Source: Candidatus Bathyarchaeia archaeon (GTDB taxonomy: Archaea; Thermoproteota; Bathyarchaeia; Bathyarchaeales; DTEX01). From it: a stretch of DNA of 64,000 bases. Under the pieces are notes generated by a model. The model worked only from the letters and a program-made list of their open reading frames with translations, had not been told where the DNA came from and did no database searches. The DNA is taken from NCBI GenBank assembly GCA_038817885.1, contig JAWAZE010000001.1:8941-72940 (forward strand), written 5' to 3'. The translations under genes were made by a program, and so were the position numbers. Shown here piece by piece: positions 1 to 64,000 of this stretch. How positions within the stretch are numbered: the first letter of the stretch is position 1; each line of letters begins with the position of its first letter.

Positions 1-329
1 ATCCATAAGCAATAGGGCTATTTATAAAGCTCCTGAAGTAGCCTGTAGCCTTATAGCGCTCTTCCAAGGAGATCTTAGTAAGCTTGTTGAGCGGCCTGTG
101 GCTTTTGCAGCCATCCAATCCTTTTTATTCAATTTTCAACAGTCTTCACAATGCCAATTGGAGAGGCACTGAACCGTAAAGCATGAGGTTAGCAATATAT
201 TTGATGCAGATTTACTGCTCTTTTTCAATTAAATTAATGTAAATAAATATATACGATATTTATTAACATATATGTTATTTCAACTAAGTATTAATTCTTG
301 TTCACTACATATATATTCAGTGATGAGAT

Positions 330-2048
330 ATGAAAGCGCTTGAGATAAGTCCGTTAGAGGGAAAGAAGTTAAGAGTAATAATGGTTGAGAAGGAGTATAG
401 CGAGCCTTTCTGGATCACTGAGCCGATGTACGATAAATCAAAGAACTCTGTTCCATCAGCCTTCTCACCCTCAATCGCCTTTTGCGAGTTCATTGGAAGA
501 CTTATTAGTGAAGTTAAACCAGACTTCGCAACGGAGGAGCTAGGTAATCGTACATTGAAGGAGTTCACGGAGAATAATGCTTTATACAAGGTCTTTAAGG
601 AGAAGAGTGTTCCATTACTCCCTGTTGACATTGATGAGCGTGCAAAGGAAAGTTTAGTATCTCTGGTGGATGAGAAGAAACGGCTGCGTGACGAGGTGAT
701 CAAGGCCCTTGAGGTGATCTCTAATGAAAAAGGAAAAGAGCGCAGTTTCGAGGAAGAATTCTTAACAGCTTACTTGCAACATTTGCAGCAGGAGATTGAG
801 GAAGCTGAGCATGAAATAAAGTTCTCTATTAGGGAAAGATGGATAGCAATGGGGATCCTTGAAAATGCTAGAAAGATTGATAAGAGGGAGATCATGTGTA
901 TACATCTATCTAGCCCAGAACATGTGAATGGTCTCAAAAAGATTCTCGAGTCTGTTGATGTAGATGTAGAAACGATTAAGCCAGCGAAAAAAATAATTTT
1001 TGCAGAAAAAGTGCCTTCAAGCGACCTCAGGGAATTGTTAAGGTCGATGCAGATTCAGATAAAGCCTATAATTAGAAAGTCGACTGAAGAGGTTCCATAT
1101 ATACTATTCTTCTTAGATGCTGATGAGAAGGCCAGCCCCTTCGATATATGCATGGCTTATGATGCTGGCTTTAACGTTGTTGTTCCCTATGAAAATGTAT
1201 CTGCAAAGGAGACTAAGAAGATAGTTCAAGACGCTATCTTCTCAAGGGATCAAAGGGGGATTAAGCGGACGTGCTTCTTCATTGGAGGAAAAGATATGGA
1301 GAGGGCTGAGGATGTCTTTAAGGTTGTCCAAGACTCGATGTTCCCACCATTTAAGACGAGTATCATAATTGATCCAGCTGGAGCATATACTACCGCGGCC
1401 GCCATGGTTGCTAAGGTTGAAGAGGCGCTAGCTCGTTTAAACCTTGGAAATCTAAAGGATAAGAGGTGCGCGGTCTTCGGGACTGGCGCTGTGGGAAGAA
1501 CTGTTGCAATTCTATTGTCTAGGCTTGGATGCGATGTTGTAATAGTTAGCCCAAATCCGCAGCGTACGGACGGGGAGGAATACGTTGCAAATCTATCTAA
1601 TTTGCTCCGCACTAAATATGGCGTTGAAGTTAAGGGGGTCTTTGCCCCAACAAGAGAGAAGAAAATGGAGATTATTGAGAAGGTAGACGTGATCTTCTGC
1701 GCCGCCGGAGCTGGGATTCAGGTTATTGATAAAGGAATGTTAAGTGCGACGAAATTCATTAAGGTTATAGCAGACGTCAATGCGGTTCCACCTTTAGGCG
1801 TTGAGGGAATAAAGCTCGATGATGATATGAGGGAAATTGTTCCAGGGATCTTTACAATAGGTGCTTTGACAATAGGTCGACTGAAATATAAGTTGGAGCA
1901 GGAGATTTTGAGGGAAGCCCGGACTGCCGAGAAACCAACCATCTTCGAATACAACTATGCTTTCCAGCTAGCAAGAAAGATCTTAAGGGGCGACGTACTA
2001 TCTTCAAAGCTCTCAGTGACTCTAAGCTATCCCTCAAAAAAGAAATAA
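330..2048 (+). CDS. Fusion protein: divergent TraB/PrgY-like N-terminal domain (~aa 1-250) plus an NAD(P)-dependent methylene-tetrahydromethanopterin/folate dehydrogenase (MtdA-like) C-terminal half
   Basis: 572-aa ORF. Residues ~265-560 follow the MtdA layout: 'FFLDADEKASPFDICMAYDAGF', 'FFIGGKDMERAEDVF', 'IIDPAGAYTTAAAMVAKV', then a Rossmann GxGxxG 'AVFGTGAVGRTVAILLSRLGCDVVIV' and 'ADVNAVPPLGVEGI'. The N-terminal part ends in 'RERWIAMGILEN...IMCIHLSSPEHVNGLKKIL', which resembles the TraB 'ERDxYMA...GAGHxxG' motif. Matching is from memory only. Confidence 0.6.
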   Translation: MKALEISPLEGKKLRVIMVEKEYSEPFWITEPMYDKSKNSVPSAFSPSIAFCEFIGRLISEVKPDFATEELGNRTLKEFTENNALYKVFKEKSVPLLPVDIDERAKESLVSLVDEKKRLRDEVIKALEVISNEKGKERSFEEEFLTAYLQHLQQEIEEAEHEIKFSIRERWIAMGILENARKIDKREIMCIHLSSPEHVNGLKKILESVDVDVETIKPAKKIIFAEKVPSSDLRELLRSMQIQIKPIIRKSTEEVPYILFFLDADEKASPFDICMAYDAGFNVVVPYENVSAKETKKIVQDAIFSRDQRGIKRTCFFIGGKDMERAEDVFKVVQDSMFPPFKTSIIIDPAGAYTTAAAMVAKVEEALARLNLGNLKDKRCAVFGTGAVGRTVAILLSRLGCDVVIVSPNPQRTDGEEYVANLSNLLRTKYGVEVKGVFAPTREKKMEIIEKVDVIFCAAGAGIQVIDKGMLSATKFIKVIADVNAVPPLGVEGIKLDDDMREIVPGIFTIGALTIGRLKYKLEQEILREARTAEKPTIFEYNYAFQLARKILRGDVLSSKLSVTLSYPSKKK

Positions 2049-2059
2049 GGGCGATATAT

Positions 2060-3067
2060 TTATCTATAAAGGCGATTAGTCGCCATCTCAGCAATGTTAA
2101 TTGAATAATCTCCTATTCGCAGTATGCTATCACGTAGGGCGCAACATGCGCATATAATATCCGCACTTTTTTCCTCCATAAATGATAAAGTGGTTATTTC
2201 TTCATCCATCTTCCTCAATAGACCTTTATATCTGAAGATCTCGCCTAAGACTTTTAAGTCCCCTTCCGAGAATAATGAAAATGCTTTTTCATAAATAGAT
2301 AGGACTTCATATCCGATAGAACATAGTTTTTCCAGCAGGAGACCAGACATCTTTTTATTCCTCTCTTTAAGCATTATAATGTGCCTTGCTATGCTCGCAG
2401 CCTGGTCAGCAATGCTCTCAATATTGTTTACTAAAATCTGATAATCGAGGCAGTCAATGGCGTCAAGCCCAAGCTCATTTGCTAGGGATGGGTCCATGGA
2501 CGCCCTGCGGATTAACCTTGAAAGGAAGAAGGTAAAGTGATCTACTTCGCTATCAAGCATATACACAGATCTAGCAAGCTCAGCATCATGAGTTTTGAGA
2601 GCTGAAAGTGCGTCGCGACACATGGAACTAGAAACATTATACATCCTTGATACGCTAGCCTTCACCGAACCCTTTGATTCATCTATAAGGGTCATTAAAC
2701 GCATCTCCTTTATATCAGCTTCCATAATTCGCATGTATAGTCTCTGAGCGGTTCTTCGAATGGTCCTCTGCTGTGAGAGTGTAAAATAGTTCTTTGAAAC
2801 GAGTTTAATAATTGAATAGCCGTTAAGATAGCAGGCAGCTATCTTTCTGGATATAAGAAAGACTTCTTCATCAGGTTCAATGTAAAGAGTTATCTCGCTT
2901 ACCTCTCTATCCCTCTTGAGACCAGGGTAAACTATTAGAGAGCGGTCACGGCCAACAGCGATCGAGACAACATCGCCAGCCTTTAGCCCAGTTAGTTGCG
3001 TCCAATATTTCGGAAGAGAAATCACTAATGAGGAGCGACCGAGCGACATTATCTTTCTTTGCTCCAT
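2060..3067 (-). CDS. AbrB/SpoVT-domain plus PhoU-domain regulator (archaeal phosphate-uptake-regulator-like)
   Basis: The N-terminus 'SLGRSSLVISLPKYWTQLTGLKAGDVVSIAV' is a swapped-hairpin AbrB/SpoVT motif. The remaining ~260 aa are helical repeats typical of PhoU. Confidence 0.7.
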   Translation of the reverse strand: MEQRKIMSLGRSSLVISLPKYWTQLTGLKAGDVVSIAVGRDRSLIVYPGLKRDREVSEITLYIEPDEEVFLISRKIAACYLNGYSIIKLVSKNYFTLSQQRTIRRTAQRLYMRIMEADIKEMRLMTLIDESKGSVKASVSRMYNVSSSMCRDALSALKTHDAELARSVYMLDSEVDHFTFFLSRLIRRASMDPSLANELGLDAIDCLDYQILVNNIESIADQAASIARHIIMLKERNKKMSGLLLEKLCSIGYEVLSIYEKAFSLFSEGDLKVLGEIFRYKGLLRKMDEEITTLSFMEEKSADIICACCALRDSILRIGDYSINIAEMATNRLYR

Positions 3068-3172
3068 ATCACATCATAACCAAATAATATTATCTGAAAA
3101 GCATAAAATATATACTTTTCATCTATAAATAAATATTGGTATTACTCTTAATATTGTGAAGAGTGTCACCAC

Positions 3173-4162
3173 TTAATCTATTCTTCCGGAAAATAATTTC
3201 ATATAACCTTTAACTCTCTCTTTTACTCTATTGCGTGCATTTTCACCGAATTTTCGGAAGTCTTTTTCGCTTGGATTAGCTTTCCATGCCTCTATGAAGC
3301 CGTTTATAAACGCTATCGACAGGGCTGTTGAAACATTGACTTTTGTCACCCCACCAAGCTTAATTGCATCTAGCAGCGTCCCTTCCCCCCTTAAGAGCAT
3401 GATCCCTTTCTTTTCAGCATCCTTTGTGGTCATAAGGATCCCTGAAGAGCCGTGCGAAACAAGCGGTATGTGCACTCTCTCTTTTATGGCGGTCAGTCGG
3501 TCAAGTTTTATAGGCAATATGTCATCCCACAAACCATGGATTGAACCAAACGCGACTGCAAGGAAATCGCATCCGGTCCTCTTAACAAAATATTCGGCAT
3601 CATCCGGCTCAGCCATTAGATCCACAAGTAATTTGCCAGCCCTCTCACGTATAATTTTCACGGCCTCGGCTGGCGAAAGAGACATCAAGTAGGCTATTTC
3701 GGATTTCGTGAAGTAATCTTCTATTTTAGGTATCCTTCCAATCTCCGCCTCAACCGGCACGCCCTTTGCATGGCACATCTCAACAACCCGGCGGGTTAAG
3801 CGCATATTCTCATCTAATGGTAGTGAGGAGCCATCAAAGAGCACTGCTGTGAAACCAGCCTCAAGCGCCTTCTTAACCTGCTCTATTTCGGTCGCATGAT
3901 CAAGGTTTAATGCCACTCGAACATCAGTTTCAGATGCCGCAATCTTAACCATCCCGGCGGCGAGGGGCCAGCCAGCATATTTTGCGGCTCCTGGGCTAAC
4001 CTGAATTATCACATCAATTGGCTCGCCTAATTCTTCACTCAACTCCTCTGCAGCCAATATTATTGCTTGGACCATTTCCATATTGTTTGCATTAAATGCG
4101 CCAACTGCTCGCCCTTCTCTGAAAGCTGGCATAAGTATATCCTTTTCATTGACGAGCGGCAT
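3173..4162 (-). CDS. Class II ketose-bisphosphate aldolase (FBA/tagatose-bisphosphate aldolase family)
   Basis: Class II aldolase motifs appear in order: 'GAFNANNMEMVQAI', 'ALNLDHA', 'LFDGSSLP', 'VEAEIGRI', 'AFGSIHG', 'LVSHGSSG', 'KVNVSTAL'. Confidence 0.85.
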   Translation of the reverse strand: MPLVNEKDILMPAFREGRAVGAFNANNMEMVQAIILAAEELSEELGEPIDVIIQVSPGAAKYAGWPLAAGMVKIAASETDVRVALNLDHATEIEQVKKALEAGFTAVLFDGSSLPLDENMRLTRRVVEMCHAKGVPVEAEIGRIPKIEDYFTKSEIAYLMSLSPAEAVKIIRERAGKLLVDLMAEPDDAEYFVKRTGCDFLAVAFGSIHGLWDDILPIKLDRLTAIKERVHIPLVSHGSSGILMTTKDAEKKGIMLLRGEGTLLDAIKLGGVTKVNVSTALSIAFINGFIEAWKANPSEKDFRKFGENARNRVKERVKGYMKLFSGRID

Positions 4163-4233
4163 TTAGGTACCCACATTAACATTTTTCTAAGATAATTGTG
4201 CGATTGGGAGTATTAAGGAACCTTTCCATTATC

Positions 4234-4506
4234 TTAGCCACCATCTATTAGGGGGATTATTGCAACTCTATCCCCGTCAGATAACCTGGCGTTAATTCCA
4301 CCAAGAAACTCTATGTTTTGACCATTAAGTACTATAATCGTCCCCGCCTTTGATACGATTCCCATTATTTTTTCGCCATATTTTTGGGCAGCCATCCATA
4401 GTAAGTCTCTGACAGCTGAGCCCTCAGGAAGATTAAATGTAACTTCTTTCGTCCCAAAAATTCCTCTTAAGTCTTCGTGTAAAAGCACTAGTTTAACCTC
4501 AATCAT
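4234..4506 (-). CDS. MoaD/ThiS-family beta-grasp protein with a C-terminal Gly-Gly
   Basis: 90 aa ending '...DGDRVAIIPLIDGG'. It lies immediately downstream of AOR with a 10-nt gap. Confidence 0.75.
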   Translation of the reverse strand: MIEVKLVLLHEDLRGIFGTKEVTFNLPEGSAVRDLLWMAAQKYGEKIMGIVSKAGTIIVLNGQNIEFLGGINARLSDGDRVAIIPLIDGG

Positions 4507-4516
4507 TTTGTTCCCC

Positions 4517-6376
4517 TTACCAGGCTATATGCTTAACGGCGAAATTTAAGCCCAATTCGAGGACTTTTTCCCTCCTCGGTCTACCCTCGTGGTCTAATCC
4601 CCTTTCTGCATAAAATTCGTTGAGCATAGGTTCCAGCTCAATGATCTGCCCCTTAGCCGCTCCCTCATTTAAGGGCTCCTCAAGGAACCTTTTAGGTAAT
4701 ATATCATCTTTTCGTCTCACGCCCATCCTTACGTTAAAGATTCTCTGAAGAATCCATATTCTCTCCCCAGCCCTTATTAAATCGTCCAATGTCATCTCCC
4801 ATCCGGTTACCGCTGTGTAAAGTCGAGGAAGTTCTCTCAACGGCACCCCACCGAAGAGATAAATGAACTTGCACAGCCCCAGGGCGTCCACTATGCGGCA
4901 TACATCCTGCATAACCTTAACTAAGTGGGCCTTTCCCTCAATTGTGAATCCGTTAACTTGCTTATCAAATCCTATGTCTGGAAGAAGGATTCCTCTGGCT
5001 GGAAGCATGGATAGTCCTCTTAGATGACAGGCCCCCCTCTCAGATACAGCGTACTGCAGTCCCATCTCTTTAAACCTATATGGACTGTGCATCGGGATCT
5101 CAAGTCCCTTAACTTGCATAGCGTACCTATCGGCCCCCCTACCTATCTTCTCGGCAGCCCTCATAGATCCCTCACCCAATATAGCGCCGATACCCTCCCT
5201 CCGACCTATAAGCTCAACCACCTTAATTATCGCGTCCGGGTCACCCCATCTAAGATCGATTCCTCCAGTATCATCTTTAGTTATTATGCCCCTCTCGTAG
5301 CATTCCATTGCAAAAGCTATTGTTGCGCCAGTAGATATTGTATCCAGCCCAAACCTGTTACATAAGTCATTTGCTTTCGCTATAGCCTCTAAATTATCGT
5401 TCATACAGAGAGACCCTAAAGCAGCTATAGTCTCATACTCCGGACCATAACCCTCAAGGGGGGCGTACGGTCCCTCACTTATCTTAATATATCTCCCACA
5501 AGCTATATGACATGCAAAGCAGGCTTTCTTACTTACTAAAATTGTCTCAGCCATCTTCGCACCTGATATTTTCTCAGCTCCTGGAAACCTGCCTTTCATC
5601 CAATTCTTTATTGGTAGATTTCCCATCTCCTCAAACGCCACAACACCCCTAGCGGTTCCGTAATCTGAGAGAGCTTTTAAACGCTCCCTTGTAATATTCA
5701 CTATCTCCTTCTTCAAGTCATTAAGAAGGTCTGGGTTAGCAACTTCTATATTTCTAGAGCCTAAAGTAGCTATAGCCTTCAAGTTCTTTGAGCCCATAAC
5801 AGCGCCTAGGCCGCATCGCCCCGCTGCCCTGCCATTATCGCTTATAATGGAGGATAATTTAACGAGCTTCTCGCCGGCCGGACCAATACATATAACAGCA
5901 GCCTTCTTCTCGTTTAAGTCGTTCTTAATGGCTTTGCAGGTTGTATATGTATCCATGCCCCAGTAACCACTTGCATCTATAATATCAATATTGCCATCAT
6001 GTATCCACAGGTAGACTGGCTTATCCGCTGCCCCATCAATTATAATCATATCGTACCCAGCGCGCTTAAGTTCGATTCCAGTATTAGCTGAGAAAACAGA
6101 CTCGCCCCAAATGTTTGTTAGAGGGGATCTTGATACAACAATGGACTTGCATGCCGTTGGAGCTGCGGAGCCAGTTAGAACTCCCGTTAAGAGGATCAGC
6201 TTATTTTCTGGGCTAAGGGGATCTATACTTGGATCTACTTCTTCAAGCATAATCTTAGAGGCGATACCCAAACAGCCAAGCAAATCCCTCGCCAGGGAGA
6301 AGTCTAAATCTTCTACGCGATATTTTTTGCTAGAAAGATTAACTTTCAGAACTTTACCAGCATATCCACCAACCAT
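4517..6376 (-). CDS. aor: Tungsten-containing aldehyde:ferredoxin oxidoreductase (AOR family)
   Basis: 619 aa. N-terminus 'GYAGKVLKVNLS'. [4Fe-4S] ligand motif 'CFACHIACGR' (CxxCxxxC). 'GLDTISTG' and 'ERGACHLRG' are typical of AOR-family enzymes. Confidence 0.93.
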   Translation of the reverse strand: MVGGYAGKVLKVNLSSKKYRVEDLDFSLARDLLGCLGIASKIMLEEVDPSIDPLSPENKLILLTGVLTGSAAPTACKSIVVSRSPLTNIWGESVFSANTGIELKRAGYDMIIIDGAADKPVYLWIHDGNIDIIDASGYWGMDTYTTCKAIKNDLNEKKAAVICIGPAGEKLVKLSSIISDNGRAAGRCGLGAVMGSKNLKAIATLGSRNIEVANPDLLNDLKKEIVNITRERLKALSDYGTARGVVAFEEMGNLPIKNWMKGRFPGAEKISGAKMAETILVSKKACFACHIACGRYIKISEGPYAPLEGYGPEYETIAALGSLCMNDNLEAIAKANDLCNRFGLDTISTGATIAFAMECYERGIITKDDTGGIDLRWGDPDAIIKVVELIGRREGIGAILGEGSMRAAEKIGRGADRYAMQVKGLEIPMHSPYRFKEMGLQYAVSERGACHLRGLSMLPARGILLPDIGFDKQVNGFTIEGKAHLVKVMQDVCRIVDALGLCKFIYLFGGVPLRELPRLYTAVTGWEMTLDDLIRAGERIWILQRIFNVRMGVRRKDDILPKRFLEEPLNEGAAKGQIIELEPMLNEFYAERGLDHEGRPRREKVLELGLNFAVKHIAW

Positions 6377-6517
6377 CTTCTCTCCTCTGGCAAATTTTTG
6401 TTTAATTTTATTTTATGGAGGGTTTATTTATTAAAATAGTTTTTCGTCATTAGAAAACAACATTTGGGAAAAAGAATAAGTATTAGTCTACTCACCAACG
6501 TGAATTATTTCTATTTG

Positions 6518-7591
6518 CTAGTATCTGCCATACTTTTTGACTAGCTCAATAACCCTCCTGTAATTTTGGAAGCTGACGTTTTTCGGTATAGAGTGATCAG
6601 AGTGATAGATGTATCCTCCATCCTCTTTAGCGATCGTTATCTTCCTCCTTATTTCCTCCTCTATCGGTCTTGGATCATCTAGGCTCATAAGTCTCGTGTC
6701 TATCCCGCCCATAAACGTAATTTTATCCCCATACCTCTCTTTTAGTTCCACTAGATCCATTCCAGCCTTAACCTCCAAAGGCTGTAGGCAGTCAATCCCC
6801 TCTTCAATAAAATATGGGATGAGATCCTTAACCCGCCCGCAGGAATGTAGAAAAACATACATCCCATGACTATGAAAGAACTGGCACAGTTCCTTAAAAA
6901 CTGGGTGGAGCTGCTCCTCAAAGTGTTTTGGTGAAAAGAAGAGACCGTTTCTGTAGCCTAAATCGCAGTAGAGGAATGCCCCATCAAATTTGAAGCCCCT
7001 CCGCATCATTCGCTCACACATATCCATGACGAGCTTGGCATCAGTCCAATATATGTCGATAACCCAATCCGGCTCCTTAATAATCGCCCTTAACAATCTT
7101 TCAGAAGCAACATATCTCTGCGCCCTATCATATCCCACCGTAGCACCATACATTATAAACCTGCCCCGACTATACTCACGGTGGAAAGATCTGAAACCCG
7201 AAACCCAATCAACCCTGTAGTCATCGGCGATGAGTCTAGGTTTAATAAGGGTCTCCCAGTCATCTTTAGTCTTACACGGGTAATCGATGATTAGGGGTGT
7301 TGTGGAATAATCCTTATAATTTTTTCTTACACCGCCATATTGATCTCTTTCAATAATATATTTCTCATCCTCATAGAGAACCTCAACAGGGAGACGTGGA
7401 CTCGTGTCCGCCTCAAAGATAGTGATCTCAAAGCCGAAATACTCATCTGGAGAAACCCCGGAAGGTAGCCCCTCTCTCCTCCAGCGGTCAATTGTTGCTT
7501 GCCAAATGCTATCATGGATCGGGACGCGATCCGCTTCATAGTGCTGTAGGATCCTTTTTATCCTCTCACGGGGCTTTAATTCACCCGACAT
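6518..7591 (-). CDS. Uroporphyrinogen-decarboxylase-fold (URO-D family) methyltransferase, MtaA/CmuA-like
   Basis: 357 aa with the URO-D/MtaA-type C-terminal half: 'VFLHSCGRVKDLIPYFIEEGIDCLQPLEVKAGMD', 'ITFMGGIDT'. It lies 2 nt downstream of a corrinoid protein gene. Confidence 0.75.
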   Translation of the reverse strand: MSGELKPRERIKRILQHYEADRVPIHDSIWQATIDRWRREGLPSGVSPDEYFGFEITIFEADTSPRLPVEVLYEDEKYIIERDQYGGVRKNYKDYSTTPLIIDYPCKTKDDWETLIKPRLIADDYRVDWVSGFRSFHREYSRGRFIMYGATVGYDRAQRYVASERLLRAIIKEPDWVIDIYWTDAKLVMDMCERMMRRGFKFDGAFLYCDLGYRNGLFFSPKHFEEQLHPVFKELCQFFHSHGMYVFLHSCGRVKDLIPYFIEEGIDCLQPLEVKAGMDLVELKERYGDKITFMGGIDTRLMSLDDPRPIEEEIRRKITIAKEDGGYIYHSDHSIPKNVSFQNYRRVIELVKKYGRY

Positions 7592-7593
7592 AT

Positions 7594-8262
7594 TTAATCA
7601 ACCCTAAACGCCCACGATTTACATATGTTTACGCCTTCAACAGCATCCTTTGCGGCGGCATCGGCACCAATCTTTTTTGCAAACTCCTCAGTTATTGGGG
7701 CGCCACCGACGATCACCTTAACCTTATCTCTTAACCCAGCTTCCTTAAGCGCTTTAATAACATTTCCCATCTCATCCATAGTGGTTGTTAGTAGTGCTGA
7801 CATGGCAACCACGTCTGGTTTATGTTCTTTAACAGCATCAACGAACCTTTCAGGAGGTACATCTACCCCTAGGTCTATCACCTCAAAGCCCGTTGCTCTT
7901 AATAGCGTCGCAACAATATTCTTGCCTATATCATGCAAGTCGCCCCTAACAGTTCCAATAACTACTTTACCAATCTTTCCGGTCTCATCGCTTTTTAGGT
8001 GGGGCTCGATGACCTTCATACCTTCCTTAACGATCTCGCCAGCCACAACAAGCTCGGCTAAGTAATATTCTTCCTTCTCATACTTTTCACCGACTATTTC
8101 TAAGCCTTTGGAAAAGCCCTTCATTATAATGTCGTAGGCGGAGATTCCTGCCTTAATGGCATCTATGCATAGTTTTTGAATGCTCTCAATGTCAAGGTTT
8201 ACGATAGCTTTCCTAATCTTATCTAAGATTTCCCCCCAGCTCATGAAATTTTCAATCACCAC
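7594..8262 (-). CDS. Methyltransferase-cognate corrinoid protein (B12-binding, MtaC/MtbC-like)
   Basis: B12-binding signature 'GDLHDIGKNIV' (DxHxxG), 'AMSALLTTT' (SxL) and 'VIVGGAP' (GG), preceded by the helical cap domain. Confidence 0.9.
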   Translation of the reverse strand: MVIENFMSWGEILDKIRKAIVNLDIESIQKLCIDAIKAGISAYDIIMKGFSKGLEIVGEKYEKEEYYLAELVVAGEIVKEGMKVIEPHLKSDETGKIGKVVIGTVRGDLHDIGKNIVATLLRATGFEVIDLGVDVPPERFVDAVKEHKPDVVAMSALLTTTMDEMGNVIKALKEAGLRDKVKVIVGGAPITEEFAKKIGADAAAKDAVEGVNICKSWAFRVD

Positions 8263-8291
8263 TCCTTTAATTCATCGCCTAAAAGTCCCCC

Positions 8292-9608
8292 TCATATTTT
8301 ATAAACTTCTCCTTTTTCCGGCAAAATTATCTCGCCGTCTAAGTCGCTTAAGAACTTACTGAATAACCTTGGATATTCGCCATGTATTGGGAAAATCTTT
8401 TTTGGTTTAATTATTTCTAGGGACTTTCTGAGATGTAGCGGTGTTATGTGCCCGGAGACATGAATATGATACTGTGGTAAACCATAATACTCCAGCCAGC
8501 TTATAAGCCTACTAAAATCTATTTCCATCTCCTCATCAAATGGTTCAGATGCTGACAATATATAGCAGCTTCCTGGAAGTGGATTGATTTCAATAAGCCA
8601 ATTTAGATTAAAGAAGGGCAAACACATTATTATCTCGCTTTGTCTCTTAGATATCTCTTGCGGACTTATAACCTCGCTGCAATCCATAATTTTCTGCTCC
8701 CACTGGAAATACTTTTTCTTTTCTTTTTGAAATACAAGGATATCTTTAAGTCCTGGGGCCTTTAGGCGGCTATCTGAACTCAGAACATGTAGAAGATATG
8801 CTTGTTTAGGCGTGACCACAAGCCGCCTGTTACTTCTTGATGCGATCTCAAAGAACGACCTTAGTCTATCAATATCAGCGTAGGCAAACTCCGTTAAGAC
8901 TAAACCATTAGTATTCCTGACCACCATGTTAAGCTTTTCCATGACCTCACGCTCTGAAGAAACTTCAACCTCAGTCATGTTTGTATGTTCACATATAACC
9001 GCCTCGGGCCTTTCTTTAGCTGAAGCAGTTAGGAAATCCTCCGTCAATTCTGGTCTCTGCCCATGCCTTCTAAAATCACCAGTATAAATGATTGGGCCGG
9101 AAGAAGTGTAAATTATAAAGCCATATGATCCTGGGACGGAGTGATCCACATGTATTGGCATAATTTCAATCGAGCCAACCCTTATTTTGTCTCCTGTGCG
9201 GAATTTCTTGAACGTTATTCCCCTAAGGTTAAACTCCACATTTGCTGGGCGCACTTCATTTAGGGCATTAAGTATAAGGGCGGTTGTTTCACCACAATAA
9301 ACTGGTATATCTCTTCTTAAGAATGATATGTGAGCTGAGTGATCCATGTGGGAGTGTGAGAGAAAGACTGCATCAACGTATCTCTCAGATTCATCAAAAT
9401 AATAGGCTCCCTTCAGGCTGGGTAACAACCCTACCTTAATTAGCTCAGAGCCACTTTTCGGCGAGAGAAAAGGTGTAGAATAAAATTTATCTCTTAAGGT
9501 GAAAGATGCGCCGAAATCGAAGAAGATCCTTGAATCATTATCATCCACTAAGATTTTATTACCACCAACCTCGTTTACGCCGCCATAAAAAGATATTTTA
9601 ACCCCCAA
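8292..9608 (-). CDS. Metallo-beta-lactamase/beta-CASP ribonuclease (archaeal RNase J-like)
   Basis: 'ISFYGGVNEVGGNKILV' and 'FLSHSHMDHSAH' (HxHxDH), ~440 aa. I moved the start to TTG 9608: a GGAGGAGG SD lies 8 nt upstream, 1 nt after the upstream gene's TAG. The ORF-track ATG at 9632 would overlap the upstream gene by 23 nt. Confidence 0.75.
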   Translation of the reverse strand: MGVKISFYGGVNEVGGNKILVDDNDSRIFFDFGASFTLRDKFYSTPFLSPKSGSELIKVGLLPSLKGAYYFDESERYVDAVFLSHSHMDHSAHISFLRRDIPVYCGETTALILNALNEVRPANVEFNLRGITFKKFRTGDKIRVGSIEIMPIHVDHSVPGSYGFIIYTSSGPIIYTGDFRRHGQRPELTEDFLTASAKERPEAVICEHTNMTEVEVSSEREVMEKLNMVVRNTNGLVLTEFAYADIDRLRSFFEIASRSNRRLVVTPKQAYLLHVLSSDSRLKAPGLKDILVFQKEKKKYFQWEQKIMDCSEVISPQEISKRQSEIIMCLPFFNLNWLIEINPLPGSCYILSASEPFDEEMEIDFSRLISWLEYYGLPQYHIHVSGHITPLHLRKSLEIIKPKKIFPIHGEYPRLFSKFLSDLDGEIILPEKGEVYKI

Positions 9609-9609
9609 C

Positions 9610-11379
9610 CTATGCCTCCTCCAGTTTTTCATAGCTTAGCGTTTCCAGCAACCTTTTACATGAATTTACTATTGTTAAAAGTGTGTGTGGTGAGGTGAAG
9701 AAGCTGAAGACTCTTGTATACTTGAGCGACAACGCCTTTTTAATATTCTTTATGCTTCCGTTTGACATAATATAACCGCTTATAAACTCCCTTACAAGAT
9801 CCTCAGCAACATTTGTTGTCAGTAAAATATAATGTCCTGAATAATAAAGAAACTCGGCAATATCCCATGCTTGATCTCCTCCCCTCCCCGCCTGTTCAAG
9901 GTCTACAAAAAATACCCTTCCGTCAGATGTCACTATAATGTTCTCTGGCTTACAGTCGCCAATAGATACACCTAGCATGTGAACTCTAGCTATCTCACAC
10001 CCTATTTTTCTGATCACCATAAGAAGATTCCTCTTCTCCTCTCCCACAGCTCTGCATAATTGTTTGATTACCTTAGAAGCCGCCATACCCTCGATATGTT
10101 CTTGGATGATGATTTTCTCTTCTGGACTAACATATAATATTGCTGGGACATTAATTCCATGAGAGGACAGGAATCTATTCATCGTGTATTCTTTCTCAAG
10201 CCTAGTTTTCCCTAGTACAGCAAAGCTCCTTGTGCCCAGCGTCCAAAGGGTTATGGGAAACCACTTCCAACCGTACCAATCCTTAAATATTTTAGCAACA
10301 AATTTCTTCTCTTCTTTTTCATCGAAAGATCTTAATATATATACAGTATTAAGAACCCCACCCAATTTCTTCACACTGATCGTTGAAATATGTTTTTTAA
10401 GAAGTTTCCTCTTAATGAAGTCTTTCATATTTGTTTTTTCAGTAAATGGCACTACGCCTAATGCAGTTGGCACAAAAATATGTTTCTTGGGGTTCTCAAG
10501 CATTCTAAGAGGGTTTTTGAAGAAATCCTTTGAATGATGCGCCATATATATTCTGTTCTCATCTAAAAGAGACTCTCTAATCTCCGGGAAAATTCCAAGG
10601 ATATAGCGGATTATGTTATTTCTGACAACTTTGAATAAGCTAATTAAATGATAGCCACGTATCTTCTTAGCTTTCATAATATACTCATCAGATATTTTAA
10701 GGAAGCGCTCGTCGGCAGCGCGGAGGATTCCCTCATCAATAAGCTCTTTTATCGCCGCTCTAAATCCCTCCATCATTCTAGTGAGGTTCTTCTTTCTTTC
10801 CTCTTCCCAGAGAATATTCAGGAAGCGATAGGATATCAGTGGAAAAAGGCTTGCCCTGCGCATTAAATATTCATACATGAAATATTCCGGCTCGATTAAA
10901 AGGTTTCTTGACATTTCTGGGAAGCCTAAAATCAAGTTAACTAAGATGCTATTTACAATATTCTTTTTTACCTTAACCTCTTGGTTCCACAAATATTCGG
11001 CACCCATAATTGGCTCGTAAGGCGTTATAAGGTTTTCGGAGAGTATCCCGCCAAAGTTTTCATGTTTAATATCGTTCTCAAAGCTATTTTTGTCAACGAT
11101 TAGCAAGCGAACTTTTTTATCCGTTAACCATTCAGACCAGCACCTTAAAGCACTTCTCTTCGACTCAGTTATAGCAAGAACATCTATTGCACTTTTCTCA
11201 TCCGCATATCCTCCAGCGTATGCCCCATAGATTAGACCGGCAAAAACATTGGCAACTTTATCCTTCAGGAGAGAGCTAATATTCTTCTTTAACTCCCCAT
11301 TTAATCGAGCCAGCATCTCTCTAAATAATAATATAATCCCCCTTATAAAATCCTTATTATTGTTTCCAGATCCTCTCAA
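9610..11379 (-). CDS. Two-domain protein: Pol-beta-superfamily nucleotidyltransferase-like N-terminus plus RIO/Bud32/Kdo-kinase-like C-terminus
   Basis: N-terminus 'GLIYGAYAGGYADEKSAIDVLAI' (G-x-n-D-h-x pattern of minimal NTases; the second acidic residue is not obvious). C-terminus 'HMLGVSIGDCKPENIIVTSDGRVFFVDLEQAG' is the catalytic-loop/DxE(DFG-like) pattern of small eukaryote-like kinases. Confidence 0.55.
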   Translation of the reverse strand: MRGSGNNNKDFIRGIILLFREMLARLNGELKKNISSLLKDKVANVFAGLIYGAYAGGYADEKSAIDVLAITESKRSALRCWSEWLTDKKVRLLIVDKNSFENDIKHENFGGILSENLITPYEPIMGAEYLWNQEVKVKKNIVNSILVNLILGFPEMSRNLLIEPEYFMYEYLMRRASLFPLISYRFLNILWEEERKKNLTRMMEGFRAAIKELIDEGILRAADERFLKISDEYIMKAKKIRGYHLISLFKVVRNNIIRYILGIFPEIRESLLDENRIYMAHHSKDFFKNPLRMLENPKKHIFVPTALGVVPFTEKTNMKDFIKRKLLKKHISTISVKKLGGVLNTVYILRSFDEKEEKKFVAKIFKDWYGWKWFPITLWTLGTRSFAVLGKTRLEKEYTMNRFLSSHGINVPAILYVSPEEKIIIQEHIEGMAASKVIKQLCRAVGEEKRNLLMVIRKIGCEIARVHMLGVSIGDCKPENIIVTSDGRVFFVDLEQAGRGGDQAWDIAEFLYYSGHYILLTTNVAEDLVREFISGYIMSNGSIKNIKKALSLKYTRVFSFFTSPHTLLTIVNSCKRLLETLSYEKLEEA

Positions 11380-11415
11380 ATCATATAATAGTGTCTTTCA
11401 ACTAGATAATATACT

Positions 11416-12270
11416 ATGTATACTATGCATAGGTTTTATGCTGAAGCTGTTAAAACTGAATATTGGATGCCTGGAGAAAATTACTTGGAGAGGATAGCTA
11501 GGGCTGTTGAGGGGAGGGTTTCTGAGGGCGACATAATAATTATTTCCGAGAAGGCAATTTGTGTGGCGAAGAAATTGTTAATTGATGAAGAAAGCATTAA
11601 GCCTAGTTTTCTGGCATGTTTTCTAGCCCGATTTTGGATGAGGATTATTTGGGGATATTTTCTTGGAATCTTATGTCATTTAAAGAGCAAAAATATTATA
11701 CGTTTAAGAAACTATCCGCTTAAAGAAGGCGCGGCCCATAAAGAGGTTGCGTTAAAATATGCTGGGTTCCTTCACGCTCTAATGTGGGGTTCTGAGGGCG
11801 GTATAGACGGAAGTAACCTTCCCTACGCGTATGTCAGTCTCCCCCTAAAAAATGCTCAACAAGTTGCGGAGGAGATTCAAGAGTATTTAAAGAGCAGGCT
11901 TGGAAGAAAGTTAGCCGTTATGATCGTTGACACAGACAAAACATACTCTTTCAGAAATTTTCACTTCACACATCGGCCAGAACCATTAAAGGGAATCTAT
12001 ACCTTTCTCGGATTTATAGGGTATGTTATTGGTAGGTCTCTTAAACTTAGGCGTAGACCTACACCGCTGGCACTAGCTGGTGCGGTAATGAGTGTAGATT
12101 TAGCACTTGACATAGCTAATGTTGCCGAGAAAGTTAGGGGATACGGGGCTGGCCGCACAGTTTGGGATATGACTGAAAGGTTTCGTGTAAACTTAACTGG
12201 TGTGACATGGGATATGCTTAAGAAGATGGAGCATAAACCTATAGTAATAATTAGATATTTAAGAAAGTAA
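11416..12270 (+). CDS. CofE-like (F420-0:gamma-glutamyl ligase family) protein
   Basis: 'GDIIIISEKAICVAKK' and 'SEGGIDGSNLPY' resemble the CofE 'GDvlvvtsKivSKaEGr' and 'aGIDaSN' motifs. Weak, from memory. Confidence 0.45.
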   Translation: MYTMHRFYAEAVKTEYWMPGENYLERIARAVEGRVSEGDIIIISEKAICVAKKLLIDEESIKPSFLACFLARFWMRIIWGYFLGILCHLKSKNIIRLRNYPLKEGAAHKEVALKYAGFLHALMWGSEGGIDGSNLPYAYVSLPLKNAQQVAEEIQEYLKSRLGRKLAVMIVDTDKTYSFRNFHFTHRPEPLKGIYTFLGFIGYVIGRSLKLRRRPTPLALAGAVMSVDLALDIANVAEKVRGYGAGRTVWDMTERFRVNLTGVTWDMLKKMEHKPIVIIRYLRK

Positions 12271-12288
12271 AATGTTATCTAGAAAAGA

Positions 12289-12726
12289 GTGGAAATAGCT
12301 GTGGCACATATTGAAAGAAAGCTTGAAAAGTTGAATCATTTAATTGAGAGACTTAAAGATGAAGTTTCAGCAGGCGCGCTATTAATTGTTGAGGGAGAAA
12401 GGGATGTTGTTTCTCTCAGGGCGATTGGAATCAAAAATAATGTGATAGCTATTAAGTCTGGCGGAAAAACTCTTCAGGAGATCATAGATGAAATTTCTTT
12501 CTCGAATAAAGAAATTATATTGCTAACGGATTTTGATAAAAGAGGCAGGGAGCTTGCAGGGCGCCTATATAAATCTCTTGGGGGGATGAAGGTCAAAGTT
12601 AATTTGATGTTTTGGAAAGATATGTGTGAGTTGCTTGGCGGCGACATAAAAGACATAGAGGGACTAGCAATCTGCCTAGAGAATCTGAAGAGGAAAGTTG
12701 AGAAAGGGGCATCATGTGTAGATTAA
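12289..12726 (+). CDS. Small Toprim-domain protein (COG1658 / RNase M5-like, small primase-like)
   Basis: Toprim motifs 'LLIVEGERDVVSLRAIG' (conserved E) and 'ILLTDFDKRGRELA' (DxD). GTG start. Confidence 0.7.
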   Translation: MEIAVAHIERKLEKLNHLIERLKDEVSAGALLIVEGERDVVSLRAIGIKNNVIAIKSGGKTLQEIIDEISFSNKEIILLTDFDKRGRELAGRLYKSLGGMKVKVNLMFWKDMCELLGGDIKDIEGLAICLENLKRKVEKGASCVD

Positions 12727-12858
12727 AGGTTTACCTTAAAAGGATAAAAATATATGCAAGATATTAAAGAAATAATTTAAGGTTACTAAAATTAAAATTG
12801 CAGGGGACTCGATGCATTATTAATTTGGTATCACCTTATTATTTGGGGGTTATGGCTT

Positions 12859-13998
12859 ATGAACGCGCATTCACAAGCAGTAAAATATGTAATTAAAGCG
12901 AAGTTTGAGGTTGATGGGATAGTTGAGAAACCAGATGTTATCGGTGCAATCTTCGGTCAAACAGAAGGGCTTTTCGGCGCAGAATTAGATTTAAGGGAGC
13001 TCCAGAAGTCTGGCAGAGTTGGTAGAATAGAGGTTGAAATAACTTCACAGAAAGAAAATAAAACATCCGGGACAATAATCATTCCGACGAGCCTAGATAA
13101 GGTTTCAACGGCAATTATAGCTGCGAGTGTTGAGAGCATAGATAGAATTGGGCCATGTGCCGCTAAAATAACTTTAGAAAAAATTGAAGATGTTAGGGAG
13201 AGTAAACGTAAGGCTATAATTGAAAGGGCAAAAGAGATACTTCAGAGATGGAGTCTTGAAACATTGCCCGAGACCGAGGAGATGCTAAGAGAGGTTTCAG
13301 AAACAATCAGATTAGCAAAGATAAGGGAGTTTGGGTCGGAGAAGCTTCCAGCCGGGCCGGAAGTGGATTCTGCAAAGGAGATAATTATTGTTGAGGGGAG
13401 GGCAGATGTAATAAACCTCGTGAGACACGGCATATATAATGTTATAGCATTAGAGGGCATCAAGATACCTGAAACAATTATTAAATTAACTAGAGAGAAG
13501 GAGGCGACAGCTTTTCTAGATGGTGATCATGGTGGGGACCTAATTCTTAAGGAGCTGTTGAATGTCGCTAATATAAAGTATGTGGCTAGAGCTCCAAAAG
13601 GGAAGGAAGTTGAAGATTTATCAGCTAAGGAGATTGAAGAAGCCTTACGTAATAAGGTTTCGATTGAGGAGATTTTTGAGCGAAAAAAGAAGCGTAAAAG
13701 AATTCTCGTACCAAGGGAGATAGTTGCGGCGGCGGAGGAGCTTAGGGGGACCTTTGAAGCAATTCTTTTCAATGATAGAATGGAGAGGGTTGGTAGGCTC
13801 CCCGTGAGTGAGCTTGCTGAGAAACTAAAGGAGGTCGAGGGCGTAAATACTGTGGTTTTCGACGGGATAATAACTCAAAGGCTCGTTGATACGGCTAACG
13901 AAAGAAATGTCAAGTATCTTATTGGAGCCCGTATATCGGATGTAATAAAGCAGCCCCTAGGGGTCTCTCTACTAACATTCGACGATATACTTGACTAA
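12859..13998 (+). CDS. dnaG: Archaeal DnaG (Toprim primase-like protein, exosome-associated)
   Basis: N-terminus 'YVIKAKFEVDGIVEKPDVIGAIFGQTEGLFG' is characteristic of archaeal DnaG. Toprim motifs 'IIVEGRADVINL' and 'FLDGDHGGDLI'. Confidence 0.9.
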   Translation: MNAHSQAVKYVIKAKFEVDGIVEKPDVIGAIFGQTEGLFGAELDLRELQKSGRVGRIEVEITSQKENKTSGTIIIPTSLDKVSTAIIAASVESIDRIGPCAAKITLEKIEDVRESKRKAIIERAKEILQRWSLETLPETEEMLREVSETIRLAKIREFGSEKLPAGPEVDSAKEIIIVEGRADVINLVRHGIYNVIALEGIKIPETIIKLTREKEATAFLDGDHGGDLILKELLNVANIKYVARAPKGKEVEDLSAKEIEEALRNKVSIEEIFERKKKRKRILVPREIVAAAEELRGTFEAILFNDRMERVGRLPVSELAEKLKEVEGVNTVVFDGIITQRLVDTANERNVKYLIGARISDVIKQPLGVSLLTFDDILD

Positions 13999-14013
13999 CT
14001 CCATAGCATCTTA

Positions 14014-16416
14014 TCAACCTTTTCCAAAAAATTCGAGTAGCGTCTGCGCCTTCCCAGTCTTAGGGGGCAACAAATCATTCTCCTTAATGCCAAATAGAGA
14101 AAGTATTCTCAGCGCCGCTGGGATAATTTGATTTGTTACATAGTATTCTATATCAATCTCATTATATGTCGCTAAAAGGTATGGTTTTGCCCGCTCATGA
14201 AGCTTACCTGAGCCAGCCATTATAACATAACCAACCTTATCACCAACAGTTAATGTCCAGCCCTCCTTCTGAAGAAGCCTTGCGGCTTCGACGTGTGGCG
14301 CCCTTACCTCATACTCCTCAGGAGGTTTTGTTAAAGTCTTCCATATTATTAGGTCACGGTACGGGATCCTCTTCTCCCTCAAGCTCGTTATATATCTACG
14401 TACATATTCCACGGCTTTCCTGACAGATTGCTCCCTCAAAATTACTTCTAAAACCTTTTCCTGGATGTTCTTTGCGACCTCTGCCCAGTCCCCTCTAACT
14501 ACCTCTAATCCAACTATGTCGAGCCTCCCATCCGGCATTAAGCCGCAGTAGCGCTTCTTCGCCTCGGTGAAGAGCACGCGCTTATAAATCTTGTCTGGCT
14601 TTATCTCTAAACCGAATCTTTCCTCAATAGTTTTAGATAGCTTTTCAATTTTCTCAGGCTCATTTTTCACGAAGATGCTGTCAGTGTCGCCGTAAATTAC
14701 CTCTAAGCCGAGACTCTTAGCAATCTTAATAGTATCCATAATAATGTGCCTACCCCATGCCGTAACTGCCTCGGCGACAGGCTTAATGTACCATCTGGCG
14801 CCTATCCAGCCAGCATAGCCATATGTTGCATTCGCAATCACTTTAATTGCTTTTTGACGAGAATCAAGAAGCCTATACTTAACGGTCCCAGGATCAGCTT
14901 TCTTAAGCTCCGCCCTCACATAATCTCTCGCTTTAATAAGTTTTGTGAGAACCTCACGATAAAATCCTGGCGGCTCCCTCCTAAACTTATGATTAACTTC
15001 GGGCGCTATGAAAACCCCGGACTCCGGCTCCGGCTCTTCAGGCGGGATGTATGTATCTGGCGAAGCATTATAAGCTATCATTATGTTAGGGTACATTGAT
15101 TTAAAGTCTAAGACGGCTACGTCTTCATGGATTCCAGGCTTAGGCTCTAAGACAAGAGCCCCAGCATATGGTGTATATGGTCTCTCGACCTTCTTTGGCA
15201 CCAGCTCGCTTATTTGGTACAAGTGACGTATCAAAAACCATTCAACCCTAAAGCCGACTGCTGCTGTACCGATGTGATCTAGAGGTAAGCCGACTAGGCT
15301 TGAGAGCTGAATGGCAAAGTCTAGGATGGCTTCAGCTATACCCATTATACATATCGTATTATCCATAGAAAATTTTAGCAGCACCGGTCTCTTTGCAGGG
15401 TCATCCCAGTATTGGGCATATTCAACATCCTCTATTAATGTTCTCTCCTCAATCCTCATGATCCCTAGGTAGTCGGCTATATTCTCAAGAGTCTTAATTT
15501 TGACCTCAGGGAACTCGTCTGCATAATCAAATAAGTCTATATTAGCCCTGCCAGTAATGGAGATATGCCCATATGTGCTTGTATGCGGTTCTGTATTCGC
15601 CCTGTCAATCTTTAGAGATAGCCCATTGATCCCTGCTCTTGCCATCAAATATGGTATGTCCTTCCTGTTGGTTTCAAAGCCAACAATTATATCCGGGTCA
15701 AATTCTCTCAAATATTTTATGAAATCGCTGATGATCTTTCCATCCTCTCCGACGTTCTCCGTAATGAACTGTTTCTCTTCGCCAGTGTTAGTTTTGGCTG
15801 AAATTATTATGATGGGGTTCTTTTCAGGCTTCGGCGAGCCTTTTGGGCTATAGCATATAATTGAGAAACCCAGGATTTTCAATTTTGGGTTCTCAATAAT
15901 CTCTGGTAAATATTTTGGTCTCGATGTTGCAACCAACACTTTATCAACTTGCATATTTAATACATTAGGCTCCTCCTCAGCTTCCACCTCATGCCAACCG
16001 CATGGGACAATATTATTATCAATCATATATCGCATAGAATATCTAATATCATCCTCAAGAAAGCCGCCGACGCCATTAACCCTTGAAATCGCCTTAATAT
16101 ACTCTTGCACTATATCTGGATCTTGGCAATAAACTTTAACGACTTTCACGGGTTTTCCAAAAAACTTCCGATCTACAACCTCCAAGCCAGTTATGTATGG
16201 TAAGCTGGCGCTCAACCGCTTTATCCTCTCAGCTATTTTCTCAGCGTCTTCCCCCGTCTCCGGAAGCACATAAAAGTATGTTATGAAGTCCCTGTCTATG
16301 AGTAAAACCCTCTCCCCCCTATCATCTATACCCCAAAGCCAGACCTCAGGATTATGCTCTCTAACCTCATAATTTATATCCAGCAACCAGAAGCGGTACA
16401 AAGGCAACTTTCGCAC
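14014..16416 (-). CDS. polB: Family B DNA polymerase
   Basis: 800 aa. Motif A 'LDFKSMYPNIM', motif B 'KVIANATYGYAG', motif C 'VIYGDTDSIFV'. The N-terminal exonuclease region starts 'WLLDINYEV'. Confidence 0.95.
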   Translation of the reverse strand: MRKLPLYRFWLLDINYEVREHNPEVWLWGIDDRGERVLLIDRDFITYFYVLPETGEDAEKIAERIKRLSASLPYITGLEVVDRKFFGKPVKVVKVYCQDPDIVQEYIKAISRVNGVGGFLEDDIRYSMRYMIDNNIVPCGWHEVEAEEEPNVLNMQVDKVLVATSRPKYLPEIIENPKLKILGFSIICYSPKGSPKPEKNPIIIISAKTNTGEEKQFITENVGEDGKIISDFIKYLREFDPDIIVGFETNRKDIPYLMARAGINGLSLKIDRANTEPHTSTYGHISITGRANIDLFDYADEFPEVKIKTLENIADYLGIMRIEERTLIEDVEYAQYWDDPAKRPVLLKFSMDNTICIMGIAEAILDFAIQLSSLVGLPLDHIGTAAVGFRVEWFLIRHLYQISELVPKKVERPYTPYAGALVLEPKPGIHEDVAVLDFKSMYPNIMIAYNASPDTYIPPEEPEPESGVFIAPEVNHKFRREPPGFYREVLTKLIKARDYVRAELKKADPGTVKYRLLDSRQKAIKVIANATYGYAGWIGARWYIKPVAEAVTAWGRHIIMDTIKIAKSLGLEVIYGDTDSIFVKNEPEKIEKLSKTIEERFGLEIKPDKIYKRVLFTEAKKRYCGLMPDGRLDIVGLEVVRGDWAEVAKNIQEKVLEVILREQSVRKAVEYVRRYITSLREKRIPYRDLIIWKTLTKPPEEYEVRAPHVEAARLLQKEGWTLTVGDKVGYVIMAGSGKLHERAKPYLLATYNEIDIEYYVTNQIIPAALRILSLFGIKENDLLPPKTGKAQTLLEFFGKG

Positions 16417-16572
16417 TCTCCAAATCTTATTATGGAAAATCTATAGAATTAACTTTATAGACAAGGAAATAATTGTTACGCCCCGTGTTAAGGACTAAGA
16501 AATTTTAATTAGCGCTTATATTTAACTAGAAGAGATAAACTATATTATTTATGCGCGTTGAGGCGGTGTTAA

Positions 16573-17361
16573 ATGTTGATTACTATTTTAGGCGGCGGGG
16601 TTCTGGGAGAAGCTATCGCAAAAGGTCTGGTTTCAAGCGGTTATAAAGTTATAGTTACTGAGAAGAGGGATGAGCGTATACGCGAGCTCGAGAATATAGG
16701 TTTAAATGTTATGAGAGATAATAGGGCGGCTGTCAAGCAAGCTGATATCACTATACTCTGCGTTAAACCAAAGGATGTTGAAGATGTGCTAAAAGAAATT
16801 AGCGAGGAGATCAAAGGTAAGATTTTAATCTCGGTAGCAGCGGCCGTTCCAATAAGTTTCATTAAAAAGATAGTTACTAATGCAAAGATAATTAGGACCA
16901 TGCCAAACTTGGCAGCGCTTGTTCGTGAAGCGTTTATAGCCTACTCTGCTGACCCAGATGTTAGTAAAGAAGACCTTGAGATTGTTGAAAAGGTGCTTGG
17001 GGTTCTTGGAAAGGTTCGCATGGTTGATGAAGCGCATATGGATGCTTTGACAGCCCTAAATGGTTGTGCACCAGCTTATATGTCGCTTGTAGCTGAAGCA
17101 ATGATGTATGCTGGTCTAGAAATTGGTCTTGAAAGGGATTTAGCCTTGACAATCGTTGCGCAGGCGATGGTTGGAACTGGAAAATTGATCCTCGAGGGAA
17201 AGAAAACCCCCTCTGAAATATGTGCTATGGTTACAACTCCCGGCGGGGTCACTATAGAGGGGCTATTTGAGCTGGAGAGCTTTCCGGTGAGACATGCGTT
17301 TATGAGGGCTATTAAGGCAGCTGCTGAAAAGACCCATAAAATATCGGTTTCCTTCGGTTAA
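16573..17361 (+). CDS. proC: Pyrroline-5-carboxylate reductase
   Basis: 'ILGGGVLGEAIAKGL' Rossmann motif, 'RTMPNLAALVREA' and 'VTTPGGVTIEGL'. Confidence 0.9.
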   Translation: MLITILGGGVLGEAIAKGLVSSGYKVIVTEKRDERIRELENIGLNVMRDNRAAVKQADITILCVKPKDVEDVLKEISEEIKGKILISVAAAVPISFIKKIVTNAKIIRTMPNLAALVREAFIAYSADPDVSKEDLEIVEKVLGVLGKVRMVDEAHMDALTALNGCAPAYMSLVAEAMMYAGLEIGLERDLALTIVAQAMVGTGKLILEGKKTPSEICAMVTTPGGVTIEGLFELESFPVRHAFMRAIKAAAEKTHKISVSFG

Positions 17362-17377
17362 GTTACAAACTGGGCTC

Positions 17378-17944
17378 TTAGCTTGGCGCTATTTTGTCAG
17401 ACTTCGCGAGATCCTTTAACCTTTCAACCCCATTTATCTCTTTAATGTATGCGGCAACGCTCTTCGGGAGAAGATCTTCCCAATTTAAGTTTAGGAGCAT
17501 TCTACGTCTAATCTCCGTTGCTGAGCAGATATTCCTTCTGTAGAAGGGTATGGGCTCGACCTTAAATCCGCTCTCAATAAATAGACGCCTTGTTAATGGC
17601 TCATTAGAATACACCACATCAAATTTTGGGACTTGGGAGCGTACATGTGAAACCCATAAACTATGAATATCTAGATCCGTGACCGGGATAATATAATATC
17701 TACTTGGATCAACTCCCAACTCATTTAATGCGAGTCTAATCATATAGATTCTCTCACCAGCCGTGAAGGGGTTTTCAAGCGTATGACTCTCCTGAGAGCT
17801 ACCGACGACAATTATTATTTCATCGGAATTGCTAAGAATATATTTTATAGCCTCAAGATGACCAAGATGAAATGGTTGAAAACGCCCAACATAGAGCGCC
17901 CTAATAAACCTCGTATTACCCTTATTTTTACTCTCATTTTCCAT
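17378..17944 (-). CDS. nadM: Nicotinamide-nucleotide adenylyltransferase (archaeal NMNAT)
   Basis: 'RALYVGRFQPFHLGHL' (HxGH nucleotidyltransferase motif) and 'ICSATEIRRRM' (ISSTxxR-like). 188 aa. Confidence 0.85.
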   Translation of the reverse strand: MENESKNKGNTRFIRALYVGRFQPFHLGHLEAIKYILSNSDEIIIVVGSSQESHTLENPFTAGERIYMIRLALNELGVDPSRYYIIPVTDLDIHSLWVSHVRSQVPKFDVVYSNEPLTRRLFIESGFKVEPIPFYRRNICSATEIRRRMLLNLNWEDLLPKSVAAYIKEINGVERLKDLAKSDKIAPS

Positions 17945-18020
17945 AGGCTTTCCTTACCCTACCGATCATACAAACTATTAAATTAAATATTAAACTAACT
18001 TTCTTTTTATTATGATTTAA

Positions 18021-18365
18021 ATGTACCGGGCTAATAAGGAAGATTTAATTAAGTATCTACATCATATGACAGAATTTGAGAGGGCTGTTTTGTTGGCGGT
18101 CTTTGAAATACCTAGAGGCAGGGTCTCCACATATAAGCGTATAGCTGAGAAGGTTGGACGGCCGAGGGCATTCAGGGCTGTTGGAAACACTCTACATAAA
18201 AACCCGCTTCCGCCGATAATTCCCTGCCATAGGGTTGTTAGATCTGATGGCCGGATAGTTGGCGAAACTGTTGCAGAAATTAGGGAGAGGACAAAGTTGC
18301 TGTTGGAAGAGGGCGTACCAGTAATTAATTACCGTGTTAAGTTGAGCGATGAAATCCTTTATTAG
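18021..18365 (+). CDS. ogt: Methylated-DNA-protein-cysteine methyltransferase, single-domain (MGMT C-terminal domain)
   Basis: 'TEFERAVLLAVFEIPRGRVSTYKRIAE' and the active-site 'IIPCHRVVRSDG' (PCHRV). Confidence 0.8.
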   Translation: MYRANKEDLIKYLHHMTEFERAVLLAVFEIPRGRVSTYKRIAEKVGRPRAFRAVGNTLHKNPLPPIIPCHRVVRSDGRIVGETVAEIRERTKLLLEEGVPVINYRVKLSDEILY

Positions 18366-18471
18366 GAAGCCCAGTAACGCTTAAACCCATCATTTAAAAC
18401 AAGGTTTATTAACGGAAAATCTTAAAAAGATATATTAATCTGTAAATTTTATTTTTTGGTGTTGGAGAGGT

Positions 18472-19080
18472 ATGGCGTTGGCTCAATACTTGATGATTCC
18501 AGGAGCAACGACTGTTGGAATAGTGTGCTCTGACGGTGTTATTTTGGCATCGGAGAAGAGGGTTTCGTATGGAAATTTTGTTCTTAGCCGGGCTGCTAAG
18601 AAGGTCTTTAAAATCTCTGACCATATAGGCGCGGCGTGTGCTGGTCTGGTCTCTGACATGCAAATATTGGTGCGCGAGGTTGGGGTTTACGCAAATTTCT
18701 TCAAGCTTGAGACTGGGCGTCCGATAAGCGTTAAGGCTGCGGCTAAAGTTATGTCTAATATGCTCTTCAGCAGCAGGTTAATTCCCTATATAACTGAGAC
18801 TATAATCGGCGGCGTTGATGATGAAGGGCCGTCACTATATGTTCTTGATCTCTTAGGTTCAACGATACCGGATAAATATGCCGCTGTCGGCTCTGGGGCT
18901 GAGATAGCAATAGGAGTCTTAGAAGGCGAATATGGGGAGGGAATGACTGTTGAGGAAGGGAGGAATTTAGCCATAAAAGCCATAAAGTCCGCGATAAGCC
19001 GTGACGCCATGAGCGGCGATGGAATAGATCTCCTAATAATAACGAAAAATGGAATTAAAGAAGAAACTATCATGTTTTAG
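18472..19080 (+). CDS. psmB: Proteasome subunit beta
   Basis: Propeptide followed by 'TTVGIVCSDGVILASEKR'. 202 aa. 'GSGAEIA' near the C-terminal third. Confidence 0.9.
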   Translation: MALAQYLMIPGATTVGIVCSDGVILASEKRVSYGNFVLSRAAKKVFKISDHIGAACAGLVSDMQILVREVGVYANFFKLETGRPISVKAAAKVMSNMLFSSRLIPYITETIIGGVDDEGPSLYVLDLLGSTIPDKYAAVGSGAEIAIGVLEGEYGEGMTVEEGRNLAIKAIKSAISRDAMSGDGIDLLIITKNGIKEETIMF

Positions 19081-19131
19081 GTTACTATAAAATCTTCTAG
19101 TCTTTTATGAAAAGGTGTTATTGGTGAAAAG

Positions 19132-19767
19132 ATGAAGTTTGATTTGAGCGATGAGGAAGGAGCATTTCTTGTTAAACTTGCGAGGAGAGCTGTTCTAGAA
19201 AATCTTAAGGATGGAAGAATAATTAGCCCACCTAAGGATGTTTCACAGAATCTGCTTGAGAAAAGAGGGGTTTTTGTTACAATAAATAGTGTGATCAATG
19301 GCAAAAGAGTTCTTAGAGGATGCATAGGTTTTCCATACCCAATTTACTCCCTAGTCAGGGCGGTTATAGAAGCGGCCATAGAGTCGGCAACAAGAGACCC
19401 GCGTTTCCCACCAATGAGGATTCATGAGCTCGATAACGTTGTCTTCGAGGTGAGTGTTCTAACAGAGCCCGAGTTAATCGAGGTTAATTCTCCGCTTGAG
19501 TATCCGTCAAAGATAAAGGTTGGTGAGGATGGGTTAATAGTTGAGAGGGGTTTCTACAGGGGTCTATTGTTGCCGCAAGTCCCCGTTGAATGGGAATGGG
19601 ATGAGGAAGAGTTTTTATGTCAATGCTGCTTAAAGGCTGGCCTACCACCAGACTACTGGCTTCTAAAGGGAACAAAAATCTATAAATTTCAGGCAATAAT
19701 TTTTGAGGAAACTAGCCCTAATGGTCCAGTAGCTAGGAAGGCTCTCCTTCGAGAGAGTGAAAAATAG
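19132..19767 (+). CDS. AMMECR1-domain protein
   Basis: 'GVFVTINSV...LRGCIGFPYP' (LRGCIG signature) and 'RGLLLPQV'. Confidence 0.85.
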   Translation: MKFDLSDEEGAFLVKLARRAVLENLKDGRIISPPKDVSQNLLEKRGVFVTINSVINGKRVLRGCIGFPYPIYSLVRAVIEAAIESATRDPRFPPMRIHELDNVVFEVSVLTEPELIEVNSPLEYPSKIKVGEDGLIVERGFYRGLLLPQVPVEWEWDEEEFLCQCCLKAGLPPDYWLLKGTKIYKFQAIIFEETSPNGPVARKALLRESEK

Positions 19768-19790
19768 AATTTATGCTATGAGCTTAGGCG

Positions 19791-20861
19791 CTAAGCCCTT
19801 ATTCCCGTCAACTTTATGGACTTTTCCTCACATACCAAGAGGGTATCCTCTACACGCGCCCCGCCGAATCCTGGAATATAAATGCCTGGTTCAACGGTCA
19901 CGACATTACCCGCGAGTAGCAAATCTTCACTTGATGGCCCTAATGTTGGGGGTTCATGCACATTTAATCCTATACCATGACCTAGATTATGAACGAAGTA
20001 TTCGCCGTAACCATTTTCTGCAATGAATTTTCTGGCGGCATCATCAACATCCTTTGCCTTAACACCAGCCCTTATGTGGTTTATTGCTATCTTTTGCGCG
20101 TTTATAACGGTTTCATGTATATGCTTTTGTATCCGCGTCCCCTCCCCAACAATAACAGTTCTAGTCATATCCGCACAATATCCATGATGCTTAGCTCCAA
20201 TATCAATCACGACGAGATCCCCATCCCTAATTTCACGCTCACCTAAACCCCCATGCGGATAAGCTGTTTCTGGTCCACTGCAAACTATTGTATCGAATGC
20301 TACACCACTTGAACCTAGTCTACGCATTTCATATTCCGCCTCGGCGGCAACCTCCCACTCCCTCATGCCGGGCCTAATGACTTCAAGAGCCCTCTCCATT
20401 CCACGGCTCGTTAACTCCGCTGCCCTTCTAATAAATGCCAATTCGTTCTCATCCTTCACTTTCCTCAAAGACCAGATGACATCCTCTAATGATTCAACTT
20501 TAACTTCCTTTAGAGAGTTTTTCATCTTTTGGTACTCGGTGGCATCCATTCTGTCGAACCCTATGGACTTAAAGCCCCTCTTCAAAATCTCGTTAAAAAC
20601 TTTTTCCTCAACTTTTTCGCCAGATCTCACCAGCTCAACTGTTACATTTTCGGCGAGTCTTTTAGCATTTTCATAGTTTACTGAGTATACGAAGAGTACG
20701 CTCTCTCCCTCAACTGTAACTAAGAGTCTTGCACCCCATGAAAAATTAGTCAAATAATATATGTTCTTTTCGTCATTCACTAAGATTGCGTTAAAGCCCA
20801 TTTCAGCAATCTTTTCCCTCAGACTTTTAATGCGTTTCCCGTATGTCAAGTTGGACACCAA
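19791..20861 (-). CDS. M24-family Xaa-Pro dipeptidase/aminopeptidase
   Basis: 'DGDLVVIDIGAKHHGYCADMTRT', 'HNLGHGIGLNVHE', 'VTVEPGIY' and 'ARVEDTLLV' are the pita-bread metal-ligand motifs. Confidence 0.9.
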   Translation of the reverse strand: MVSNLTYGKRIKSLREKIAEMGFNAILVNDEKNIYYLTNFSWGARLLVTVEGESVLFVYSVNYENAKRLAENVTVELVRSGEKVEEKVFNEILKRGFKSIGFDRMDATEYQKMKNSLKEVKVESLEDVIWSLRKVKDENELAFIRRAAELTSRGMERALEVIRPGMREWEVAAEAEYEMRRLGSSGVAFDTIVCSGPETAYPHGGLGEREIRDGDLVVIDIGAKHHGYCADMTRTVIVGEGTRIQKHIHETVINAQKIAINHIRAGVKAKDVDDAARKFIAENGYGEYFVHNLGHGIGLNVHEPPTLGPSSEDLLLAGNVVTVEPGIYIPGFGGARVEDTLLVCEEKSIKLTGIRA

Positions 20862-20895
20862 AACTAAATATTAGCGGGCGCGCTAATGAGGTTTA

Positions 20896-22671
20896 TTAGA
20901 GGGATATTTTGTGCAGAATTTCCTCTGGCTTAAATTCCTCTTGGGATCTTATCGAAGCCTCTTCAACATATATCTGAATAGCATATCTCATGGAATCCCT
21001 ACTTATTGGTATAAAATCTTCTTTAGCGTTAAAGTACTCCATGAGTGATGCGGAGCATGCGAATCTTAAAGCTTTATCTTCGAGTCTTGCTGAGAACATA
21101 AGAGTATCATCTTTTATCTCGCTGAGTATGATCTCCCTGGCCTCGGTGATCAACTGATATGCATCCTCAGTTATCATTACTGACTTACATGGAAATTCAT
21201 TTTTAACGAGCGGGTGTTGCGTTTCAATTGCATAAATTAGGGTTAAGTGATCCCTTATCGCCTGCGCCATTCTCCCAATATTTAGTTTTCCAAGAAGGAC
21301 TTTCATCTGTCGTTCCGCTATCTCCATGAAGCGCTCCTTAGTTAAGCGGTGGAGTCTGCATAACATCCGATCCTCAATGGCCCTGAAATTTGGATCCTGG
21401 ATCGTTACATTATACCCCCTCTTACGAACCTCGACATTGTAATTTACGGTAAAGAAAGAGGTAAACTTGTATGGACCTATAACCTCCCGCTGGGTCTCAT
21501 ACTTTATTTCGCCCTGCTCCATGGCGATCTTAAGCGGCTCAACCATACCCTTATATCTGAAGAAATCATTAAACTCTGGAATTATGAAGTTGAACGTTCT
21601 CCCAGCGTAAGCTTGCCCAATCCTAATAAACCTAGCAGGCGTCATTCCCCCACAATAACGGTTTCTTCCAGGTATTCCATGTGCTGGCAATCCCATGCTC
21701 GGTTTCCCAAATACCATGTCTCTTGTCGCAAAACTTTTCCCTGTTCCAGGGTCACCGAATAGCGCCAGAGACCATCCTGTTCTCTTAACCATTTTTCCAC
21801 ATGGGTTAATTACTTCAGCGTTTGCCAATCCATACTGTTGAGTTAAGCTAAGTAAGCTATCAAAGTATAAGATTGGCCCAAAAATATCTTGAAGGTAGCT
21901 TGACAGCTTCAATATGTTGAAGGTTTTACCAAAATTTATCGCCTCTTCGAGTCTATTCTGAATTAGGTCAGTTAAATATGAGTTTAACTCCGAATCCATT
22001 TTCTCAAGGAGATTTCTTTCCTCATCTAATGAAACGGTTCCCCTCCTCTCCTCGGTTAGAGCTGCAGTTTGGATTTTAGGTTCTATTTGGAGCATCTTTT
22101 TTCCTTCACTTATCTCATTTTCAACTATTGGAAGCATCTCTCTTGGTATACTCCATTCTCTATATTTTTCGCCAATGTAAGACGTGGATATTATGCCTAA
22201 ATCTTCCAGATCGCTCAGCATTTCATAGGCCTGAGGTAGTTTAACGATCTCTTTAATAGTGTATGAGTCTATGATGCCGCCGCCCTTAACAATGGTCTTT
22301 AAGAAATTCATTCCAACTGAACCATACATTAATTTAAATCTGCGCAATCCATCACTAACAATCTTCCATGAACCATCGAGGAAGAGCTTTCCATTAATGA
22401 GCATGTAATATTTTCCCTTAAAGGTCGCCCAGTTTCTAGGCTCATATTTTTGGAATATCTGCTTTAGAACATCATCCGTTACTCTTGAAGATATCTCTGT
22501 GGAGACTTCATCTTCATCTATATCCCAGCAACAACTAAACCTTTCAAAATAAGGTATCTTTAACCATCTACCAATATCAAAGAGATGTCTTATTGTGTAA
22601 GCCTTCTTTAAGAGCTCCCTTCTTTCGGAGATTTTCTCCTGATGCTCTGAAATCAACAGCTTCCGCCCCAC
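20896..22671 (-). CDS. Orphan AAA+ ATPase, MCM/Lon(BrxL)-like core with an uncharacterised ~300-aa N-terminal region
   Basis: Walker A 'LFGDPGTGKSF'. Walker-B-position 'FNFIIPEFNDF' (compare MCM 'IDEFDK'; Asp replaced by Pro). 'LKIAMEQGEIKYE' (compare MCM 'EAMEQQTIS'). 'AIEDRMLCRL' (compare 'LLSRFDL'). No MCM OB/zinc N-domain is recognisable. Confidence 0.5.
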   Translation of the reverse strand: MGRKLLISEHQEKISERRELLKKAYTIRHLFDIGRWLKIPYFERFSCCWDIDEDEVSTEISSRVTDDVLKQIFQKYEPRNWATFKGKYYMLINGKLFLDGSWKIVSDGLRRFKLMYGSVGMNFLKTIVKGGGIIDSYTIKEIVKLPQAYEMLSDLEDLGIISTSYIGEKYREWSIPREMLPIVENEISEGKKMLQIEPKIQTAALTEERRGTVSLDEERNLLEKMDSELNSYLTDLIQNRLEEAINFGKTFNILKLSSYLQDIFGPILYFDSLLSLTQQYGLANAEVINPCGKMVKRTGWSLALFGDPGTGKSFATRDMVFGKPSMGLPAHGIPGRNRYCGGMTPARFIRIGQAYAGRTFNFIIPEFNDFFRYKGMVEPLKIAMEQGEIKYETQREVIGPYKFTSFFTVNYNVEVRKRGYNVTIQDPNFRAIEDRMLCRLHRLTKERFMEIAERQMKVLLGKLNIGRMAQAIRDHLTLIYAIETQHPLVKNEFPCKSVMITEDAYQLITEAREIILSEIKDDTLMFSARLEDKALRFACSASLMEYFNAKEDFIPISRDSMRYAIQIYVEEASIRSQEEFKPEEILHKISL

Positions 22672-22913
22672 ATTTCTTGAGAAAAATTACGGTAATAGTT
22701 ACTTAAATTCCTACAGATAAATTCACAATTTTAAAAGGCTGCAAAAATCCATCATATAAAAGAGGAGTCCACGTCAACAGAAGCAATTTTGTCATAAAAA
22801 TGTTAATATACCAAAAATGCAATTCTTTTTAAACAATTAAAAATAAAATAGAGATTCTTTCCTAACAGCCTCTCGATAGTATTCAAGATAATAAAGGCTT
22901 AATACTGATTCCT

Positions 22914-24053
22914 TTATCTAAAACAGGACCAGTAGGCGCTCAATATATCTTTTAGTTGATCAATTATTTTTTTAACCTTATTTATATTCTGCCATGGGTC
23001 CATTGGCGCTGGATAATGATTCTCTATGTTTTCTTCACTGCCATTTAATTCTGCTATTCCAGCTATTAATGCATACCAGCAGTAAGGTAAAACATGAATA
23101 TTATACCCACTTACAATGAGAAGGACAACCCTTCCATGGCATACCTCATCTGACACTTGGCTTATTAGACGCGCTATTTTAAAAAAGCCTTTGGCTGTCA
23201 GTCCGAGACTTCCTAGGTGATCAGCGAAGTGGGCGTCGCTTCCACCATTAGCTATAACGATTTCTGGTCTAAACTCCTTTGCGAGCGGCGGAAAAATCTC
23301 TTTTAGGGCATAAAGATAGGCTTCCTCACCAGTTCTCATGGGAAGTGGGATATTTATATTATAGCCTGATCCCTCACTATCCCCTACCTCGTTAATGTAG
23401 CCACGCCCTGGGTAAATGGTCATGGGATCTTGGTGTATTGAAATAAAGAGTACTGTTGGGTCTGAATAATATATGTCGCTTGTCCCATTCCCTGCATGGG
23501 CGTCGTAATCGAGAACTAGGAATCTCTTCACATTGAACTTCTCCCTTAAATATTCTATTAAAATCGCTATATCATTAAAGAGGCAGAATCCACCGCCATA
23601 ATCCCTGCCAGCGTGGTGAAAGCCCCCTCCAAGGGCTACCGCCCTCTCAAACTTCCCCCTAAAAACAGATTCCCCGGCCCTAATAACCCCACCAATAATG
23701 TACATTAGGGCCTCGAGAATCCCTTTTGAAGTTGGTGTATCTATGTCATATGGCTCATTCATCTCAGCCAAACGAAATATAGTGTCAACATAGTCTTTTG
23801 TATGCACTTTGAGGAGAATTTCCCTTCTAACGGGCTCCGGCCTTATTAATGATATGTTTGGCATATTGAAAAGTCCCTTCTTTTCAAAGTACTTTATAGC
23901 CTTTATGAACCTATCTCCCCTAAACGGATGATTAACGCCCAAATCATATTGAGTATATTTCTCATGATATACTATGCATATCTTTCTATGGGGCAAAGAA
24001 TTCTCTCCCACACATCTGATCAAGTTGATTAAGTAATCTATAGCATCCCTCAT
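22914..24053 (-). CDS. Histone-deacetylase-family amidohydrolase (AcuC/HDAC-like)
   Basis: 'GGGFHHAGRDYGGGFCLFNDIAI', 'LVLDYDAHAGNGT' and 'GGSDAH'. Confidence 0.85.
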   Translation of the reverse strand: MRDAIDYLINLIRCVGENSLPHRKICIVYHEKYTQYDLGVNHPFRGDRFIKAIKYFEKKGLFNMPNISLIRPEPVRREILLKVHTKDYVDTIFRLAEMNEPYDIDTPTSKGILEALMYIIGGVIRAGESVFRGKFERAVALGGGFHHAGRDYGGGFCLFNDIAILIEYLREKFNVKRFLVLDYDAHAGNGTSDIYYSDPTVLFISIHQDPMTIYPGRGYINEVGDSEGSGYNINIPLPMRTGEEAYLYALKEIFPPLAKEFRPEIVIANGGSDAHFADHLGSLGLTAKGFFKIARLISQVSDEVCHGRVVLLIVSGYNIHVLPYCWYALIAGIAELNGSEENIENHYPAPMDPWQNINKVKKIIDQLKDILSAYWSCFR

Positions 24054-24076
24054 ATTAAGCTATTTGCGTCATAAAC

Positions 24077-24811
24077 CTAGTATTTATTCCAAAGTACATA
24101 TGCTGGGGCAATAAGTTTCTTAACGATCTCGTTTTTCGGCTTCCTTAAGATCTCTTCAGGCTTACTACACTGTATTATCCTGCCAGAATACATAACTGCG
24201 ATCCGGTCGCCAAGTCTAACTGCATCATCCGGATTATGTGTTACACAAAGTGTTGTTACACCAGTCTTTCTTTGTAGATCTTTCATATTTACAATAACTT
24301 CAGTTTTCGTCATTTCATCAATATTGCTGAGCGGTTCATCGAGAAGGAGAAGGGACGGTTTTGTTGCTAGAGCTCTAGCTAGAGCTACACGCTGTTTCTG
24401 CCCACCACTCAGCTCCCTTGGCTTCCGCTCCTCAAATCCTTGTAGGTCAACCATCTTTAATAGGCTTTTCACTCTTTCATCAATCTCTTTCTTCAGATAA
24501 CCTCGGACCCTTAAGCCAAAAGCTATGTTCTCATAGACGTTTAAGTGGGGAAATAACCCGAAGTCTTGTGGTACATAACCTATATTCCTCTCCTCAATAG
24601 GTACGTTGGTGATATCCTCATCACCTAACCATATCGACCCTTCATCTGGCCTTAAAGCTCCTAAGATAACTAATAGTAGCGTTGTCTTACCGCATCCACT
24701 TGGACCCATGACAACCATTAGCTCGCCTGGCTCCACGAAGAGGTCAACTTTGTCTAAAGCCTTCACGTTATCAAAGTACTTTGTGACCTTTCGAACAAAG
24801 AGGCTCTTCAT
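24077..24811 (-). CDS. ABC transporter ATP-binding protein (molybdate/tungstate/sulfate-type importer ATPase; no C-terminal TOBE domain)
   Basis: Walker A 'GPSGCGKTT', signature 'LSGGQKQRVALARAL', Walker B 'LLLLDEP'. 244 aa. Overlaps the permease gene by 4 nt. Confidence 0.9.
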   Translation of the reverse strand: MKSLFVRKVTKYFDNVKALDKVDLFVEPGELMVVMGPSGCGKTTLLLVILGALRPDEGSIWLGDEDITNVPIEERNIGYVPQDFGLFPHLNVYENIAFGLRVRGYLKKEIDERVKSLLKMVDLQGFEERKPRELSGGQKQRVALARALATKPSLLLLDEPLSNIDEMTKTEVIVNMKDLQRKTGVTTLCVTHNPDDAVRLGDRIAVMYSGRIIQCSKPEEILRKPKNEIVKKLIAPAYVLWNKY

Positions 24812-25563
24812 TCACCTCTCCTCGCGACAAATTTGAATAAAAGTAGGGCTACTATTGATAAGCTCTCCGTTATTACGGAGGCAGCTATTGCTACCTCAGG
24901 ACTTTCCCGAGAGGCCAAATAAATTAGTACCGGGAGAGTCTCCGTCGCCCATGGGATCGCGCCTGCAAAAATTAGTGATGCGGCCAGCTCACCCATAGCT
25001 CTAGCCCACGTTAGCGAGAAGCCTGCTGCTAGGTCTCTAAAGGTCATTGGGAAAAGGATTTTGCTTAAAATATGACTGGTCTTCGCGCCTAAAGATCTAG
25101 CTATCACGTCTATTCCGCTCTCCTTTATTTCACGAAAGCGTCTGGCGGCGAAGCTTATTGTAAAGGGTGCCGAGACATAGAACTTCGCTATTATTACGGC
25201 TACGAACGTGTAAGCTAAGCCGAAACGACCAAACATAAGTAAGTAGACAAGTCCCTCTGTAACTGGGGGAAATGTTTGTGGGAGGTCTACTAGGAATATT
25301 TCGAGAATATATTTTCCGCGGAAATTGGAGTAGGTTAATACATAGGCAACGGGGATCGCCGTCACTATGGCTAGGACGCCAACGATGAACGCTGAGGAAA
25401 CGCTAATCATGATGGCTCCATGAACTCTACTATTGAGTAATGCGCTTAAAATAAGATCCCATTTCTCGCCGACGGCAACATAGAGGTAAAGAATCGATAT
25501 AAACATGTAAATTATTACGGCTGAAGCCATTATCTTTATTGCAACATCAAGCTTATCACCCAT
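24808..25563 (-). CDS. ABC transporter permease (CysTW/ModB-type)
   Basis: Multi-TM protein with an EAA-loop-like 'VIARSLGAKTSHILSKILFPMTF'. Translationally coupled to the ATPase. Confidence 0.75.
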   Translation of the reverse strand: MGDKLDVAIKIMASAVIIYMFISILYLYVAVGEKWDLILSALLNSRVHGAIMISVSSAFIVGVLAIVTAIPVAYVLTYSNFRGKYILEIFLVDLPQTFPPVTEGLVYLLMFGRFGLAYTFVAVIIAKFYVSAPFTISFAARRFREIKESGIDVIARSLGAKTSHILSKILFPMTFRDLAAGFSLTWARAMGELAASLIFAGAIPWATETLPVLIYLASRESPEVAIAASVITESLSIVALLLFKFVARRGE

Positions 25564-25597
25564 CTTTCCACCATGAACAACTATGTGGAGACGCAGA

Positions 25598-25939
25598 TCA
25601 TTTTTGGGTTAAGAGTAATATTGCCTGGGCAAGATCACCGCCAGTCTGCTCAAGCGCAGCTCTTGCTTCATCTAGGCTCACATTTGCTTGTTGAGCAACC
25701 AAAACAACATCTTCCTCCGGAATTTGAACTTTTTTCATGAAGCTCTTCTCAGTTATCTTTCCACCAGTTATCTGGAAAACTTTCTGCCCTTGAACCTCAA
25801 GAACGGCAACTTCTGGGTCCTCTATTATTATTTCTCTATCCTTCGCCTTAATTATGACCTCGTTTGCTTCAATTGCCGTCATACTTAAGCCCATACGCTG
25901 CAGAAGTCTCCTTGTCTCTCGCGGGCTTAGCTTGTGCAT
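25598..25939 (-). CDS. nac: Nascent polypeptide-associated complex protein (archaeal NAC, NAC plus UBA domains)
   Basis: 113 aa. NAC domain 'EVIIKAKDREIIIEDPEVAVLEVQGQKVFQITG'. UBA-like C-terminus 'DVVLVAQQANVSLDEARAALEQTGGDLAQAILLL'. Confidence 0.85.
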   Translation of the reverse strand: MHKLSPRETRRLLQRMGLSMTAIEANEVIIKAKDREIIIEDPEVAVLEVQGQKVFQITGGKITEKSFMKKVQIPEEDVVLVAQQANVSLDEARAALEQTGGDLAQAILLLTQK

Positions 25940-25976
25940 AATTCAGACCTCCTATACATGAGTGTTTTTACTTAAT

Positions 25977-26489
25977 CTATTTATTTTTATATCTACCTTT
26001 ACGCACTTTAACGGCAACCCCCCTCTTGAAAGCCCTCATTTCATAGCCAGAAAGCAATGCCTTACCAACAGCTATGACATTTTCACTACGATCTATAATA
26101 ATAACCTCTTCCCCAGGACGGATCTCCATATCAGAGTCCACAACATGCTTAACGAATACATCGTTTCCTCTCTCAACGAATGGGACAACGCTATCATCTA
26201 TTTTAACCCATAGACGCTTCTGTCTCATAGACGGGAAGACTATTTTCGCCCCCTCAATAGTCAGCGTGAAAAGCCCGGTTATCGGATTTAATGATGCTAG
26301 GAGCTTCTCGCCTAGATAAACATACCTTATCCTACCAGTCTTCTTAGAGAAGACAACTTTAACATCATCTGGAAATAATTTTTCCCCAACTCCCTCGCCA
26401 AATTGATAATCAGCTATCTTCCTTATGCGCTCCAAAACATTTCTCCGGCTGACCTTAAAGTTTTCTTCCAAGGCGGCTCGCCAAATCAC
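25977..26489 (-). CDS. PUA-domain protein (ArcTGT C-terminal-like, COG1370-type)
   Basis: The C-terminus 'FVERGNDVFVKHVVDSDMEIRPGEEVIIIDRSENVIAVGKALLSGYEM' is a PUA fold pattern. I chose the GTG start at 26489. The ORF-track start at 26558 would leave no room for divergent promoters. Confidence 0.55.
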   Translation of the reverse strand: MIWRAALEENFKVSRRNVLERIRKIADYQFGEGVGEKLFPDDVKVVFSKKTGRIRYVYLGEKLLASLNPITGLFTLTIEGAKIVFPSMRQKRLWVKIDDSVVPFVERGNDVFVKHVVDSDMEIRPGEEVIIIDRSENVIAVGKALLSGYEMRAFKRGVAVKVRKGRYKNK

Positions 26490-26575
26490 CTTTCGAATAG
26501 AATAAATTAAAGTAAATAATTTTAAGGTTAAGTCGGAAAAATATTTTATTGAATTCATTTAAAAGGTGCTCTGCT

Positions 26576-27115
26576 TTGCAGTGTGATGTTTGTGGTCACG
26601 AAATTGTTGGAAAGCCGCATAAGGTGATTATTGAGGGAGCTAAAGTGATCACGTGCGCTGAGTGTGCAAAGCTTGGATCAGGTTATTGGAGCCAAAAAGA
26701 CGAGATATACCAGAAAAAAGCTACCCCCAGTTTATTAAAAAGTACGAGGTTGACTATAGGAGATAAGCATTCCCATCAAGAGATATCTTCAATAGACGAC
26801 CTTGAAATAATCGAGGGCTTCGGATCGATAATTAAGAGGGCCCGCGAGAAATTGGGTTTAACGCATGAAGATCTTGGTAAAATGATTGGAGAAAAGGAAT
26901 CCGTAATAAAGAAGGTTGAAAGTGAGAAAATTATTCCCGATATTAGGTTAGCTACTAAGCTCGAGCGCGCGCTAAGGATAAAATTATTAATTAAGCAATC
27001 CGAAATGGATTTAAATAAGCTAGTTAGTGCTCCAATAAAGGAGAAAAGGAGTATTACATTAGGTGAGGTTGTTCAAATAAAGGGCGATAAGAGGGGAGGA
27101 GTGGACGAGGACTAA
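26576..27115 (+). CDS. mbf1: Multiprotein-bridging factor 1 (archaeal MBF1: Zn-ribbon plus XRE-type HTH)
   Basis: 'QCDVCGHEI...ITCAECAKLG' zinc ribbon, then the HTH 'IIKRAREKLGLTHEDLGKMIGEKESVIKKVE'. The start is set to TTG 26576, with an AAGGTG SD 7 nt upstream. Confidence 0.8.
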   Translation: MQCDVCGHEIVGKPHKVIIEGAKVITCAECAKLGSGYWSQKDEIYQKKATPSLLKSTRLTIGDKHSHQEISSIDDLEIIEGFGSIIKRAREKLGLTHEDLGKMIGEKESVIKKVESEKIIPDIRLATKLERALRIKLLIKQSEMDLNKLVSAPIKEKRSITLGEVVQIKGDKRGGVDED

Positions 27116-27125
27116 AGCGATAATA

Positions 27126-28379
27126 GTGTGCCGTAGAGAACCATTTGAAGAACCATACATAAATGAGATTAAAGAATTGGCAGAAGCAGCTGATTATGAG
27201 GTTGCTGGTATTGTTGAGCAGATAAGATTGCCTCATCCACGCTACAATATAGGTCCGGGAAAAGCTAAGGAACTCGCTAAGATGGTTAAAGATGTTGGAG
27301 CAGAGAAGGTAGTCTTTGGGAATGATCTTAAAACAATTCAAATATATAATCTTGCCAAGATAACTGGCGTAGAAGTAATTGATCGCTTCCAGCTAATTTT
27401 AGAGATATTTGTTAAGAGGGCTTCAACGAAGGAAGCTAGACTACAAATTGAGTTAGCGCGGTTACAGTACGAGTTGGCTCATGCTAAGGAGAAGGTTAGG
27501 CTTGCTAAGATGGGCGAGCAGCCCGGCTTTCATGGACTAGGTAGGTATGAAGCAGACGTCTATTATAATGCGATTAAAAGGCGAATTCATAAAATTCAAG
27601 AAAAACTTAGAGAGATTAGAAGATTAAGAGAGGTCCATCGAGCGCGCAGGGCTGAGGCTGGCTTCCCCCTTATTTCGTTAGCCGGGTATACAAATTCTGG
27701 TAAAAGTACGCTCTTTAATGCTCTGACAAAAGAAAATGTTTTAACTGGACCGGATGTCTTCACAACTCTCTCCACGACGACAAGAGTTACAGAGGTTTTT
27801 GGGGAGAAGGTTTTCGTGACGGATACTGTTGGCTTCATAGATCGTTTACCTGTAACTCTAATTGAAGCCTTCTATTCAACCTTGGAAGAGATAGTATACT
27901 CTGATCTAATATTATTGGTCGTTGATATAAGCGATCCGATTAACGAGGTTGTGAGGAAATTTACAGCCTCATTTGAAGTTTTAAGGAAGATAGGTGCGGC
28001 CGGGATACCTACAATAATCGCTTTAAATAAAATCGACCTACTTTCTCAAAGAGAATTAGATGGGAAGACTAAGCATTTAGGCACAATCTATACAAGCTTA
28101 AAATTTATTCCAATATCCGCCCTTTATGAGACTAATTTAGATTTACTTAAGATGGAAATGGCCAGGTTTCTAAGAAGATATAAGGATCTAGCCTTTATAG
28201 TGCCAGTGCGCCAAGAATCGCTCTCCCTTCTCTCATGGATCTATGAAAATACAAAAGTGCATAAAGTGACGTATAATGATGATTCTTTAGAGGTGTATCT
28301 CGGCGCGCCGCAAAATTTGATAGAGAGAATTAAAGATTTCATTGAGAGGATCGGTGGCAAGATTGTGCCATCAGCATGA
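27126..28379 (+). CDS. hflX: GTPase HflX
   Basis: HflX N-domain plus coiled-coil 'ARLQIELARLQYEL'. G1 'LAGYTNSGKSTLFNALT', G3 'DTVGFI', G4 'NKIDL'. Confidence 0.9.
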   Translation: MCRREPFEEPYINEIKELAEAADYEVAGIVEQIRLPHPRYNIGPGKAKELAKMVKDVGAEKVVFGNDLKTIQIYNLAKITGVEVIDRFQLILEIFVKRASTKEARLQIELARLQYELAHAKEKVRLAKMGEQPGFHGLGRYEADVYYNAIKRRIHKIQEKLREIRRLREVHRARRAEAGFPLISLAGYTNSGKSTLFNALTKENVLTGPDVFTTLSTTTRVTEVFGEKVFVTDTVGFIDRLPVTLIEAFYSTLEEIVYSDLILLVVDISDPINEVVRKFTASFEVLRKIGAAGIPTIIALNKIDLLSQRELDGKTKHLGTIYTSLKFIPISALYETNLDLLKMEMARFLRRYKDLAFIVPVRQESLSLLSWIYENTKVHKVTYNDDSLEVYLGAPQNLIERIKDFIERIGGKIVPSA

Positions 28380-28911
28380 TTGGAAAGTCTTTGTCCTCAG
28401 ACTTGGACATAGGCCTGAGAGAGATAAGCGTGTTACGACGCATGTTCTTCTTGTCGCCAGAGCCTTTGGCGCCCATGGAGCCTTTTATAGTGGTCAAAGG
28501 GATGCGAAGATCGAGATGAGCATTAGGAAGGTTGTAGAATCATGGGGAGGTTCCTTCACCGTGAAATATATTGAAGACTGGGTTAAAAAAATAAAGGAAT
28601 GGCAAAAAGATGGCGGCGAAGTTATACACTTAACCATGTATGGCATACCATTAGACGATGTTATCCAAGAAATAAGGGATTCAAAAAAAGATAAACTTAT
28701 AGCTGTCGGCAGTGAAAAGGTTCCGAGAATTGTTTACGAGCTCGTGGACTGGAATGTTTCAATAACATCCCAACCGCATTCTGAAGTCGGAGCTTTAAGT
28801 GTTTTTCTGCATGAACTGTATATGGGGAGAGAACTTAAGAAGGAGTTTGAGAACGCAAAAATAAAGATTATTCCGCAGGCAAGGGGGAAGAAAGTCATAA
28901 GGATTTCATGA
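28342..28911 (+). CDS. tRNA (cytidine56-2'-O)-methyltransferase aTrm56 (SPOUT)
   Basis: 'VLRLGHRPERDKRVTTHVLLVARAFGA' is the Trm56 signature N-terminus. The true start is probably an internal GTG/TTG near 28354-28363, because the ORF-track start overlaps hflX by 38 nt. Confidence 0.8.
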   Translation: MRGSVARLCHQHDWKVFVLRLGHRPERDKRVTTHVLLVARAFGAHGAFYSGQRDAKIEMSIRKVVESWGGSFTVKYIEDWVKKIKEWQKDGGEVIHLTMYGIPLDDVIQEIRDSKKDKLIAVGSEKVPRIVYELVDWNVSITSQPHSEVGALSVFLHELYMGRELKKEFENAKIKIIPQARGKKVIRIS

Positions 28912-29002
28912 GAGACGCATTTCTTTCTTAAAGAGTCCGATTAATTTAAGTTTGTTAACAACTAATAATTATATATTTGTTGATTTCAGGGCGAGATTAA
29001 GC

Positions 29003-29512
29003 ATGTCGATTGTGAGCCACGATGTATTAATTAAGGTTGCATGCGCCGTCGGTGGTGAAGAGGCAGCTAAAATAGTTGAGGTTCTCAGCCAGAATGGTGA
29101 GATGACCGAGGACGAGATTGTGTCTAAAACTGGAATAAAGCTTAACGATGTCCGAAAAATACTTTATAAACTTTATGAACATTCCATAATTGGGCTAAGG
29201 CGGGTCAGGAGCAAAGATACTGGCTGGTTTACATTCTATTGGAGAGTGCAGTTAGATCAGATCGAGGGCTTTATAATAAGCCAAAAGAGACGCATATTAG
29301 AAAAACTTGAGAAGAGACTTGAGTATGAAAATAGTCACAGCTTTTACTATTGTTATACGCTTGGATGCAAGCGTTTATCCTTTGAGGAGGCGACGGAATA
29401 TTTGTTCAGGTGCCCAAAGTGTAACAAGCCGTTAACATATTACAATAACAGTAAAATAATTGAAGCCCTAAGGAAGAAGATTGAGAAGATTAAAAGTGAG
29501 TTAAATGAATGA
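29003..29512 (+). CDS. tfe: Transcription factor E (TFE alpha)
   Basis: Winged helix 'LSQNGEMTEDEIVSKTGIKLNDVRKILYKLYEHSII' plus a Zn-ribbon region 'YYCYTLGC...FRCPKCNKPL'. ATG at 29003 preferred over the upstream TTG. Confidence 0.8.
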   Translation: MSIVSHDVLIKVACAVGGEEAAKIVEVLSQNGEMTEDEIVSKTGIKLNDVRKILYKLYEHSIIGLRRVRSKDTGWFTFYWRVQLDQIEGFIISQKRRILEKLEKRLEYENSHSFYYCYTLGCKRLSFEEATEYLFRCPKCNKPLTYYNNSKIIEALRKKIEKIKSELNE

Positions 29513-30080
29513 AGGTTTACCCTCACCCGAAGAGGCTCTTAAAATTCTTAAGGATTTAGGTTGCTCTAACGAAGTAATAAGACATTGTGAAACAGTCGCG
29601 AAACTAGCTGTTAAGATAGTCAGTAAGTGTTTGGAAAAAGGTGTAAACGTAGATATGCAGTTGGTTTATATTGGAGCGCTTCTGCATGACGTGGGTAGAT
29701 CAAAAACGCATAGCGTTCACCATGCAATTATTGGTGCTGAAATAGCTAGATCTCTTGGTTTAGCAGATAAAATTGTAGCTATTATAGAGCGGCATGTGGG
29801 GGGCGGAATATCTTCTGAAGAGGCTGTTAAACTAGGTTGGCCGAAGAAAGATTATATGCCAGAGACCATTGAGGAGAAGATAGTTTTATGCGCTGATAAA
29901 ATGGTTGAAGGGTCAAATGTTGTTCCTATTGAGGAGACGATAAGACGATTTAAGGAAGAGTTAGGGGTAGATCACCCGGCAGTTGAGAGAATTAGACGCA
30001 TTTACCACGAAATTTTAAGTTTATGCTCCTGCAATGATCTTCTAAATAACCTAGATGCTTTAAACCAAAAAGATATATAG
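29505..30080 (+). CDS. HD-domain phosphohydrolase (TIGR00295-like)
   Basis: 'HCETVAKLA', 'GALLHDVGR' (HD motif) and 'IIERHVGGG'. Confidence 0.8.
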   Translation: MNEGLPSPEEALKILKDLGCSNEVIRHCETVAKLAVKIVSKCLEKGVNVDMQLVYIGALLHDVGRSKTHSVHHAIIGAEIARSLGLADKIVAIIERHVGGGISSEEAVKLGWPKKDYMPETIEEKIVLCADKMVEGSNVVPIEETIRRFKEELGVDHPAVERIRRIYHEILSLCSCNDLLNNLDALNQKDI

Positions 30081-30120
30081 CAACTGTCTCTTTTTCTCTT
30101 TAAGAGGAGAGGGAGCTGGC

Positions 30121-30693
30121 ATGGATGGCTTTGAGATAAGATCTAGACTACTAGTAAAGGATGTTATGAGTAGCCCAGTAGTAACTGTCAGTGAGGACGC
30201 TTCCGCCCACGAAGTTGCCAAGCTAATGAGAGATAATGAAATTGGCTGCGTCATTGTGAGTAGCAAGGATGGAAAGCCAGTTGGCATAATAACAGAGAAG
30301 GACCTTGTCACAAGGGTTATTGCTGAGAATATCTGGCCAAGCGAGATCACCGCTAAGGAAATAATGAGTTCACCGTTAATAACAATTGACGCTGAAAAAA
30401 CGATAAGCGAGGCTGCTAAGGAAATGAATCGCTATGATGTCAGGAGACTTGCAGTCATGTATAAGGGCCAGCTCGTTGGCATAATCACTAGCAAGGATAT
30501 ACTTTCTGTTACCCCGGAACTCATAGAGATAATTCAGGAAAGAGCGAAGATTTCGGCTGGTGAAGAGTCTGAAGAAAGTTTACCTCTGGCTGGATACTGC
30601 GATTATTGTGGAGCCTGGTCTGATAACCTTAAAGAAGTCGATGGCGCATATATTTGTGAAGACTGCTACATAGATAGAAAAAGCAGAGAGTAA
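30121..30693 (+). CDS. CBS-domain pair protein with a C-terminal zinc ribbon
   Basis: Two CBS repeats ('VKDVMSSPVVTV...GIITEKDL', 'AKEIMSSPLITI...GIITSKDIL'). C-terminus 'CDYCGAW...YICEDC'. Confidence 0.8.
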   Translation: MDGFEIRSRLLVKDVMSSPVVTVSEDASAHEVAKLMRDNEIGCVIVSSKDGKPVGIITEKDLVTRVIAENIWPSEITAKEIMSSPLITIDAEKTISEAAKEMNRYDVRRLAVMYKGQLVGIITSKDILSVTPELIEIIQERAKISAGEESEESLPLAGYCDYCGAWSDNLKEVDGAYICEDCYIDRKSRE

Positions 30694-30753
30694 TTTTAAA
30701 AGATAATTTATAGTCATATCTATTAGAGAAAATTAAGTTTTGGGAGATAAAGA

Positions 30754-32082
30754 TTGGTACTAGACCTTGTTCTAAAAGAGGCTAAAATATACGTGAATAA
30801 TAGAGTAATTGAAGGTGGAATAGCTATTGATGAAGGAAGAATCGTTAGGATTGCTAAGGAAGCTAATCTCCCAAGCGCCTCAGAGAAGATTAATTTGAAT
30901 GGAATGCTTGTTCTTCCGGGCGTTATAGATGCTCATGTTCATTTAAGAAACCAAGAATTGTCATATAAGGAGGATTTCTATTCTGGCACATGCGCCGCCG
31001 CTAACGGGGGCGTAACGCTTGTTATTGATATGCCGAATAATAAGCCAGTAACAATGAGCTTAGAGACGCTGAGAGAAAGGATGGAGAGAGCCTCTAGGAA
31101 GATAGTTGTCAATGTATCCTTCTTCTCAGCCTTTCCAAAGGATATAGATGAGATAAAACAAATAATATATGCTGGCGCAAAAGCATTCAAAATATTTCTG
31201 GCTCATAAGGTTGGTGGTTTAAACCCAGACGACGAGAGAAGAGTAGTAAGCGCTTTTAGGGAAGTTGCGGCTATCAACGTTCCAGTTGCGATACATGCAG
31301 AGGATGGCTTTCTCCTTAGCAAGAAACTTAAGGAAATTGGAGATCGAGATGACATAAATGCTTATCTCGAAGTTCATTCTAGTGAGGCAGAGATTAAAGG
31401 GATTCTACGTGCAATAAGATTTGTGAGGGAAAGCGGTGCGCGTGCACATATATGCCATGTTAGTACATCTGAGGGGTTAAAGACGATATTGCGTGAAAAG
31501 TCCAGAGACCTTCCAATCTCCTGCGAAGTCACACCACATCATCTCCTCCTCTCAGAGAGGGATTTAAGAAGGATTGGTAATGTTGCACTTGTAAATCCGC
31601 CCCTCAGGCCATTATCTGATGTTTTATACTTGCAGCAAGCATTGAAAAACGGTTTAGTTGATATTGTCGCATCTGATCACGCCCCCCACGCATTTGAAGA
31701 AAAAGATACTTCTTCCATATGGGATGTCTCAGCTGGAATACCTGGAATTGAAACTATGCTCCCTCTAATGCTCACCATGTTTAATAAGGGGCAAATACCA
31801 TTACAAACCCTAGTTAAAGTCTTATCTGAAAACCCTTCAAGAATATTTGGGTTTAAGGATAGAGGTCAAATTGCCGAGGGTTTTTACGCGGATCTTGTTG
31901 TTGTTGATTTGAAGAGGGAATGGACTATAAATTCACCAGATTTTTATTCAAAGGCAAAGTTCTCACCATTTGATGGTTGGCGTGTGATGGGGAAGCCTTT
32001 GAAGACATTTGTAAATGGTATATTAGTAATGGACGAGGGGGAAATCGTAGCCAAGCCAGGATGTGGTAGAATAGTTAGGTGA
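30754..32082 (+). CDS. pyrC: Dihydroorotase (cyclic amidohydrolase family)
   Basis: 'PGVIDAHVHLR', 'AFKIFLA', 'VAIHAED', 'HICHVST' and 'VASDHAPH' are amidohydrolase metal-ligand motifs in dihydroorotase order. Confidence 0.85.
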   Translation: MVLDLVLKEAKIYVNNRVIEGGIAIDEGRIVRIAKEANLPSASEKINLNGMLVLPGVIDAHVHLRNQELSYKEDFYSGTCAAANGGVTLVIDMPNNKPVTMSLETLRERMERASRKIVVNVSFFSAFPKDIDEIKQIIYAGAKAFKIFLAHKVGGLNPDDERRVVSAFREVAAINVPVAIHAEDGFLLSKKLKEIGDRDDINAYLEVHSSEAEIKGILRAIRFVRESGARAHICHVSTSEGLKTILREKSRDLPISCEVTPHHLLLSERDLRRIGNVALVNPPLRPLSDVLYLQQALKNGLVDIVASDHAPHAFEEKDTSSIWDVSAGIPGIETMLPLMLTMFNKGQIPLQTLVKVLSENPSRIFGFKDRGQIAEGFYADLVVVDLKREWTINSPDFYSKAKFSPFDGWRVMGKPLKTFVNGILVMDEGEIVAKPGCGRIVR

Positions 32083-32582
32083 AGAAGGTTATGAGCGACA
32101 TGAAGTTTATTGCTGATGGGATGCTTGGAAAAGTTGCTAGATGGCTAAGGATGCTTGGCTATGATACAGAATATGCTAATGATCTGCATGATGAAGAGAT
32201 ACTGAAAATAGCTATGGATGAAGGGCGTATTATATTAACTAAGGACTATCAACTTTTCAGAAAAGCCAACATAAATGGAATTAAAGCGGTTTTTGTGGAG
32301 GGAAATACTCATGTTGAGAAGCTGGCTGATCTCATAAGACAACTCAACATTAGATTAGAGATAAATATGGAGAGGTCACGTTGCCCAAGATGTAATTCTG
32401 CAATTAGAATGGTGAATAAGGAAAATATCAAAGATAAGGTGCCGGTCTCGACTTATAAAATATACAACGAATTTTGGATCTGTACTGCATGCGGGCAAAT
32501 ATATTGGAAGGGCAGCCACTGGAAGAGAATAAACGACTCTTTAAATAAAGCCAGAATAATTTTACTTGAAAGATCCAACTAG
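32079..32582 (+). CDS. Mut7-C/DUF82 PIN-like RNase-domain protein with a zinc ribbon
   Basis: 'FIADGMLGKVARWLRMLGYDT' and 'CPRCNS...WICTACGQIYWKGSHW'. Confidence 0.7.
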   Translation: MKKVMSDMKFIADGMLGKVARWLRMLGYDTEYANDLHDEEILKIAMDEGRIILTKDYQLFRKANINGIKAVFVEGNTHVEKLADLIRQLNIRLEINMERSRCPRCNSAIRMVNKENIKDKVPVSTYKIYNEFWICTACGQIYWKGSHWKRINDSLNKARIILLERSN

Positions 32583-33260
32583 GGTATCTTGAACAGAACC
32601 TTTACTATTGATCTTTATCTCCCCAATTCTCCTATTCTTTAAGACTTTATTAAGAATTATAATCCTTTCAAGCGCGTTTGGCGACGCCAATATTGGGCAT
32701 ATTAGTACATCATGGCATTTATTAACGCTAGATATGATTTCCGTTATTTGAGAGCAATATAGCCTTGTGAATGAATCATACTTTTCCCCAATGGCCTTGT
32801 ATATCTTCTCTATGAGAGGGCATTTCCCATAAAATCTTTCTTCCGGGCAAATATAGTATTTGAAATCTCGAATTATATTGCTTTCAGGTATCATTTTTTT
32901 AAGCGCATCGATACTTATCCTCCTATTAATTTCCCTCTCGCTGACCTTATTTTCAATATATCTTACAAGGAGTTTACTTATGATTGATGAGCCTTTGCCG
33001 AAGAGAGTTTCTTCTCGGATTACTTGGTTACTATTCGGCGTATACTCGCCTATCCAGAGTCCATAAAGTCCATCCTGTATGATTGGGCGTATCATGAAGC
33101 CCCATGATCTCTGCGGGGTTCTCTCAAGCAGCCACTCTGTATCGTCTAGTAGGTTTCCATACCCCTTAATATCTCGAAATATAAGCCTACCAAAATCTCT
33201 ATCAAAAATAATAATCACGCTGCCAATACTTAGCTCCTTTAATTTCTTATTAAGCATCAT
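32562..33260 (-). CDS. Hypothetical protein (no family recognised)
   Basis: 232-aa ORF with coding-like composition and scattered Cys ('YYICPEERFYGKCP', 'NKCHDVLICP'). Its 3' end overlaps the convergent Mut7-C gene by 21 nt. Confidence 0.5.
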   Translation of the reverse strand: MMLNKKLKELSIGSVIIIFDRDFGRLIFRDIKGYGNLLDDTEWLLERTPQRSWGFMIRPIIQDGLYGLWIGEYTPNSNQVIREETLFGKGSSIISKLLVRYIENKVSEREINRRISIDALKKMIPESNIIRDFKYYICPEERFYGKCPLIEKIYKAIGEKYDSFTRLYCSQITEIISSVNKCHDVLICPILASPNALERIIILNKVLKNRRIGEIKINSKGSVQDTLVGSFK

Positions 33261-33371
33261 TTAACCCTTAAAGGTATAAATAGATGTGGCATTTAAGTTT
33301 ATGCTTCTGTTTACATAACATTAAAGCTTCGCAAAATTTATATTTAGTTTAGTGTTTTAGAGTGCATCAAG

Positions 33372-33380
33372 CATATAAAT
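33372..33380 (+). promoter_or_regulatory. Putative TATA box for rpoK
   Basis: 'CATATAAAT' lies ~45-50 nt upstream of the rpoK reading frame. A GAGGGGGAG SD-like element follows at 33415-33423. Confidence 0.35.
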
Positions 33381-33425
33381 TGCCATTTAAAAATCTCCAT
33401 TCCTAAACAATAGTGAGGGGGAGAG

Positions 33426-33725
33426 ATTATTAAATCTACATCTGAGGAGCTTAAAAGCATAAACATTGAGAGTTCAAAAAAGAAGATTTTAATTGGGCCG
33501 CCTAAACTCACTCGTTTTGAAAAAGCTAGAATTATAGGCGCGAGGGCATTACAGATAGCTATGGGCGCCCCAATCTTAATAGAGGTTAAAGAAAATATGA
33601 AGAGCCCAATAGATATTGCGCTTGAGGAATTGAAACGCGGCGCCCTACCAATAACGATTCGTAGAACCCTCCCGAATGGAACCTACCAAGATATACCTTT
33701 AAAATGGCTTCTAGAAGAGGGATAA
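33426..33725 (+). CDS. rpoK: DNA-directed RNA polymerase subunit K (Rpo6/RpoK)
   Basis: Not in the ORF track. My translation of frame 3 gives '...[81 protein letters not shown]'. The frame is open from 33417 to the stop at 33723-33725. It has no ATG/GTG/TTG upstream of the conserved domain. The start is provisionally placed at ATT 33426. Confidence 0.8.
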
Positions 33726-33731
33726 AAGAGT

Positions 33732-33854
33732 GGATTGCCAGCTTTCCCGGCTTCGCGGGGCCGAAGACCCCACTAAAACCGGGAACGGAGCGCGGTTTAA
33801 CTTCCAAGTTCGGAATGGGTTTGGGTGTTTCCCGCACCCTTTGGCCGGCAATCC
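33732..33854 (-). rRNA. rrf: 5S ribosomal RNA
   Basis: The reverse complement reads GGATTGCCGGCCAAAGGGTGCGGGAAACACCCAAACCCATTCCGAACTTGGAAGTTAAACCGCGCTCCGTTCCCGGTTTTAGTGGGGTCTTCGGCCCCGCGAAGCCGGGAAAGCTGGCAATCC. It contains the universal 5S 'CCGAAC..GGAAGTTAA' loop-B/helix-III core and an 11-bp terminal helix I. That helix extends 4 bp further to 33728/33858, possibly a processing stem. Confidence 0.9.
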
Positions 33855-33917
33855 ACTCGATTATTCTGTTAATAATTCTCTCTCTTAACTTTTTCGCTTA
33901 GAGAACTAGGCATAATG

Positions 33918-33926
33918 TATATAAAA
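33918..33926 (+). promoter_or_regulatory. Putative TATA box for the tRNA gene
   Basis: 'TATATAAAA' is centred ~33 nt upstream of tRNA position 1 (33955). Confidence 0.4.
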
Positions 33927-33954
33927 TGGATTCTCACCAAGTTTTTATGATGGT

Positions 33955-34150
33955 GGGGCTGTGGTCTAGCATCAGCCCATCCAAGTGGGCTGCTAGAGAG
34001 GTATGACGACTGCTTAGTGCGGCTCCGCTCAAGCCGTTAAGGGCTCCAGATGCCAGAAAACGGGTTTACTGACCCGGTTTAGGGGATGAAGACTGTCTGG
34101 AGCTTGGAGAAACCCGTAGGTCGCCGGTTCAAGTCCGGCCAGCCCCACCA
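33955..34150 (+). tRNA. Intron-containing tRNA, best reconstruction tRNA-Val(UAC), with genomically encoded CCA
   Basis: Acceptor GGGGCTG (33955-61) pairs with CAGCCCC (34140-46), followed by A73 and CCA. T arm GCCGG-TTCAAGT-CCGGC (34123-39). D arm GTCT-AGC...GGTA-TGAC. The total of 196 nt means ~120 nt of intervening sequence. See findings for details. Confidence 0.8.
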
Positions 34151-34153
34151 TCA

Positions 34154-34169
34154 TTTTTAAAGCCTTTTT
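34154..34169 (+). terminator. Oligo-T tracts downstream of the tRNA (archaeal-type terminator)
   Basis: Two T5 runs (34154-58 and 34165-69) lie directly after the CCA end. Confidence 0.35.
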
Positions 34170-34239
34170 AAACGAAGGGCCTAGTTTCTTCTAAGAGAAA
34201 TAAGTTGATGAGGAATAAAAGGGGAAGTATTTTTAGTTT

Positions 34240-34698
34240 TTATACTAGAGTTCTAAGGGAAGTCAATGCTAGGACAGCGTCCAGTAGTTTTTGAAATAGG
34301 CCTGCGCGCGTCACTCTGCCTATAATCTTACCCTTTTCAACGACATATACTCGTCTGATATCTTTTTCAACCATGAGTTTCCACACTTCTCCAAAAGATG
34401 CTTCTGGGTCGATTGTTATTAGTGGGCATGACATTATATCCTTTAACGGTACTCTATTTATGTCGAAGCCTTTTACTATAACTCTCTTAAATATATCGCG
34501 CTCTGTAACGACTCCCGTCGGTATATTATTGACCGTTACCACGACTGACCAGACATTGTTCTCCAGCATCTTCTTTACAGCTTCCATGACAGGACTATCT
34601 CCATCAACTGTCACAACGCCGCCTTCCATAACATCCCGCACTCTTAATGTAAGCGGCATAAAAGGCACCTTTTTGCTTTTAAAATTATTTTTATTCAT
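34240..34698 (-). CDS. CBS-domain pair protein
   Basis: Two CBS repeats: 'VRDVMEGGVVTV...GVVTERDIF' and 'LKDIMSCPLITI...GRVTRAGLF'. Confidence 0.85.
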   Translation of the reverse strand: MNKNNFKSKKVPFMPLTLRVRDVMEGGVVTVDGDSPVMEAVKKMLENNVWSVVVTVNNIPTGVVTERDIFKRVIVKGFDINRVPLKDIMSCPLITIDPEASFGEVWKLMVEKDIRRVYVVEKGKIIGRVTRAGLFQKLLDAVLALTSLRTLV

Positions 34699-34770
34699 TC
34701 TAGTTTATAAAACTATCAATAATATTCTGGAAGCAAGACCTGACAAGATCGTGCTTCTCGACCCTAAGCT

Positions 34771-34784
34771 AGTGATCTATCACT
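34771..34784. promoter_or_regulatory. Perfect 6-2-6 palindrome AGTGAT-CT-ATCACT in a divergent promoter region
   Basis: Read directly from the sequence. It lies in the 175-nt spacer between the divergent CBS gene (start 34698) and the SPOUT gene (start 34874). Confidence 0.3.
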
Positions 34785-34873
34785 GAGAAGGGCCCGTAAA
34801 AGATAAATGCGGGTTGAATAGAATGGGTTTATGCTTAAATATACGTCATTAAAGGTTATTTTAAGGGGTAATC

Positions 34874-35782
34874 TTGCTTTCAGAACCTCTGAAGCGGCGA
34901 CAGAGGCTCGCCATAGCTATTCCAGCCTCAGTTGTCTCAGACGTTCCCCATCTTAGGGAGAAGACATTAAAGGTTGGTTTTATAGGTCGCGCTCTTGCGA
35001 TATTTCGTGTTGATGAGGTCATAATTTATCCAGACATTCTCGGCGTTGATCAGAGCCGTGATCAAAAGTTCTTATCAACTGTTCTATCCTATATGGAAAC
35101 ACCACAGTACCTTAGAAAGAGGTTATTTGATATAATGCCTGAGCTCCGCTATGCTGGAATACTTCCTCCACTTCGAACCCCTCACCATCCGACCCGGAAT
35201 AAAAAGAAGGATCTAAAGGATGGGGAGTTCAGAGATGGCATTGTAGTCGAGAAGAATAAGCGTGGTATACTTGTAGATATAGGTGTTGAAGAGCCGATAT
35301 TTATCCCTAATTTACATATCCAGAAGGGTGCGCGAGTAACCGTTAAAATTGTTAGTGATGGAAACAATCTAAGAGCTATGCCCATAGACGTAAATGAGAT
35401 TCCAGTATACTGGGGATATAAGGTGGTAGTATCGAGAGATCCCATTGGCCGAACGATTAAGAATTGTTTATTCGACCTAGTTATTGCGACATCCAGGTAT
35501 GGAGAACCCTTTATGAAGATCAAAGATGAGCTACTGGAGAGATGGCGTAGATCTAAGAGAGTACTTATCGCTTTTGGATCGCCGACACAGGGCTTATATG
35601 AAATAGCTAGGCAGGAGGGGTTCGATCTAAGAGAGATCTCAGATTTTATAGTGAATGTTATTCCAAGGCAGGCTGCAGAAACTGTCAGGACGGAGGAGGC
35701 TATCTATGCAACTTTAGCTATACTTAATCTTCTAACAGAATCCCTAAGTACCAATAATTATACTACTGGTTATTCTTTTTAG
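34874..35782 (+). CDS. SPOUT-superfamily putative RNA methyltransferase (DUF171/COG2106-like)
   Basis: 'RLAIAIPASVVSDVPHLREKTLKVGFIGRALAIFRVDEVIIY' matches my recollection of the DUF171 N-terminus. TTG start with an AGGGG SD. The 3' end overlaps convergent nadX by 39 nt. Confidence 0.6.
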   Translation: MLSEPLKRRQRLAIAIPASVVSDVPHLREKTLKVGFIGRALAIFRVDEVIIYPDILGVDQSRDQKFLSTVLSYMETPQYLRKRLFDIMPELRYAGILPPLRTPHHPTRNKKKDLKDGEFRDGIVVEKNKRGILVDIGVEEPIFIPNLHIQKGARVTVKIVSDGNNLRAMPIDVNEIPVYWGYKVVVSRDPIGRTIKNCLFDLVIATSRYGEPFMKIKDELLERWRRSKRVLIAFGSPTQGLYEIARQEGFDLREISDFIVNVIPRQAAETVRTEEAIYATLAILNLLTESLSTNNYTTGYSF

Positions 35783-36580
35783 GGTTGTTATAGCTGAGAG
35801 GGCTGCAATATAGCTTGTTCTAGGGTTATTTGGAAAAGGCTTGTTCACGGCTCTCGTATATATCTCCCCGAACTCACCCTTAACCTGGATTTCATGAATT
35901 ATATCCTTTATGGTGGGGTCGGCTATGACTTTAACCTTCGTTTTATCTGGGCCTACGCCAGCTAGGCTTAATGTAGCCGCGACATTAATGTTCTGTGGGA
36001 GAATCTTAACAGCCTCTCGGGCCGGCCCCTCATATAAGACCAATGGCCTCTTTATCGAAGATAGATCAATCTTAACCTTCCTAATTAGGTCAGCATCCTT
36101 AAAACTTTCTGGCGGCTTTCTGGTCGTGAGCGTGATTTCTTTGATATTGCCTAGAGCCGCGGATTTGATGTTGTCTATGCCGACGATCGCCCCTGATGGG
36201 ATATAAACTTTCCTGCCAGTTTTTTCAGCGGCATCAATTATTCTGGAGAATGTTAATTCGTCAAGTAGGGCGCCTGTACTCATAACCATTAGATCCTTAC
36301 CGCTATTCAAGATATTAACAGCGTAGTCTCTAATAAACTCTTGTGAGGCTGCCTCAATGACCAGTTGAATATCTCCCCTCTCTAAAATGTCACTTAGCGA
36401 CCTTGCTATAAGAGGCTTACAGCTTAGTCTAGAAATTAGATTCTCCGCCATCCTTGGAATAATGTCATAAACAACTATTAAACTTATGTTGCCAGCTTCC
36501 CCCCTGTCTATGGCCTCAGCTATAACTGTACCTATTGCACCGCAACCAACCAAGCCAGCGCCGATCCTCGTTAAAACCAC
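35744..36580 (-). CDS. nadX: L-aspartate dehydrogenase
   Basis: 'GLVGCGAIGTVIAEAI', 'IPSGAIVGIDNIKSA', 'QNINVAATLSLAG' and 'NPRTSYIAALSAITTLKRI' parallel Thermotoga NadX motifs. Confidence 0.85.
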   Translation of the reverse strand: MVLTRIGAGLVGCGAIGTVIAEAIDRGEAGNISLIVVYDIIPRMAENLISRLSCKPLIARSLSDILERGDIQLVIEAASQEFIRDYAVNILNSGKDLMVMSTGALLDELTFSRIIDAAEKTGRKVYIPSGAIVGIDNIKSAALGNIKEITLTTRKPPESFKDADLIRKVKIDLSSIKRPLVLYEGPAREAVKILPQNINVAATLSLAGVGPDKTKVKVIADPTIKDIIHEIQVKGEFGEIYTRAVNKPFPNNPRTSYIAALSAITTLKRITSSIIIGT

Positions 36581-36718
36581 CCTTCACGTAATAAATTCCT
36601 TAAAACTGATAATATGAAAGGCTTTAGATAAGGTTTTCTTTAAATGACCGAGAATAAATTTATTAGGTTTTCCATAATTTTCTCTTGTTATAAAGACTAA
36701 AATGCGTATTAAGGTGGG

Positions 36719-38779
36719 ATGCGGTTGCTGGTCTGGCTTTATATAGCGCCTATAGCAGGGCTTATTTCAGTTGTGCTCGCAGGTTACCTATATCAATATA
36801 TTCTAAAGCAGGACGCTGGAACAGAGAGGATGAAAGAGATAGCTGGCGCCATAAAGGAGGGCGCAAAGGCTTATCTTAGGAGACAAAATATGACTTTAGC
36901 CATTTTCGTAATAATCATGACAATCATAGTCGGAGCGCTTTACACAATATATCATCGTGGAGACATATTCTTCGGCGCAAGTATGGCATTCGCATACGTT
37001 TTAGGCTCCATATGCACTACAGTTGCAGCGTACATTGGCATGATAGCCGCCGTTGAAGCTAATGTTAGAACCGCAAATGCGGCGAGAGATGGACTTAAAA
37101 GAGCTTTTCCAATAGCGTTTTACGGCGGAGCAGTTATGGGTTTATTCATCATTGGCTTATCTTTATTAGGCGTCAGCGCATTATTCCACCTCTACAGATT
37201 TGTATTCAACTTCAGCGATGAAATGGCATCAAGCATAGTTTTAGGCTTCAGCTTCGGGGCAAGCGCCCTTGCCCTCTTTGCTAAGGCTGGTGGTGGAATA
37301 TATACAAAAACAGCTGATATAAGTGCTGACCTCGTTGGTAAGGTTGAGCTTGGCATACCTGAGGATGACCCGCGAAACCCAGCGGTAATAGCTGATAATG
37401 TCGGCGATAATGTCGGCGATGTAGCCGGCATGGGAGCGGATCTAACAGACTCATATATTGCAAGCCTGGCTGCCGCGATGCTCATTGGAGCGGAATGTGG
37501 CGAAAGCATGCTCACTATGCTTCCACTCATAATAGCAGCCGTAGGTCTATTTGCATCAATCCTAGGCGTAATGATTACAAAGGCTAGCGTTAAGGGCAAT
37601 CCTGGGGCGGCGCTTAACAGGGGCTCGTTCGGAACGTGGATCATATTCGCAGTACTTCTATTTTTAGTCACGTTCTCTTCAGGGCTTCGTGGAAATAGAT
37701 GGCTTGGGTTATTCCTGCCGACTGTCGCTGGCTTGGTTGCAGGGGTCATCATTGGGCTCACGACAGACTACTTCACATCAATAGATAGAATGCCTGCTAA
37801 GAAAGTTGCAGAGGCCTCAACGACCGGCGCAGCGATCAATATTCTGACCGGCTTCTCCTACGGTGTGATGAGTATTGTTCCGCCCATAATAGGCATATGT
37901 GCTGCGATGCTGGCGGCATGGTATCTATCAACTCTATTTGAAGTTGATCCGTTCTATGGGATCGCGATAGCCGCGGTTGGAATGCTGTCAACTGTTGGCA
38001 TGACCATATCAGCCGACGCTTACGGCCCAATCTCAGATAATGCTAAAGGCATAGCCGAGCAGTCTTGGCTTGGAGAAGAGGTAATTGAGATTGCGGATAG
38101 GCTTGATGCTGCTGGAAATACAACAAAAGCTATAACGAAGGGCTTCGCGATAGGCGCTGCGGCACTTACGGTTCTAGCCCTCTTCGCGGCATACGCTCAT
38201 CTGGTAGACATAAAGATGCTAGATCTAATGAGGCCTGAGGTCGTCGCTGGCATATTCATTGGAGGAATGATGCCCCCCTTACTCTCAGCACTGCTGATAC
38301 TGGCCGTTGGGAGGAATGCTGAGAGGATGATTAATGAAATTAGACGCCAATTCAGGGAGATTCCTGGCCTGATGGAGGGGAAAGCTAAGCCAGATTATGC
38401 TAAGTGCGTCGATATTGCAACTAAAGGTGCTTTGAGGGAACTTCTCTTACCCTGTTTACTAGCGATAATAGTCCCAGTATTAACGCTTAGGATTTTATGG
38501 AAGGAGGCTCTGGCGGGATTTCTAGCTGGGAGCATTATTACTGGTATAATATTCGCCCTCTTCATGGCTAACTCCGGCGGGCTATGGGATAACGCTAAAA
38601 AGTATATTGAGGCAGGGGCTTATGGCGGAAAGGGTTCAGAGGCCCATAAGGCGGCGGTTACGGGCGATACTGTTGGTGATCCATTCAAGGACACAGCGGG
38701 TCCCTCCCTCAACACGATGATAACGGTGATGTCTCTGGTTGCAGAAGTCTTCGCACCAATAGTAATTGGGCTAGTATAA
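36719..38779 (+). CDS. hppA: Membrane-bound proton/sodium-translocating pyrophosphatase
   Basis: 686 aa, polytopic. Signatures '[20 protein letters not shown]', '[17 protein letters not shown]', 'AYGPISDNA' and '[17 protein letters not shown]'. Confidence 0.95.
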
Positions 38780-38811
38780 ACGAATGATACTTCAATATTC
38801 TTCTTTTTTCT

Positions 38812-39948
38812 TTAGCTCAATAGGTGTATGTTTCCTATCCTGATATTTCTAAGATATTTTTTAGATACCTCATAGCATTCGCATGCTTGTTTTCTGCTCG
38901 TTGTTGGTAAGTCATCTATAACATATTGTGGGTAGAATGCTAGCAGCGTATATGGTATTCGCGGATCTATCTCAGCAATAAACTTAGCTATTTTCTCAAC
39001 CTCCACAGAATCTACGTAGCCTGGAACGAGTAGCGTGCTTGCTGTTAAAACTGGAACCTCAAGCCTCTCAGAAAAGTATTTCTCACCAATAATCCTAAAG
39101 TTTTCATAAATCTCCTTCTTTGGCACACCGCATAATGCCATATAAATATTTTCATCCCAAGCCTTCAGATCAAATTTAACTACCCCGCCGCTCTCAAGCG
39201 ATAGCTCGGCTGCCTTTATAGCGAACTCCCTGCGCATATTACCATTGGTCTCCCAGCATATCCGGAGTATGCGCCCACTACCCTTAGCCCTTTCCATGGC
39301 TATCTTGCTAGTCTTAATTGCGTGGGGCATATGTGTAGATGGATCTCCCCCAAAATAGCATATGCATGAGACTCTTTCATTAACTTTATCAGCCAGCTCC
39401 TCGCTGCTCATGCATGGGCTGAGTCTCTGTGATAAGTAGCGGTAATGCCAATTCTGACAGAAGAGGCAGTCTAAGCTGCAGGCCCCATAGAATACGGCTA
39501 AATTCACGTAACCTGTCTCAGCGGCAGGCTTATATGCATACTTCGGGTACCCGGCGCCAGTACATCCTGGACAGAACCACCACGCGACGCAGTTTGTTGG
39601 TAGTGGGTCATAATACCATTCTAAAATGCCTCTTTCGGGGGTTCCTCCCATCCGCTTGATATGCCCGTCAACGTTAAACACTAGGCCGCAGAATCCACGT
39701 GAGCCCCGCCTAATAATGCAGTCATTTGCGCACATTTCACACTTAACGCCGCTGGGATCCCTCGGAACCTCCGGTGGAAGGTCAAAGCACTTGCGTGTTT
39801 CTCCTCGAACAAATCTAACTATTTCAAGAGCCCTTTGAGACTTCTCCTTAATGCATTTTGCGCAGACCCCTAATTTACTGGAGATCAATGGCGAGCTGGC
39901 ATTACAGACTAAGCAAGTTCCCATTTTTCTCAAAAATAAAATGTTCAT
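38812..39948 (-). CDS. Radical SAM enzyme, PflA/AmmeMemoRadiSam-like, with an extra N-terminal Cys-rich (zinc-ribbon-like) extension
   Basis: Radical SAM cluster 'GACSLDCLFCQNW' (CxxxCxxC). Upstream 'KCEMCANDCIIRRGSRGFCG'. N-terminus 'CLVCNAS...GVCAKC'. Paralogous to 61001-62077. Confidence 0.75.
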   Translation of the reverse strand: MNILFLRKMGTCLVCNASSPLISSKLGVCAKCIKEKSQRALEIVRFVRGETRKCFDLPPEVPRDPSGVKCEMCANDCIIRRGSRGFCGLVFNVDGHIKRMGGTPERGILEWYYDPLPTNCVAWWFCPGCTGAGYPKYAYKPAAETGYVNLAVFYGACSLDCLFCQNWHYRYLSQRLSPCMSSEELADKVNERVSCICYFGGDPSTHMPHAIKTSKIAMERAKGSGRILRICWETNGNMRREFAIKAAELSLESGGVVKFDLKAWDENIYMALCGVPKKEIYENFRIIGEKYFSERLEVPVLTASTLLVPGYVDSVEVEKIAKFIAEIDPRIPYTLLAFYPQYVIDDLPTTSRKQACECYEVSKKYLRNIRIGNIHLLS

Positions 39949-40072
39949 AGAATCATTTATCCTTTAGTCTGCAATGTCAGGCTAAGATCTGGATTATTAA
40001 CGGATTACGTTAAGTTTAAGCTTTAAATGGTTCTCCACCTTAATTTATCTTCATAATGCCTGGGGTGATGTA

Positions 40073-40300
40073 GTGAGCACTCTTGAGAAGAAGATTGTTG
40101 AACTTTTGAGTAAGTCAGAGCCGCTGACTCTTATGGAGATCGCTGAAAAACTAAATAAGAATCCTAAGACAGTGTTCACCGCTCTGCGCAAGCTATTTGA
40201 GAAGGGTAAAGTAGGCTGTGATATAAAAACTAGAAAATACTACTTAGAAGAAGACTATGAGGAGTCGCGGGAGGAAGAGATTGAAAACATTGAAATTTAA
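40073..40300 (+). CDS. Small winged-helix DNA-binding protein with an acidic tail
   Basis: 75 aa: 'KKIVELLSKSEPLTLMEIAEKLNKNPKTVFTALRKLFEKGKV' (wHTH pattern) followed by 'EEDYEESREEEIENIEI'. Confidence 0.5.
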   Translation: MSTLEKKIVELLSKSEPLTLMEIAEKLNKNPKTVFTALRKLFEKGKVGCDIKTRKYYLEEDYEESREEEIENIEI

Positions 40301-40324
40301 CTTCTGCTTTAAAAGAACGCCAGC

Positions 40325-40999
40325 TTATAGGTTCTTTAATATATCGGGTTTATCGCTTGCTATCCCATCAACACCCATCCCTGCGTATTTTCCTGCCTCT
40401 TCAGGAGTGTTAATCGTCCAGACGATGACCTTTAAACCCCTATCATGGGCCTTCCTCACTAAGGATGGGAAAATGAGTTTGTACATTGGAAGCAGGTACT
40501 GGGCTTTTAATGATAGGGCGGCTCCAATGGGATCTTTATGTCTTACATAGATTAGCCCAGTCTTAATAGTGCCGCTGAGATCCCTAACTTTTTTCAACAC
40601 CTCTTCATAGAACGAGATTATTATCACGTTGTCTTCCAAACCCTTCCTCCTAACAATCTCCAGCACCTTCTCCTCTATACCAACCTCCTTTATCTCTATA
40701 AATATCTTCGATTTCCTATCAAGGAAGTCGAGAGCTTCCTCTAGAGTCGGTATCTTCTCACCCTTCTCGGTAGAGAGACTCTTAATCTCACTTAAAGTTA
40801 ATTCACCAACAAGCCCCTTTCCATTGGTTGTCCTATCAACCTCGGCATCATGAATAACAACTATTTCGCCATCCTTAGTCCTCCTAACATCAAACTCAAT
40901 AGCATTCACGCCGAGCTCTAAAGCCCTCTTAAAGCTAAGTATGGTGTTCTCAGGCTCATACCCCTTAGCACCCCTATGGCCAATCCTCAACTCTAACAT
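40325..40999 (-). CDS. Glycerophosphodiester phosphodiesterase
   Basis: 'RIGHRGAKGYEPENT', 'IEFDVRRTKDGEIVVIHD' and 'VIVWTINT'. The start is set to the ATG at 40999, with a GGTGA SD 5 nt upstream. The ORF-track GTG at 41083 adds 28 non-conserved residues. Confidence 0.85.
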   Translation of the reverse strand: MLELRIGHRGAKGYEPENTILSFKRALELGVNAIEFDVRRTKDGEIVVIHDAEVDRTTNGKGLVGELTLSEIKSLSTEKGEKIPTLEEALDFLDRKSKIFIEIKEVGIEEKVLEIVRRKGLEDNVIIISFYEEVLKKVRDLSGTIKTGLIYVRHKDPIGAALSLKAQYLLPMYKLIFPSLVRKAHDRGLKVIVWTINTPEEAGKYAGMGVDGIASDKPDILKNL

Positions 41000-41082
41000 A
41001 ATGGTCACCAATTCTCTATCAAACCAACAACTATTTAATACTTTATGAGCGGACGCCATGAGCGAAAATATCCTTTCAGCCA

Positions 41083-41553
41083 CTACAAAAATTTCAGGAA
41101 CCTTATTCCATCTCCTCCAGCACCGTAATAGTCCTTAAGAACCTCAAATATTCTATATCCATGCTTAAGATAGAAGTTTATGGCGGCAATGTTATCCCTA
41201 CGCGCCTCCAAGTAGCAGACCTTAACTCCACTCTGTCTTAATATCTCTTCTATGGCCTCTAATAAGCGTGAACCAGCCCCCCTCCGCCTATATTCTGACC
41301 TAACGGCTATAGAATATATATGACCCATGCGCTTTCCCTCAAAATTCTCCACATGAGCAGCTATATAACCAATGATCCTTCCCTCTAAAGTGGTAACCAG
41401 CGTTATAAACGTTGGATCCTCAAGGAAACGCGCAATATAGTGGAGTGGAAAAGAATCTTCCCGAAAACATTCAACCTCTATATCATATAGGACCCTTAAA
41501 TCTGATTTCCTCGCTCTCCTCACTACAACTTGATTGGGCATATCAAAGAACAA
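41083..41553 (-). CDS. GNAT-family N-acetyltransferase (RimI/Ard1-like)
   Basis: 'IYSIAVRSEYRRRGAGSRLLEAI' (acetyl-CoA-binding R/QxxGxG/A) and 'NIAAINFYLKHGY'. Confidence 0.85.
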   Translation of the reverse strand: MFFDMPNQVVVRRARKSDLRVLYDIEVECFREDSFPLHYIARFLEDPTFITLVTTLEGRIIGYIAAHVENFEGKRMGHIYSIAVRSEYRRRGAGSRLLEAIEEILRQSGVKVCYLEARRDNIAAINFYLKHGYRIFEVLKDYYGAGGDGIRFLKFL

Positions 41554-41593
41554 TCTTTAACGCTAAATAATATAAATTATACTGATATTCGAG

Positions 41594-42022
41594 GTGTTGG
41601 AGACGAGGGGCATATATCTGCTTATCATATCTATTAGTGGGATGAGGAGGATAGAGGTCGGCTCCCTCGGTACATTAACATTTGAAGGGGGTCTCTATGC
41701 TTATGTCGGCTCAGCCCAAAACAACCTTGAGAAGAGAATCGAAAGACACTTTAATAAATATAAACAAGCTTTCTGGCATATAGATTATCTACTTAATAAC
41801 GAGAACGCGGAGATCATTAATGTTCTTTTTAAAGATGCTCCTAAAAGCGAGGAGTGCCAGCTGGCGCTGGCCCTAAATAGTCTCTGCAAGCCTGTCAGAG
41901 GTTTCGGTTCATCTGACTGCAAATGTCCAAGCCATCTTTTTAAAGTAGATAATTACGAAGATATTGAAATGTTTTTGAAGAGGTTTGGATTAAATCTTTT
42001 TAAGAGAGCAGCTAACGCTTAG
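41594..42022 (+). CDS. DUF123 / GIY-YIG-superfamily (Uri-like) nuclease-domain protein
   Basis: 'GIYLLII...GGLYAYVGSAQNNLEKRIERHF', with a later 'CKCPSHLF' Cys/His cluster. Confidence 0.65.
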   Translation: MLETRGIYLLIISISGMRRIEVGSLGTLTFEGGLYAYVGSAQNNLEKRIERHFNKYKQAFWHIDYLLNNENAEIINVLFKDAPKSEECQLALALNSLCKPVRGFGSSDCKCPSHLFKVDNYEDIEMFLKRFGLNLFKRAANA

Positions 42023-42030
42023 ATAATTTC

Positions 42031-42336
42031 ATGCTGGGGATTGGAATGAGGGTTAGAGTCAGAGCGCTGGGGGTATTAAAGAAGGCCCTTGGAAAAGATG
42101 AGTTACTATTGGACCTGGATTCGAGGGGAGAATTAAAGCTAAGAGATGTTATTGAGAGGATTTTATGGGAAGCTGCTTCTTTAAGAGATTTATTGTTAGA
42201 TTCGGATCTAAAGGATCCCCGCCCAAACACAATAATATTAATAAATGGGAAGGAAATGGGTCTGCTTGGCGGACTGGATGCGATTATTAGAGATGGTGAT
42301 GAAATAGTTTTAATTCCAGTAGTTCACGGTGGCTAA
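42031..42336 (+). CDS. MoaD/ThiS-family ubiquitin-like (SAMP-like) protein with a C-terminal Gly-Gly
   Basis: 101 aa ending 'DGDEIVLIPVVHGG'. Archaeal MoaD pattern 'ILINGKEMGLLGGLDAIIRDGD'. Confidence 0.75.
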   Translation: MLGIGMRVRVRALGVLKKALGKDELLLDLDSRGELKLRDVIERILWEAASLRDLLLDSDLKDPRPNTIILINGKEMGLLGGLDAIIRDGDEIVLIPVVHGG

Positions 42337-42356
42337 TAGCTCTGGTTTGCATTAGG

Positions 42357-42869
42357 TTACCATGGCAATTTTCCGTGCTTTTTAACATAGCTGACCAGAC
42401 CACCCTCACTTAAGATTTCGAGTAGGGCTGATGGTATAGGCTTAACCTTGTAGATCTCGTTCTTTGTTATATTTTTGATAGTACCACCAGCTAGATCCGC
42501 CTCCAAAATCTCTCCATCAGATATTCTGTGGGCTTCTTTGCATTCCAGGACTGGTAAACCAATATTTATTGCATTTCTATAGAATATTCTTGCAAATGAT
42601 TCAGCGATAACCGCGCCTATACCTATATGCTTTAAGACGAGCGGCGCCTGCTCCCTACTTGATCCGCAACCAAAATTCTTTCCAGCAACAATTATGTCAC
42701 CCTTATTCACCTTCTCAGCGAATCCAGGTATCAGTGTCTCCATAGCATGCTTTGAGAGCTCATCAATGTCAGTTATGCTCAACTTATATTTTCCCGCTAT
42801 AATTAAGTCCGTGTTTATGTCATCGCCGAACTTCCATACACGGCCCCTAATTACCGCCATCACCACCAC
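42357..42869 (-). CDS. 3-isopropylmalate/homoaconitate dehydratase small subunit
   Basis: '[18 protein letters not shown]' and '[14 protein letters not shown]' (aconitase swivel domain). Confidence 0.85.
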
Positions 42870-44129
42870 CTAACGCTTTAACAATCTTCTTGGATCAGTT
42901 ATTCTCCCCTCGAGGGCTGAGGCCGCCGCTGTCGCTGGTGACGCTAAGTAAATCTCCGCATCGACGCTCCCCATCCTACCCTTAAAGTTTCTATTAGACG
43001 TTGATAAACATACTTCTCCCGGGCCCAATATCCCTTGGTGGGCGCCCGCACATGGGCCGCATCCGGGATTGCATACCGCGCAACCAGCCTCAACAAATGT
43101 TTCAATTAGGCCCTCCCTTAAGGCCTGTAGGTATATGCTCCTAGAGGCTGGAATAACTATCATTCTGACACCATTTTTTATCTTTCTCCCTTTAAGTATC
43201 TTGGCGGCAATCCTTAAGTCCTCAATGCGTCCATTTGTACAGGAGCCTAAAAACACCTGGTCTATTTCTATCCCCTCAATATTCTTAACTGGCTTGACGT
43301 TATCAACAGAATGGGGGCATGCGGCCATCGGCTCTAAATTCGAGACATCTATTGCTATTTTCTCGGAGTACTCTGCATCATCATCACTCTTAATAGGAAC
43401 GTAGTCCTTAACCCTAATATTATATAAGTATTCTTTGGTCTTTTCATCCGGCTCAATTATCCCAGTCTTAGCACCCATCTCGATAGCCATGTTGCAAAGC
43501 GTTAGACGGCCATCAATACTCATGCTATTAATGGTCTCGCCACAGTATTCCACAGCCTTATATGTTGCGCCATCAGCCCCTAAAATGCTAATTATCTTGA
43601 GGATTATATCCTTGGGCAAAACCATGGGCGGTGGATAGCCGTTTATTTTAACCTTAATTGTTTCAGGAACCTTAAACCAGAGTTTACCGGACATGAATGC
43701 GGCAGCGATCTCAGTCGATCCGACCCCGGTTGAGAATGCTCCTAAAGCGCCGTAAGTGCATGTATGTGAGTCAGCGCCGACAATCAGCGAACCAGGGCGA
43801 ACGAGTCTAGACTCAACCATGAGCTGATGGCATATACCGGATCCCACATCGTAAATCTTTACGCCATATTTATGTGCGAAGTCACGTATAACCTCATGAA
43901 CCTTCGCAAACCTCTCATTTGAGCTGGGAGATACATGGTCTATAATTAAGGCGATTTTCGATGGATCCCAAACTCCTCCTCCCCCCATATCCTTAAAGGC
44001 TTCAATAGCCAGCAGTGCGGTCCCATCGTGTGCCATAGCGGCGTCTACTTTAGCTACAACTATATCCCCAGAATAAGCATCTCTCCCAGAAGCCAAGCTA
44101 AATATCTTCTCCACTATAGTCTTACCCAT
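42870..44129 (-). CDS. 3-isopropylmalate/homoaconitate dehydratase large subunit
   Basis: 'VDAAMAHDGT', 'GADSHTCTYGALGAF', 'FLGSCTNGRIEDL' and 'NPGCGPCAG...STSNRNFKGRMG' (Fe-S ligand cysteines). Confidence 0.9.
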   Translation of the reverse strand: MGKTIVEKIFSLASGRDAYSGDIVVAKVDAAMAHDGTALLAIEAFKDMGGGGVWDPSKIALIIDHVSPSSNERFAKVHEVIRDFAHKYGVKIYDVGSGICHQLMVESRLVRPGSLIVGADSHTCTYGALGAFSTGVGSTEIAAAFMSGKLWFKVPETIKVKINGYPPPMVLPKDIILKIISILGADGATYKAVEYCGETINSMSIDGRLTLCNMAIEMGAKTGIIEPDEKTKEYLYNIRVKDYVPIKSDDDAEYSEKIAIDVSNLEPMAACPHSVDNVKPVKNIEGIEIDQVFLGSCTNGRIEDLRIAAKILKGRKIKNGVRMIVIPASRSIYLQALREGLIETFVEAGCAVCNPGCGPCAGAHQGILGPGEVCLSTSNRNFKGRMGSVDAEIYLASPATAAASALEGRITDPRRLLKR

Positions 44130-44193
44130 ATCTTATCAGCCGATTTGAACTGCATTATATTATAAACTTAGTTGGAGAATCAAGTAATATCTT

Positions 44194-44934
44194 TTACTTC
44201 CTCTTTTTTCTCCCCGTTCTCTTCGCCGCTATATGCCCAACTTTTCTTCCAGGGGGCGCGTTACGTGAGACCGCTGTGGGCTTCTTAGCACTTCTCCTAC
44301 CGCTCCCAAAGGGATGTAAAGCTGCGATCATCGCCCTTCCACGCACCCTTGGATACTTATGCCCCTTAGCCCTCATCAAGTGGAATTTCTTACCAGCCTT
44401 CACGAAGGGCTTCTCTGTACGTCCTGACGCCGCCACAATACCAATTGTTGCTAGACATTGGTCGTTGATGTAGCGCGTCTTACCAGATGGAAGTGATATA
44501 AGTGTTCCCCCAGGCGTATGCGAGAGCACCGTTGCATATCCCCCGGAGGCACGAACAAGCTTCCCACCATCCCCCGGCGATACTTCTATATTGCATATCG
44601 CCGTTCCCTCGGGGATTGCTCTGACCGGAAGGATGTTACCTATGTTTACTGAGGCCTTCCCCCCAACCTCTATTATTTGCCCTTCACGTAATCCCTCCGC
44701 TGCCAGAGTATAATATCTCTCGCCAGTTTCGAGCTCTATATATGCTAATGGAGACCCCCTACCTGGATCATGAACAAGCTTCAGTACTTGTCCCTTCAAA
44801 ACCTTATCCATAATACCAATTGTAGAGAGGTTAGGATACTTTGCTGGCGCAACCCGTTTATGAGTAGACGCTCTAAATACTGATGATCCTCTTCCTCTCC
44901 TTTGAACTACTATTCTTTTTCCCATTTTAATCAC
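44194..44934 (-). CDS. rpl2: 50S ribosomal protein L2 (uL2)
   Basis: 'GKRIVVQRRGRGSSVFRA', 'GNILPVRAIPEGTAICNIE' and 'GRAMIAALHPFGSG'. Confidence 0.95.
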   Translation of the reverse strand: MIKMGKRIVVQRRGRGSSVFRASTHKRVAPAKYPNLSTIGIMDKVLKGQVLKLVHDPGRGSPLAYIELETGERYYTLAAEGLREGQIIEVGGKASVNIGNILPVRAIPEGTAICNIEVSPGDGGKLVRASGGYATVLSHTPGGTLISLPSGKTRYINDQCLATIGIVAASGRTEKPFVKAGKKFHLMRAKGHKYPRVRGRAMIAALHPFGSGRRSAKKPTAVSRNAPPGRKVGHIAAKRTGRKKRK

Positions 44935-44941
44935 CTCTCAG

Positions 44942-45202
44942 CTAGAGTATGCCCAACTTAACCGCCAGGTCAGCTGCACTATATTCTGGCGATAGCTTTA
45001 CAAAAGCTTTTTTCGTTCCATCTCTAGTTATAACAGTGTTAACTTTCTCAACCTTAACGTCATATAGATTCTCGACGGCCATCTTAATATCATTTTTTGT
45101 TGCTTTGCGGTTGACAATAAAAGTTATTTTATTTTCTTTCTCAATAATTCGGCTTGCGCGCTCAGTTATAAGCGGATACAAAATAACCTCATGCTGCTTC
45201 AA
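44942..45202 (-). CDS. rpl23: 50S ribosomal protein L23 (uL23)
   Basis: 'ILYPLITERASRIIEKENKITFIVNRKATKNDIKMAVENLYDVKVEKVNT'. The start is moved to TTG 45202 (GGAGG SD upstream, 1 nt after the L4 TAG), giving 86 aa. The ORF-track ATG at 45247 overlaps L4 by 44 nt. Confidence 0.9.
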   Translation of the reverse strand: MKQHEVILYPLITERASRIIEKENKITFIVNRKATKNDIKMAVENLYDVKVEKVNTVITRDGTKKAFVKLSPEYSAADLAVKLGIL

Positions 45203-45203
45203 A

Positions 45204-45989
45204 CTAATTAACCTCCTTAACCGAAATAATATTCCTAAGGTTTTCAATGGTCGAGATCGTCCAAATAGTTAATCTTCCTGGGTGTGCCCCGGGGGCTAGC
45301 ACTTCAGGGTTTAAGTCTTTAACATTAATTATATCGACCCCCGGAAAGTTTCTTGATGCTTTAAATATGCCGCCATCTCTTGATACTACTATGAGTGGTC
45401 CGACAGCTTTTTTCAGCTTTCTGCCACGCATCTTGCCCTTACCGCTCCTAACTTTGATGCTCTCTATAACTCTCTCGATATCAGACCAGACGCCAAGGTT
45501 TATTAACGCCCTCTTTAATTCCTTCGCCCTTTTTATGTCCTCAAGATCATCTGTGACTATTAATGGTATACTCAGGACACTATCAATTATATGTCCCCTC
45601 CCCTCTACAATATCTTTTCTCGCAGTTGCAGCTATTGCGGAGAATAGTGCTAAACACTTCTCCTTTTTTGGAATCTTCTTATAAATCTTCTTTTTAACCA
45701 CTGGTGGATGAGCTAAGCGTCCGCTAACTGTTCCAGGTGCAAATTTCGCCCTACCCCTCTCTAGGCGTGGGACCCTCGCAAGTCCATAGCCAACGCCCCA
45801 AGATTCAGCTGTTGTTCTCTTCCCAGCATATGGATCTCTGCCCTTTGGCTGTAGGCGGTGTGATTGAATAGTTATGACAGCCCTCTTAATAACATCTGGC
45901 CTAAACGGCGTCATAAAAACTTCCGGCAGCTCTATTGTGCCAACCTCTTTCCCCTCAAGATTAAAGATTTTAGCGTAAACCTTTTCCAC
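45204..45989 (-). CDS. rpl4: 50S ribosomal protein L4 (uL4)
   Basis: Position in the uL3-uL4-uL23-uL2 operon. 'GRDPYAGKRTTAESWGVGYGLARVPR' is typical of archaeal L4. Confidence 0.9.
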   Translation of the reverse strand: MEKVYAKIFNLEGKEVGTIELPEVFMTPFRPDVIKRAVITIQSHRLQPKGRDPYAGKRTTAESWGVGYGLARVPRLERGRAKFAPGTVSGRLAHPPVVKKKIYKKIPKKEKCLALFSAIAATARKDIVEGRGHIIDSVLSIPLIVTDDLEDIKRAKELKRALINLGVWSDIERVIESIKVRSGKGKMRGRKLKKAVGPLIVVSRDGGIFKASRNFPGVDIINVKDLNPEVLAPGAHPGRLTIWTISTIENLRNIISVKEVN

Positions 45990-46001
45990 AATAATTCACC
46001 C

Positions 46002-47015
46002 CTAAACACCCTGCTGCGACTCAAGTGATATGAATGTTACTTGCGGCGGCGTCTCACTCACCCTCTTCGGCGGCCTAGCAGGATACCTCAATCTTATTAC
46101 TCTCTTCGCTGGTCCCAGGACGCTCCCGCTTAATAATATATAAGTTCCCTTAATCACACCATAATGCAGGAAACCGCCCTTAGGCGTTACTTCCTTCCCA
46201 TCTCTCCCAATTTTTATTATCCTCTTATTATACTCAGTTCTCTGGTGGTAGCCCATCTGACCAGCTCTTGGCACCGTATATATAACCCTTTTCATGCCTA
46301 TGGCGCCTAGAGTTCCGACACCCCTCTCCGTCTTACGAGATTTATGTTGTAATGTTCTTACACCCCACCTTTTTATAGGGCCTTGGATACCCTTACCCTT
46401 AGTTATAGCTATAACATCAACATACTGCCCCTCTTTAAAGACCTCTTCAACAGAAACAGTTTTACCTAAAATCTTCTTGGCATACTCAAACTGCTCTTTT
46501 ATGGTTCCACCGCCAACCTTAATCTCCATTAAATCAGGCTTCTTCTTTGGAACGCTAGATAATTTTGGCTGCGTGGCCGCCAAAACCCTGAACTCAACAA
46601 CCTGGTCAAGAGCTTCCTCTATTCTTTTTAAGCCCTCCTCCATCTTCTCCTTACCATAATCTTTCGGAGGGATTATGGTTCTCTCCATCTCCTTAGGTAA
46701 TGGGGATGTCCAAACCTCCGTTAAAGTTTTAAGTCCATGCTCATCCCGCGTGTATGCGCGGATCGCAGCTATATATATTGGTGGAGCATCTATAACAGTA
46801 ATGGGCTTGATGACCTCCTTGCCAAAATTTATTGAGCCGGGTTCATCTTCAACTATAATGGCATAAGTCATGCCGCTCTTATATCCGGCGAAGCCCAGTA
46901 GTGTGGGGCCTTCTTTAACCTCAGGCCAATACCTTATCCTACCAATGGAGCGTGAAGCCCTAGCCCTAGGTAAGTATGCTAATGAGCCTCTCCTAGGCGC
47001 ATGATGCTTCGGCAT
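46002..47015 (-). CDS. rpl3: 50S ribosomal protein L3 (uL3)
   Basis: 'HHAPRRGSLAYLPRARA', 'GFAGYKSGMT' and 'TKGKGIQGPIKRWG'. Confidence 0.95.
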   Translation of the reverse strand: MPKHHAPRRGSLAYLPRARASRSIGRIRYWPEVKEGPTLLGFAGYKSGMTYAIIVEDEPGSINFGKEVIKPITVIDAPPIYIAAIRAYTRDEHGLKTLTEVWTSPLPKEMERTIIPPKDYGKEKMEEGLKRIEEALDQVVEFRVLAATQPKLSSVPKKKPDLMEIKVGGGTIKEQFEYAKKILGKTVSVEEVFKEGQYVDVIAITKGKGIQGPIKRWGVRTLQHKSRKTERGVGTLGAIGMKRVIYTVPRAGQMGYHQRTEYNKRIIKIGRDGKEVTPKGGFLHYGVIKGTYILLSGSVLGPAKRVIRLRYPARPPKRVSETPPQVTFISLESQQGV

Positions 47016-47230
47016 ACCTTATAACCTTCGTCTTCTATTTTCACATTATTGGCTTGTCTCTCATCAATTAAGAGAATTAGGTTATAAACCTTTCTCTTGA
47101 GAAAATCTTTTAACAGTCTTTGCTTCGAAAATATTATCACAGCAATATAAAGCTTTTCTGGGGCGGGCGCTCTGGGGCATGTGGTAAAATTTTATCTGTG
47201 GCGCCCATAGGAAACTATAGGTGATGGAAG

Positions 47231-48094
47231 TTGAGTATCCCAGAGATCCTGCTAAGAGAAAAAATTAAGGATTTCCTTGAAGAGGATATAGGGCTGGGCG
47301 ATATTACAACAGAGGCTATTGTTCCAATCGGGATTAGGGTCCGCGCACAGATAATTGTGAAGGAGCCGGCGGTTGTAGCGGGGCTTAATGAAGCCAAGAT
47401 GATCTTTGAGATTGTTGGCGTGAAGCTACTGCCGAATGTTAGGGATGGTGATGAGGTTCAACCTGGCACCCCTATAGCCGTTGTTGAGGGTGATGGAAGA
47501 GGTGTACTCTTAGCTGAGAGAACAGTATTGAATCTCCTCTCGAGGATGAGCGGAATAGCCACCGAGACAAGGAATCTAATTAAGAAGGTTAAGGAGGCTG
47601 GGCTTAATGTGCGCATAGCCGCTACTAGAAAGACTGCTCCCGGGCTAAGGTACTTTGATAAGAGGGCTGTTATGATCGGCGGTGGAGATCCACATAGATT
47701 TAGATTGGATGATCAAATACTCATTAAAGATAATCATATTGCTATTGCTGGTAGCCTAGAGGAAGTCTTGAGAAGAGCCATAACCTCCGCCAGCTTCTCA
47801 AAGAAGATCGAGGTTGAGACTAAGAGTGCGGATGATGCCGTTAAGGCGGCTAAACTGGGTGCTGACATCATAATGCTGGACAATATGAGCGTTGAGGAGG
47901 TGTGGAAGGTAATTAATGCTCTTAAGGAGCTTGGCTTGAGGGATAAAGTTCTTATAGAGGTTTCTGGAGAAATAACTGGACATAATATTTTAGAGTATGC
48001 TAAAGCTGGTCCAGACATAATCTCTGTTGGAGCTATCACGCACTCTGTTAAATCTATCGATATGAGCCTAGAGATTATTAATGTTGAAAGGTGA
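47231..48094 (+). CDS. nadC: Nicotinate-nucleotide pyrophosphorylase (quinolinate phosphoribosyltransferase)
   Basis: 'FLEEDIGLGDITT', 'IAATRKTAPGLR', 'GGGDPHRFRLDD', 'IKDNHI' and 'IMLDNM'. TTG start. Confidence 0.9.
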   Translation: MSIPEILLREKIKDFLEEDIGLGDITTEAIVPIGIRVRAQIIVKEPAVVAGLNEAKMIFEIVGVKLLPNVRDGDEVQPGTPIAVVEGDGRGVLLAERTVLNLLSRMSGIATETRNLIKKVKEAGLNVRIAATRKTAPGLRYFDKRAVMIGGGDPHRFRLDDQILIKDNHIAIAGSLEEVLRRAITSASFSKKIEVETKSADDAVKAAKLGADIIMLDNMSVEEVWKVINALKELGLRDKVLIEVSGEITGHNILEYAKAGPDIISVGAITHSVKSIDMSLEIINVER

Positions 48095-48109
48095 ATTTTA
48101 GCCTAACCA

Positions 48110-49330
48110 TTATTTTCCAGCAGCCCTTTTAATAGCTTCCACAATTATGGATGCTGGTGCGTCAGTCTTTATTCCCTTGGCATGAAAGTATGTTCGTAAA
48201 GCCTTATAATTCATGCTTAAAAGACAGTTAATAACTTCTTTTAATGGCGGTGTAGGTGAACCCATTCTATCGCAGATCTTGTCAATAACATAATAGGTGA
48301 TGGGCGCATCAACCTCACTTCTCACCAGAGATATTATCCTTCTAGCCTCATGGCCTATATGATTGAAATCATCCCTCTCCAAATTCTCCTCCAATTTGTT
48401 GCAGAAGTTCTCATCGGCTATTCTCCCAAGCCATAATGGTCCAGCAACCCTTAACATGGAGCCGCACTCTGGACATCTGACCTTACATTCAACTAGCGCT
48501 GGCATGTTTTGATGGGTCTCCCTATGAAAGCACTTAAAACAGTGCAGTATATAGCCCATGTTTTTTAAAGTCTCATCAGCCTTCTCGGCACCATATTCTA
48601 TTAGAGCGTATAATCTAGTGTAGTGCCGCGTACTATGACTAAACAATATCCTTATTCCAATATTATGCCTAGCCGCTACCAGCGCCAGACAACCAGCGAG
48701 AAGCCTTATTGCTATCTCATGACAGTACTCTGTCCTTAAGGATAAACCGTAGTATTTCCTTAAGGCCACTTTAGGATAAACCCCACATAATGGGGCCATA
48801 TCGGTCGCTGTTAAAGCCAGTAGCCCCCCATCCCTCAATGCCCTTATCGCCGAATCAAGGTATGGCACTGGAGAGCCAAAGGGATCTATGTCTATAAAGT
48901 CGAATCTGCTTCTCGGAGCAGCATGCCTACTGAGAAAAAGGTTTGCATCCTCATTTGATACAAAAACCTTCTCATCAAGGTTATTCAAGCGGACGTTATA
49001 TTTAGCGAGCTGGTAGGCTCTTTCACTTATATCGTTAAGATAGACGCTTTTTACGCCCTTAACCTCCTTAGCAAATCTTATCCCCCTAACACCGCAACCT
49101 GAGAGAGGCTCGGAAACGCTCAAATCCCTATTAACTATGTTTTGATAGGATTGCAGGGATAAGACAGCTATATCCCTACAAGTCCTCATCTTGGGATTAT
49201 AGAATACTGGTGCCCTAGCGGGGGCGTAATCCCAGAAACCCCTCTTAAAAGATTCAAGTCTAGGAATAATTATATCGATCATCCCCTCACGGATGGCTTC
49301 CACGGGAAAACCAAGATTTAAGTTCTCCAT
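48110..49330 (-). CDS. trm1: tRNA (guanine26-N2)-dimethyltransferase Trm1
   Basis: 'VFYNPKMRTCRDIAVL', 'SGCGVRGIRFA', 'IDIDPFGSP' and the Zn-finger region 'HCFKCFH...CPECG'. Confidence 0.9.
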   Translation of the reverse strand: MENLNLGFPVEAIREGMIDIIIPRLESFKRGFWDYAPARAPVFYNPKMRTCRDIAVLSLQSYQNIVNRDLSVSEPLSGCGVRGIRFAKEVKGVKSVYLNDISERAYQLAKYNVRLNNLDEKVFVSNEDANLFLSRHAAPRSRFDFIDIDPFGSPVPYLDSAIRALRDGGLLALTATDMAPLCGVYPKVALRKYYGLSLRTEYCHEIAIRLLAGCLALVAARHNIGIRILFSHSTRHYTRLYALIEYGAEKADETLKNMGYILHCFKCFHRETHQNMPALVECKVRCPECGSMLRVAGPLWLGRIADENFCNKLEENLERDDFNHIGHEARRIISLVRSEVDAPITYYVIDKICDRMGSPTPPLKEVINCLLSMNYKALRTYFHAKGIKTDAPASIIVEAIKRAAGK

Positions 49331-49437
49331 TCATCCTCACTAAAGTGAGATCGAGGGGAGGAAATTTATTTTACGGATCTTGCACCTAATCGCCGGGCAC
49401 CATAGTATATAAGAGTATCCGGGGCTTAAAAATCATA

Positions 49438-50499
49438 GTGGTCCTTATGGTTGTTAATGAGTTAAGAAAGGATTATATAATAGATAGGTGGGTTGTGATT
49501 GCATCGCATAGAAGAAAGAGACCCTCTGATTTTATTGAGAAGCACCCTGAAGAGGGAAGGTACAGCACGTGCCCCTTCTGTCCCGGGAATGAGCATTTGA
49601 CCCCACCAGCGTCCCTTGTCTATTTAGTGGAGGGCGATGGTAAGGTAAGAAAGGATCGGGATATGAATGGGGAGCGACATAAGAACTGGATTATTAGATG
49701 CTTCCCAAACCTTTACCCAGCATTCTCTCCAGTAGAGCCGAAGATCATGCCAAATATTCAGGGCGGATATAGGTATATTCATTTAGGGGCGCTAGGCTAT
49801 CATGAAGTCCTTGTCGAGTCGCCGAACCATGATGAGCATCCAGGCGTAGCCAGAATAGGACAACTAATCCATGTTATAAATGCGCTTAAAGACAGAACCG
49901 CATTCCTCACGACAAAGGACTTTATAAGGTACGTTTCAATATTTAGAAATCACGGCGCTAGCGCTGGCGCCTCGCTATCCCATGCACATATGCAGATAAT
50001 AGCCATGCCAATGGTTCCAAGAATAGTTTCTGAGGAATTTGTTGCAAGCAAAAAATACTATAAGGATAATGACAGATGTATCTTCTGCGATATAATAAGT
50101 GAGGAGCAGAAGAGTGAGCGCCTCATATATGAAGATGGTGCCTTCATAATCTTTGCTCCATGGGCTTCAATAAGCCCCTTTGAGTTCTGGATATTCCCCA
50201 AGAGACATCAATCCTCCATACTTGATCTTAAAGATAACGAAGTTAAGGGCTTTGCAGAGGTTCTCAGGCTTAGTTTAGGTGGGTTAAGGAGTCTGCTTAA
50301 CGACCCTCCATATAATTTTGGCTTTCATATGATGCCCAAAGAATATTACCACTGGCATGTTGAAGTCTATCCAGCATTATCCATCTGGGCTGGCTTCGAG
50401 AAGAGCACCGGAATATATATCAACGTCGTACCCCCGGAGGAGGCTGCTAAATACTTAAGGGAAAAACTTGAGTCAGAAAAAGGAGCCCTCATCTACTAG
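49438..50499 (+). CDS. galT: Galactose-1-phosphate uridylyltransferase-family (HIT-superfamily nucleotidyltransferase/phosphorylase)
   Basis: 'ELRKDYIIDRWVVIASHRRKRP', Zn motif 'CPFCPGNE' and active site 'SLSHAHMQIIA' (HxHxQ). Confidence 0.8.
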   Translation: MVLMVVNELRKDYIIDRWVVIASHRRKRPSDFIEKHPEEGRYSTCPFCPGNEHLTPPASLVYLVEGDGKVRKDRDMNGERHKNWIIRCFPNLYPAFSPVEPKIMPNIQGGYRYIHLGALGYHEVLVESPNHDEHPGVARIGQLIHVINALKDRTAFLTTKDFIRYVSIFRNHGASAGASLSHAHMQIIAMPMVPRIVSEEFVASKKYYKDNDRCIFCDIISEEQKSERLIYEDGAFIIFAPWASISPFEFWIFPKRHQSSILDLKDNEVKGFAEVLRLSLGGLRSLLNDPPYNFGFHMMPKEYYHWHVEVYPALSIWAGFEKSTGIYINVVPPEEAAKYLREKLESEKGALIY

Positions 50500-50585
50500 G
50501 GTCAGATGACTTATTAATTGGAAGTCTCCGTATCGCCATGGAAAATAAAAATTGAGATTAAAGGCGGATATTATAGTCTGGCTGA

Positions 50586-50852
50586 TTAACTGTAAATGCT
50601 AAGAACTTTCCTTATTCCACTAGCCGTCACAAAATATTTTCTGACTCCTGCACCCACCTTGACTTCGGCATATCCTTTTTCTATAAGTCTATTGAGGTTC
50701 TCCTCGACCCTCGGCTTTTCCATAGATGTCCAATATGATATTTCTTCGATTGAGAGCGCCCTTTCTGGATTTATTGCGCCAACATTATGCAGAATATAAA
50801 GAAGATATACATCGTCTGGGATTCGTGTTAATTTATCTTGCATAAAGATCAC
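50586..50852 (-). CDS. Small winged-helix (MarR/ArsR-like) protein
   Basis: 88 aa: 'LSIEEISYWTSMEKPRVEENLNRLIEKGYAEV'. The GTG at 50852 overlaps the upstream glycosyltransferase stop (GTGA). An alternative ATG at 50843 has a GGGAG SD. Confidence 0.5.
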   Translation of the reverse strand: MIFMQDKLTRIPDDVYLLYILHNVGAINPERALSIEEISYWTSMEKPRVEENLNRLIEKGYAEVKVGAGVRKYFVTASGIRKVLSIYS

Positions 50853-52015
50853 TCCCTAAGAGCTTTCTCATAAACTTCAATAGTTCTCCTCGCCACAGCC
50901 TCCCAGCTATACACTTCGTGAACCTTCCTTTTAGCATTTTGCACAAGCCAATGTGCATAGCCATGGTCAGATAAAATCTTATTCACACCCCACGCTATTG
51001 AGTCAGGGTTCTCCTTGTAAGCTAAGAAGCCAGTCTTATCATGCTCAATTATCTCTGCTAAACCACCAACGCTACTTGCAACTACGGGGATCCCGGCAGC
51101 CATCCCCTCCAGGGCAACTATCCCAAATGGTTCATAGACTGATGGTATCACCAGAACATCCGAGCTTAAAGTCAAGTCAATTACATCCTGGTCACTTAAG
51201 AACCCCAAAAATGTTATTTTATGGAGGCATCCAGTAGAATGTGCTAGATTCCAAAGGTTATCCTTAATCCAACCGTTTCCAATTATAACTATTCTAGCCT
51301 CCGGATGCCGCTCAATTATTTTTGGCGCAGCCATAATTAAATATTCTACGCCCTTTTGTGGGACGAGCCTTCCAATAAAGAGGACTATCCTCTCGCTTGG
51401 GTCTATTCCAAATCTCCTCTTAACGCTTTCACGGTCAACACTAACCTCATACTTTGCTATATCAATACCGTTTGGAATGACATCTATCTTCTCGCTTGGT
51501 AAACGGAAGTGACCTTTAATCTCACTCTTCATAGCGTTACTTGTCACAATCACCCTCTTTGACTCATAAGTTAGCCACCACTCAAATCCATCTATCAGAA
51601 ATGAATCTGGGCTATGGAGACCCTGCGCCCTACCTACTTCAGTGCTGTGCATCGTTAATACAAGCGGCACCCTCAAATAATGTTTTGAGGCTATACTGGC
51701 GGGCGCGACGAGCCAGTCATGTGCATGAATTAAATTAAATCTCTCATGTTTACTAATGTCAGCAATCTTCTTCTCTATAAAATGATTAAACAGTAATACC
51801 CAGGTAATGAAGTTTGGGTGACCCAATTCTATGGGGACTCTGTGAATCTTTACGCCACCCCACTCTTCATAGGAGGGTGCTCCGGGAAACTCCAAAGTGA
51901 ATATGTGAACAGTGTGTCCTTTCTTAGCGATCTCTCTTGTTAAACCTTCACAATGCCTTGATATACCGCCAACTATTCTTGGAGGGTACTCCCATGTAAT
52001 CATGCAAATGTTCAT
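50849..52015 (-). CDS. GT-B fold glycosyltransferase (GT4/GT5-like, glycogen-synthase-like)
   Basis: 'ICMITWEYPPRIVGGISRH', 'HAHDW' and the C-terminus 'PSVYEPFGIVALEGMAAGIPVVAS' (E-x7-E region). Confidence 0.85.
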   Translation of the reverse strand: MNICMITWEYPPRIVGGISRHCEGLTREIAKKGHTVHIFTLEFPGAPSYEEWGGVKIHRVPIELGHPNFITWVLLFNHFIEKKIADISKHERFNLIHAHDWLVAPASIASKHYLRVPLVLTMHSTEVGRAQGLHSPDSFLIDGFEWWLTYESKRVIVTSNAMKSEIKGHFRLPSEKIDVIPNGIDIAKYEVSVDRESVKRRFGIDPSERIVLFIGRLVPQKGVEYLIMAAPKIIERHPEARIVIIGNGWIKDNLWNLAHSTGCLHKITFLGFLSDQDVIDLTLSSDVLVIPSVYEPFGIVALEGMAAGIPVVASSVGGLAEIIEHDKTGFLAYKENPDSIAWGVNKILSDHGYAHWLVQNAKRKVHEVYSWEAVARRTIEVYEKALRE

Positions 52016-52146
52016 TTATTTTAACACGCTTTTGTTTAAGCTTAAATTATTATTTTTAAAGAGCATTATAGAATATTAATCTTCCTATGGAAATCATTCC
52101 AGCGGCATTAAAATATAATTTCATTCTTGATCCGAGATAATATTCT

Positions 52147-53394
52147 TTATGGAATAACTTCTTTATACACTCTAATCGTGCCTTCAGCGACTTTCCTCCA
52201 TGTAAACATTTCTAAAACCCTCTTTCTGGCATTCTCGCCGCATCTTCTTCTAAGATCTTCATCCTCTAGAAGAATTGTCACGAACTTTGCGATGTCGCTG
52301 GGGTCGTAAGGATTTATGTGAAAACCGGTTTGATTTGGCCCTGAGGGGATAACCTGTTCCCTCATGCCGCTCACGCCGCGGGCGCCGACGACGACGGGTT
52401 TACCCATACTCATCGCCTCGGTGCAAACTATTCCAAAGGGCTCGTACTTTGATGGAAAAATACAAACGTCAGCGGCAGCATAATACTTTATTCTTAAGTC
52501 CTCTGGCAAAAATTCATATTTAAGTATGACTTTATCCTGAAGATTAAGTCTAATCACCTCCTCTCTTAAGAGCTCCTCCTGCTCCCCAACACCAACTATA
52601 ACTAGTTTAGCTTTTGGCACACGGCTTAAAATCTCCGGCATCGCCAGTATCAGTATATCTGCGCCTTTAACCCACGTTAACCTCCCTATAAATAGGATCA
52701 TATATTCATCATCAGAGATCCCTAGGCTTCTTCTTAAGGCTAAAGCCTCCTCCCGAGGCACACTTCCCGGAGAATATTTCTCGGCGTCTATACCATTGTA
52801 CACGACGCGAATCTTCTTCTCATCGTAGCCTAGGCTAACAAGGTGATCACGCATGGCATAGCTCACCGTTATTATTCTCTCAGCGTAGCCAGCCGCGAGT
52901 CTCTCCAAACGCTTTATAGTGTCCGAGCCATCACCAGTCCGCCCCTGCTCAGTGCTATGTACGTGGAATATAAGGGGCTTATTCAGCCCCCTGCTGGCTA
53001 ATATCCCCCCTATCGAGCCAAGCCAGTCGTGCGCCGCGATTAAGTCGACTTTTCTCTTCTCCATTCTCACTAGATCGTTTACTAGCTTGCTGGCCGACAA
53101 TATATTATAGAGAAATATGTCCCCGAAGAACTTCTTTCCATTCTCGTTCCATCTCTGTATTTCTTCTGGTATAAACATTGGTAGTAGTAGGCTAATATTC
53201 ATGTTTTCGACTATTGGCCTATGTACCTCCACTCCTCCATATATGTCCCTCGTCGGGGCGTCCTTCGTATGCATGGCGAATACTGTGACATCATGTCCCA
53301 TTCTAACAAGTTCCCTTGTTATGTATTCGGCATATGTCCCAAGCCCGCCGACGAGATACGGTGGATACTCATAGGTAAAGAATACTATCTCCAT
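52147..53394 (-). CDS. GT-B fold glycosyltransferase (GT4/GT5-like, glycogen-synthase-like), paralog of 50849-52015
   Basis: 'IVFFTYEYPPYLVGGLGTY', 'AAHDW' and 'PSKYEPFGIVCTEAMSMGKPVVV'. Confidence 0.85.
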   Translation of the reverse strand: MEIVFFTYEYPPYLVGGLGTYAEYITRELVRMGHDVTVFAMHTKDAPTRDIYGGVEVHRPIVENMNISLLLPMFIPEEIQRWNENGKKFFGDIFLYNILSASKLVNDLVRMEKRKVDLIAAHDWLGSIGGILASRGLNKPLIFHVHSTEQGRTGDGSDTIKRLERLAAGYAERIITVSYAMRDHLVSLGYDEKKIRVVYNGIDAEKYSPGSVPREEALALRRSLGISDDEYMILFIGRLTWVKGADILILAMPEILSRVPKAKLVIVGVGEQEELLREEVIRLNLQDKVILKYEFLPEDLRIKYYAAADVCIFPSKYEPFGIVCTEAMSMGKPVVVGARGVSGMREQVIPSGPNQTGFHINPYDPSDIAKFVTILLEDEDLRRRCGENARKRVLEMFTWRKVAEGTIRVYKEVIP

Positions 53395-53505
53395 AGATTA
53401 ACCATGGAAAACAAGAAGCCTCAGAGAATTTTAAATTTTTCTCATTTTTCAGAAAAAGATTTAACGAGTATTGCCAAGATATCTCATTAGGAGAAGGAGA
53501 TACCT

Positions 53506-53745
53506 ATGCTGGCATTTGTATTTGTCCGCGTCAATGTAGACGCCGTGTCAAAGGTTGCATCAGAGATATCGGAGATAAATAGTGTTAAAGAAGTATATGA
53601 GGTTACGGGCGACATCGACATAATAGTTAAGGTCTCGGCGCAGAATGTTGATGAGCTGAGCAGAATAGTATTTAAGATCAGAGAGATTGAGGGTGTTCAG
53701 GGAACTGATACAAGGATTGTATTAGTAAGCCATACTACTGGGTGA
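53506..53745 (+). CDS. Stand-alone Lrp/AsnC ligand-binding (RAM) domain protein
   Basis: 79 aa: 'AFVFVRVN...VKEVYEVTGDIDIIVKV...ELSRIV-KIREIEGVQGTDTRIVL'. No HTH domain. Confidence 0.7.
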   Translation: MLAFVFVRVNVDAVSKVASEISEINSVKEVYEVTGDIDIIVKVSAQNVDELSRIVFKIREIEGVQGTDTRIVLVSHTTG

Positions 53746-54095
53746 TATTTTTGGAAAGAAAGATGATAGCTGAGCGCATAAAAGAGATGGAGGCAGCCGG
53801 GTTACCCAGAGAGGAAATTGTTAAGTCCCTTTACCTTGAGAAATACCCTATATTTGAGATAACAGAGACCCTAGGTCTCTCCTCTGGGGAGCTTTTGGCA
53901 ATAAATGAGCGTTTACGCTTACATCTCTTGAGGTGCCCAGTCGGCCATAAATTCCTCGATGACCCCGTTCTTCATGCCCCTGACGCACACTACTGTATTG
54001 AGTGTAAGAGATGGTTCAACGAGTCGACATTAAGGGACGAAATAGACCTCGAGATTATAAGATTAAAAGAGAGGGAGTCCTCAAGACAGATTTGA
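53742..54095 (+). CDS. Hypothetical protein with a C-terminal Cys/His zinc-ribbon-like motif
   Basis: 117 aa. 4-nt overlap with the RAM-domain gene. 'RCPVGHKF...HYCIECKRWF'. Confidence 0.45.
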   Translation: MIFLERKMIAERIKEMEAAGLPREEIVKSLYLEKYPIFEITETLGLSSGELLAINERLRLHLLRCPVGHKFLDDPVLHAPDAHYCIECKRWFNESTLRDEIDLEIIRLKERESSRQI

Positions 54096-54113
54096 GCGCT
54101 CATCCTTCTTCTC

Positions 54114-55691
54114 CTAACTTAACTTACTAAATTTCTTCAATTCTTCCAATCTCTTTTCTAATATAAATATTAAGATTTTTCTAGCGCTTTCTCCATCGTC
54201 TCCCAGATTCATAGGTAGACTTGATATTTTGGCGGCGAGATAATCATCGCCAATAACCTCAGAAATCCATCTCTTAAAATCACCCCTATTTAAGTGGAAA
54301 ATTATTGATTCGACGTCCACTCTCTTTATTGCTTTATAGAAATCCTCAAGGCTTGTAACCAATATATCTGTTGGGACGCCGATTTGGCGGAAGAACCTAA
54401 AGCCTTTACCCGGCGGCACATGTCTTAATAAGCGCCTATATTTAGATTCTGGCTTATTAAGTTCCATTAGGCATCTCGCTCCAAAATCAAATAGAACCTC
54501 AATATACGTTCTGAAGGCTTCTATCGAGCTTCCATGCGGATTAAATAGGCTGTGGACTATGCCAGATCCCCCACCCTTAGTACACATGTAATGAAAGTGG
54601 TCACTTGTCTGAAGGTACCGCCAAACCTTAAGTAAATTAGGGTGGTTTACCTCTTTAACAAGAAGCCCAATCTTATTAAGTAGCATAAATGAGATCTCTT
54701 GTTGAGAGTTTCCTAGCCATGCGCTTAAGTCCCGCTCAACATCAGCCCACGAGATAGCGTCCTTTGGAGGAACATCTATTATGTCGCATGGGGCATACTT
54801 TTGAATAACTTCTCTAGGAGTGGACCAGCATAAATTATTCCACTTTGAAACCTCCATTGGAAGCCACCTAAGAAACTCAAGTATTCCGCTCTCAGCCCAG
54901 TAATGCTCGCCGAAAGTCTCATAATCTAGAAATATCACTATGACTTGACCAAGGGTATGGGCGAGCCAGGCTGCATACTTGTCTGCTGTTAAGGGCCACT
55001 GATCCCACCACGTTGATGCAAAGCGAAAACCTATATCGTCTGACAGCCTATAATTGCGCAATAGAAGGTTAATTAAGGAGCCCTTAGCCCTATACACATA
55101 ATTTGGCGACCTCCAACCGAGTATTCTATCAACCCCCTCGGCGATCACTGCCTTAAATCCAAGAGATTCGGCGGTCTTAGCAACATCATTATTATATATG
55201 CACTCAGTATTCTCGAAGGTTTCCGGAACATAATTAAATAAATCTATAATAGCCTGTTTATGCATTCTAACTTGCTCAATGAGCTCTGATTCATCAAGAT
55301 TATTTAGACTTGCTAGTGAGTGATAGTAAGGTTGACTTAATAGCTCGGCGCATCCCGTTTCAACAATTTGTTTAAAGAAGTCTAATAGACTTGGATTCCA
55401 TCTCTCACATTGTTCAAGGAAGGTTCCAGAAAAACTGAAGGAGACTTTAAATGGTTTCCCTTCTCTACGAGATCTCTCTATCTGCTCTAAGATAATCTTG
55501 GTTGCTGGAAGATAGCATTTTTGAGAGACGCGCATGAAAATTTCCTTGTTTAAATGCTGATCAAAATAGAGATCAAAAAGATCCTTTACTTCAATATTTT
55601 TTAAGCCAATGGAGGTACCAAGTTCAAAACTACACTTCAATCTAAAAGGTTGATGAACCTCAAAAATCAGGCACACATCAACCAACTTCAA
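54114..55691 (-). CDS. Glycoside hydrolase family 57 (alpha-amylase/4-alpha-glucanotransferase-like)
   Basis: 'CLIFEVHQPFRL' and 'VIFLDYETFGEHYW' (GH57 catalytic-region pattern). ~525 aa. Confidence 0.8.
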   Translation of the reverse strand: MKLVDVCLIFEVHQPFRLKCSFELGTSIGLKNIEVKDLFDLYFDQHLNKEIFMRVSQKCYLPATKIILEQIERSRREGKPFKVSFSFSGTFLEQCERWNPSLLDFFKQIVETGCAELLSQPYYHSLASLNNLDESELIEQVRMHKQAIIDLFNYVPETFENTECIYNNDVAKTAESLGFKAVIAEGVDRILGWRSPNYVYRAKGSLINLLLRNYRLSDDIGFRFASTWWDQWPLTADKYAAWLAHTLGQVIVIFLDYETFGEHYWAESGILEFLRWLPMEVSKWNNLCWSTPREVIQKYAPCDIIDVPPKDAISWADVERDLSAWLGNSQQEISFMLLNKIGLLVKEVNHPNLLKVWRYLQTSDHFHYMCTKGGGSGIVHSLFNPHGSSIEAFRTYIEVLFDFGARCLMELNKPESKYRRLLRHVPPGKGFRFFRQIGVPTDILVTSLEDFYKAIKRVDVESIIFHLNRGDFKRWISEVIGDDYLAAKISSLPMNLGDDGESARKILIFILEKRLEELKKFSKLS

Positions 55692-56016
55692 TCACGCTAA
55701 GATCTTCCTTACAACCTCTCTGACTAAGGACCATTAAACACTCTTAACATCCAATTATTTCTTATTTCCTAAAATCTAACTTTTAAATATTTCATTTCGG
55801 TGGAAGGGTGCGCAACCTCATTATTAAGATATTTCTAGTAGAAAATTATGGTTTCAGAGGCATATAACCAATATATTTTTGGTAGCTACAGAATTGTTGG
55901 GGGCAAATTACGCGTGTCTCATATTAAAATATTGAAATTGAATTTGTGACCATGCGGGTTAAAAAAGAATAAAAGGGGATTTTTAATAAAGATGTTTGTG
56001 GTAGGCTTTGAGTAAA

Positions 56017-57156
56017 ATGGATAACCTAGTTATTATTAAGGTTGGAACAAGTAGCATAACTAAGGATGATGGTAGCCTGGACTTGGATGCGATGCGCGAC
56101 CTCGTGGATCAAATTGCGGAAGCTATTAACATGGGTTATAAGATAATTCTCGTGACCTCAGGCGCAATTGCCTCGGGACTAGCCGAGCTCACGATTAAAC
56201 CAAAGCCAAATGATATAGTTTTTAAGCAGGCCTGCGCGGCGGTCGGCCAAGCAATCCTTATGGAACATTACCGTCAGCTCTTTAAGCGTCATAACTTAAA
56301 AGTTGCCCAAGTCCTTTTGACAAAAGAGGACTTGGCGAACAGAGTCTCATATATACATACATGCAATGTCCTCGATAGGTTACTTGGTTTAGGCGTTATA
56401 CCAATAATAAATGAGAATGATGTCACATCCGTTGATGAGATAATGCCAGTTATGAGGGGCTATAAAGTTAACTTCAGCGATAATGACATACTCTCAGTCT
56501 TAATAGCAAATGCGGTTCAGGCGGATTTAATTATAATTCTATCCGATGTTGATGGACTCTACAATGCTAATCCATTGAAGAGAGAAGATGCTCAAATAAT
56601 CCCGGTTGTTGAGAAGATAACTCCTGAACTTAAGGCGGCCGCTGAGGGCAAGAGCTTGCTTGGTAGGGGCGGTATGAAGACTAAGCTAGAGGCTGCTGAA
56701 ATAGCTATGCAAAGCGGGATACCATTAATAATTGCAAATAGTAGGAGAAAAAATGTAATAATAGATGTTCTGAGGAAGGGGGGTGTGGGAACATACTTTA
56801 AGCCACTTGGTAGAATGCCGAGCATAAAGAGGTGGATAGCCTATGGGGCTGGAGCCAAGGGAGCCATTAAAGTTAATGAGGGGGCTAAGCAAGCAATCCT
56901 TAATGGCGCAAGTCTGCTGGCGGTGGGCATAGAGTCAGTTGAGGGTCAATTTAAAATCGGTGACGTTGTTAGCATTCTTGGCCCCAATGGAGAAGAGTTT
57001 GCGCGCGGCATAGTTAACTACTCAAGCGATGAACTAAACCTCATTAAGGGCTTAAGAACTTCGCAGATAGAAAAGGTTTTAGGGTACATTAGGAGAAAAG
57101 AAGTAATTGTTAGAAAGCTTATGTATGTGTTTGGTGAGGCTGAGAAGAATGACTGA
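56017..57156 (+). CDS. proB: Glutamate 5-kinase (with C-terminal PUA domain)
   Basis: 'VIIKVGTSSIT', 'LVTSGAIASG', 'INENDVTSVDE', 'FSDNDILS' and the PUA-like C-terminus 'GDVVSILGPNGEEFARGIVNYSSDEL'. Confidence 0.9.
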   Translation: MDNLVIIKVGTSSITKDDGSLDLDAMRDLVDQIAEAINMGYKIILVTSGAIASGLAELTIKPKPNDIVFKQACAAVGQAILMEHYRQLFKRHNLKVAQVLLTKEDLANRVSYIHTCNVLDRLLGLGVIPIINENDVTSVDEIMPVMRGYKVNFSDNDILSVLIANAVQADLIIILSDVDGLYNANPLKREDAQIIPVVEKITPELKAAAEGKSLLGRGGMKTKLEAAEIAMQSGIPLIIANSRRKNVIIDVLRKGGVGTYFKPLGRMPSIKRWIAYGAGAKGAIKVNEGAKQAILNGASLLAVGIESVEGQFKIGDVVSILGPNGEEFARGIVNYSSDELNLIKGLRTSQIEKVLGYIRRKEVIVRKLMYVFGEAEKND

Positions 57157-58414
57157 AGATATAAGCGGCCTCATTCTAAATATATGTAAGAAGGCCAAAG
57201 AGGCCTCCTACATTTTGGCGAAACTGCCGACCGAGGTTAAGAATAGGGCGCTATATAATATGGCCGATGCATTAGAAGCCCACGCTGATGAGATTCTAGA
57301 AGCCAATAGGAAGGATGTTGAGGCTTCTAGAGCGAGTGGTCTCAAGGAATCTCTTCTCGACAGACTATTTTTAAATAAGTCGAGAATATCAAAAATGGCT
57401 CAATGCCTAAGGGAGGTTGCTGAACTACCAGATCCGGTTGGCCAAATAGTTAAGACATGGGTTAGACCAAATGGTCTCATAATTGGGCAGATTAGGGTGC
57501 CGCTAGGTGTAGTTGCGGTGATATATGAATCGCGCCCGGACGTCACTTCAGATGCAACTGGAATATGCATAAAATCTGGAAACGCAGTTATACTAAGAGG
57601 CGGCTCAGAGGCAATAAACTCTAACGTAGCCATAGGAAGAATCCTAAGCGAGGCTGCCGTGAAGTCCGGTATCCCTGATGGCGCAATACAGGTTGTTCCG
57701 ACCACCGAGAGGAGAGCAGCCTTCGAGCTTATGAGGATGAGGGACTATGTAGATTGTCTCATACCGAGGGGTGGAGCAGACCTTATTAGAGCAGTAATAG
57801 AGAATGCGAAGGTTCCAGTCATCGAGACGGGGATCGGTAATTGCCACATATATGTTGAGAGCGATGCTGATCTTGATATGGCGGAAAAAGTGATAATTAA
57901 TGCTAAATGTCAGAGACCTGGAACATGTAATGCCGCCGAGAAACTTCTTGTTCATAAGGATATAGCCCCGGTCTTCCTACCAAGAATTATTAGCGCCCTG
58001 CGTGCACATGGTGTTGAGGTTAGGGGTTGCGAGGAGACCAGAAGAATTGTTCCAGATGTTAAGCCTGCAACTGAGGAGGATTGGTATACAGAGTACCTAG
58101 ACTTAATTATCGGTGTTAAGATTGTAAACGGTCTATATGAGGCGATAGCGCACATAAATAAGTATGGGACGAAGCACTCGGATGCCATAATCACATCGGA
58201 CTTTAATAAGGCTCTCCGCTTCATCCGGGATGTTGATTCTGCAGCCGTATATTGGAATGCCTCAACGCGCTTTACTGATGGAAATCAATATGGGCTTGGC
58301 GCCGAGATAGGCATAAGCACGCAGAAGCTTCATGCCCGTGGACCGATGAGCGTAGAGCACCTCACAAACATTAAGTATTTCATTTTAGGCAGGGGGCATA
58401 TAAGAGAATCTTAG
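57149..58414 (+). CDS. proA: Gamma-glutamyl phosphate reductase
   Basis: 'VPLGVVAVIYESRPDVT', 'GNAVILRGGSEA', 'NAKCQRPGTCNAAEKLLVH' and 'HSDAIIT'. The ATG at 57149 overlaps the proB stop by 8 nt. Confidence 0.9.
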   Translation: MTEDISGLILNICKKAKEASYILAKLPTEVKNRALYNMADALEAHADEILEANRKDVEASRASGLKESLLDRLFLNKSRISKMAQCLREVAELPDPVGQIVKTWVRPNGLIIGQIRVPLGVVAVIYESRPDVTSDATGICIKSGNAVILRGGSEAINSNVAIGRILSEAAVKSGIPDGAIQVVPTTERRAAFELMRMRDYVDCLIPRGGADLIRAVIENAKVPVIETGIGNCHIYVESDADLDMAEKVIINAKCQRPGTCNAAEKLLVHKDIAPVFLPRIISALRAHGVEVRGCEETRRIVPDVKPATEEDWYTEYLDLIIGVKIVNGLYEAIAHINKYGTKHSDAIITSDFNKALRFIRDVDSAAVYWNASTRFTDGNQYGLGAEIGISTQKLHARGPMSVEHLTNIKYFILGRGHIRES

Positions 58415-58481
58415 GCTTGTCGATGCTTTTGTATCCAAGGCATCTAAACTAAAAGCAATTTTTTCCCGGCCCCTCTAGCAA

Positions 58482-59186
58482 GTGATAATATTTATGTTTG
58501 CTGAAAGAAAGATTTTAATCGTGATCCTAAAGAATACGCAGGAGGAAGCCAATGCCGAAATTGAAAATATTTGTAGAGAGGCGAGGGTGCCGCGGGCAAT
58601 AGTTTTAGATACGTTAAATAGGCTTTATGAATCTGGGCTTTTAAGAATAGAACGTGATAAAGTGTTTGTTGATGGAGAACAGCGCTTAAAGATTGCTGTG
58701 AAATCTATAAATTTAGGGTCTGACGTTGAGAGGGTTGCAAGGTTTTTAACTTGGTCTGAGTTTGAGCAGTTCTCAAAAGCACTATTAAAGTTAAATGATT
58801 TTACGGTTATAACGAATTTTCGTTTTAAGTGGCTTGGGAAGAGATGGGAGATAGATATGGTTGGTGCTAGGAAGCCCATAATTGTCTCAGCGGACTGCAA
58901 GCACTGGCGCTCCAGGTGGTCTGGATCCGCAAGCTTCAAAGCCGCTAAGAGTCAGGCTGAGAGGACAAAGGCTCTGGCTGAGACGTCGAGACATATTAGG
59001 AGCAGGATTGGCATAAGCGGATGGGAATACGCGTACTTTGTGCCAGTAATCCTCTCACTACACCCATCACAATGCAAGTTCTATGAGGGGACGCCAATAG
59101 TACCAATATTGCAGCTCAATGATTTCCTCCAAAATCTTATAGTTAACCTGAATGAGGTGAACCACTTTTACATCTCATATACTTAG
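58482..59186 (+). CDS. Winged-helix plus PD-(D/E)xK (Mrr-cat-like restriction-endonuclease-fold) protein
   Basis: N-terminus 'ARVPRAIVLDTLNRLYESGLLRI' (wHTH-like). Middle 'WSEFEQFSKALLKLNDFTV...WEIDMVGARKPIIVSADCKHW' fits the Mrr_cat pattern (FE..v..ll...G..v....D.GiD..a....vvQCK). Confidence 0.5.
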   Translation: MIIFMFAERKILIVILKNTQEEANAEIENICREARVPRAIVLDTLNRLYESGLLRIERDKVFVDGEQRLKIAVKSINLGSDVERVARFLTWSEFEQFSKALLKLNDFTVITNFRFKWLGKRWEIDMVGARKPIIVSADCKHWRSRWSGSASFKAAKSQAERTKALAETSRHIRSRIGISGWEYAYFVPVILSLHPSQCKFYEGTPIVPILQLNDFLQNLIVNLNEVNHFYISYT

Positions 59187-59239
59187 CTTTTTCTTTGGAA
59201 AGAACTTTATAAGATTTTTAGTCTACTAGTAATCCAGAA

Positions 59240-59551
59240 ATGGTGGAAATTATGTCGCGGTTAAATAATGAGCTTATTGAGATAGTGAATGTTTCAATGC
59301 CTTTCCCGGCCGAAGTTATAAGGGCTTACTCGCGCCTCGGAAATGTCTTCACAAGCGGTGATCTTGCGAGGGAGGCTGGGATATCAAATTCGACGGCCAA
59401 GTACTATATTAGAAAGATGATTAAGATGCACATGATCTCGAAGGTTCCATATAAGAAAAAGTACCAGAAATACGCGAACGCAAAGAATTTCTCGGATTGG
59501 CTTATGGATCTGATAAGGCTAGTTATAAGGCCGCTTGAGGAAAAGAAGTAG
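59240..59551 (+). CDS. Small HTH protein
   Basis: 103 aa: 'FTSGDLAREAGISNSTAKYYIRKMIKMHMI' is a helix-turn-helix pattern. Confidence 0.45.
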   Translation: MVEIMSRLNNELIEIVNVSMPFPAEVIRAYSRLGNVFTSGDLAREAGISNSTAKYYIRKMIKMHMISKVPYKKKYQKYANAKNFSDWLMDLIRLVIRPLEEKK

Positions 59552-59656
59552 TTTTAATGGTGCTGGAGATTGTCTCTTAGGGAGTTGGCCGCAAAAAAGG
59601 GGAGAAGAGGCAATGTTAGGCGCGGTAGAATTCTAACGCTAAGAGAAATTAAGCGG

Positions 59657-60022
59657 ATGAAGAAGCGGGGCTATCAGGCTGAGAGGGATCTAGTCAAGAG
59701 GCTCCGTGATATAGGATTTAAGTCGGTTAGAATTCCAGTATCAGCGCCTAGCAGTGAGCCCCTACCAGACGTATTTGCGGTGAAGGATGACTGCATAGTG
59801 GCGTTCGAGGTTAAGGCCCCAAGCCGTGGAAGAGCGTACTTTCCAAGGGATCAGGTAAAGAAACTATTTGATTTTTTAGAAATTTTCGAGGCTTATCCAA
59901 ATAAGATGGCTATTTTAGCGGCAAAGTTTCCTCATAAGTGGATTTTTAAGCGGATAGAAATTGTTGATGACTATTCTATTAGCAGGGATGAGGAGAGCAA
60001 CTTAAGGCTTGAGACAATTTAG
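59657..60022 (+). CDS. hjc: Holliday junction resolvase Hjc
   Basis: 'KKRGYQAERDLVKRLRDIGFKSVRIPVSAPSSEPLPDVFAVKDDCIVAFEVKA' matches the Hjc E..D..EVK catalytic pattern. The ATG at 59657 gives a typical 121-aa Hjc. The ORF-track TTG at 59570 adds a basic 29-aa extension. Confidence 0.85.
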   Translation: MKKRGYQAERDLVKRLRDIGFKSVRIPVSAPSSEPLPDVFAVKDDCIVAFEVKAPSRGRAYFPRDQVKKLFDFLEIFEAYPNKMAILAAKFPHKWIFKRIEIVDDYSISRDEESNLRLETI

Positions 60023-60122
60023 CAGGCACAGAATAAAATTTATAACCACACTGCTTTTTCCTCTCTAATTAAAAGACGGTGAAAATGTAAATTGTCTCTT
60101 GAACTGCAGGATTTAAAGGATC

Positions 60123-60845
60123 TTGAATTTCTGTGTGGATGGAGCGGATTTTGACGAAACCCTTAGGAGTATGGTTGAAGAGGACCTAATTATTGACTAT
60201 GGTAATACTATTAAATTGACGGAGAAGGGTGCTAAAATAAACTCTGAATGGAAGAGTTTCCTCTATAAGGATGAGCCAATATTGGAAGTTATCGTTGGCA
60301 TAGCAGATGGCTCTATTACCAGCCTTATAGTGATAATTTCATCGCTTATAGCTGGTCTAACATCCAAAGTCGCGTTCATCGTCTCCCTGCTAAGTCTGGC
60401 AGTCGTTGCCCTAACGAACTTCTCAAGCTTTCTTCTAGGTGGAATAACTGAGGACTTGGCTGACCTAGCGACGTTGCAGAGTTTAGTAACTTATAGTTTA
60501 AGTGGTGTATCTGATGCTAATAAGAGGGAGAGAGCTCTGCTATTAACAAGAGGAATTTTTAACCTATTACGCGCCAAGAGAAACAGGTCTAGCATGCTAT
60601 CTTCTTTAGTCTGCGGCGTAACAACATTCCTATCTGGCATAGCTCCCTTAGCGATCTTCCTATCATTTCCCTACCCCATTGACATACTCCTCTCTCTCCC
60701 TATAATCGGAGCAATGGCAGGTCTTTTCCTAGTATACTATCGCTCCCGTAAAACGAAAATGCCGTGGAAAATAATCCTCTTTCAAACGATTGTAGTGATA
60801 GTTATTGCTGTGGTGGTTTCACTATTGCTTGGCGCTTACATATGA
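60123..60845 (+). CDS. Integral membrane protein, VIT1/CCC1-family-like
   Basis: 'EVIVGIADGSITSLIVIISSLIAG' (compare VIT 'G.nDGLvst..lv.G') and 'VTTFLSGIAPLAIFL'. About 5 TM segments. Weak assignment. Confidence 0.45.
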   Translation: MNFCVDGADFDETLRSMVEEDLIIDYGNTIKLTEKGAKINSEWKSFLYKDEPILEVIVGIADGSITSLIVIISSLIAGLTSKVAFIVSLLSLAVVALTNFSSFLLGGITEDLADLATLQSLVTYSLSGVSDANKRERALLLTRGIFNLLRAKRNRSSMLSSLVCGVTTFLSGIAPLAIFLSFPYPIDILLSLPIIGAMAGLFLVYYRSRKTKMPWKIILFQTIVVIVIAVVVSLLLGAYI

Positions 60846-61000
60846 TTTCCGCTAACTCAAAAGGGGCTAGATTCTTTTTCCCTTACATTTAAACGTTTTG
60901 TTGGGGGTCAATCTCTTAATTGGCGCCGAATGGATGAGCATATTAAAACCAAGAACACTATTTTTAAACATGCTGTTATGAGTCTAGTGTTGAGTACCCA

Positions 61001-62077
61001 TTAAATGTATATGTGTCTCTCTTTAATGTGTTGACCGCGTATATTTATTTGGAAGCCGCACCTCGGGCACTTTTTATCATCCGTAATATTGTAGCGTGTG
61101 ACGCCGAACCCATACCTCTTTACTAGGATTTCGTTACAGTTTGGGCAGTACGTGTGTTCATATTTATGGCCTGGAACGTTGCCTATATACGGGTATAGTA
61201 TGCCCATGTTCTTAGCCATCTTATAGGCATCCTCAAGGGTCTTAATACTCGTCACCGGATTGTTAAACTTGTATGCCGGGTAATATCTAGTGAAGTGAAG
61301 GGGTGTGTCCGGGCCGACCTCCTTAATGGCTCTCTCAATTATGCCCCTCAGACACTCCTCATCATCATTAACGCCTGTGATTACAAGGTTTACTAGCTCA
61401 ACATGGAAACCCATCCTCTTAGCCTCCTTAGCGTTTCTCCAAACTTTTTCGGCATCTATCCCTACACAGAACTTTTCATAAACCTCCCGATCCCCCTTGA
61501 TGTCAATCTTCAGACCGTCCATCCCAGATTCCCAAAGAGCCCTTAAGGCTTCAAGGCTCATGTAACCATTAGAGACATAGCATGCATATAGCCTCCTCTC
61601 ACGCCTAATCCTAAATGCTTCGAGGTTCCAGTCAGTTAGGAGAGTTGGCTCTTGGAAGCTTGAGCAAAGACCCTTATCGCCATATTGAAGGGCTAAGTTA
61701 ACGATGCTCTCTGGCGAATAGTAATTTGCTTGCTTTGGGTTTGGCGGGAACTTTGAGAGCTCCCAGTTTTGGCACCAGGGGCAAAGGAAGTTGCATGACC
61801 ACGTCGAGTATGTGAGGGCGGTTGAGCCAGGCCAGTAGTGGAAGAATGGCTTTATCTCTATGGGCCTGCTCTCTATAGCGCTGAGGACACCATAAACGAC
61901 TGTATATAGCCTGCCATTAATGTTTAGTCGCGTCCTGCAGAAGCCGCTCTCCCCCGGAGTAACTATACACCTTCGCTCACACAATGTGCACTCAATCTTA
62001 TCGCCAGAAACCCTTCTATAGAAGAGGGATTCACGCACATTAGGTAGTCTAAGAATATCCTCCAATTCCCTTCTCAA
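61001..62077 (-). CDS. AmmeMemoRadiSam-system-type radical SAM enzyme (AmrS-like)
   Basis: 'IECTLCERRCIVTPGESGFCRTRLNINGRLYTVVYG' and the radical SAM cluster 'WSCNFLCPWCQNW'. C-terminal Cys pairs 'CPNC...CPRC'. Confidence 0.8.
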   Translation of the reverse strand: MRRELEDILRLPNVRESLFYRRVSGDKIECTLCERRCIVTPGESGFCRTRLNINGRLYTVVYGVLSAIESRPIEIKPFFHYWPGSTALTYSTWSCNFLCPWCQNWELSKFPPNPKQANYYSPESIVNLALQYGDKGLCSSFQEPTLLTDWNLEAFRIRRERRLYACYVSNGYMSLEALRALWESGMDGLKIDIKGDREVYEKFCVGIDAEKVWRNAKEAKRMGFHVELVNLVITGVNDDEECLRGIIERAIKEVGPDTPLHFTRYYPAYKFNNPVTSIKTLEDAYKMAKNMGILYPYIGNVPGHKYEHTYCPNCNEILVKRYGFGVTRYNITDDKKCPRCGFQINIRGQHIKERHIYI

Positions 62078-62164
62078 CCCACTAAAAATAAAATCACCAT
62101 TTAATTAATCTTTATATTTCTTTAAATCCTTAGCTTCCGAATAATTTTCCACGGTGGGCTTGGA

Positions 62165-63550
62165 GTGGTTGCCAGGGTTAAAAATAGGGAGGAGATTCTC
62201 AATAATGCGTTATCTGAGGGCGACCGCAGGGCTAGGGAGATAGCCTTAAACTCTATTGAGAGGGCTGTTGAGGCAGCCGACCCAAAGAATATTGTTTACT
62301 CAAGGGTTAAGGTCGTTGAGGGGAAGATGATTATTAATGGAGAAACTTTCAACCTTGAATCCTTTAAGAGGATCTTTGTTGTTGGCGGCGGCAAGGCTAG
62401 CGGGTATATGGCTGAGGCCATAGAGGAGATTCTCGGCGATAAGATAAACAATGGAATAATTGTTATTCCACATGGAACTTCGGGGAACTTTAATCTCAGA
62501 TTTATTAAGGTTCATGAGGCGAGCCACCCAATTCCAGATGAGGATAGCGTTAAGGGGGCTAGAAGGATTCTTGAATTGGCTGAGCGCGCTGAGGAATCGG
62601 ATCTAATCATGTGCCTAATCTCTGGGGGCGGCTCGAGCCTAATGGCTTATCCCCATGATGGAATATCTCTCGAAGATAAGAGGAGGGTCACGGATATTCT
62701 TCTCAAGTGCGGCGCAAAGATAGATGAGATAAACGCTGTTAGAAAGCACCTCTCAGGGTTTAAGGGCGGGCGCCTAGCTAGGGTAGCATACCCAGCAACA
62801 GTAATAAGCCTACTGCTTTCAGATGTGATAGGAGACCCATTAGACGTGATAGCCTCGGGGCCAACCGTTCCAGACCCAACAACGTTCAGGGATGCAATAA
62901 ACGTTCTAAAAAAATATAATGTCTGGAATGATACCCCAGAAACCGTTAGAAACTTTTTGGTTAGTGGAGATGGGGGTTTAGTTGAGGAAACCCCTAAAGC
63001 CGGGGATCAATGCTTTAAGAGAGTGCATAATTTTGTGATCGGGAATAATAGGCTCGCCTGCATGGCTGCCATAGATGAGCTTAGAAGGGAGGGGTTAAAC
63101 ACACTTCTACTAACGACTTACATGGAAGGTGAGGCGCGGGTTATAGGCTCATTCTTTGGCAGCATAATTAGGGAAGTTATAGTTTCTTGGAGTCCAATTA
63201 GGCGCCCAGCTGGCATAGTTGCTGGTGGGGAGACGACTGTCACGGTGATCGGAAAGGGTAAAGGTGGAAGAAACCAGGAGATAGCCCTTTCATCCGCGCT
63301 ACGCATATCCGGGATGAATGGGGTCGCCATAGCATCCTTCAGTACTGACGGCATTGATGGGCCGACGGATGCCGCTGGAGCTATCGCTGACGGATCAACG
63401 ATCGAACGTTCTAGGATGATGGGCCTTGATGCCGAAGGCTACCTATTTAACAATGACTCCTACACGTTCTTCAAACACCTAGGGGATCTTATCTTTACTG
63501 GCCCAACGGGCACCAACGTCAATGACGTAACAATATTAGTAGCGTTGTAA
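62165..63550 (+). CDS. Glycerate 2-kinase (MOFRL family, TtuD-like)
   Basis: 'VVGGGKASGYMAEA', 'LISGGGSSL', 'NAVRKHLSGFKGGRLA' and 'GGETTVTVIGKGKGGRNQE'. Confidence 0.85.
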   Translation: MVARVKNREEILNNALSEGDRRAREIALNSIERAVEAADPKNIVYSRVKVVEGKMIINGETFNLESFKRIFVVGGGKASGYMAEAIEEILGDKINNGIIVIPHGTSGNFNLRFIKVHEASHPIPDEDSVKGARRILELAERAEESDLIMCLISGGGSSLMAYPHDGISLEDKRRVTDILLKCGAKIDEINAVRKHLSGFKGGRLARVAYPATVISLLLSDVIGDPLDVIASGPTVPDPTTFRDAINVLKKYNVWNDTPETVRNFLVSGDGGLVEETPKAGDQCFKRVHNFVIGNNRLACMAAIDELRREGLNTLLLTTYMEGEARVIGSFFGSIIREVIVSWSPIRRPAGIVAGGETTVTVIGKGKGGRNQEIALSSALRISGMNGVAIASFSTDGIDGPTDAAGAIADGSTIERSRMMGLDAEGYLFNNDSYTFFKHLGDLIFTGPTGTNVNDVTILVAL

Positions 63551-63592
63551 AATGCGAGTTTTTGAGAAGCTTAACTTTTTTTATAAATGATC

Positions 63593-64000
63593 TTAGCCGA
63601 TCTTACGGGCGATCTCTGCTATTATCTTAGCGACTGAGACAGAGTCCTCTCCAAAAATAACTATCATTGGCTCCTTGCCAATGTCACCCCTATGATATAT
63701 TACGTCTGGAACTCCCCCAATCCTACTTATTGCCTGTTTAACGCCCCACGGGATTGTCATGCACTCAACGCGCTTTATCTCCTCCGGCTCCTCAGACCTC
63801 TCATAGAATGATATCTTTAATCCCTTCTCTCTAAGGGCATTGAGTATCTCCTCTGAGTATCTTAAGTTTACTGCAGCCCTTTTTCTGGCATCATACTTCA
63901 TGATCTCTAGTAAATATCGGGCTAGATGGCTTGATGCGCCGAACTCTGGGCATGAGACCGCTCTAACACCACTAAAGACTTTTACTAGCCTACCAGGTAT
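63593..64000 (-). CDS. ThiN-domain protein (thiamine-phosphate synthase ThiN-type), 5'-truncated by the window edge
   Basis: 'TIPWGVKQAISRIGGVPDVIYHRGDIGKEPMIVIFGED'. The frame stays open upstream of the ORF-track ATG at 63901 all the way to 64000 ('...PGRLVKVFSGVRAVSCPEFGASSHLARYLLEI-MKYD'), so the gene is partial. Confidence 0.7.
   Translation of the reverse strand: MPGRLVKVFSGVRAVSCPEFGASSHLARYLLEIMKYDARKRAAVNLRYSEEILNALREKGLKISFYERSEEPEEIKRVECMTIPWGVKQAISRIGGVPDVIYHRGDIGKEPMIVIFGEDSVSVAKIIAEIARKIG

Follow-up and report, generated by a model that had tools for sequence, protein, structure and literature searches.

A long MtdA-type dehydrogenase of Bathyarchaeia and Asgard archaea with a remotely TraB/TIKI-like N-terminal domain

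A 64,000-nt stretch of a Candidatus Bathyarchaeia archaeon genome (contig JAWAZE010000001.1), here called the window, encodes a 572-aa protein in which an MtdA-type dehydrogenase is preceded by a long N-terminal domain with remote similarity to the TraB/TIKI fold. The protein is probably an NAD(P)-linked methylene-tetrahydromethanopterin (methylene-H4MPT) dehydrogenase equipped with a dimerising TIKI-like accessory module, and not a protease. This long MtdA is a core, syntenic gene in the neighbourhood of the H4MPT pathway, yet in databases the long form is simply 'MtdA' and its N-terminal half is left unannotated.

The H4MPT Wood-Ljungdahl pathway underlies the metabolic models both of Bathyarchaeia, which rank with the most abundant archaea of sediments, and of Asgard archaea, the nearest relatives of eukaryotes known so far. 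The conserved Glu-His-Arg module of the long MtdA, its degenerate paralogs and its Mtd, PhoU/AbrB and Hdr/Mvh-like neighbours lead to testable hypotheses on how these uncultured archaea tie the oxidation or reduction of C1 units to their pools of NAD(P), F420 and ferredoxin. In addition, the fusion would extend the TIKI superfamily to a cytosolic protein joined to a metabolic enzyme.

An MtdA-type dehydrogenase with a long N-terminal extension

The open reading frame (ORF) runs uninterrupted on the forward strand from an ATG at position 330 to a stop codon at positions 2046-2048 (Table 1), and the Shine-Dalgarno-like sequence preceding it would act as the ribosome-binding site. A protein with 100% identity (P0001), annotated as an NAD(P)-dependent methylene-H4MPT dehydrogenase, is recorded from Bathyarchaeia. 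The identical 572-aa protein was found on seven contigs, and the full-length architecture occurs in more than 120 protein clusters. Because solved MtdA chains measure 287 to 303 aa, the N-terminal extension of approximately 255 residues is real. It is not an artefact of gene calling or assembly, given the identical protein on seven contigs and the full-length forms in more than 120 clusters and 155 species genomes. The ORF, the Pfam matches, the phmmer search of the PDB and the homolog clusters thus bear out the original prediction, which described an MtdA-like half fused to an extension of about 250 residues. All of the peptides quoted in its support are present in the translation: VEKEYS (aa 19-24), KPDFATEELG (aa 63-72), IDERAKESL (aa 101-109), RERWIAMGILEN (aa 168-179) and HLSSPEHVNGL (aa 192-202).

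Judged by its sequence, the C-terminal half belongs to the MtdA family of dehydrogenases and has the expected architecture. Its substrate-binding Mpt_N domain is complete (aa 270-350, profile positions 1-81 of 81; Pfam E value of 1.6e-29; score of 102 bits, with the cut-off at 27). When the protein was queried against the PDB using phmmer, the MtdA entries 1lu9, 6tge and 6tlk were matched with E values of 1e-33 to 2.5e-33, pairing query residues 258-551 with chain residues 4/5 to 285/287. The alignment to MtdA stops at query residue 551. In the Rossmann domain, G384, T385, G386, G389 and R412 are invariant in an alignment of 20 homologs, and the GTGAVG motif, together with many motifs common to MtdA, is invariant among 20 to 33 homologs. 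No reassignment to shikimate dehydrogenase or glutamyl-tRNA reductase emerged, the generic Rossmann matches lying at or below their family cut-offs, and FolD-type THF_DHG_CYH domains were not detected in the protein (Pfam, E <= 1).

Like the query, MtdA of Methylobacterium (Methylorubrum) extorquens (PDB 1LU9, 1LUA, 6TGE and 6TLK), an NADP-dependent enzyme for methylene-H4MPT and methylene-H4F, consists of two domains, Mpt_N and a GxGxxG Rossmann domain, and the two proteins share the motifs DTD..SPFD, YDxG, GG.DM, PF, TTAAA and NAxPPxG. However, the query is twice as long, owing to a 257-aa N-terminal extension that is missing from the 287- to 303-aa solved enzymes. It also differs in its context, an archaeal host and synteny with F420-dependent Mtd, whereas M. 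extorquens MtdA is found with bacterial methylotrophy genes. In Altiarchaeales, a homolog of the NADP-dependent methylene-H4MPT dehydrogenase serves a variant of the Wood-Ljungdahl pathway; the gene was reported to be bacterial-like and horizontally acquired, with no mention of an extra domain (PMC4975002).

Table 1. Features of the long MtdA gene and its surroundings, in window coordinates
Feature	Residues	Nucleotides	Strand	Basis
Shine-Dalgarno-like GTGATGAG		319-326	+	3 nt before ATG; read directly from sequence
Long MtdA, 572 aa plus stop codon (TIKI/TraB-like N-domain, linker, MtdA-type dehydrogenase)	1-572	330-2048	+	ORF list
N-terminal domain, predicted five-stranded alpha/beta core, remotely TraB/TIKI-like	1-222	330-995	+	AF2, hhalign, Foldseek
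VEKEYSEPF, end of beta1; TraB GTxH position	19-27	384-410	+	Alignments, extended hhalign, topology
KPDFATEELGNR, beta2	63-74	516-551	+	E70 pairs with TraB invariant E45 (hhalign core match)
VDIDERA, directly after beta3	99-105	624-644	+	Topology comparison, conservation
Predicted long helical hairpin inserted between beta3 and beta4	103-132 and 140-181	636-872	+	DSSP on AF2 model
IRERWIAMGILENA	167-180	828-869	+	R168/E169/W171 pair with TraB R191/D192/Y194 ('ERDxY')
CIHLSSPEHVNGL, beta4 and next loop	190-202	897-935	+	hhalign
Conserved linker, including LLRSMQIQIKPIIRK	223-257	996-1100	+	Homolog alignments
MtdA substrate-binding domain (Mpt_N, PF09176)	258-350	1101-1379	+	Pfam; aligned to MtdA residues 5-97
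Rossmann NAD(P)-binding domain	351-530	1380-1919	+	Solved MtdA alignment; generic Rossmann Pfam matches
GTGAVG Rossmann motif	384-389	1479-1496	+
Rossmann beta2 loop VVIVSPNPQRTDGEEY		1536-1583	+
C-terminal helical tail	531-572	1920-2045	+	First ~20 residues match MtdA C-terminus
AbrB(MazE-like)+PhoU gene, convergent		2060-3067	-	11 nt from stop; Pfam PhoU, MazE_antitoxin

Remote resemblance of the N-terminal domain to TraB/TIKI proteins

Taken alone, the N-terminal domain has no Pfam or NCBIfam match. The TIKI superfamily comprises TraB/PrgY/GumN (PF01963), Tiki, the erythromycin esterases, ChaN and RRSP. PF01963 was absent from the query at E <= 1 and from 38 diverse members of the N-domain family at E <= 10, where the Pfam scan returned only scattered noise (RdRP, glutaredoxin). 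The N-domain profile likewise gave only noise against the PDB (FlaH, coiled coils) and did not match the Tetrahymena TraB subunit described below at the sequence level.

Comparison of the 38-sequence N-domain profile with a verified TraB/PrgY profile using hhalign is suggestive of a remote relationship, in line with the predicted TraB-like nature of the domain. The whole domain aligned at a P value of 7.8e-5 and a probability of 61%, and its N-terminal half alone at 6e-6 and 85%, both under the usual confidence level of 95%. The C-terminal half of the domain fell in the correct register (P value of 0.025 to 0.23). Three N-domain subfamilies align to TraB in one register, and reversed-sequence controls remained at background level (P value of 0.57 to 0.75). 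E. coli YbaP was left out of the TraB profile because its tblastn matches in plasmids were confined to the GumN branch; hhalign of the N-domain against this single GumN-type sequence gave a probability of 2%.

A template-free AF2 model of the domain (pLDDT of 81, pTM of 0.75) points in the same direction. It contains a five-stranded beta-sheet core flanked by helices, as expected of the TIKI fold, in which the sheet is parallel, and its order of strands and helices is that of a TraB model. In a Foldseek search of 350,542 PDB chains, the rank-1 match of the N-domain model was 8b6h_DQ, a TraB family protein, although the match is weak (E value of 0.04, TM-score of 0.30). The model of a genuine TraB protein retrieved the same chain at rank 1.

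The extended hhalign alignment pairs, in order, query E70 with TraB E45, R168 with R191, and H198 and G201 with H215 and G218. The last two belong to the second GxxH motif, in which S195 is aligned with G212, the Gly of the motif thus being Ser in the query. By topology, D100 would correspond to TraB D120 in 'LADRD', a pair that is absent from the hhalign alignment. The first GTxH motif has been lost, as suggested earlier: its His is replaced, with VEKEY at that position, E22 invariant in Bathyarchaeia and no His in any subgroup.

MtdA-fused forms, with N-domain identities to the query of 22 to 46%, nearly all keep E70, G72, R74, D100, R168 and W171, and all keep G201. H198 predominates in each of the fused subgroups, the reversed-order fusion presented below among them. 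Across the whole N-domain family, W171 is found in at least 90% of members, and the R168 position is occupied by Arg or Lys in fused forms and in most free forms. In the linker, L237, S239, K245 and P246 are invariant in homolog alignments, and the pLDDT is low in the domain-only model.

The TraB family and the N-domain have in common their strand and helix order, a Glu after beta2, an Arg in the helix that precedes beta4, and a His and a Gly after beta4. However, the N-domain falls under every Pfam threshold and has lost the first GTxH His; many fewer helices separate beta2 from beta3, and a long two-helix hairpin stands in place of the TraB helical region. Unlike TraB, it lacks a C-terminal membrane domain and is joined to a cytosolic dehydrogenase. 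The stretch previously described as a coiled coil is this predicted hairpin (aa 103-132 and 140-181). Since fused and free N-domain copies recur as pairs, we infer that the hairpin is a candidate dimerisation element.

The Foldseek match is to the TraB subunit of mitochondrial complex IV in Tetrahymena thermophila (PDB 7W5Z chain E, 8B6H chain DQ). This TraB-fold component of a redox enzyme complex resembles the N-domain in its degenerate first motif (GTTN) and its retained second His motif. It differs from the fused N-domain in being a eukaryotic, mitochondrial, stand-alone protein of 385 aa.

Distribution, paralogs and gene neighbourhood

In Bathyarchaeia the fusion belongs to the core genes, with at least 155 species genomes carrying it, and it is also present in Asgard archaea. 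The original prediction knew of no described fusion of this kind. Literature searches indeed found no published description of an MtdA plus TraB-like fusion, but with this distribution the architecture is not rare.

In Asgard archaea, the long MtdA gene is directly preceded by a free, degenerate N-domain paralog, which overlaps or abuts it, in all five of five loci. At the Lokiarchaeal locus L007, for example, the paralog spans 6001-6642 and the long MtdA 6630-8306. This paralog lacks the Glu, the His (H198) and G201. The two domains are joined in both orders, as a reversed-order fusion exists as well (P0147; locus L091), where the free N-domain paralog comes after the fusion. A second N-domain copy considered in 10 Bathyarchaeia loci was rejected, the matches all being located within the one fused domain.

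F420-dependent Mtd (PF01993) is the same-strand gene immediately upstream in 58 of 74 Bathyarchaeia species loci, and Ftr is found upstream in 21 of 55. This association with H4MPT genes is absent in the subclade of the window; the upstream region is rearranged in this genome, and no tail of an Mtd gene is present at the left edge of the window. A C1 role had previously been argued from the vicinity of an AOR gene and a corrinoid/methyltransferase pair, but neither is a conserved neighbour, each being present in just 2 of 49 loci. They are peculiar to the lineage of the window and lend no support to a C1 role, and both were rejected as functional context. Support comes instead from relatives, in which synteny with Ftr and F420-dependent Mtd is conserved. 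The H4MPT Wood-Ljungdahl gene sets of Bathyarchaeia are complete (PMC10321748).

On the other side, the convergent PhoU/AbrB gene lies within 600 nt in 71 of 73 Bathyarchaeia loci, and it also adjoins the reversed fusion (L091) and a Helarchaeota operon (L094). Its product is possibly a dedicated regulator or partner. HdrA/FlpD/FrhB, Mvh and Nfn-like genes are neighbours in Asgard archaea and at L091.

Proposed function and alternative readings

As a dehydrogenase with an accessory module, the protein would use its MtdA module (C-terminal 315 aa) for reversible hydride transfer between methylene-H4MPT and NAD(P)+, yielding methenyl-H4MPT+. Because the gene lies directly behind Mtd in most Bathyarchaeia, Mtd and the long MtdA would act on one C1 intermediate with different cofactors. 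Together, they may connect the H4MPT branch of the Wood-Ljungdahl pathway with both the F420 and the NAD(P) pool. The N-domain would be a divergent TraB/TIKI fold in which the first catalytic His is gone and E70, R168 and H198 are kept. It probably serves as a pocket-bearing accessory module, presumably without hydrolase activity, that pairs with a second copy and would organise or regulate the dehydrogenase oligomer. This partner would be the N-domain itself in Bathyarchaeia, and the degenerate free paralog in Asgard archaea and the reversed-fusion lineage.

Alternatively, the N-domain could be an active TIKI-type hydrolase in which the E70-H198 pair activates water and R168 binds the substrate. 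The protein would then be bifunctional and, by analogy with FolD, could convert methenyl-H4MPT to formyl-H4MPT or act on another C1-pterin, ester or amide substrate. Catalysis by the TIKI enzyme VvRRSP requires the pair formed by the second His and the second Glu, and a conserved Arg is essential too (PMC6254334). These three positions are the ones retained in the N-domain; E70, R168 and H198 persist in almost every MtdA-fused form, whereas the free paralogs have lost them. In addition, the occurrence of both fusion orders (P0147) is typical for functionally coupled activities. We nevertheless consider this activity unlikely, as the lost first His is a member of the Ere-type catalytic His-Glu pair, and structural subunits or domains with a motif-less TIKI fold exist, such as PMT C1/C2 (PMC6254334). 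The Tetrahymena complex IV protein with its degenerate first motif is a further example of a structural subunit. Moreover, Bathyarchaeia already encode a canonical Mch (PMC10321748), which leaves no pathway gap to fill, and the idea of the N-domain as a substitute for a missing Mch lost weight for this reason.

That the N-domain acts specifically as a single-His TIKI-type hydrolase on the C1-pterin product of its partner, for instance with methenyl-H4MPT cyclohydrolase or formyl-H4MPT hydrolase activity, is decidedly unlikely. If true, both Bathyarchaeia and Asgard archaea would have an NAD(P)-dependent C1 enzyme that is bifunctional in the manner of FolD and built from two folds never before seen together. 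In Asgard archaea, it would form a heterodimer with an inactive paralog, and it would possibly feed adjacent electron-bifurcating complexes of the Hdr/Mvh or Nfn type. FolD (methylene-H4F dehydrogenase/methenyl-H4F cyclohydrolase) combines hydride transfer and hydrolysis in one polypeptide, and the comparison is a functional analogy only: FolD carries out both reactions in one fold (THF_DHG_CYH), whereas the query has a separate domain of a hydrolase superfamily fused to it.

It is also quite unlikely that the N-domain is unrelated to TraB/TIKI. It would then be a lineage-specific Rossmann-like alpha/beta plus coiled-coil domain, its resemblance convergent or due to chance, and would serve solely to oligomerise the protein or to dock it, for instance onto Mtd, Hdr-like or Nfn-like complexes. 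The failure of all 38 members to match TraB in Pfam, the low Foldseek TM-score, hhalign probabilities that do not exceed 95% and the zero invariant columns across the whole N-domain family are consistent with such an origin, and the Hdr-, Mvh- and Nfn-like neighbours in Asgard archaea and at L091 suggest possible docking partners. However, sequence profiles and the template-free model independently indicate one and the same family, the best of all PDB chains searched being a TraB family protein. The most strongly conserved residues of the N-domain line up, in order, with three invariant TraB motifs, and the reversed-sequence controls stay at background.

Finally, it is highly improbable that in vivo the MtdA fold has been recruited to a different substrate or cofactor, such as another pterin or methylene-H4F alone, in place of methylene-H4MPT, and that the N-domain confers the new specificity. 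In favour of this reading, the query and characterised MtdA share only about 30% identity, the beta2 cofactor loop (VSPNPQRTDGEEY, versus CGRKLDK in MtdA) is lineage-variable (VETW.. in Asgard archaea) and Mtd is already encoded in these genomes. However, the whole MtdA chain is matched, the Mpt_N substrate domain is fully conserved, the gene is in tight synteny with the H4MPT-specific Mtd and Ftr, and MtdA accepts H4MPT as well as H4F (Vorholt et al. 1998, cited in PMC9012536).

An MtdA-type dehydrogenase with an additional N-terminal domain

The long MtdA ORF is preceded by an SD-like GTGATGAG, read from the window sequence, and all peptides quoted in the original prediction of a fused protein are found at the expected residues of its 572 aa. 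A 100% identical protein (P0001) is known from Bathyarchaeia MAGs, placing the organism in this class, and the database name of the protein is plain MtdA. In the C-terminal half, Pfam detects a full-length Mpt_N domain (PF09176) at aa 270 to 350 (E value of 1.6e-29), followed by generic Rossmann matches. A phmmer search of the PDB returned one significant family, M. extorquens MtdA (1lu9, 6tge, and 6tlk; E value of about 1e-33), in which query residues 258 to 551 pair with residues 5 to 287 of chains of 287 to 303 aa; the MtdA module is complete. In the alignment, the GTGAVG motif (aa 384 to 389) and many other motifs shared with MtdA are invariant across homologs, while the post-β2 loop, which differs in sequence among lineages, reads VSPNPQRTDGEEY compared to CGRKLDK in MtdA. 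Shikimate dehydrogenase and GluTR, named beforehand as competing families, gave only marginal Pfam and NCBIfam matches confined to the Rossmann domain. The MtdA assignment therefore stands and, judged by its sequence, this half belongs to the MtdA family.

Neither Pfam nor NCBIfam gives a match for the first ~255 aa. This N-terminal half is a real conserved domain. It is strongly conserved in Bathyarchaeia, where the invariant residues include E22, E69, E70, R74, D100, E103, R168, W171, E178, H192, and E197, and its template-free AF2 model is confident (pLDDT of 81, pTM of 0.75), with five strands, helices between them, and a long helical hairpin (aa 103 to 132 and 140 to 181) that separates strand 3 from strand 4. 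Searched exhaustively with phmmer, 1.84 billion representative proteins yielded only 76 N-domain clusters, comprising fused forms (~550 to 580 aa), truncated fragments of these, free-standing proteins (190 to 265 aa), and one protein with reverse domain order (P0147). The His motif is retained as HLCSPNH in the free-standing protein P0139 (255 aa), which is located among radical SAM, HTH, and V4R genes without MtdA nearby, indicating that the N-domain family is not strictly MtdA-bound.

Probable relation of the N-domain to TraB/TIKI proteins

The N-terminal region had been proposed to be a degenerate TraB/PrgY-like domain. A Pfam scan at an E value of ≤10 found PF01963 in none of 38 family members, a PDB search with the N-domain profile returned noise only, and hhalign with the verified PF01963 protein YbaP of E. 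coli gave a probability of 2%. When the N-domain profile was aligned to a TraB/PrgY profile of pCF10 PrgY, 19 Pfam-verified homologs, and YbaP, hhalign matched 55 columns (probability of 61%, P of 7.8e-5), pairing the N-domain 'S..(helix)..PDFxTEELGxR' with the TraB 'S.eSaeLV..PDsVciELDexR'. The N-half alone reached 85% probability (P of 6e-6), and the same register was obtained per subfamily (P of 9e-3 for Bathyarchaeia-like, 6e-4 for Asgard-fused, and 0.037 for Asgard-free sequences). Controls gave P values of 0.57 to 0.75 for reversed sequences and 0.2 to 0.3 for comparisons to the MtdA half. For the C-half of the N-domain alone, the best match had the same register and was not significant (P of 0.025 to 0.23). 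The extended alignment keeps the motif order across the whole domain, placing E70 opposite the TraB-invariant E45, R168/E169/W171 opposite R191/D192/Y194, and S195/H198/G201 opposite G212/H215/G218. The TraB GTaH motif is aligned with VEKE(Y), leaving no first His, as anticipated from the apparent loss of the first GTxH motif (VEKEYS).

Foldseek found no significant PDB match for the N-domain model; its first-ranked chain was 8b6h_DQ (E value of 0.04, probability of 0.77). The AF2 model of a genuine TraB protein (pLDDT of 83) shows the same element order, with conserved residues at equivalent topological places, and its best PDB matches are 8b6h_DQ, 8bqs_DQ, and 7w5z_E (E value of about 6e-6), with ChaN only at 0.04. 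Chain 8b6h_DQ is a 'TraB family protein' according to its depositors and matches the TraB profile (E value of 2.6e-7). Retrieval of the same chain by both models, together with the profile signal, means that sequence and structure independently indicate one small family. Despite the lack of a PF01963 match, the N-domain is thus very likely a remote homolog of TraB/TIKI proteins, as judged from profiles and models.

The defining features of the TIKI superfamily are a core sheet of five parallel strands, a 2His/2Glu set, and one conserved Arg (PMC6254334). The N-domain does not match the Pfam model and lacks the first His; the predicted fold, the Glu, the Arg, and the second His are present, leaving a TIKI-like domain with a partial active-site set. 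In the TIKI protein RRSP, the essential pair consists of the second His and the second Glu (PMC6254334), positions that are retained in the N-domain. The combined profile and model evidence places the N-half on a new and very divergent branch of the TraB/TIKI superfamily.

Genomic context in Bathyarchaeia and Asgard archaea

Scanning species-representative genomes turned up 155 relatives. All 80 loci that were retained belong to Bathyarchaeia; 78 are essentially full-length, one is a fragment at a contig end, and one is a match truncated at its 5' end. The gene is syntenic with H4MPT genes: F420-dependent Mtd (PF01993) immediately precedes it, in the same orientation, in 58 of 74 loci, and Ftr is upstream in 21 of 55. 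A convergent AbrB+PhoU gene follows within 600 nt in 71 of 73 loci. Its conservation beside long MtdA across phyla, including one Helarchaeota locus, suggests a dedicated regulator or partner. The AOR and corrinoid neighbors, originally put forward as C1 context, do not support a C1 role of the gene, as both AOR and the corrinoid/URO-D pair were found in just 2 of 49 loci, those of the window's nearest relatives. The window's subclade is without Mtd adjacency, as are loci L010 to L016, and has PhoU fragments and small ORFs upstream; the adjacency looks to have been lost by local rearrangement or decayed duplication. F420-related genes recur near the locus in the window and in relatives, as would fit organisms that use F420.

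Features of the window and of homologous loci (L handles)
Feature	Sequence	Position	Strand	Remark
Long MtdA ORF	window	330-2048	+	ATG start, uninterrupted, 572 aa
AbrB/MazE-like + PhoU gene	window	2060-3067	-	~335 aa; convergent, 11 nt from long MtdA stop
AbrB/MazE-like + PhoU gene	L002	9721-10737
AbrB/MazE-like + PhoU gene	L006	9779-10795
AbrB/MazE-like + PhoU gene	L091	3110-4135		beside reversed fusion
AbrB/MazE-like + PhoU gene	L094	3750-4826		beside Helarchaeota operon
Two PhoU-fragment ORFs (42 and 59 aa) and several tiny ORFs	L004; window	9332-9611; 1-329		L004 part just upstream of window position 1; where Mtd stands in most Bathyarchaeia
AOR and ThiS/MoaD-like gene	window	4234-6376	-	tungsten-type aldehyde:ferredoxin oxidoreductase (AFOR_N + AFOR_C); 90-aa gene directly downstream, same orientation
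Corrinoid protein and URO-D-family methyltransferase	window	6518-8262	-	B12-binding_2 + B12-binding, 222 aa; MtaA/MtbA-like, 357 aa, directly downstream
F420-0:gamma-glutamyl ligase-like gene	window	11416-12270	+
591-aa ORF	window	20896-22671	-	no Pfam match at E ≤ 1e-5
CofD + FrhB/FdhB-like genes	L002	3712-5723		near Mtd/long MtdA
P0139	L092	1638-2405
Free paralog	L007	6001-6642
Free paralog	L008	6001-6642
Free paralog	L009	6001-6630
Free paralog	L094	5001-5645
Free paralog	L095	5001-5636
Divergent Hdr-type region	L007	1-3076
Divergent Hdr-type region	L008	350-5200
Divergent Hdr-type region	L009	1-5050
Divergent Hdr-type region	L095	1-4401
Reversed-fusion region	L091 (GCA_030596445.1)	4384-8731

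Fused and free N-domains are paired in Asgard archaea (Promethearchaeota/Loki-, Hel-, Hod-, and Heimdallarchaeota). There, a degenerate free N-domain paralog of ~210 aa (63 clusters, 'hypothetical', no Pfam) lies immediately upstream of a 558- to 565-aa long MtdA in all five loci, overlapping (by 13 nt in L007) or abutting it. Asgard long MtdA shares 34% identity with the query over both domains. Divergent to this operon, HdrA-like/FlpD(MvhD), HdrBC-like (CCG), and FrhB-like genes are present in L007, L008, L009, and L095, the last also carrying the small and large subunits of an Mvh-type [NiFe]-hydrogenase; the operon may be linked to electron-bifurcating complexes. In L091, which represents one lineage, a 496-aa fusion has MtdA ahead of the N-domain and is followed downstream by a free 183-aa paralog (N-domain family, hhalign 99.6%), an NfnAB/SudAB-like pair (DHODB_Fe-S_bind; Fer4_20 + Pyr_redox_2), and a URO-D methyltransferase-like gene.

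Possible role of the fused protein

Earlier work on Altiarchaeales had already noted an MtdA-type enzyme in a variant Wood-Ljungdahl pathway of archaea (PMC4975002). Both Mtd and Mch are listed for Bathyarchaeia by Hou et al. (2023), and the passages of that study searched do not discuss an MtdA-like gene. As the original prediction had supposed for the fusion, the literature search found no paper that describes the fusion with its extra domain, and none on the free paralogs or on the Mtd-MtdA tandem. The long MtdA fusion is common in nature, unrecognized in annotation, and directly testable.

Long MtdA would oxidize methylene-H4MPT with NAD(P)+ or reduce methenyl-H4MPT with NAD(P)H. Beside Mtd, it would provide two cofactor options for one C1 intermediate and could in principle permit F420H2:NAD(P)+ exchange via methylene/methenyl cycling, for which the Hmd-Mtd cycle is an analog. 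The N-domains would pair through the helical hairpin, organizing or regulating the oligomer. A putative pocket in the N-domain may bind a ligand. A live and more novel alternative, by analogy with FolD, is that the N-domain is hydrolytic and the protein a bifunctional dehydrogenase. The reading as a non-catalytic accessory module has the edge: the N-domain lacks the first His, some known TIKI-fold subunits are degenerate, and Mch is already present in Bathyarchaeia (PMC10321748).

No column is invariant across the whole N-domain family. Among MtdA-fused forms (Bathyarchaeia-like, Asgard-like, and reversed-order subgroups), E70, G72, R74, D100, R168, and W171 are kept in nearly all, G201 is kept without exception, and H198 predominates in every subgroup. 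In the short free Asgard paralog, E70 is replaced by D, and R74, H198, and G201 are lost, as would be expected if the fused copy had a functional pocket and its partner copy were degenerate.

Follow-up and report, generated by a model that had tools for sequence, protein, structure and literature searches.

A corrinoid protein gene and an adjoining gene of the URO-D superfamily in a Bathyarchaeia MAG very likely encode partners in corrinoid-dependent methyl transfer. The pair lies in a stretch of 64 kb that was analysed as a whole (the window) and stems from a hot-spring Bathyarchaeon, a non-methanogenic TACK archaeon; the original prediction had rightly spoken of a TACK-like archaeon. The URO-D-type product is a putative metal-dependent corrinoid methyltransferase and represents a conserved uncharacterised orthogroup, and the pair probably contributes to a methyl-transfer system of the usual three-component kind.

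We propose here that the pair forms one half-reaction module of a system of MT1, corrinoid protein and MT2. The URO-D enzyme would be the substrate-side MT1 and would bind a methylated substrate, most likely an O-methyl compound, at a site made up of H249, C251, E273 and D332/H333 with a metal that is probably Zn2+. In its Co(I) state, the co-translated corrinoid protein would then attack the methyl group to yield the CH3-Co(III)-corrinoid protein, from which an MtrH-type MT2 would move the methyl group to tetrahydromethanopterin (H4MPT) for oxidation or for acetyl-CoA synthesis by the Wood-Ljungdahl pathway. The MT2 serving the pair in the window would be encoded elsewhere in the genome, its gene being adjacent in a sister clade. 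We infer in which direction the methyl group flows, which metal is bound, what the substrate is, and that H4MPT is the acceptor in this organism, and we give the full model, with the URO-D protein as MT1, the corrinoid protein and an MtrH-type MT2, slightly less than an even chance.

The gene pair and its neighbourhood

Table 1. Features discussed in the text, with their positions in the window.
Feature	Positions	Strand	Basis or remark
URO-D-superfamily TIM-barrel protein, 357 aa (~41 kDa)	6518..7591	(-)	Pfam, AF2 model
2-nt spacer	7592..7593	(-)	From the corrinoid TAA stop (7594-7596) to the URO-D ATG (7589-7591)
Corrinoid (cobalamin-binding) protein, methyltransferase-cognate type	7594..8262	(-)	Pfam, NCBIfam, motifs
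RNase J-like MBL/beta-CASP gene	8292-9632		Upstream of the pair
AOR	4517-6376		Downstream of the pair; a MoaD-like gene also downstream
Mpt_N (H4MPT dehydrogenase-like) gene	330-2048		

As had been predicted, both reading frames lie on the minus strand with a gap of two nucleotides. This spacing implies co-transcription of the two genes, which are probably also translationally coupled. The start of the corrinoid protein gene is ambiguous, either a GTG at 8262 (222 aa) or an ATG at 8244 (216 aa), the latter being the start in most public annotations. Its product combines an N-terminal helical cap (B12-binding_2) with a Rossmann B12-binding domain, and the B12 signature of DxHxxG, SxL and GG named in the original prediction was found as DLHDIG at residue 108, SAL at 155 and GG at 186. 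Pfam searches, which had been suggested along with that prediction, gave 112.5 bits for B12-binding (PF02310) and 63.4 bits for B12-binding_2 (PF02607), and the second protein matched the URO-D model with 61.1 bits (E 1e-16). The cut-off of the model for the 'methyltransferase cognate corrinoid protein' (TIGR02370, 215.3 bits) was narrowly missed with 206.7 bits, and the scores for the substrate-specific models MtgC_2 (207.5), MtbC (188) and MtaC (122-149 bits) were all far under the respective cut-offs. Judged by these profile matches, the corrinoid protein is a generic family member without substrate assignment. Its orthologues across Bathyarchaeia share 60-85% identity, and DxHxxG and SxL are kept in 48 of 48.

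The RNase J-like gene and AOR flank the pair as described before. Their synteny with it is confined to the close clade, and we rejected both as functional partners; these neighbours are uninformative on the function of the pair. Between the stop codon of the URO-D gene and AOR lie 141 nt that are rich in A and T and include an oligo-T tract, which suggests that AOR forms a separate transcription unit. Since the Mpt_N gene is syntenic in the closest MAGs only, it was dismissed as a co-travelling partner and no functional inference was drawn from it. The remaining genes of the window are housekeeping genes. An HMM search of the window in six frames retrieved no second URO-D, B12-binding or MtrH gene, and neither mcr nor CoM genes occur among its annotated genes, in agreement with the earlier observation that the pair has no adjacent substrate-activating methyltransferase and no mcr in its surroundings. 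The annotated genes of the window and of loci L001-L016 and L097-L100 contain no activase of the RamA/MtoD/AE-type Pfam family; Yu et al. likewise did not find AE in their Bathyarchaeon (PMC10989822).

Linkage of the two genes across lineages

Besides Bathyarchaeia, the URO-D orthogroup (56-90% identity) occurs in further Thermoproteota, in Brockarchaeota and in a number of bacterial phyla; its archaeal members are 56-60% identical to the bacterial ones. Its loci were collected with a 17-sequence alignment as the query, and the wider family was represented by an alignment of 66 sequences. A corrinoid gene adjoins the URO-D orthologue in 22 of 80 GTDB loci (12 of the 51 flanked by 3 kb or more on each side) and in 11 of 38 metagenome loci; the 14 loci that represent the window's clade in GTDB have an equally tight junction, from overlap to 42 nt. 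Wherever a B12-binding ORF was present within 10 kb on either side of an orthologue, it was the immediate same-strand neighbour (33 loci; 2-42 nt or overlap). The adjacency is distributed over two separate clades, with 25 and 8 loci, and because these link the genes in opposite orders, it points to selection and not to inherited synteny alone.

In the clade with the corrinoid gene downstream, the divergent upstream gene encodes a homologue of MtrH (PF02007, 240 bits). This arrangement in the sister clade comprises loci L065, L067, L072-74, L101, L160 and L172, the last three being independent metagenome contigs. The corrinoid lineage is 60-76% identical whether the protein is encoded alone, with URO-D, or with URO-D and MtrH.

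Such an adjacency might also be non-functional, with the orthogroup acting independently of corrinoids, e.g. as a metal-dependent decarboxylase or a sugar-modifying TIM barrel. In approximately 70% of the loci with enough flank (71 of 104), among them every bacterial one, the 10 kb to either side are free of corrinoid genes, and carbohydrate-enzyme neighbours are frequent. However, genomes without the adjacency carry their corrinoid genes elsewhere in dispersed positions; in MAG B26-2, for instance, the URO-D and corrinoid orthologues lie on different contigs, and the partner genes (URO-D, corrinoid, MtrH) are dispersed in most genomes. Two independent gene orders and an invariably immediate same-strand position in 33 loci also stand against coincidence, which we estimate at well below 1% per locus for a family of few copies per approximately 2000 genes, and in one clade the other neighbour is MtrH. 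We consider a merely fortuitous neighbourhood improbable.

Fold and putative metal site of the URO-D protein

The AF2 model of the URO-D protein (pLDDT 97.3, pTM 0.94) is structurally closest to MtaA (4ay8/4ay7; TM 0.70-0.73, 14-15% identity), followed by HemE and MetE, and sugar epimerase TIM barrels gave weak fold matches. A single-sequence search of the PDB yielded nothing significant (best E 0.14); with the family profile, HemE (2e-8), MtaA (4e-8) and, as the fourth-best match, CdmB (4e-6) were retrieved. That HemE and MtaA are equally close in the profile search, and that epimerases match at all, would suit an enzyme working without corrinoids. The NCBIfam models, however, favour MtaA/CmuA over HemE: all 66 family members match methylcobalamin:CoM methyltransferase models, 37 match hemE weakly and 4 match PRK00957 (archaeal methionine synthase). 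The window protein itself reached 39.6 bits for TIGR01463 (cut-off 235.4), 34.2 bits for NF040654 (400) and 43.0 bits for PRK06252 (244). Its earlier description as 'MtaA/CmuA-like' is thus borne out at the level of the superfamily, but with these scores and 14-15% identity a true MtaA or MtbA (MT2) was rejected. Membership in the core methionine synthases is not supported either, given the missing match to Pfam Meth_synt_2 (PF01717), only 15.6 bits for PRK00957 and a ligand pattern of H-C-E-[D/H] instead of HCEC.

Public annotations call the protein 'uroporphyrinogen decarboxylase (family protein)', and HemE structures are among the fold matches, as would be expected if it were a true HemE whose pairing with a B12 protein reflects tetrapyrrole metabolism. 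We hold this to be extremely unlikely and regard it as effectively refuted, as the original prediction had anticipated. TIGR01464 (hemE) gave no match for the window protein at E<=0.01, identity to HemE structures is 12-15%, multiple paralogues exist, and no haem or sirohaem biosynthesis genes are found near the pair. Moreover, the protein has a metal-type site (HxC/E/DH), whereas the cofactor-free HemE has none.

This putative metal site, H249-x-C251...E273...D332/H333, is predicted from the sequence. H249-x-C251 aligns with LHICG of MtaA, E273 is conserved, and D332/H333 of the orthogroup occupies the expected position of the second Cys ligand. The spacing of 2/22/60 equals that of H641/C643/E665/C726 in MetE and of 216/218/240/301 in MesA, for which the ligand residues of the Zn site and their spacing have been described (PMC7857596). 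The site is embedded in a set of signature residues (R10, D21, W30, W37, W112, R126, D203, D210, S220, H249, C251, E273, D279, E313, K317, Y327, H330, D332, H333 and S334) that are essentially identical in 80 GTDB orthologues. The LHSCG motif noticed earlier is present at residues 248-252, but its Cys is invariant within the orthogroup only; in the wider family 32 of 66 members have Cys and 31 have Asp, a split that sits among the more distant members outside the orthogroup. Cys251 was considered as a marker of corrinoid linkage and rejected, since the 80 orthologues share virtually the same 20 signature residues, linked or unlinked.

Direction of methyl flow and possible substrates

The original prediction took the URO-D protein for an MT2 and expected an MT1 of the MtaB/MttB/MtgB/MtvB type to be missing. 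This assignment is not supported: the characterised MT1s MtvB, OdmB, VdmB, MtoB and CdmB are themselves URO-D-fold proteins (PMC13222342, PMC8630106). Because the third gene beside the pair in the sister clade encodes MtrH, an MT2 for H4MPT, the URO-D protein is likelier to be the MT1, and the missing part the MT2. The URO-D-fold, corrinoid and MtrH proteins of that clade are exactly the kinds of component found in the Mto system of Methermicoccus shengliensis and Archaeoglobus, which has been characterised biochemically and consists of the URO-D-fold MT1 MtoB, the corrinoid protein MtoC, the MtrH-family MT2 MtoA acting on H4MPT, and the activase MtoD (PMC8630106). A single corrinoid gene, or a single locus, is accompanied by several URO-D paralogues (L010, L011, L015), and some MAGs contain the orthologue twice; this is reminiscent of catabolic systems in which MT1s far outnumber the corrinoid proteins.

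With Mto and with Mtv/Odm/Vdm/Cdm, the pair has in common a URO-D-superfamily methyltransferase adjoining a corrinoid protein of approximately 22 kDa with cap and Rossmann domain. Mto additionally shares the MtrH-family third component, here only via the adjacency in the sister clade, and a non-CoM, H4MPT-using archaeal host. As in three-component O-demethylases, a URO-D-fold gene adjoins a corrinoid gene, and its product would take the role of MT1; a pterin methyltransferase and an activase were not found in the cluster within the window. In contrast to all these systems, the window is devoid of an activase, an MT2 and transporters for aromatic compounds, and the genes are dispersed in most genomes. 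With 357 aa (~41 kDa), the URO-D protein is smaller than MtoB (47-48 kDa) and CdmB (429 aa); its relationship to CdmB exists at the profile level only (E 4e-6), and the putative H/C/E/D-H metal site is conserved in the orthogroup whereas CdmB has no metal.

A serious rival, albeit one we place on the unlikely side, is the opposite direction, in which the corrinoid protein would receive its methyl group from CH3-H4MPT through MtrH, and the URO-D protein, as a Zn enzyme, would methylate a thiol. The acceptor could be homocysteine, which would turn the system into a split analogue of MetH or of the 'core' methionine synthases that depends on H4MPT, or it could be a different small thiol, comparable to the acceptor of MtaA. 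By structure and by NCBIfam scores, the protein is indeed closest to CoM methyltransferases of the MT2 type and not to MT1s, and the distances within H-x-C...E are those of the thiol-activating Zn site in MetE, MesA and MtaA (PMC7857596). Corrinoid proteins supply methyl groups to core MetE-like enzymes (PMC7857596), and an anabolic reading of CoP-MtrH couples has already been raised by Loh et al., who noted that a homologue of metE is co-localised in Ca. Methanomethylicus (PMC7886697). The 56-60% identity that archaeal members share with bacterial ones, together with the near-invariant signature, suggests one fixed small substrate, in contrast to fast-diverging catabolic MT1s, and the gene context is of the housekeeping type both in bacteria and in the clade of the window. 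The MT1 model is further weakened by the 71 of 104 loci without a corrinoid neighbour and by a window without MtrH or activase.

Thiol methylation, on the other hand, is at odds with a fourth ligand that is Asp/His instead of Cys, the single thiolate left being atypical for thiol-alkylating Zn sites, with the absent Meth_synt_2 match, and with the many paralogues and the two copies of the orthologue in some MAGs. CoM synthesis is also not expected of Bathyarchaeia that lack mcr. Co-transcription with genes for GH4, sulfatase, DeoC and a heparinase-like protein fits methionine synthesis poorly, and MesC is already predicted for anaerobic WL archaea (PMC7857596). Like MesA/MesB/MesC and MetE, the URO-D protein is a corrinoid-fed Zn TIM barrel of the same superfamily by prediction, with the spacing H-x-C-x21-E-x~60-(C) (PMC7857596), but its last ligand is D/H and not C, a Meth_synt_2 match is lacking, the context is often one of carbohydrate genes, and some genomes have several copies. 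MtaA/MtbA of Methanosarcina have a corrinoid partner of the same family, and MtaA (PDB 4AY7/4AY8) is the best structural match, with an HxC motif that aligns; they differ in sequence (14-15% identity), in the second Cys ligand replaced here by Asp/His, in the mcr/CoM context absent from the window, and in a third component that is MtaB/MttB there and MtrH in the relatives of the pair.

The two-component system proposed originally is not indicated, the three genes simply being dispersed in most genomes; nor would it have been unprecedented, because MtsA/MtsB already form one. In a self-contained system of that kind, which we think quite unlikely, the URO-D enzyme would carry out both half-reactions with the corrinoid protein, shuttling a methyl group from one small molecule to another, e.g. 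between methylthiols, and would need no pterin methyltransferase. The pair resembles MtsA/MtsB as a two-gene unit of a URO-D-superfamily enzyme and a corrinoid protein without a separate MT1, no third methyltransferase is encoded in the 64 kb, and an HxC motif together with a Glu forms part of the putative site. MtsA is a bifunctional MT1/MT2 of the URO-D superfamily (PMC8630106), and Mlp clusters of non-methanogens have a proposed role in the use of methyl-S or methyl-Se compounds (PMC10418091). However, MtrH next to the pair in the sister clade makes a pterin methyltransferase part of the system there and points to three components, and since the signature residues are identical across the clades, the chemistry should match. 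Identity to SCMT-type enzymes is only approximately 15%, the sequence gives no support for membership, a CoM context is absent and CoM itself is unlikely. [quoted passage not shown] With 14-15% identity to MtaA, a single URO-D gene and no Ram in the window, membership of the pair in such clusters was rejected.

Returning to the reading of the URO-D protein as an MT1, the pair shares its host class, its corrinoid lineage and an MtrH-type MT2 acting on H4MPT with the CoP-MtrH couples of Bathy-6, BA1/BA2 and Methanomethylicia, which were described by Loh et al. in 2021 and reportedly by Evans et al. in 2015. Such couples recur with their methyl donors or acceptors unassigned, and those of Bathyarchaeia lack an identified substrate-specific methyltransferase according to Loh et al. 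(PMC7886697). The URO-D orthogroup, being genetically tied to the corrinoid protein and in one of the clades also to MtrH, is a concrete and cloneable candidate for this enzyme. Same-strand neighbours of the orthologue in several lineages are the GH4, sulfatase, DeoC and heparinase-like genes, and GFO/IDH/MocA, GH3 and GH116 genes are found near it elsewhere. Carbohydrate neighbours of this kind in many lineages give a hint that the substrates could be methylated sugars or methoxy compounds derived from glycosides, the context being drawn from a handful of independent lineages only.

It is a doubtful proposal that the orthogroup is the long-missing methyltransferase of the CoP-MtrH couples of Bathyarchaeia and allied TACK archaea, as well as of the bacterial polysaccharide degraders that possess it, and demethylates O-methyl sugars. 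If true, O-methylated carbohydrates or glycoside-derived methoxy groups would undergo an anaerobic, corrinoid-dependent demethylation that feeds H4MPT and the Wood-Ljungdahl pathway. In the literature searched, the sugar demethylases described so far are O2-dependent P450s only, and no paper linking corrinoid enzymes to methyl-sugars was found. As an MT1, the protein would open a new class of methyl substrates for non-methanogenic archaeal methylotrophy; as an MT2, it would represent a split, H4MPT-dependent analogue of MetH. In either direction, a widespread mis-annotation as 'uroporphyrinogen decarboxylase' would be corrected.

Identity with MtgB of the MtgB/MtgC/MtgA lignin O-demethylase of Bathyarchaeia is unsupported. 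MtgB, which we compared by its description only, has approximately 300 aa, is reportedly not homologous to any known methyltransferase and is confined to the Baizomonadales (Yu et al. 2023; PMC10989822), whereas the 357-aa URO-D protein clearly has the URO-D fold and is spread over several phyla of archaea and bacteria. Among these are the Brockarchaeota, which have been described as 'lacking MtaA' (PMC8065059).

The URO-D-fold protein within its superfamily

Both predicted open reading frames of the pair were borne out by the sequence, on the minus strand and at exactly the predicted coordinates, and 2 nt separate the TAA stop of the corrinoid gene from the start of the URO-D gene. The start at ATG 8244 is the one used in most public annotations of the corrinoid gene. 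Its product matched the Pfam models B12-binding (112.5 bits) and B12-binding_2 cap (63.4 bits), and it carries the motifs DLHDIG (residue 108), SAL (155) and GG (186). On TIGR02370, 'methyltransferase cognate corrinoid protein', it scored 206.7 bits against a cut-off of 215.3, and on the MtgC, MtbC and MtaC models 122-207 bits, each below the cut-off. Within the corrinoid lineage (60-76% identity) DxHxxG/SxL is kept in 48 of 48 members.

At least five Bathyarchaeia MAGs at NCBI encode the exact URO-D protein, on contigs whose local synteny is identical; the nearest GTDB species representatives are hot-spring Bathyarchaeia MAGs (isolate prefixes JZ, ZZQ, QZM). Its orthogroup consists of the strongly conserved relatives of the window protein: those from Bathyarchaeia, Thermoprotei, Brockarchaeota and MAGs with the label Nitrososphaerota have 65-90% identity, and the bacterial members (Anaerolineae, Armatimonadota, Zipacnadia, Latescibacterota and unclassified lineages) 56-60%. 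The wider family is large: at E<=1e-3 the search matched 8757 cluster representatives (clusters at 50% identity), and at E<=1e-30 it matched 295. Public labels of the orthogroup read 'uroporphyrinogen decarboxylase (family protein)' or 'hypothetical'. MtaA was stated to be lacking in Brockarchaeota (PMC8065059), yet a Brockarchaeota MAG (L038) holds an orthologue with 75% identity, which shows that standard annotation overlooks this group.

On the NCBIfam MtaA/CmuA-type models the window protein reached 34-43 bits (cut-offs 235-400). Of 66 family members, all 66 matched a methylcobalamin:CoM methyltransferase model, 64 mtaA_cmuA and only 37 hemE, in every case far below the cut-offs. A profile of these 66 sequences matched HemE (E 2e-8), MtaA (4e-8) and CdmB (4e-6) in the PDB about equally weakly; CdmB is the chloromethane MT1 (substrate-side methyltransferase) of the URO-D fold (PMC13222342). 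The AlphaFold model (pLDDT 97.3, pTM 0.94) is closest to Methanosarcina mazei MtaA (TM 0.70-0.73, 14-15% identity), with HemE just behind (TM 0.60-0.69) and MetE next. On the basis of profile, structure and NCBIfam results, the protein appears to form a separate clade of the superfamily, in none of the named families and leaning to the corrinoid-methyltransferase side. We give hardly any credence to a true HemE, which is near in structure and profile and whose model found no match to the window protein at E<=0.01.

Membership of the named families was tried and rejected for MtaA/MtbA on scores and identity, and also for HemE, core methionine synthase and the Mlp cluster, whose criteria are >25% identity to SCMTs, Ram and several Mlps (PMC10418091). 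The Bathyarchaeia-specific MtgB is set apart by its description (about 300 aa, without known homology, confined to Baizomonadales; PMC10989822).

Linkage of the corrinoid and URO-D genes across genomes

We fetched 80 loci from GTDB species genomes and 80 from metagenomes, and searched every ORF in them for corrinoid proteins, URO-D-family members and MtrH by HMM. A B12-binding ORF was present in 22/80 GTDB loci (12 of the 51 that extend 3 kb or more to each side) and in 11 of the 38 metagenome loci with room on both sides; except on one fragmentary contig, it was always the immediate same-strand neighbour of the URO-D gene. Clustering of 144 orthologues assigned this linkage to two distinct clades, whose gene orders are opposite: a corrinoid-upstream clade that includes the window (at least 81% identity, 25 loci, four exceptions within the clade) and a corrinoid-downstream sister clade (64-67% identity, 8 loci). 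The corrinoid gene was absent from the other 71 loci with enough flank, among them all bacterial loci. Since locus counts are phylogenetically non-independent, the robust statement is that of two clades and two gene orders. These two independent orders and the tight coupling argue for a functional partnership of the two proteins, and we consider it improbable that their adjacency is non-functional. The partners are often scattered around the genome; in MAG B26-2 the two orthologues lie on separate contigs.

In some loci a stand-alone corrinoid orthologue is followed by an AAA_5 ATPase. In Guaymas B26-2 and relatives (L097, 5846-8591; L098-L100, 8906-11645) this conserved ATPase (547 aa) precedes a 368-aa protein without Pfam match and a PadR regulator. 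Because none of the annotated loci showed a RamA-type activase, the ATPase may serve as another kind of corrinoid chaperone or activase. In L012-L014 (4911-11170) the corrinoid orthologue, again on its own and with 76% identity, is flanked by GH116 glycosidase and raffinose-synthase-like genes; its 3' end is overlapped by a 108-aa ORF, and 5.5 kb upstream is a URO-D paralogue; here the carbohydrate surroundings belong to the corrinoid gene itself.

Several loci of the clade that includes the window (L015/L016, 14250-15395; L022, 11116-12228; also L023, L024, L026) carry, close to the pair, a further URO-D paralogue of 370-381 aa. In it HSHG replaces HSCG and GSEGG replaces HSDHS, and its C-terminal half shows 32% identity; the window lacks this paralogue. 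Two single Bathyarchaeia contigs (L010, L011) hold three to four URO-D paralogues per 21 kb, interspersed with ABC transporter, ThuA/GHL6, FGGY kinase, GH43-like and GFO/IDH/MocA genes; no B12-binding gene was found near them.

Putative active site, third component and direction of methyl transfer

Near-invariant residues of the family include H249, G252, E273, D279, Y327, D332, H333 and S334, and at position 251, 32 of the 66 members have Cys and 31 have Asp. An identical signature of 20 residues, H249/C251/E273/H330/D332/H333 among them, recurs in 71 of the 79 orthogroup sequences aligned; the others deviate solely by truncation or conservative D→N. The MtaA motif LHICG aligns with H249-x-C251, and the spacings 2/22/59-60 are those of the Zn ligands of MetE (H641/C643/E665/C726) and MesA (216/218/240/301) (PMC7857596). 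Judged by alignment and spacing, the putative site looks like the superfamily Zn site with the last Cys swapped for Asp/His. [quoted passage not shown]

In the corrinoid-downstream clade the divergent neighbour of the URO-D gene is an MtrH homologue (PF02007, 240 bits), found in L065, L067, L072, L073 and L074 and on the independent metagenome contigs L101, L160 and L172; a GH3 glycosidase takes its position in the two remaining loci. Six-frame HMM searches of the 64-kb window found no MtrH, second URO-D or second corrinoid gene. The Mto system has been characterised biochemically: MtoB removes methyl groups from methoxy-aromatics, MtoC serves as their carrier, and MtoA, of the MtrH family, hands them on to H4MPT; the combination of URO-D-fold, corrinoid and MtrH-family proteins is that of Mto (PMC8630106). 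MtvB, OdmB, VdmB and CdmB are themselves URO-D-fold MT1s (PMC13222342). The original prediction that the URO-D-type protein must be an MtaA-type MT2, with an MT1 of the MtaB/MttB/MtgB/MtvB type missing, is undercut by this shared fold and by the MtrH adjacency in the sister clade. Given the Mto-type composition and the fold of the MtvB-type enzymes, the URO-D protein would be likelier to act as MT1, with MtrH as MT2 encoded outside the window, than the reverse.

The opposite direction, in which the protein is an MT2 or thiol methyltransferase receiving methyl groups that MtrH and the corrinoid protein relay from H4MPT, has precedents: Loh et al. raised such an anabolic flow to an acceptor as an alternative and pointed to a nearby metE homologue in Ca. 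Methanomethylicus (PMC7886697), and core MetE-like enzymes accept methyl groups from corrinoid proteins (PMC7857596). It would fit MtaA as top structural and HMM match, the MetE/MtaA-like metal-site architecture, the unusually high conservation across domains and the housekeeping-type surroundings in the window's clade and in bacteria. However, a single thiolate ligand is left at the site, Meth_synt_2 signal was absent in the Pfam search, some MAGs carry two orthologue copies, several URO-D paralogues cluster within single loci, and carbohydrate enzymes lie on the same strand in several lineages (GH4, sulfatase, DeoC, heparinase-like) or nearby (GFO/IDH/MocA, GH3, GH116, transaldolase). Weighing these points, we favour the MT1 model tentatively, at somewhat less than an even chance, and regard the MT2 direction as its less likely but serious rival; a bifunctional two-component system like MtsA/MtsB is improbable.

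We infer the direction, metal, substrate and acceptor of methyl transfer. Methylated sugars or glycoside-derived methoxy compounds are a hypothesis for the substrate, not a finding, since carbohydrate surroundings recur in only four or five independent lineages and are absent from the window. In the literature searched, no corrinoid methyltransferase was linked to methyl-sugar demethylation, and P450-based aerobic demethylation was the sole sugar demethylation found (PMC6292453). The pair works like a known kind of corrinoid-dependent methyl-transfer module (Mto/Mtv/Mta type) and is not surprising in principle; the orthogroup is a candidate substrate-specific methyltransferase for CoP-MtrH couples, which Loh et al. 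had noted in Bathyarchaeia as lacking such an enzyme (PMC7886697), and the pair a concrete, directly testable candidate for a question still open in the C1 metabolism of Bathyarchaeia.

Surroundings of the pair in the window

Features of the window discussed in the text
Feature	Position	Strand	Remarks
572-aa protein	330-2048	+	about 260 N-terminal residues without Pfam match, Mpt_N (102 bits), Rossmann domain
Class II (bacterial-type) fructose/tagatose-bisphosphate aldolase	3173-4162	-	Pfam F_bP_aldolase, 254 bits
AOR (619 aa), then MoaD/ThiS-like protein (90 aa)	4234-6376	-	directly downstream of the pair
URO-D-fold protein gene	6518-7591	-	357 aa; Pfam URO-D 61 bits, E 1e-16
Corrinoid protein gene	7594-8262	-	222 aa from GTG, or 216 aa from ATG at 8244
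RNase J-like MBL/beta-CASP (446 aa) and Kdo/RIO-like kinase (589 aa)	8292-11379	-	
Two consecutive Toprim-domain proteins (145 aa, 379 aa)	12289-13998	+	
ORF of roughly 590 aa (586 aa in public gene call)	20896-22671	-	no Pfam match

The pair is preceded by the RNase J-like and kinase genes and followed by the genes for AOR, the MoaD-like protein, the aldolase and a PhoU-domain protein; the remaining window genes are of housekeeping type (DNA polymerase B, ribosomal proteins, aconitase, glycosyltransferases, H+-PPase etc.). The spacer between the URO-D and AOR genes is AT-rich (141 nt); its oligo-T tract behind the URO-D stop and its TATA-like TTTTAATAAATAAA make AOR a probable transcription unit of its own. 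Only six close loci have AOR following the pair. The RNase J-like gene overlaps the end of the kinase gene by 23 nt, and 12-13 related loci keep both genes directly ahead of the corrinoid gene. The class II aldolase, here in a Bathyarchaeon, is encoded two genes downstream of AOR.

The Mpt_N domain of the 572-aa protein is of the methylene-H4MPT dehydrogenase MtdA/B type. For an archaeon the architecture of this protein is unusual, and it hints at a C1 metabolism with H4MPT that is linked to NAD(P); the gene is syntenic in the closest MAGs only. A histone-deacetylase-family gene and an M24 peptidase gene flank the ORF without Pfam match. The Toprim genes adjoin the family-B DNA polymerase gene (14014-16416), an order kept in all related MAG loci.

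Follow-up and report, generated by a model that had tools for sequence, protein, structure and literature searches.

An undescribed AAA+ ATPase family of MCM-type fold conserved across Bathyarchaeia

What is a stand-alone AAA+ ATPase doing between two housekeeping genes of a bathyarchaeal genome, and does it belong there at all? The window analysed here, the whole 64-kb stretch of DNA, carries on its minus strand a 591-aa ORF (20896..22671; GTG start, stop codon 20896-20898) that the first-pass annotation had described as an orphan MCM/Lon(BrxL)-like protein with an altered Walker B motif, set behind the longest AT-rich spacer among the annotated genes and possibly a mobile-element remnant or a defence component. 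Bathyarchaeia rank with the most abundant of the uncultured sediment archaea, and for the bulk of their conserved genes without known function we are aware of no study.

A native gene conserved across the class

Both the 591-aa ORF and its flanks were confirmed, the latter by domain matches to an M24 peptidase (Creatinase_N plus Peptidase_M24) and an HDAC-like protein (Hist_deacetyl). An ABC transporter, AMMECR1 and a proteasome subunit are further neighbours in the window, and PolB and a Toprim (DnaG-like) gene lie 5-8 kb from the ORF. Since the NCBI protein P0001, which is 100% identical to the window protein, is 586 aa long and the M-I-S-E start is conserved in relatives, translation probably begins at an internal TTG, judging from sequence; TTGAT(T/C)(T/C)CAGAG is kept at this start in four close relatives. 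The features of the locus are:

20896..22671, minus strand: the whole ORF, from an uncharacterised, Bathyarchaeia-wide AAA+ family
22654..22656, minus strand: candidate true start codon, TTG at ORF residue 6, giving a 586-aa product with the N-terminus M-I-S-E
22672..22913, minus strand: AT-rich upstream spacer, 242 nt, 27.3% GC against 42.4% for the window, with two conserved blocks

The gene is real and encodes a native, undescribed member of a AAA+ family conserved across the class Bathyarchaeia, and the label of orphan was wrong. More than 1069 full-length homologs with 54-81% identity were found, together with 338 loci in GTDB species genomes, the best 80 of which were all from Bathyarchaeia and included five closed chromosomes; among 1.84 billion representative proteins the family accounts for only 225 clusters. 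Single-protein searches of Pfam, NCBIfam, PADLOC, PHROGs and PDB sequences gave no useful match, the family profiles A1 and A3 retrieved only weak winged-helix or P-loop matches from PDB, and no description of the family was found in the literature. The ATPase family has no Pfam, NCBIfam, PADLOC or PDB entry, and its uncharacterised status stands, as no profile library assigns the protein to a characterised family.

The ATPase gene is native, vertically inherited, chromosomal and under purifying selection. Its GC content (40.4%, against 42.4% for the window) and its codon-usage distance (11th of 28 genes) are unexceptional, the downstream order M24-AMMECR1-proteasome beta is common to distant Bathyarchaeia, and the same or other housekeeping genes adjoin the ATPase in 80 related loci. 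Ortholog identities run parallel to those of M24, AMMECR1 and the proteasome subunit, and the rate of change is about as low as in the adjacent M24 peptidase gene. Near the ORF we found neither an integrase nor repeats nor a tRNA, nor, in the window, any methyltransferase, nuclease or other defence gene near it, and no homologs turned up in phages and plasmids by tblastn or in IMG/VR by pattern scan. On these empty searches a mobile-element origin was rejected, and with native composition and core synteny the earlier reading as a remnant or typical defence gene was corrected to that of a core, class-specific gene. Two independent inteins interrupt catalytic motifs of the family, at 373/374 and at 429/430 (the latter in the relative P0121), a pattern reported for replication and repair ATPases (PMC4760082).

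The spacer is indeed 242 nt long and very AT-rich (257 nt long if the TTG is the start), and it is the most AT-rich of the gaps above 200 nt, but it is not the longest: five gaps in a crude ORF map exceed it (979, 376, 349, 347 and 316 nt), the first of them containing a 5S rRNA gene. Of the two conserved blocks in the spacer, one lies around 22790-22845 and the other, AAGTAACTATTA, precedes the start codon by about 40-50 nt. A structured RNA was rejected, as there was no Rfam match and the fold (z = +0.43 against shuffled controls) showed no structure beyond those controls, and so was a replication origin, as the search for repeat arrays, ORB-like direct or inverted ones included, found none in the spacer. 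It is probably an ordinary promoter and 5' leader region.

Fold, catalytic motifs and N-terminal module

Two AlphaFold2 (AF2) models were used. The first, built on 43 close homologs, gave an N-terminal module with pLDDT of about 80-95 and a poor ATPase core (pLDDT below 50 over residues 364-441), and a fold search of PDB with it found no match below E 0.09. The second, covering residues 214-591 and built on a 107-sequence divergent alignment, reached a pLDDT of 95.9 and a pTM of 0.94 with the expected AAA+ strand order. Its top 50 Foldseek matches in PDB were all MCM2-7 or archaeal MCM ATPase domains (E 1.6e-9 to 4.6e-8, TM 0.51-0.62, 340-400 aligned columns), with a probability of 1.00 to AAA+ helicases, and its best matches in a viral fold library were replicative helicases and primase-helicases. 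The MCM-type affinity proposed earlier for this AAA+ ATPase was borne out by these matches. From N- to C-terminus the protein is organised as follows:

22111..22671, minus strand: N-terminal module, residues 1-187, a helical subdomain with a beta-hairpin (1-100) and a winged helix (about 102-187)
22033..22110, minus strand: variable linker, residues 188-213, pLDDT below 50, length and sequence varying in the alignment
21829..22032, minus strand: conserved hairpin of two long helices, residues 214-281, ahead of the ATPase core, motif LYFDSLLS.TQQYGLA
21343..21828, minus strand: AAA+ alpha/beta core, residues 282-443, from AF2 model 2, Foldseek and hhalign to MCM, ComM and RavA
21733..21756, minus strand: Walker A GDPGTGKS, residues 306-313, G311 and K312 at least 90% conserved in the divergent alignment
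21565..21591, minus strand: beta3 and altered Walker B NFIIPEFND, residues 361-369, P365 replacing Asp and E366 kept
21466..21525, minus strand: AMEQGEI (383-389) running into the pre-sensor-1 beta-hairpin (388-402), AF2 model 2 strands 388-392 and 397-402
21436..21438, minus strand: sensor-1 Asn N412, an invariant column at the end of beta4 (VNYN)
21352..21372, minus strand: DRMLCRL, residues 434-440, with putative arginine finger R435, at least 90% conserved
20899..21342, minus strand: C-terminal helical (lid) domain, residues 444-591, from AF2 model 2
21079-21096, minus strand: putative sensor-2 Arg R529 in FSARLE, at least 90% conserved, aligned with RavA 'SDRRWKKAIRL'

The core AAA+ features are all present (P-loop, sensor 1, arginine finger, sensor 2 and helical lid), and the motifs quoted in the first-pass annotation could be placed on the model: GDPGTGKS at 306-313, IIPEFND at 363-369, AMEQGEI at 383-389 and DRMLCRL at 434-440. 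With hhalign, AMEQGEI aligned with the 'AMExQxV' of MCM and DRMLCRL with the 'YDRMLIRL' of RavA. Conservation of K312, E366, N412, R435 and R529 is 90% or more even with sequences of as little as 23% identity included, N412 being one of only two invariant columns in a 48-sequence divergent alignment. In AF2 model 2 the two helices of the hairpin (215-248 and 253-281) have pLDDT above 95. Helix 345-355 runs without a break in the modelled secondary structure, and hhalign places gaps where MCM has its helix-2 insert. Conserved acidic residues (Y-E-T-x-x-E) flank the tip of the pre-sensor-1 hairpin, where a basic tip would be expected for DNA contact.

The unusual residues at the Walker B position were also borne out. 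Since strand beta3 ends at I364 in the AF2 model (N361-I364, followed by P365-E366), the MCM profile alignment pairs IVPEF with IDEF, and DE or EE occupies the same two positions in the most divergent relatives, we assign the Walker B pair to P365-E366; an alternative placement on F362-I363, from an hhalign alignment that pairs PEF with the 'LPEF' of ComM just after its D-E, was rejected. Across the family the Asp position holds Pro or Thr ([P/T]E) and the catalytic Glu is kept, and because this Glu, sensor 1, the arginine finger and sensor 2 are all conserved, the change is a derived feature and not decay. It could mean slow or regulatory, not motor-type, hydrolysis. A family that has lost the Mg-binding Asp throughout (DE or EE in its most divergent relatives) and kept the catalytic Glu offers a natural test case for the need of that Asp.

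As had been suspected, the N-terminal part contains a winged helix (about 102-187), supported by fold matches to MarR, ArsR and RosR winged helices and by weak HMM matches to TFE and MarR, and neither an MCM N-terminal OB/zinc domain nor a Lon protease domain was found with Pfam or in the AF2 model; this region has no clustered cysteines to match the invariant ones of MCM. The module (about residues 3-200) recurs elsewhere: seven representative clusters carry it joined to TIR domains, and one has it joined to a Ras-like GTPase. One of the TIR fusions adjoins HTH/ImmA-type genes and a serine recombinase, and another a faint HEPN match. In paralogous branches of the ATPase the module is swapped for helix-hairpin-helix (HhH) motifs, an Mrr nuclease domain or an AbiEi-type winged helix, one family member has a weak match to an ABC-3C CTD1 domain, and a distant bacterial relative sits in a seven-gene, same-strand multigene island beside a classic AAA ATPase. 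The sharing of the module with TIR proteins and the island setting of the bacterial relative hint at conflict-system roots of the family.

Partner gene and possible functions

In most Bathyarchaeia the ATPase gene comes second in a tightly spaced pair of genes. At 60 of 69 informative loci (those with at least 1.8 kb of upstream sequence) a gene for a coiled-coil protein of about 545 aa lies immediately upstream on the same strand, with a median gap of 16.5 nt and a 4-nt overlap in nine pairs; the partner gene is often translationally coupled. The partner has globular ends and a coiled coil of about 230 aa, and its median identity is 31%, against 61% for the ATPase. Searches of Pfam, PDB and PADLOC with it gave nothing beyond coiled-coil noise, and homolog searches were dominated by coiled-coil sequences or returned fragments only. 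The partner gene is not upstream of the ORF studied here, nor elsewhere in the 64-kb window, nor at the locus in the closest clade in the flanks examined. The earlier remark that no partner genes are visible therefore holds for this locus but not for most Bathyarchaeia, where the upstream gene is linked.

Taking the fold and the N-terminal module together, we see roughly an even chance that the protein is a DNA-directed ring motor of the MCM fold, targeted by its winged helix and serving a class-specific role in genome maintenance, not that of the replicative helicase. Like its structural relatives it would form a ring, in which the ATP sites would lie between subunits and R435 would act in trans. 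E366 would drive ATP hydrolysis, and Mg2+ would be bound although the usual Asp is missing, perhaps with help from the invariant N368 and D369. The ring would then move along or remodel DNA, the winged-helix module would provide targeting, and the coiled-coil protein may be a structural or regulatory partner; the role would be specific to the Bathyarchaeia and distinct from that of the replicative helicase. The link to DNA is drawn from the paralogs with HhH, Mrr and AbiEi-type N-termini and from the protein's own winged helix. 'Uncharacterised nucleic-acid motor', as the first-pass annotation had it, stays the best reading, with the function inferred.

Several observations sit uneasily with a motor on DNA: the acidic flanks of the hairpin tip, the lack of a visible helix-2 insert and the missing Walker-B Asp; a similarity to RavA, a protein-remodelling MoxR ATPase, on a par with that to MCM; an N-terminal module shared with TIR proteins in mobile or defence-like contexts; and a partner that offers no functional clue and is absent here.

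A more ambitious version, which we put forward tentatively and consider doubtful as a whole, is a lineage-specific two-component chromosome-maintenance machine, in which an MCM-type ring motor with winged-helix targeting and an Asp-less Walker B would work with the coiled-coil protein outside the known archaeal replication, repair and SMC-type systems, its two modules taken from conflict systems or passed on to them. Such an exchange is suggested by the fusions with TIR, Mrr and HhH. If the version is true, the job of the machine might be, for example, replication restart, branch migration or DNA organisation. The coiled-coil partner and the modules common to TIR, nuclease and HhH proteins provide experimental handles.

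It is unlikely, in our judgement, that the protein is a domesticated immune or stress effector, now universal in Bathyarchaeia, whose N-terminal module would sense an invader or signal and whose ATPase would act on foreign DNA in the manner of BrxL, itself an MCM-like DNA-binding ring (PMC10164562). The fusions of the N-terminal module to TIR (seven clusters) and a Ras-like GTPase (one), the HTH/ImmA-type genes, serine recombinase or faint HEPN match beside the TIR fusions, the ATPase relatives with Mrr or AbiEi-like N-termini, the single weak ABC-3C CTD1 match and the bacterial relative in its seven-gene same-strand cluster all point that way. They are opposed by class-wide presence, core synteny and substitution rates like those of core genes, by inteins typical of housekeeping ATPases (PMC4760082), and by a lack of PADLOC matches beyond coiled-coil noise, of homologs on phages, plasmids and viral contigs, and of methyltransferase, nuclease or defence genes nearby in the window.

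Less probable still would be a MoxR/RavA-like protein remodeller that does not act on DNA, with the coiled-coil partner as its substrate or regulator, by analogy with AAA+ engines that take apart polymers of coiled-coil proteins. RavA aligns over 143 hhalign columns that take in DRML.RL and sensor 2, acidic residues flank the pre-sensor-1 hairpin tip, and the partner, with its coiled coil of about 230 aa and its often translationally coupled gene, evolves fast (31% against 61% median identity), as structural substrates often do. On the other side, only MCM chains occur among the top 50 folds, the best viral matches are replicative helicases, there is no VWA partner, Pfam AAA_3 and AAA_5 are unmatched save for one weak AAA_5 match in 48 members, the N-terminal modules of the protein and its relatives are of DNA-binding types (wHTH, HhH, Mrr), and the window clade retains the ATPase without a partner gene in the flanks examined.

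We find it highly improbable that the protein is an origin-associated, Orc1/Cdc6-like initiator or loader binding the spacer as a replication origin. An AT-rich 242-nt spacer directly upstream of a gene for a AAA+ and winged-helix protein, with PolB and the Toprim (DnaG-like) gene 5-8 kb away, would suit such a role, but the spacer is free of ORB-like repeat arrays, direct or inverted, the GC skew does not turn at 22.7 kb, in most Bathyarchaeia the partner gene precedes the ATPase with almost no spacer, and an N-terminal wHTH with a C-terminal MCM-fold ATPase reverses the Orc1/Cdc6 order and matches no Cdc6 Pfam model.

A solo, orphan relic of a mobile element, possibly decaying, to which the partner gene missing from the 64-kb window and the absent Walker-B Asp might have pointed and to which we give next to no credence, is already refuted by more than 1000 full-length homologs with the altered motif invariant among them, the conservation of all remaining catalytic residues, native base composition and codon usage, conserved synteny and the absence of homologs on mobile elements and of integrase, repeats or tRNA nearby.

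Comparison with known systems

The MCM ATPase tier is the nearest solved fold (all top 50 PDB matches, E about 1e-9, TM about 0.6). An hhalign comparison with a 9-sequence viral MCM profile gave 54% probability over 110 columns, covering GDPGTGKS, G..GhT.A, Walker B and AMEQ, and the order of motifs is common to both (GDPGTGKS; G..GhT.A; hhhh-x-E-F; AMEQ and pre-sensor-1 hairpin; sensor-1 Asn; x-R finger before beta5; sensor-2 Arg). The comparators were annotated viral MCMs, as no canonical MCM gene turned up in the fetched loci. Identity between MCM and the window protein is 12-16%, no MCM chain was matched in PDB HMM searches, and the Pfam models MCM, MCM_N, MCM_OB and MCM_lid gave no match at E<=1 for the protein or at E<=10 in 48 members. 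Where MCM has an OB/zinc N-terminal tier, the window protein has a helical and winged-helix module and a helical hairpin; the MCM helix-2 insert is apparently absent from the model. Unlike MCM, the family replaces the Walker-B Asp by Pro or Thr and is linked to a coiled-coil partner instead of GINS/Cdc45-type partners. Viral and prophage MCM-like helicases without the canonical N-terminus, such as BcMCM (PMC2715239) and the MCMs of archaeal viruses, also join an MCM-type ATPase core to a non-canonical N-terminal module, but they are sequence-recognisable MCMs in mobile elements, whereas the window family is chromosomal and syntenic.

BrxL is the MCM-like, ATP-dependent DNA-binding ring of BREX (PMC10164562). 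Like the window protein, whose ring is predicted, it is a stand-alone AAA+ protein of MCM-like architecture without the MCM N-terminal tier, but its Lon-type C-terminal domain is absent here and its distribution is patchy, not class-wide. The Lon/BrxL affinity that had been proposed did not hold: PADLOC gave no BrxL match for the window protein, Lon_C and LON were unmatched in Pfam, no BREX genes (PglX methyltransferase, BrxC, PglZ) lie near the locus, and the hhalign similarity to Lon and ClpX is restricted to 19-28 P-loop columns (E. coli Lon: 22% probability, 28 columns). PADLOC searches with the ATPase, its distant relatives and the partner were likewise empty apart from coiled-coil noise, and the Cdc6 models of Pfam gave no match.

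With RavA (MoxR), hhalign gave 34% over 143 columns including DRML.RL and sensor 2, a score of the same order as that for MCM; the similarity is weak and spans the C-terminal half of the ATPase. No Pfam AAA_3 or AAA_5 match was obtained for the window protein, one weak AAA_5 match appeared among 48 members, and the window flanks and related loci contain no VWA gene. A VWA partner is a hallmark of MoxR systems.

ComM/YifB, a Mg-chelatase-like AAA+ branch-migration helicase (PMC6158740, PMC11612176), gave the best single-sequence hhalign match, with 72% probability and E 3.5e-5 over 124 columns, a stretch that begins at Walker A and ends at the pre-sensor-1 hairpin. The canonical D-E Walker B and the N-terminal Lon-like ChlI domain of ComM are both lacking in the window protein, the Pfam models Mg_chelatase, ChlI and Mg_chelatase_C gave no match, and ComM is not among the top 50 fold matches. 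ComM is a bacterial competence function, and its phyletic range differs from that of the window family. The score of E. coli YifB shows relatedness, not membership of ComM/YifB; ComM is a DNA motor from the same AAA+ assemblage. Taken together, the profile and fold comparisons uphold an MCM fold with weak, multi-motif similarity to MCM, ComM and RavA, and not a relationship to BrxL or to Lon beyond the P-loop. Within the MCM/ComM/MoxR assemblage, the ATPase forms a highly divergent branch.

The gene, its flanks and the upstream spacer

The ATPase gene reported by the first-pass annotation was recovered as an ORF of 591 aa from a GTG start on the minus strand, with the quoted motifs at residues 306-313 (GDPGTGKS), 363-369 (IIPEFND), 383-389 (AMEQGEI) and 434-440 (DRMLCRL). 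The M24 peptidase and HDAC-like flanks were also confirmed, as Creatinase_N/Peptidase_M24 and Hist_deacetyl proteins.

Features of the window
20896-22671 (minus strand), ATPase gene
19791-20861, Creatinase_N/Peptidase_M24 gene, flank of the ATPase gene
22914-24053, Hist_deacetyl gene, flank of the ATPase gene
22672-22913, 242-nt spacer upstream of the ATPase gene
12859-13998 (plus strand), Toprim-domain (DnaG-like) gene
14014-16416 (minus strand), family-B DNA polymerase gene
33733-33852 (minus strand), stand-alone 5S rRNA gene (Rfam, 71.4 bits)
50849-53394 (minus strand), two adjacent GT4 glycosyltransferase genes, also scoring on Pfam 'GT4-conflict'
54114-55691, GH57 gene

Since the NCBI protein 100% identical to the window ATPase has 586 aa, and the start 'TTG ATy yCA GAG' is kept in close relatives of the gene, translation probably begins at the TTG codon of 22654-22656. 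The upstream spacer is AT-rich, as described (27.3% GC versus 42.4% for the window), but a crude ORF map of the window shows five gaps that exceed it in length, and the largest ORF-free gap (33261-34239, 979 nt) contains the 5S rRNA gene. In the spacer there was no Rfam match, no repeat array and no RNA structure above shuffled controls. Two minus-strand blocks, at ~22790-22845 (TTTTAAT..TGTTCAAAAAGA...GTATATTAGCATTTTTATGA) and ~22700-22712 (AAGTAACTATTA), are conserved among the four closest relatives and may be promoter or regulatory elements, and the spacer is consistent with an ordinary promoter and leader.

In the whole 64-kb window no 16S rRNA, 23S rRNA or tRNA gene was detected. The Toprim and polymerase genes are convergent and lie 5-8 kb downstream of the ATPase gene. 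The GT4 pair and the nearby GH57 gene are probably ordinary genes of glycogen or sugar metabolism.

Family, catalytic residues and fold

The ATPase had been called an orphan, a description that did not hold: its homologs number more than 1069, and the top 120 are without exception full length, 54-100% identical to the window protein, and either unnamed or 'hypothetical protein' of Bathyarchaeia/Bathyarchaeota. Scanning a single genome for each GTDB species gave 338 loci, and the best 80 of these come from Bathyarchaeia MAGs only, five of them closed chromosomes. Because just 225 clusters came out of an exhaustive HMM search through 1.84 billion representative proteins, the family is narrow but deeply conserved. 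Neither as a single sequence nor as a profile was the ATPase recognised by Pfam, NCBIfam, PADLOC, PHROGs or the PDB sequence set, and we found no description of the family in the searchable literature and no model in any library.

The altered Walker B motif is real and family-wide, with Pro or Thr at the Asp position in the 43 close and 48 divergent sequences compared, and D-E or E-E at the Walker B positions in two of the three most divergent relatives. It does not reflect decay, however: E366 and F367 are invariant or nearly so, as are N368 and D369 in the close set of 43, and conservation of K312, N412, R435 and R529 is 90% or higher in sequences down to 23% identity. This conservation indicates a working nucleotide site, in which Mg2+ would be held in a derived way.

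AlphaFold model 1, built with close homologs, resolved the N-terminal part and not the ATPase core; it predicts residues 1-100 to be helical with a beta-hairpin and residues 102-187 to form a winged helix matching the MarR/ArsR type. Model 2 (residues 214-591, 107 divergent sequences) reached a pLDDT of 95.9 and a pTM of 0.94. Every one of its best 50 PDB fold matches is a chain of MCM2-7 or of an archaeal MCM (E 1.6e-9 to 4.6e-8, TM 0.51-0.62, 12-16% identity), and its top matches in a viral structure library are replicative helicases and primase-helicases. The predicted secondary structure was mapped onto the AAA+ plan, and the family alignment was compared by hhalign with several AAA+ proteins.

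Predicted secondary structure of the ATPase on the AAA+ plan
214-281, helical hairpin, followed by beta1 and the P-loop
361-364, beta3, followed by P365-E366
377-384, helix EPLKIAME
388-402, pre-sensor-1 beta-hairpin
412 (N412), end of beta4
427-434, helix, followed by R435 and then beta5
529-548, helix starting at R529, in the helical C-terminal domain

Comparison of the family alignment with AAA+ proteins by hhalign (probability, number of aligned columns, region)
E. coli YifB/ComM: 72%, 124 columns, Walker A to pre-sensor-1 hairpin
Nine annotated viral MCMs (profile): 54%, 110 columns, Walker A to AMEQ, with IVPEF opposite IDEF
E. coli RavA: 34%, 143 columns, including DRML.RL and the sensor-2 helix
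E. coli Lon: 22%, 28 columns, P-loop only
E. coli ClpX: 9.5%, 19 columns, P-loop only

Together the fold matches and profile comparisons place the predicted ATPase in the MCM/ComM(Mg-chelatase)/MoxR assemblage of AAA+ proteins, with MCM as the nearest fold. The Lon/BrxL label found no support, the alignment to Lon being confined to the P-loop.

Coiled-coil partner, swapped modules and possible action

Clustering of the ORFs from 83 loci revealed a partner gene, encoding a protein of ~545 aa, upstream of the ATPase gene and on the same strand in 60 of the 69 loci having at least 1.8 kb of upstream sequence (typically L020:1439-3097; further examples are L013:4229-5887, L044:4365-5990 and L061:1587-3227, with about 55 other loci). 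The gap between the two genes has a median of 16.5 nt, and 30 of 58 pairs are separated by 20 nt or less or overlap, nine of them by 4 nt. The partner has globular conserved N- and C-terminal domains around a K/E/R-rich centre of ~230 residues, which matches coiled coils only (keratin, PspA/Vipp1 and the JetC/MukB arm); it has no Pfam match and no PDB or PADLOC match beyond coiled coils, and it evolves much faster than the ATPase (median identity 31% versus 61%). The earlier statement that there are no partner genes is thus correct for the window, where HMMs of the partner terminal domains found nothing, but not for most Bathyarchaeia. The nine partner-less loci comprise the window together with the relatives that are closest to it (L002/L012, L004-L006, L008, L011 and L035), in which the upstream block is replaced by other genes, including the HDAC-like gene. 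In the MAG CAZQDW01 the whole pair occurs twice, as diverged copies on different contigs (L028:1691-3436 and L076:2313-4070), with ATPases 55% and 50% identical to the window protein, which could represent module duplication or a mixed bin.

Outside the core family the ATPase module occurs with other N-termini, namely helix-hairpin-helix motifs (P0140, P0149 and P0162), an Mrr nuclease domain (P0142) and an AbiEi-type winged helix (P0168). These swapped N-termini are almost all DNA-binding or DNA-cutting domains, and the case for a motor acting on DNA depends chiefly on this. The most likely reading, at about even odds, is an MCM-type ring ATPase, targeted by its winged helix, that acts on DNA. 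Such a ring would have its ATP sites between subunits, with R435 acting in trans and E366 as the catalytic base for hydrolysis; the winged-helix module would bring the ATPase to DNA, which it would move along or remodel, and in most Bathyarchaeia it would work with the coiled-coil protein.

The N-terminal module (~3-200) recurs as well: seven representative clusters join it to TIR domains, and one joins it to a Ras-like GTPase (P0234); examples of its recurrence are L088:6306-7358, L089:3377-4423 and L085:115-2100. In L088 the TIR fusion has HTH/ImmA-type genes on one side and a serine recombinase on the other, surroundings of a mobile or defence-like kind, and another TIR fusion adjoins a faint HEPN match. 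As for the ATPase module, a distant bacterial relative (P0155) is one of seven clustered genes that share a strand (L087:2212-11610), where it comes immediately behind a classic AAA (PF00004) ATPase of 550 aa; the remaining genes have no Pfam matches, and the cluster may be an uncharacterised multigene system. The archaeal relative P0129 is solitary, among housekeeping genes. The TIR fusions and island contexts are the main argument for roots in conflict systems, and they lend some weight to the unlikely reading of the ATPase as an effector of immunity or stress that became fixed, comparable to BrxL. Slightly more doubtful is a MoxR-like remodeller of the coiled-coil partner; here the similarity of the profile to that of RavA, a MoxR protein, is of the same order as its similarity to MCM, itself a caveat on the DNA-motor reading.

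Inheritance and relation to known systems

An origin-associated initiator is highly improbable. No orc1/cdc6 or MCM gene was found among the window ORFs scanned. The check for foreign composition returned native values, the ATPase gene having an unremarkable GC content (40.4%) and codon usage (11th in distance from the window mean among 28 genes). The downstream order of M24, AMMECR1, proteasome beta and a 114-aa protein is common to relatives down to 57% identity, and across loci the ATPases are 56-81% identical to the window protein, values that follow those of the M24 ortholog and fall slightly below those of AMMECR1 and the proteasome subunit. No relative was found by tblastn in 50,697 phage and 72,556 plasmid records or by a pattern scan of IMG/VR. 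With native composition, conserved synteny and nothing in these collections, the proposed mobile-element relic is effectively refuted, and the ATPase gene is a native core gene, vertically inherited across the class.

Two family members are interrupted by inteins at different catalytic motifs: P0138 (residues ~341-861, with a LAGLIDADG endonuclease domain) after ...EFNDWFKY at position 373/374, just past Walker B, and P0121 (residues ~428-900, with an HTH domain) after DPNF at position 429/430, just before the Arg-finger motif. Inteins are reported to occur preferentially at conserved sites of ATP-binding proteins, those of the replisome among them (PMC4760082); these positions are compatible with a housekeeping nucleic-acid enzyme, which they do not prove.

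Nothing in these findings conflicts with established biology, and structural and biochemical studies of this major uncultured class of archaea would have a good target in the ATPase. Compared with MCM, it appears in the predicted model to lack the helix-2 insert, which, together with the missing Walker B Asp and the acidic residues that flank the tip of its pre-sensor-1 hairpin, calls for caution in reading it as a DNA motor. By sequence and domain content it matches none of the families MCM, ComM/Mg-chelatase and MoxR, and is a new, very divergent variant within the AAA+ MCM/ComM/MoxR assemblage, set apart by its unusual N-terminal module, by a Walker B that lacks the Asp and by its coiled-coil partner.
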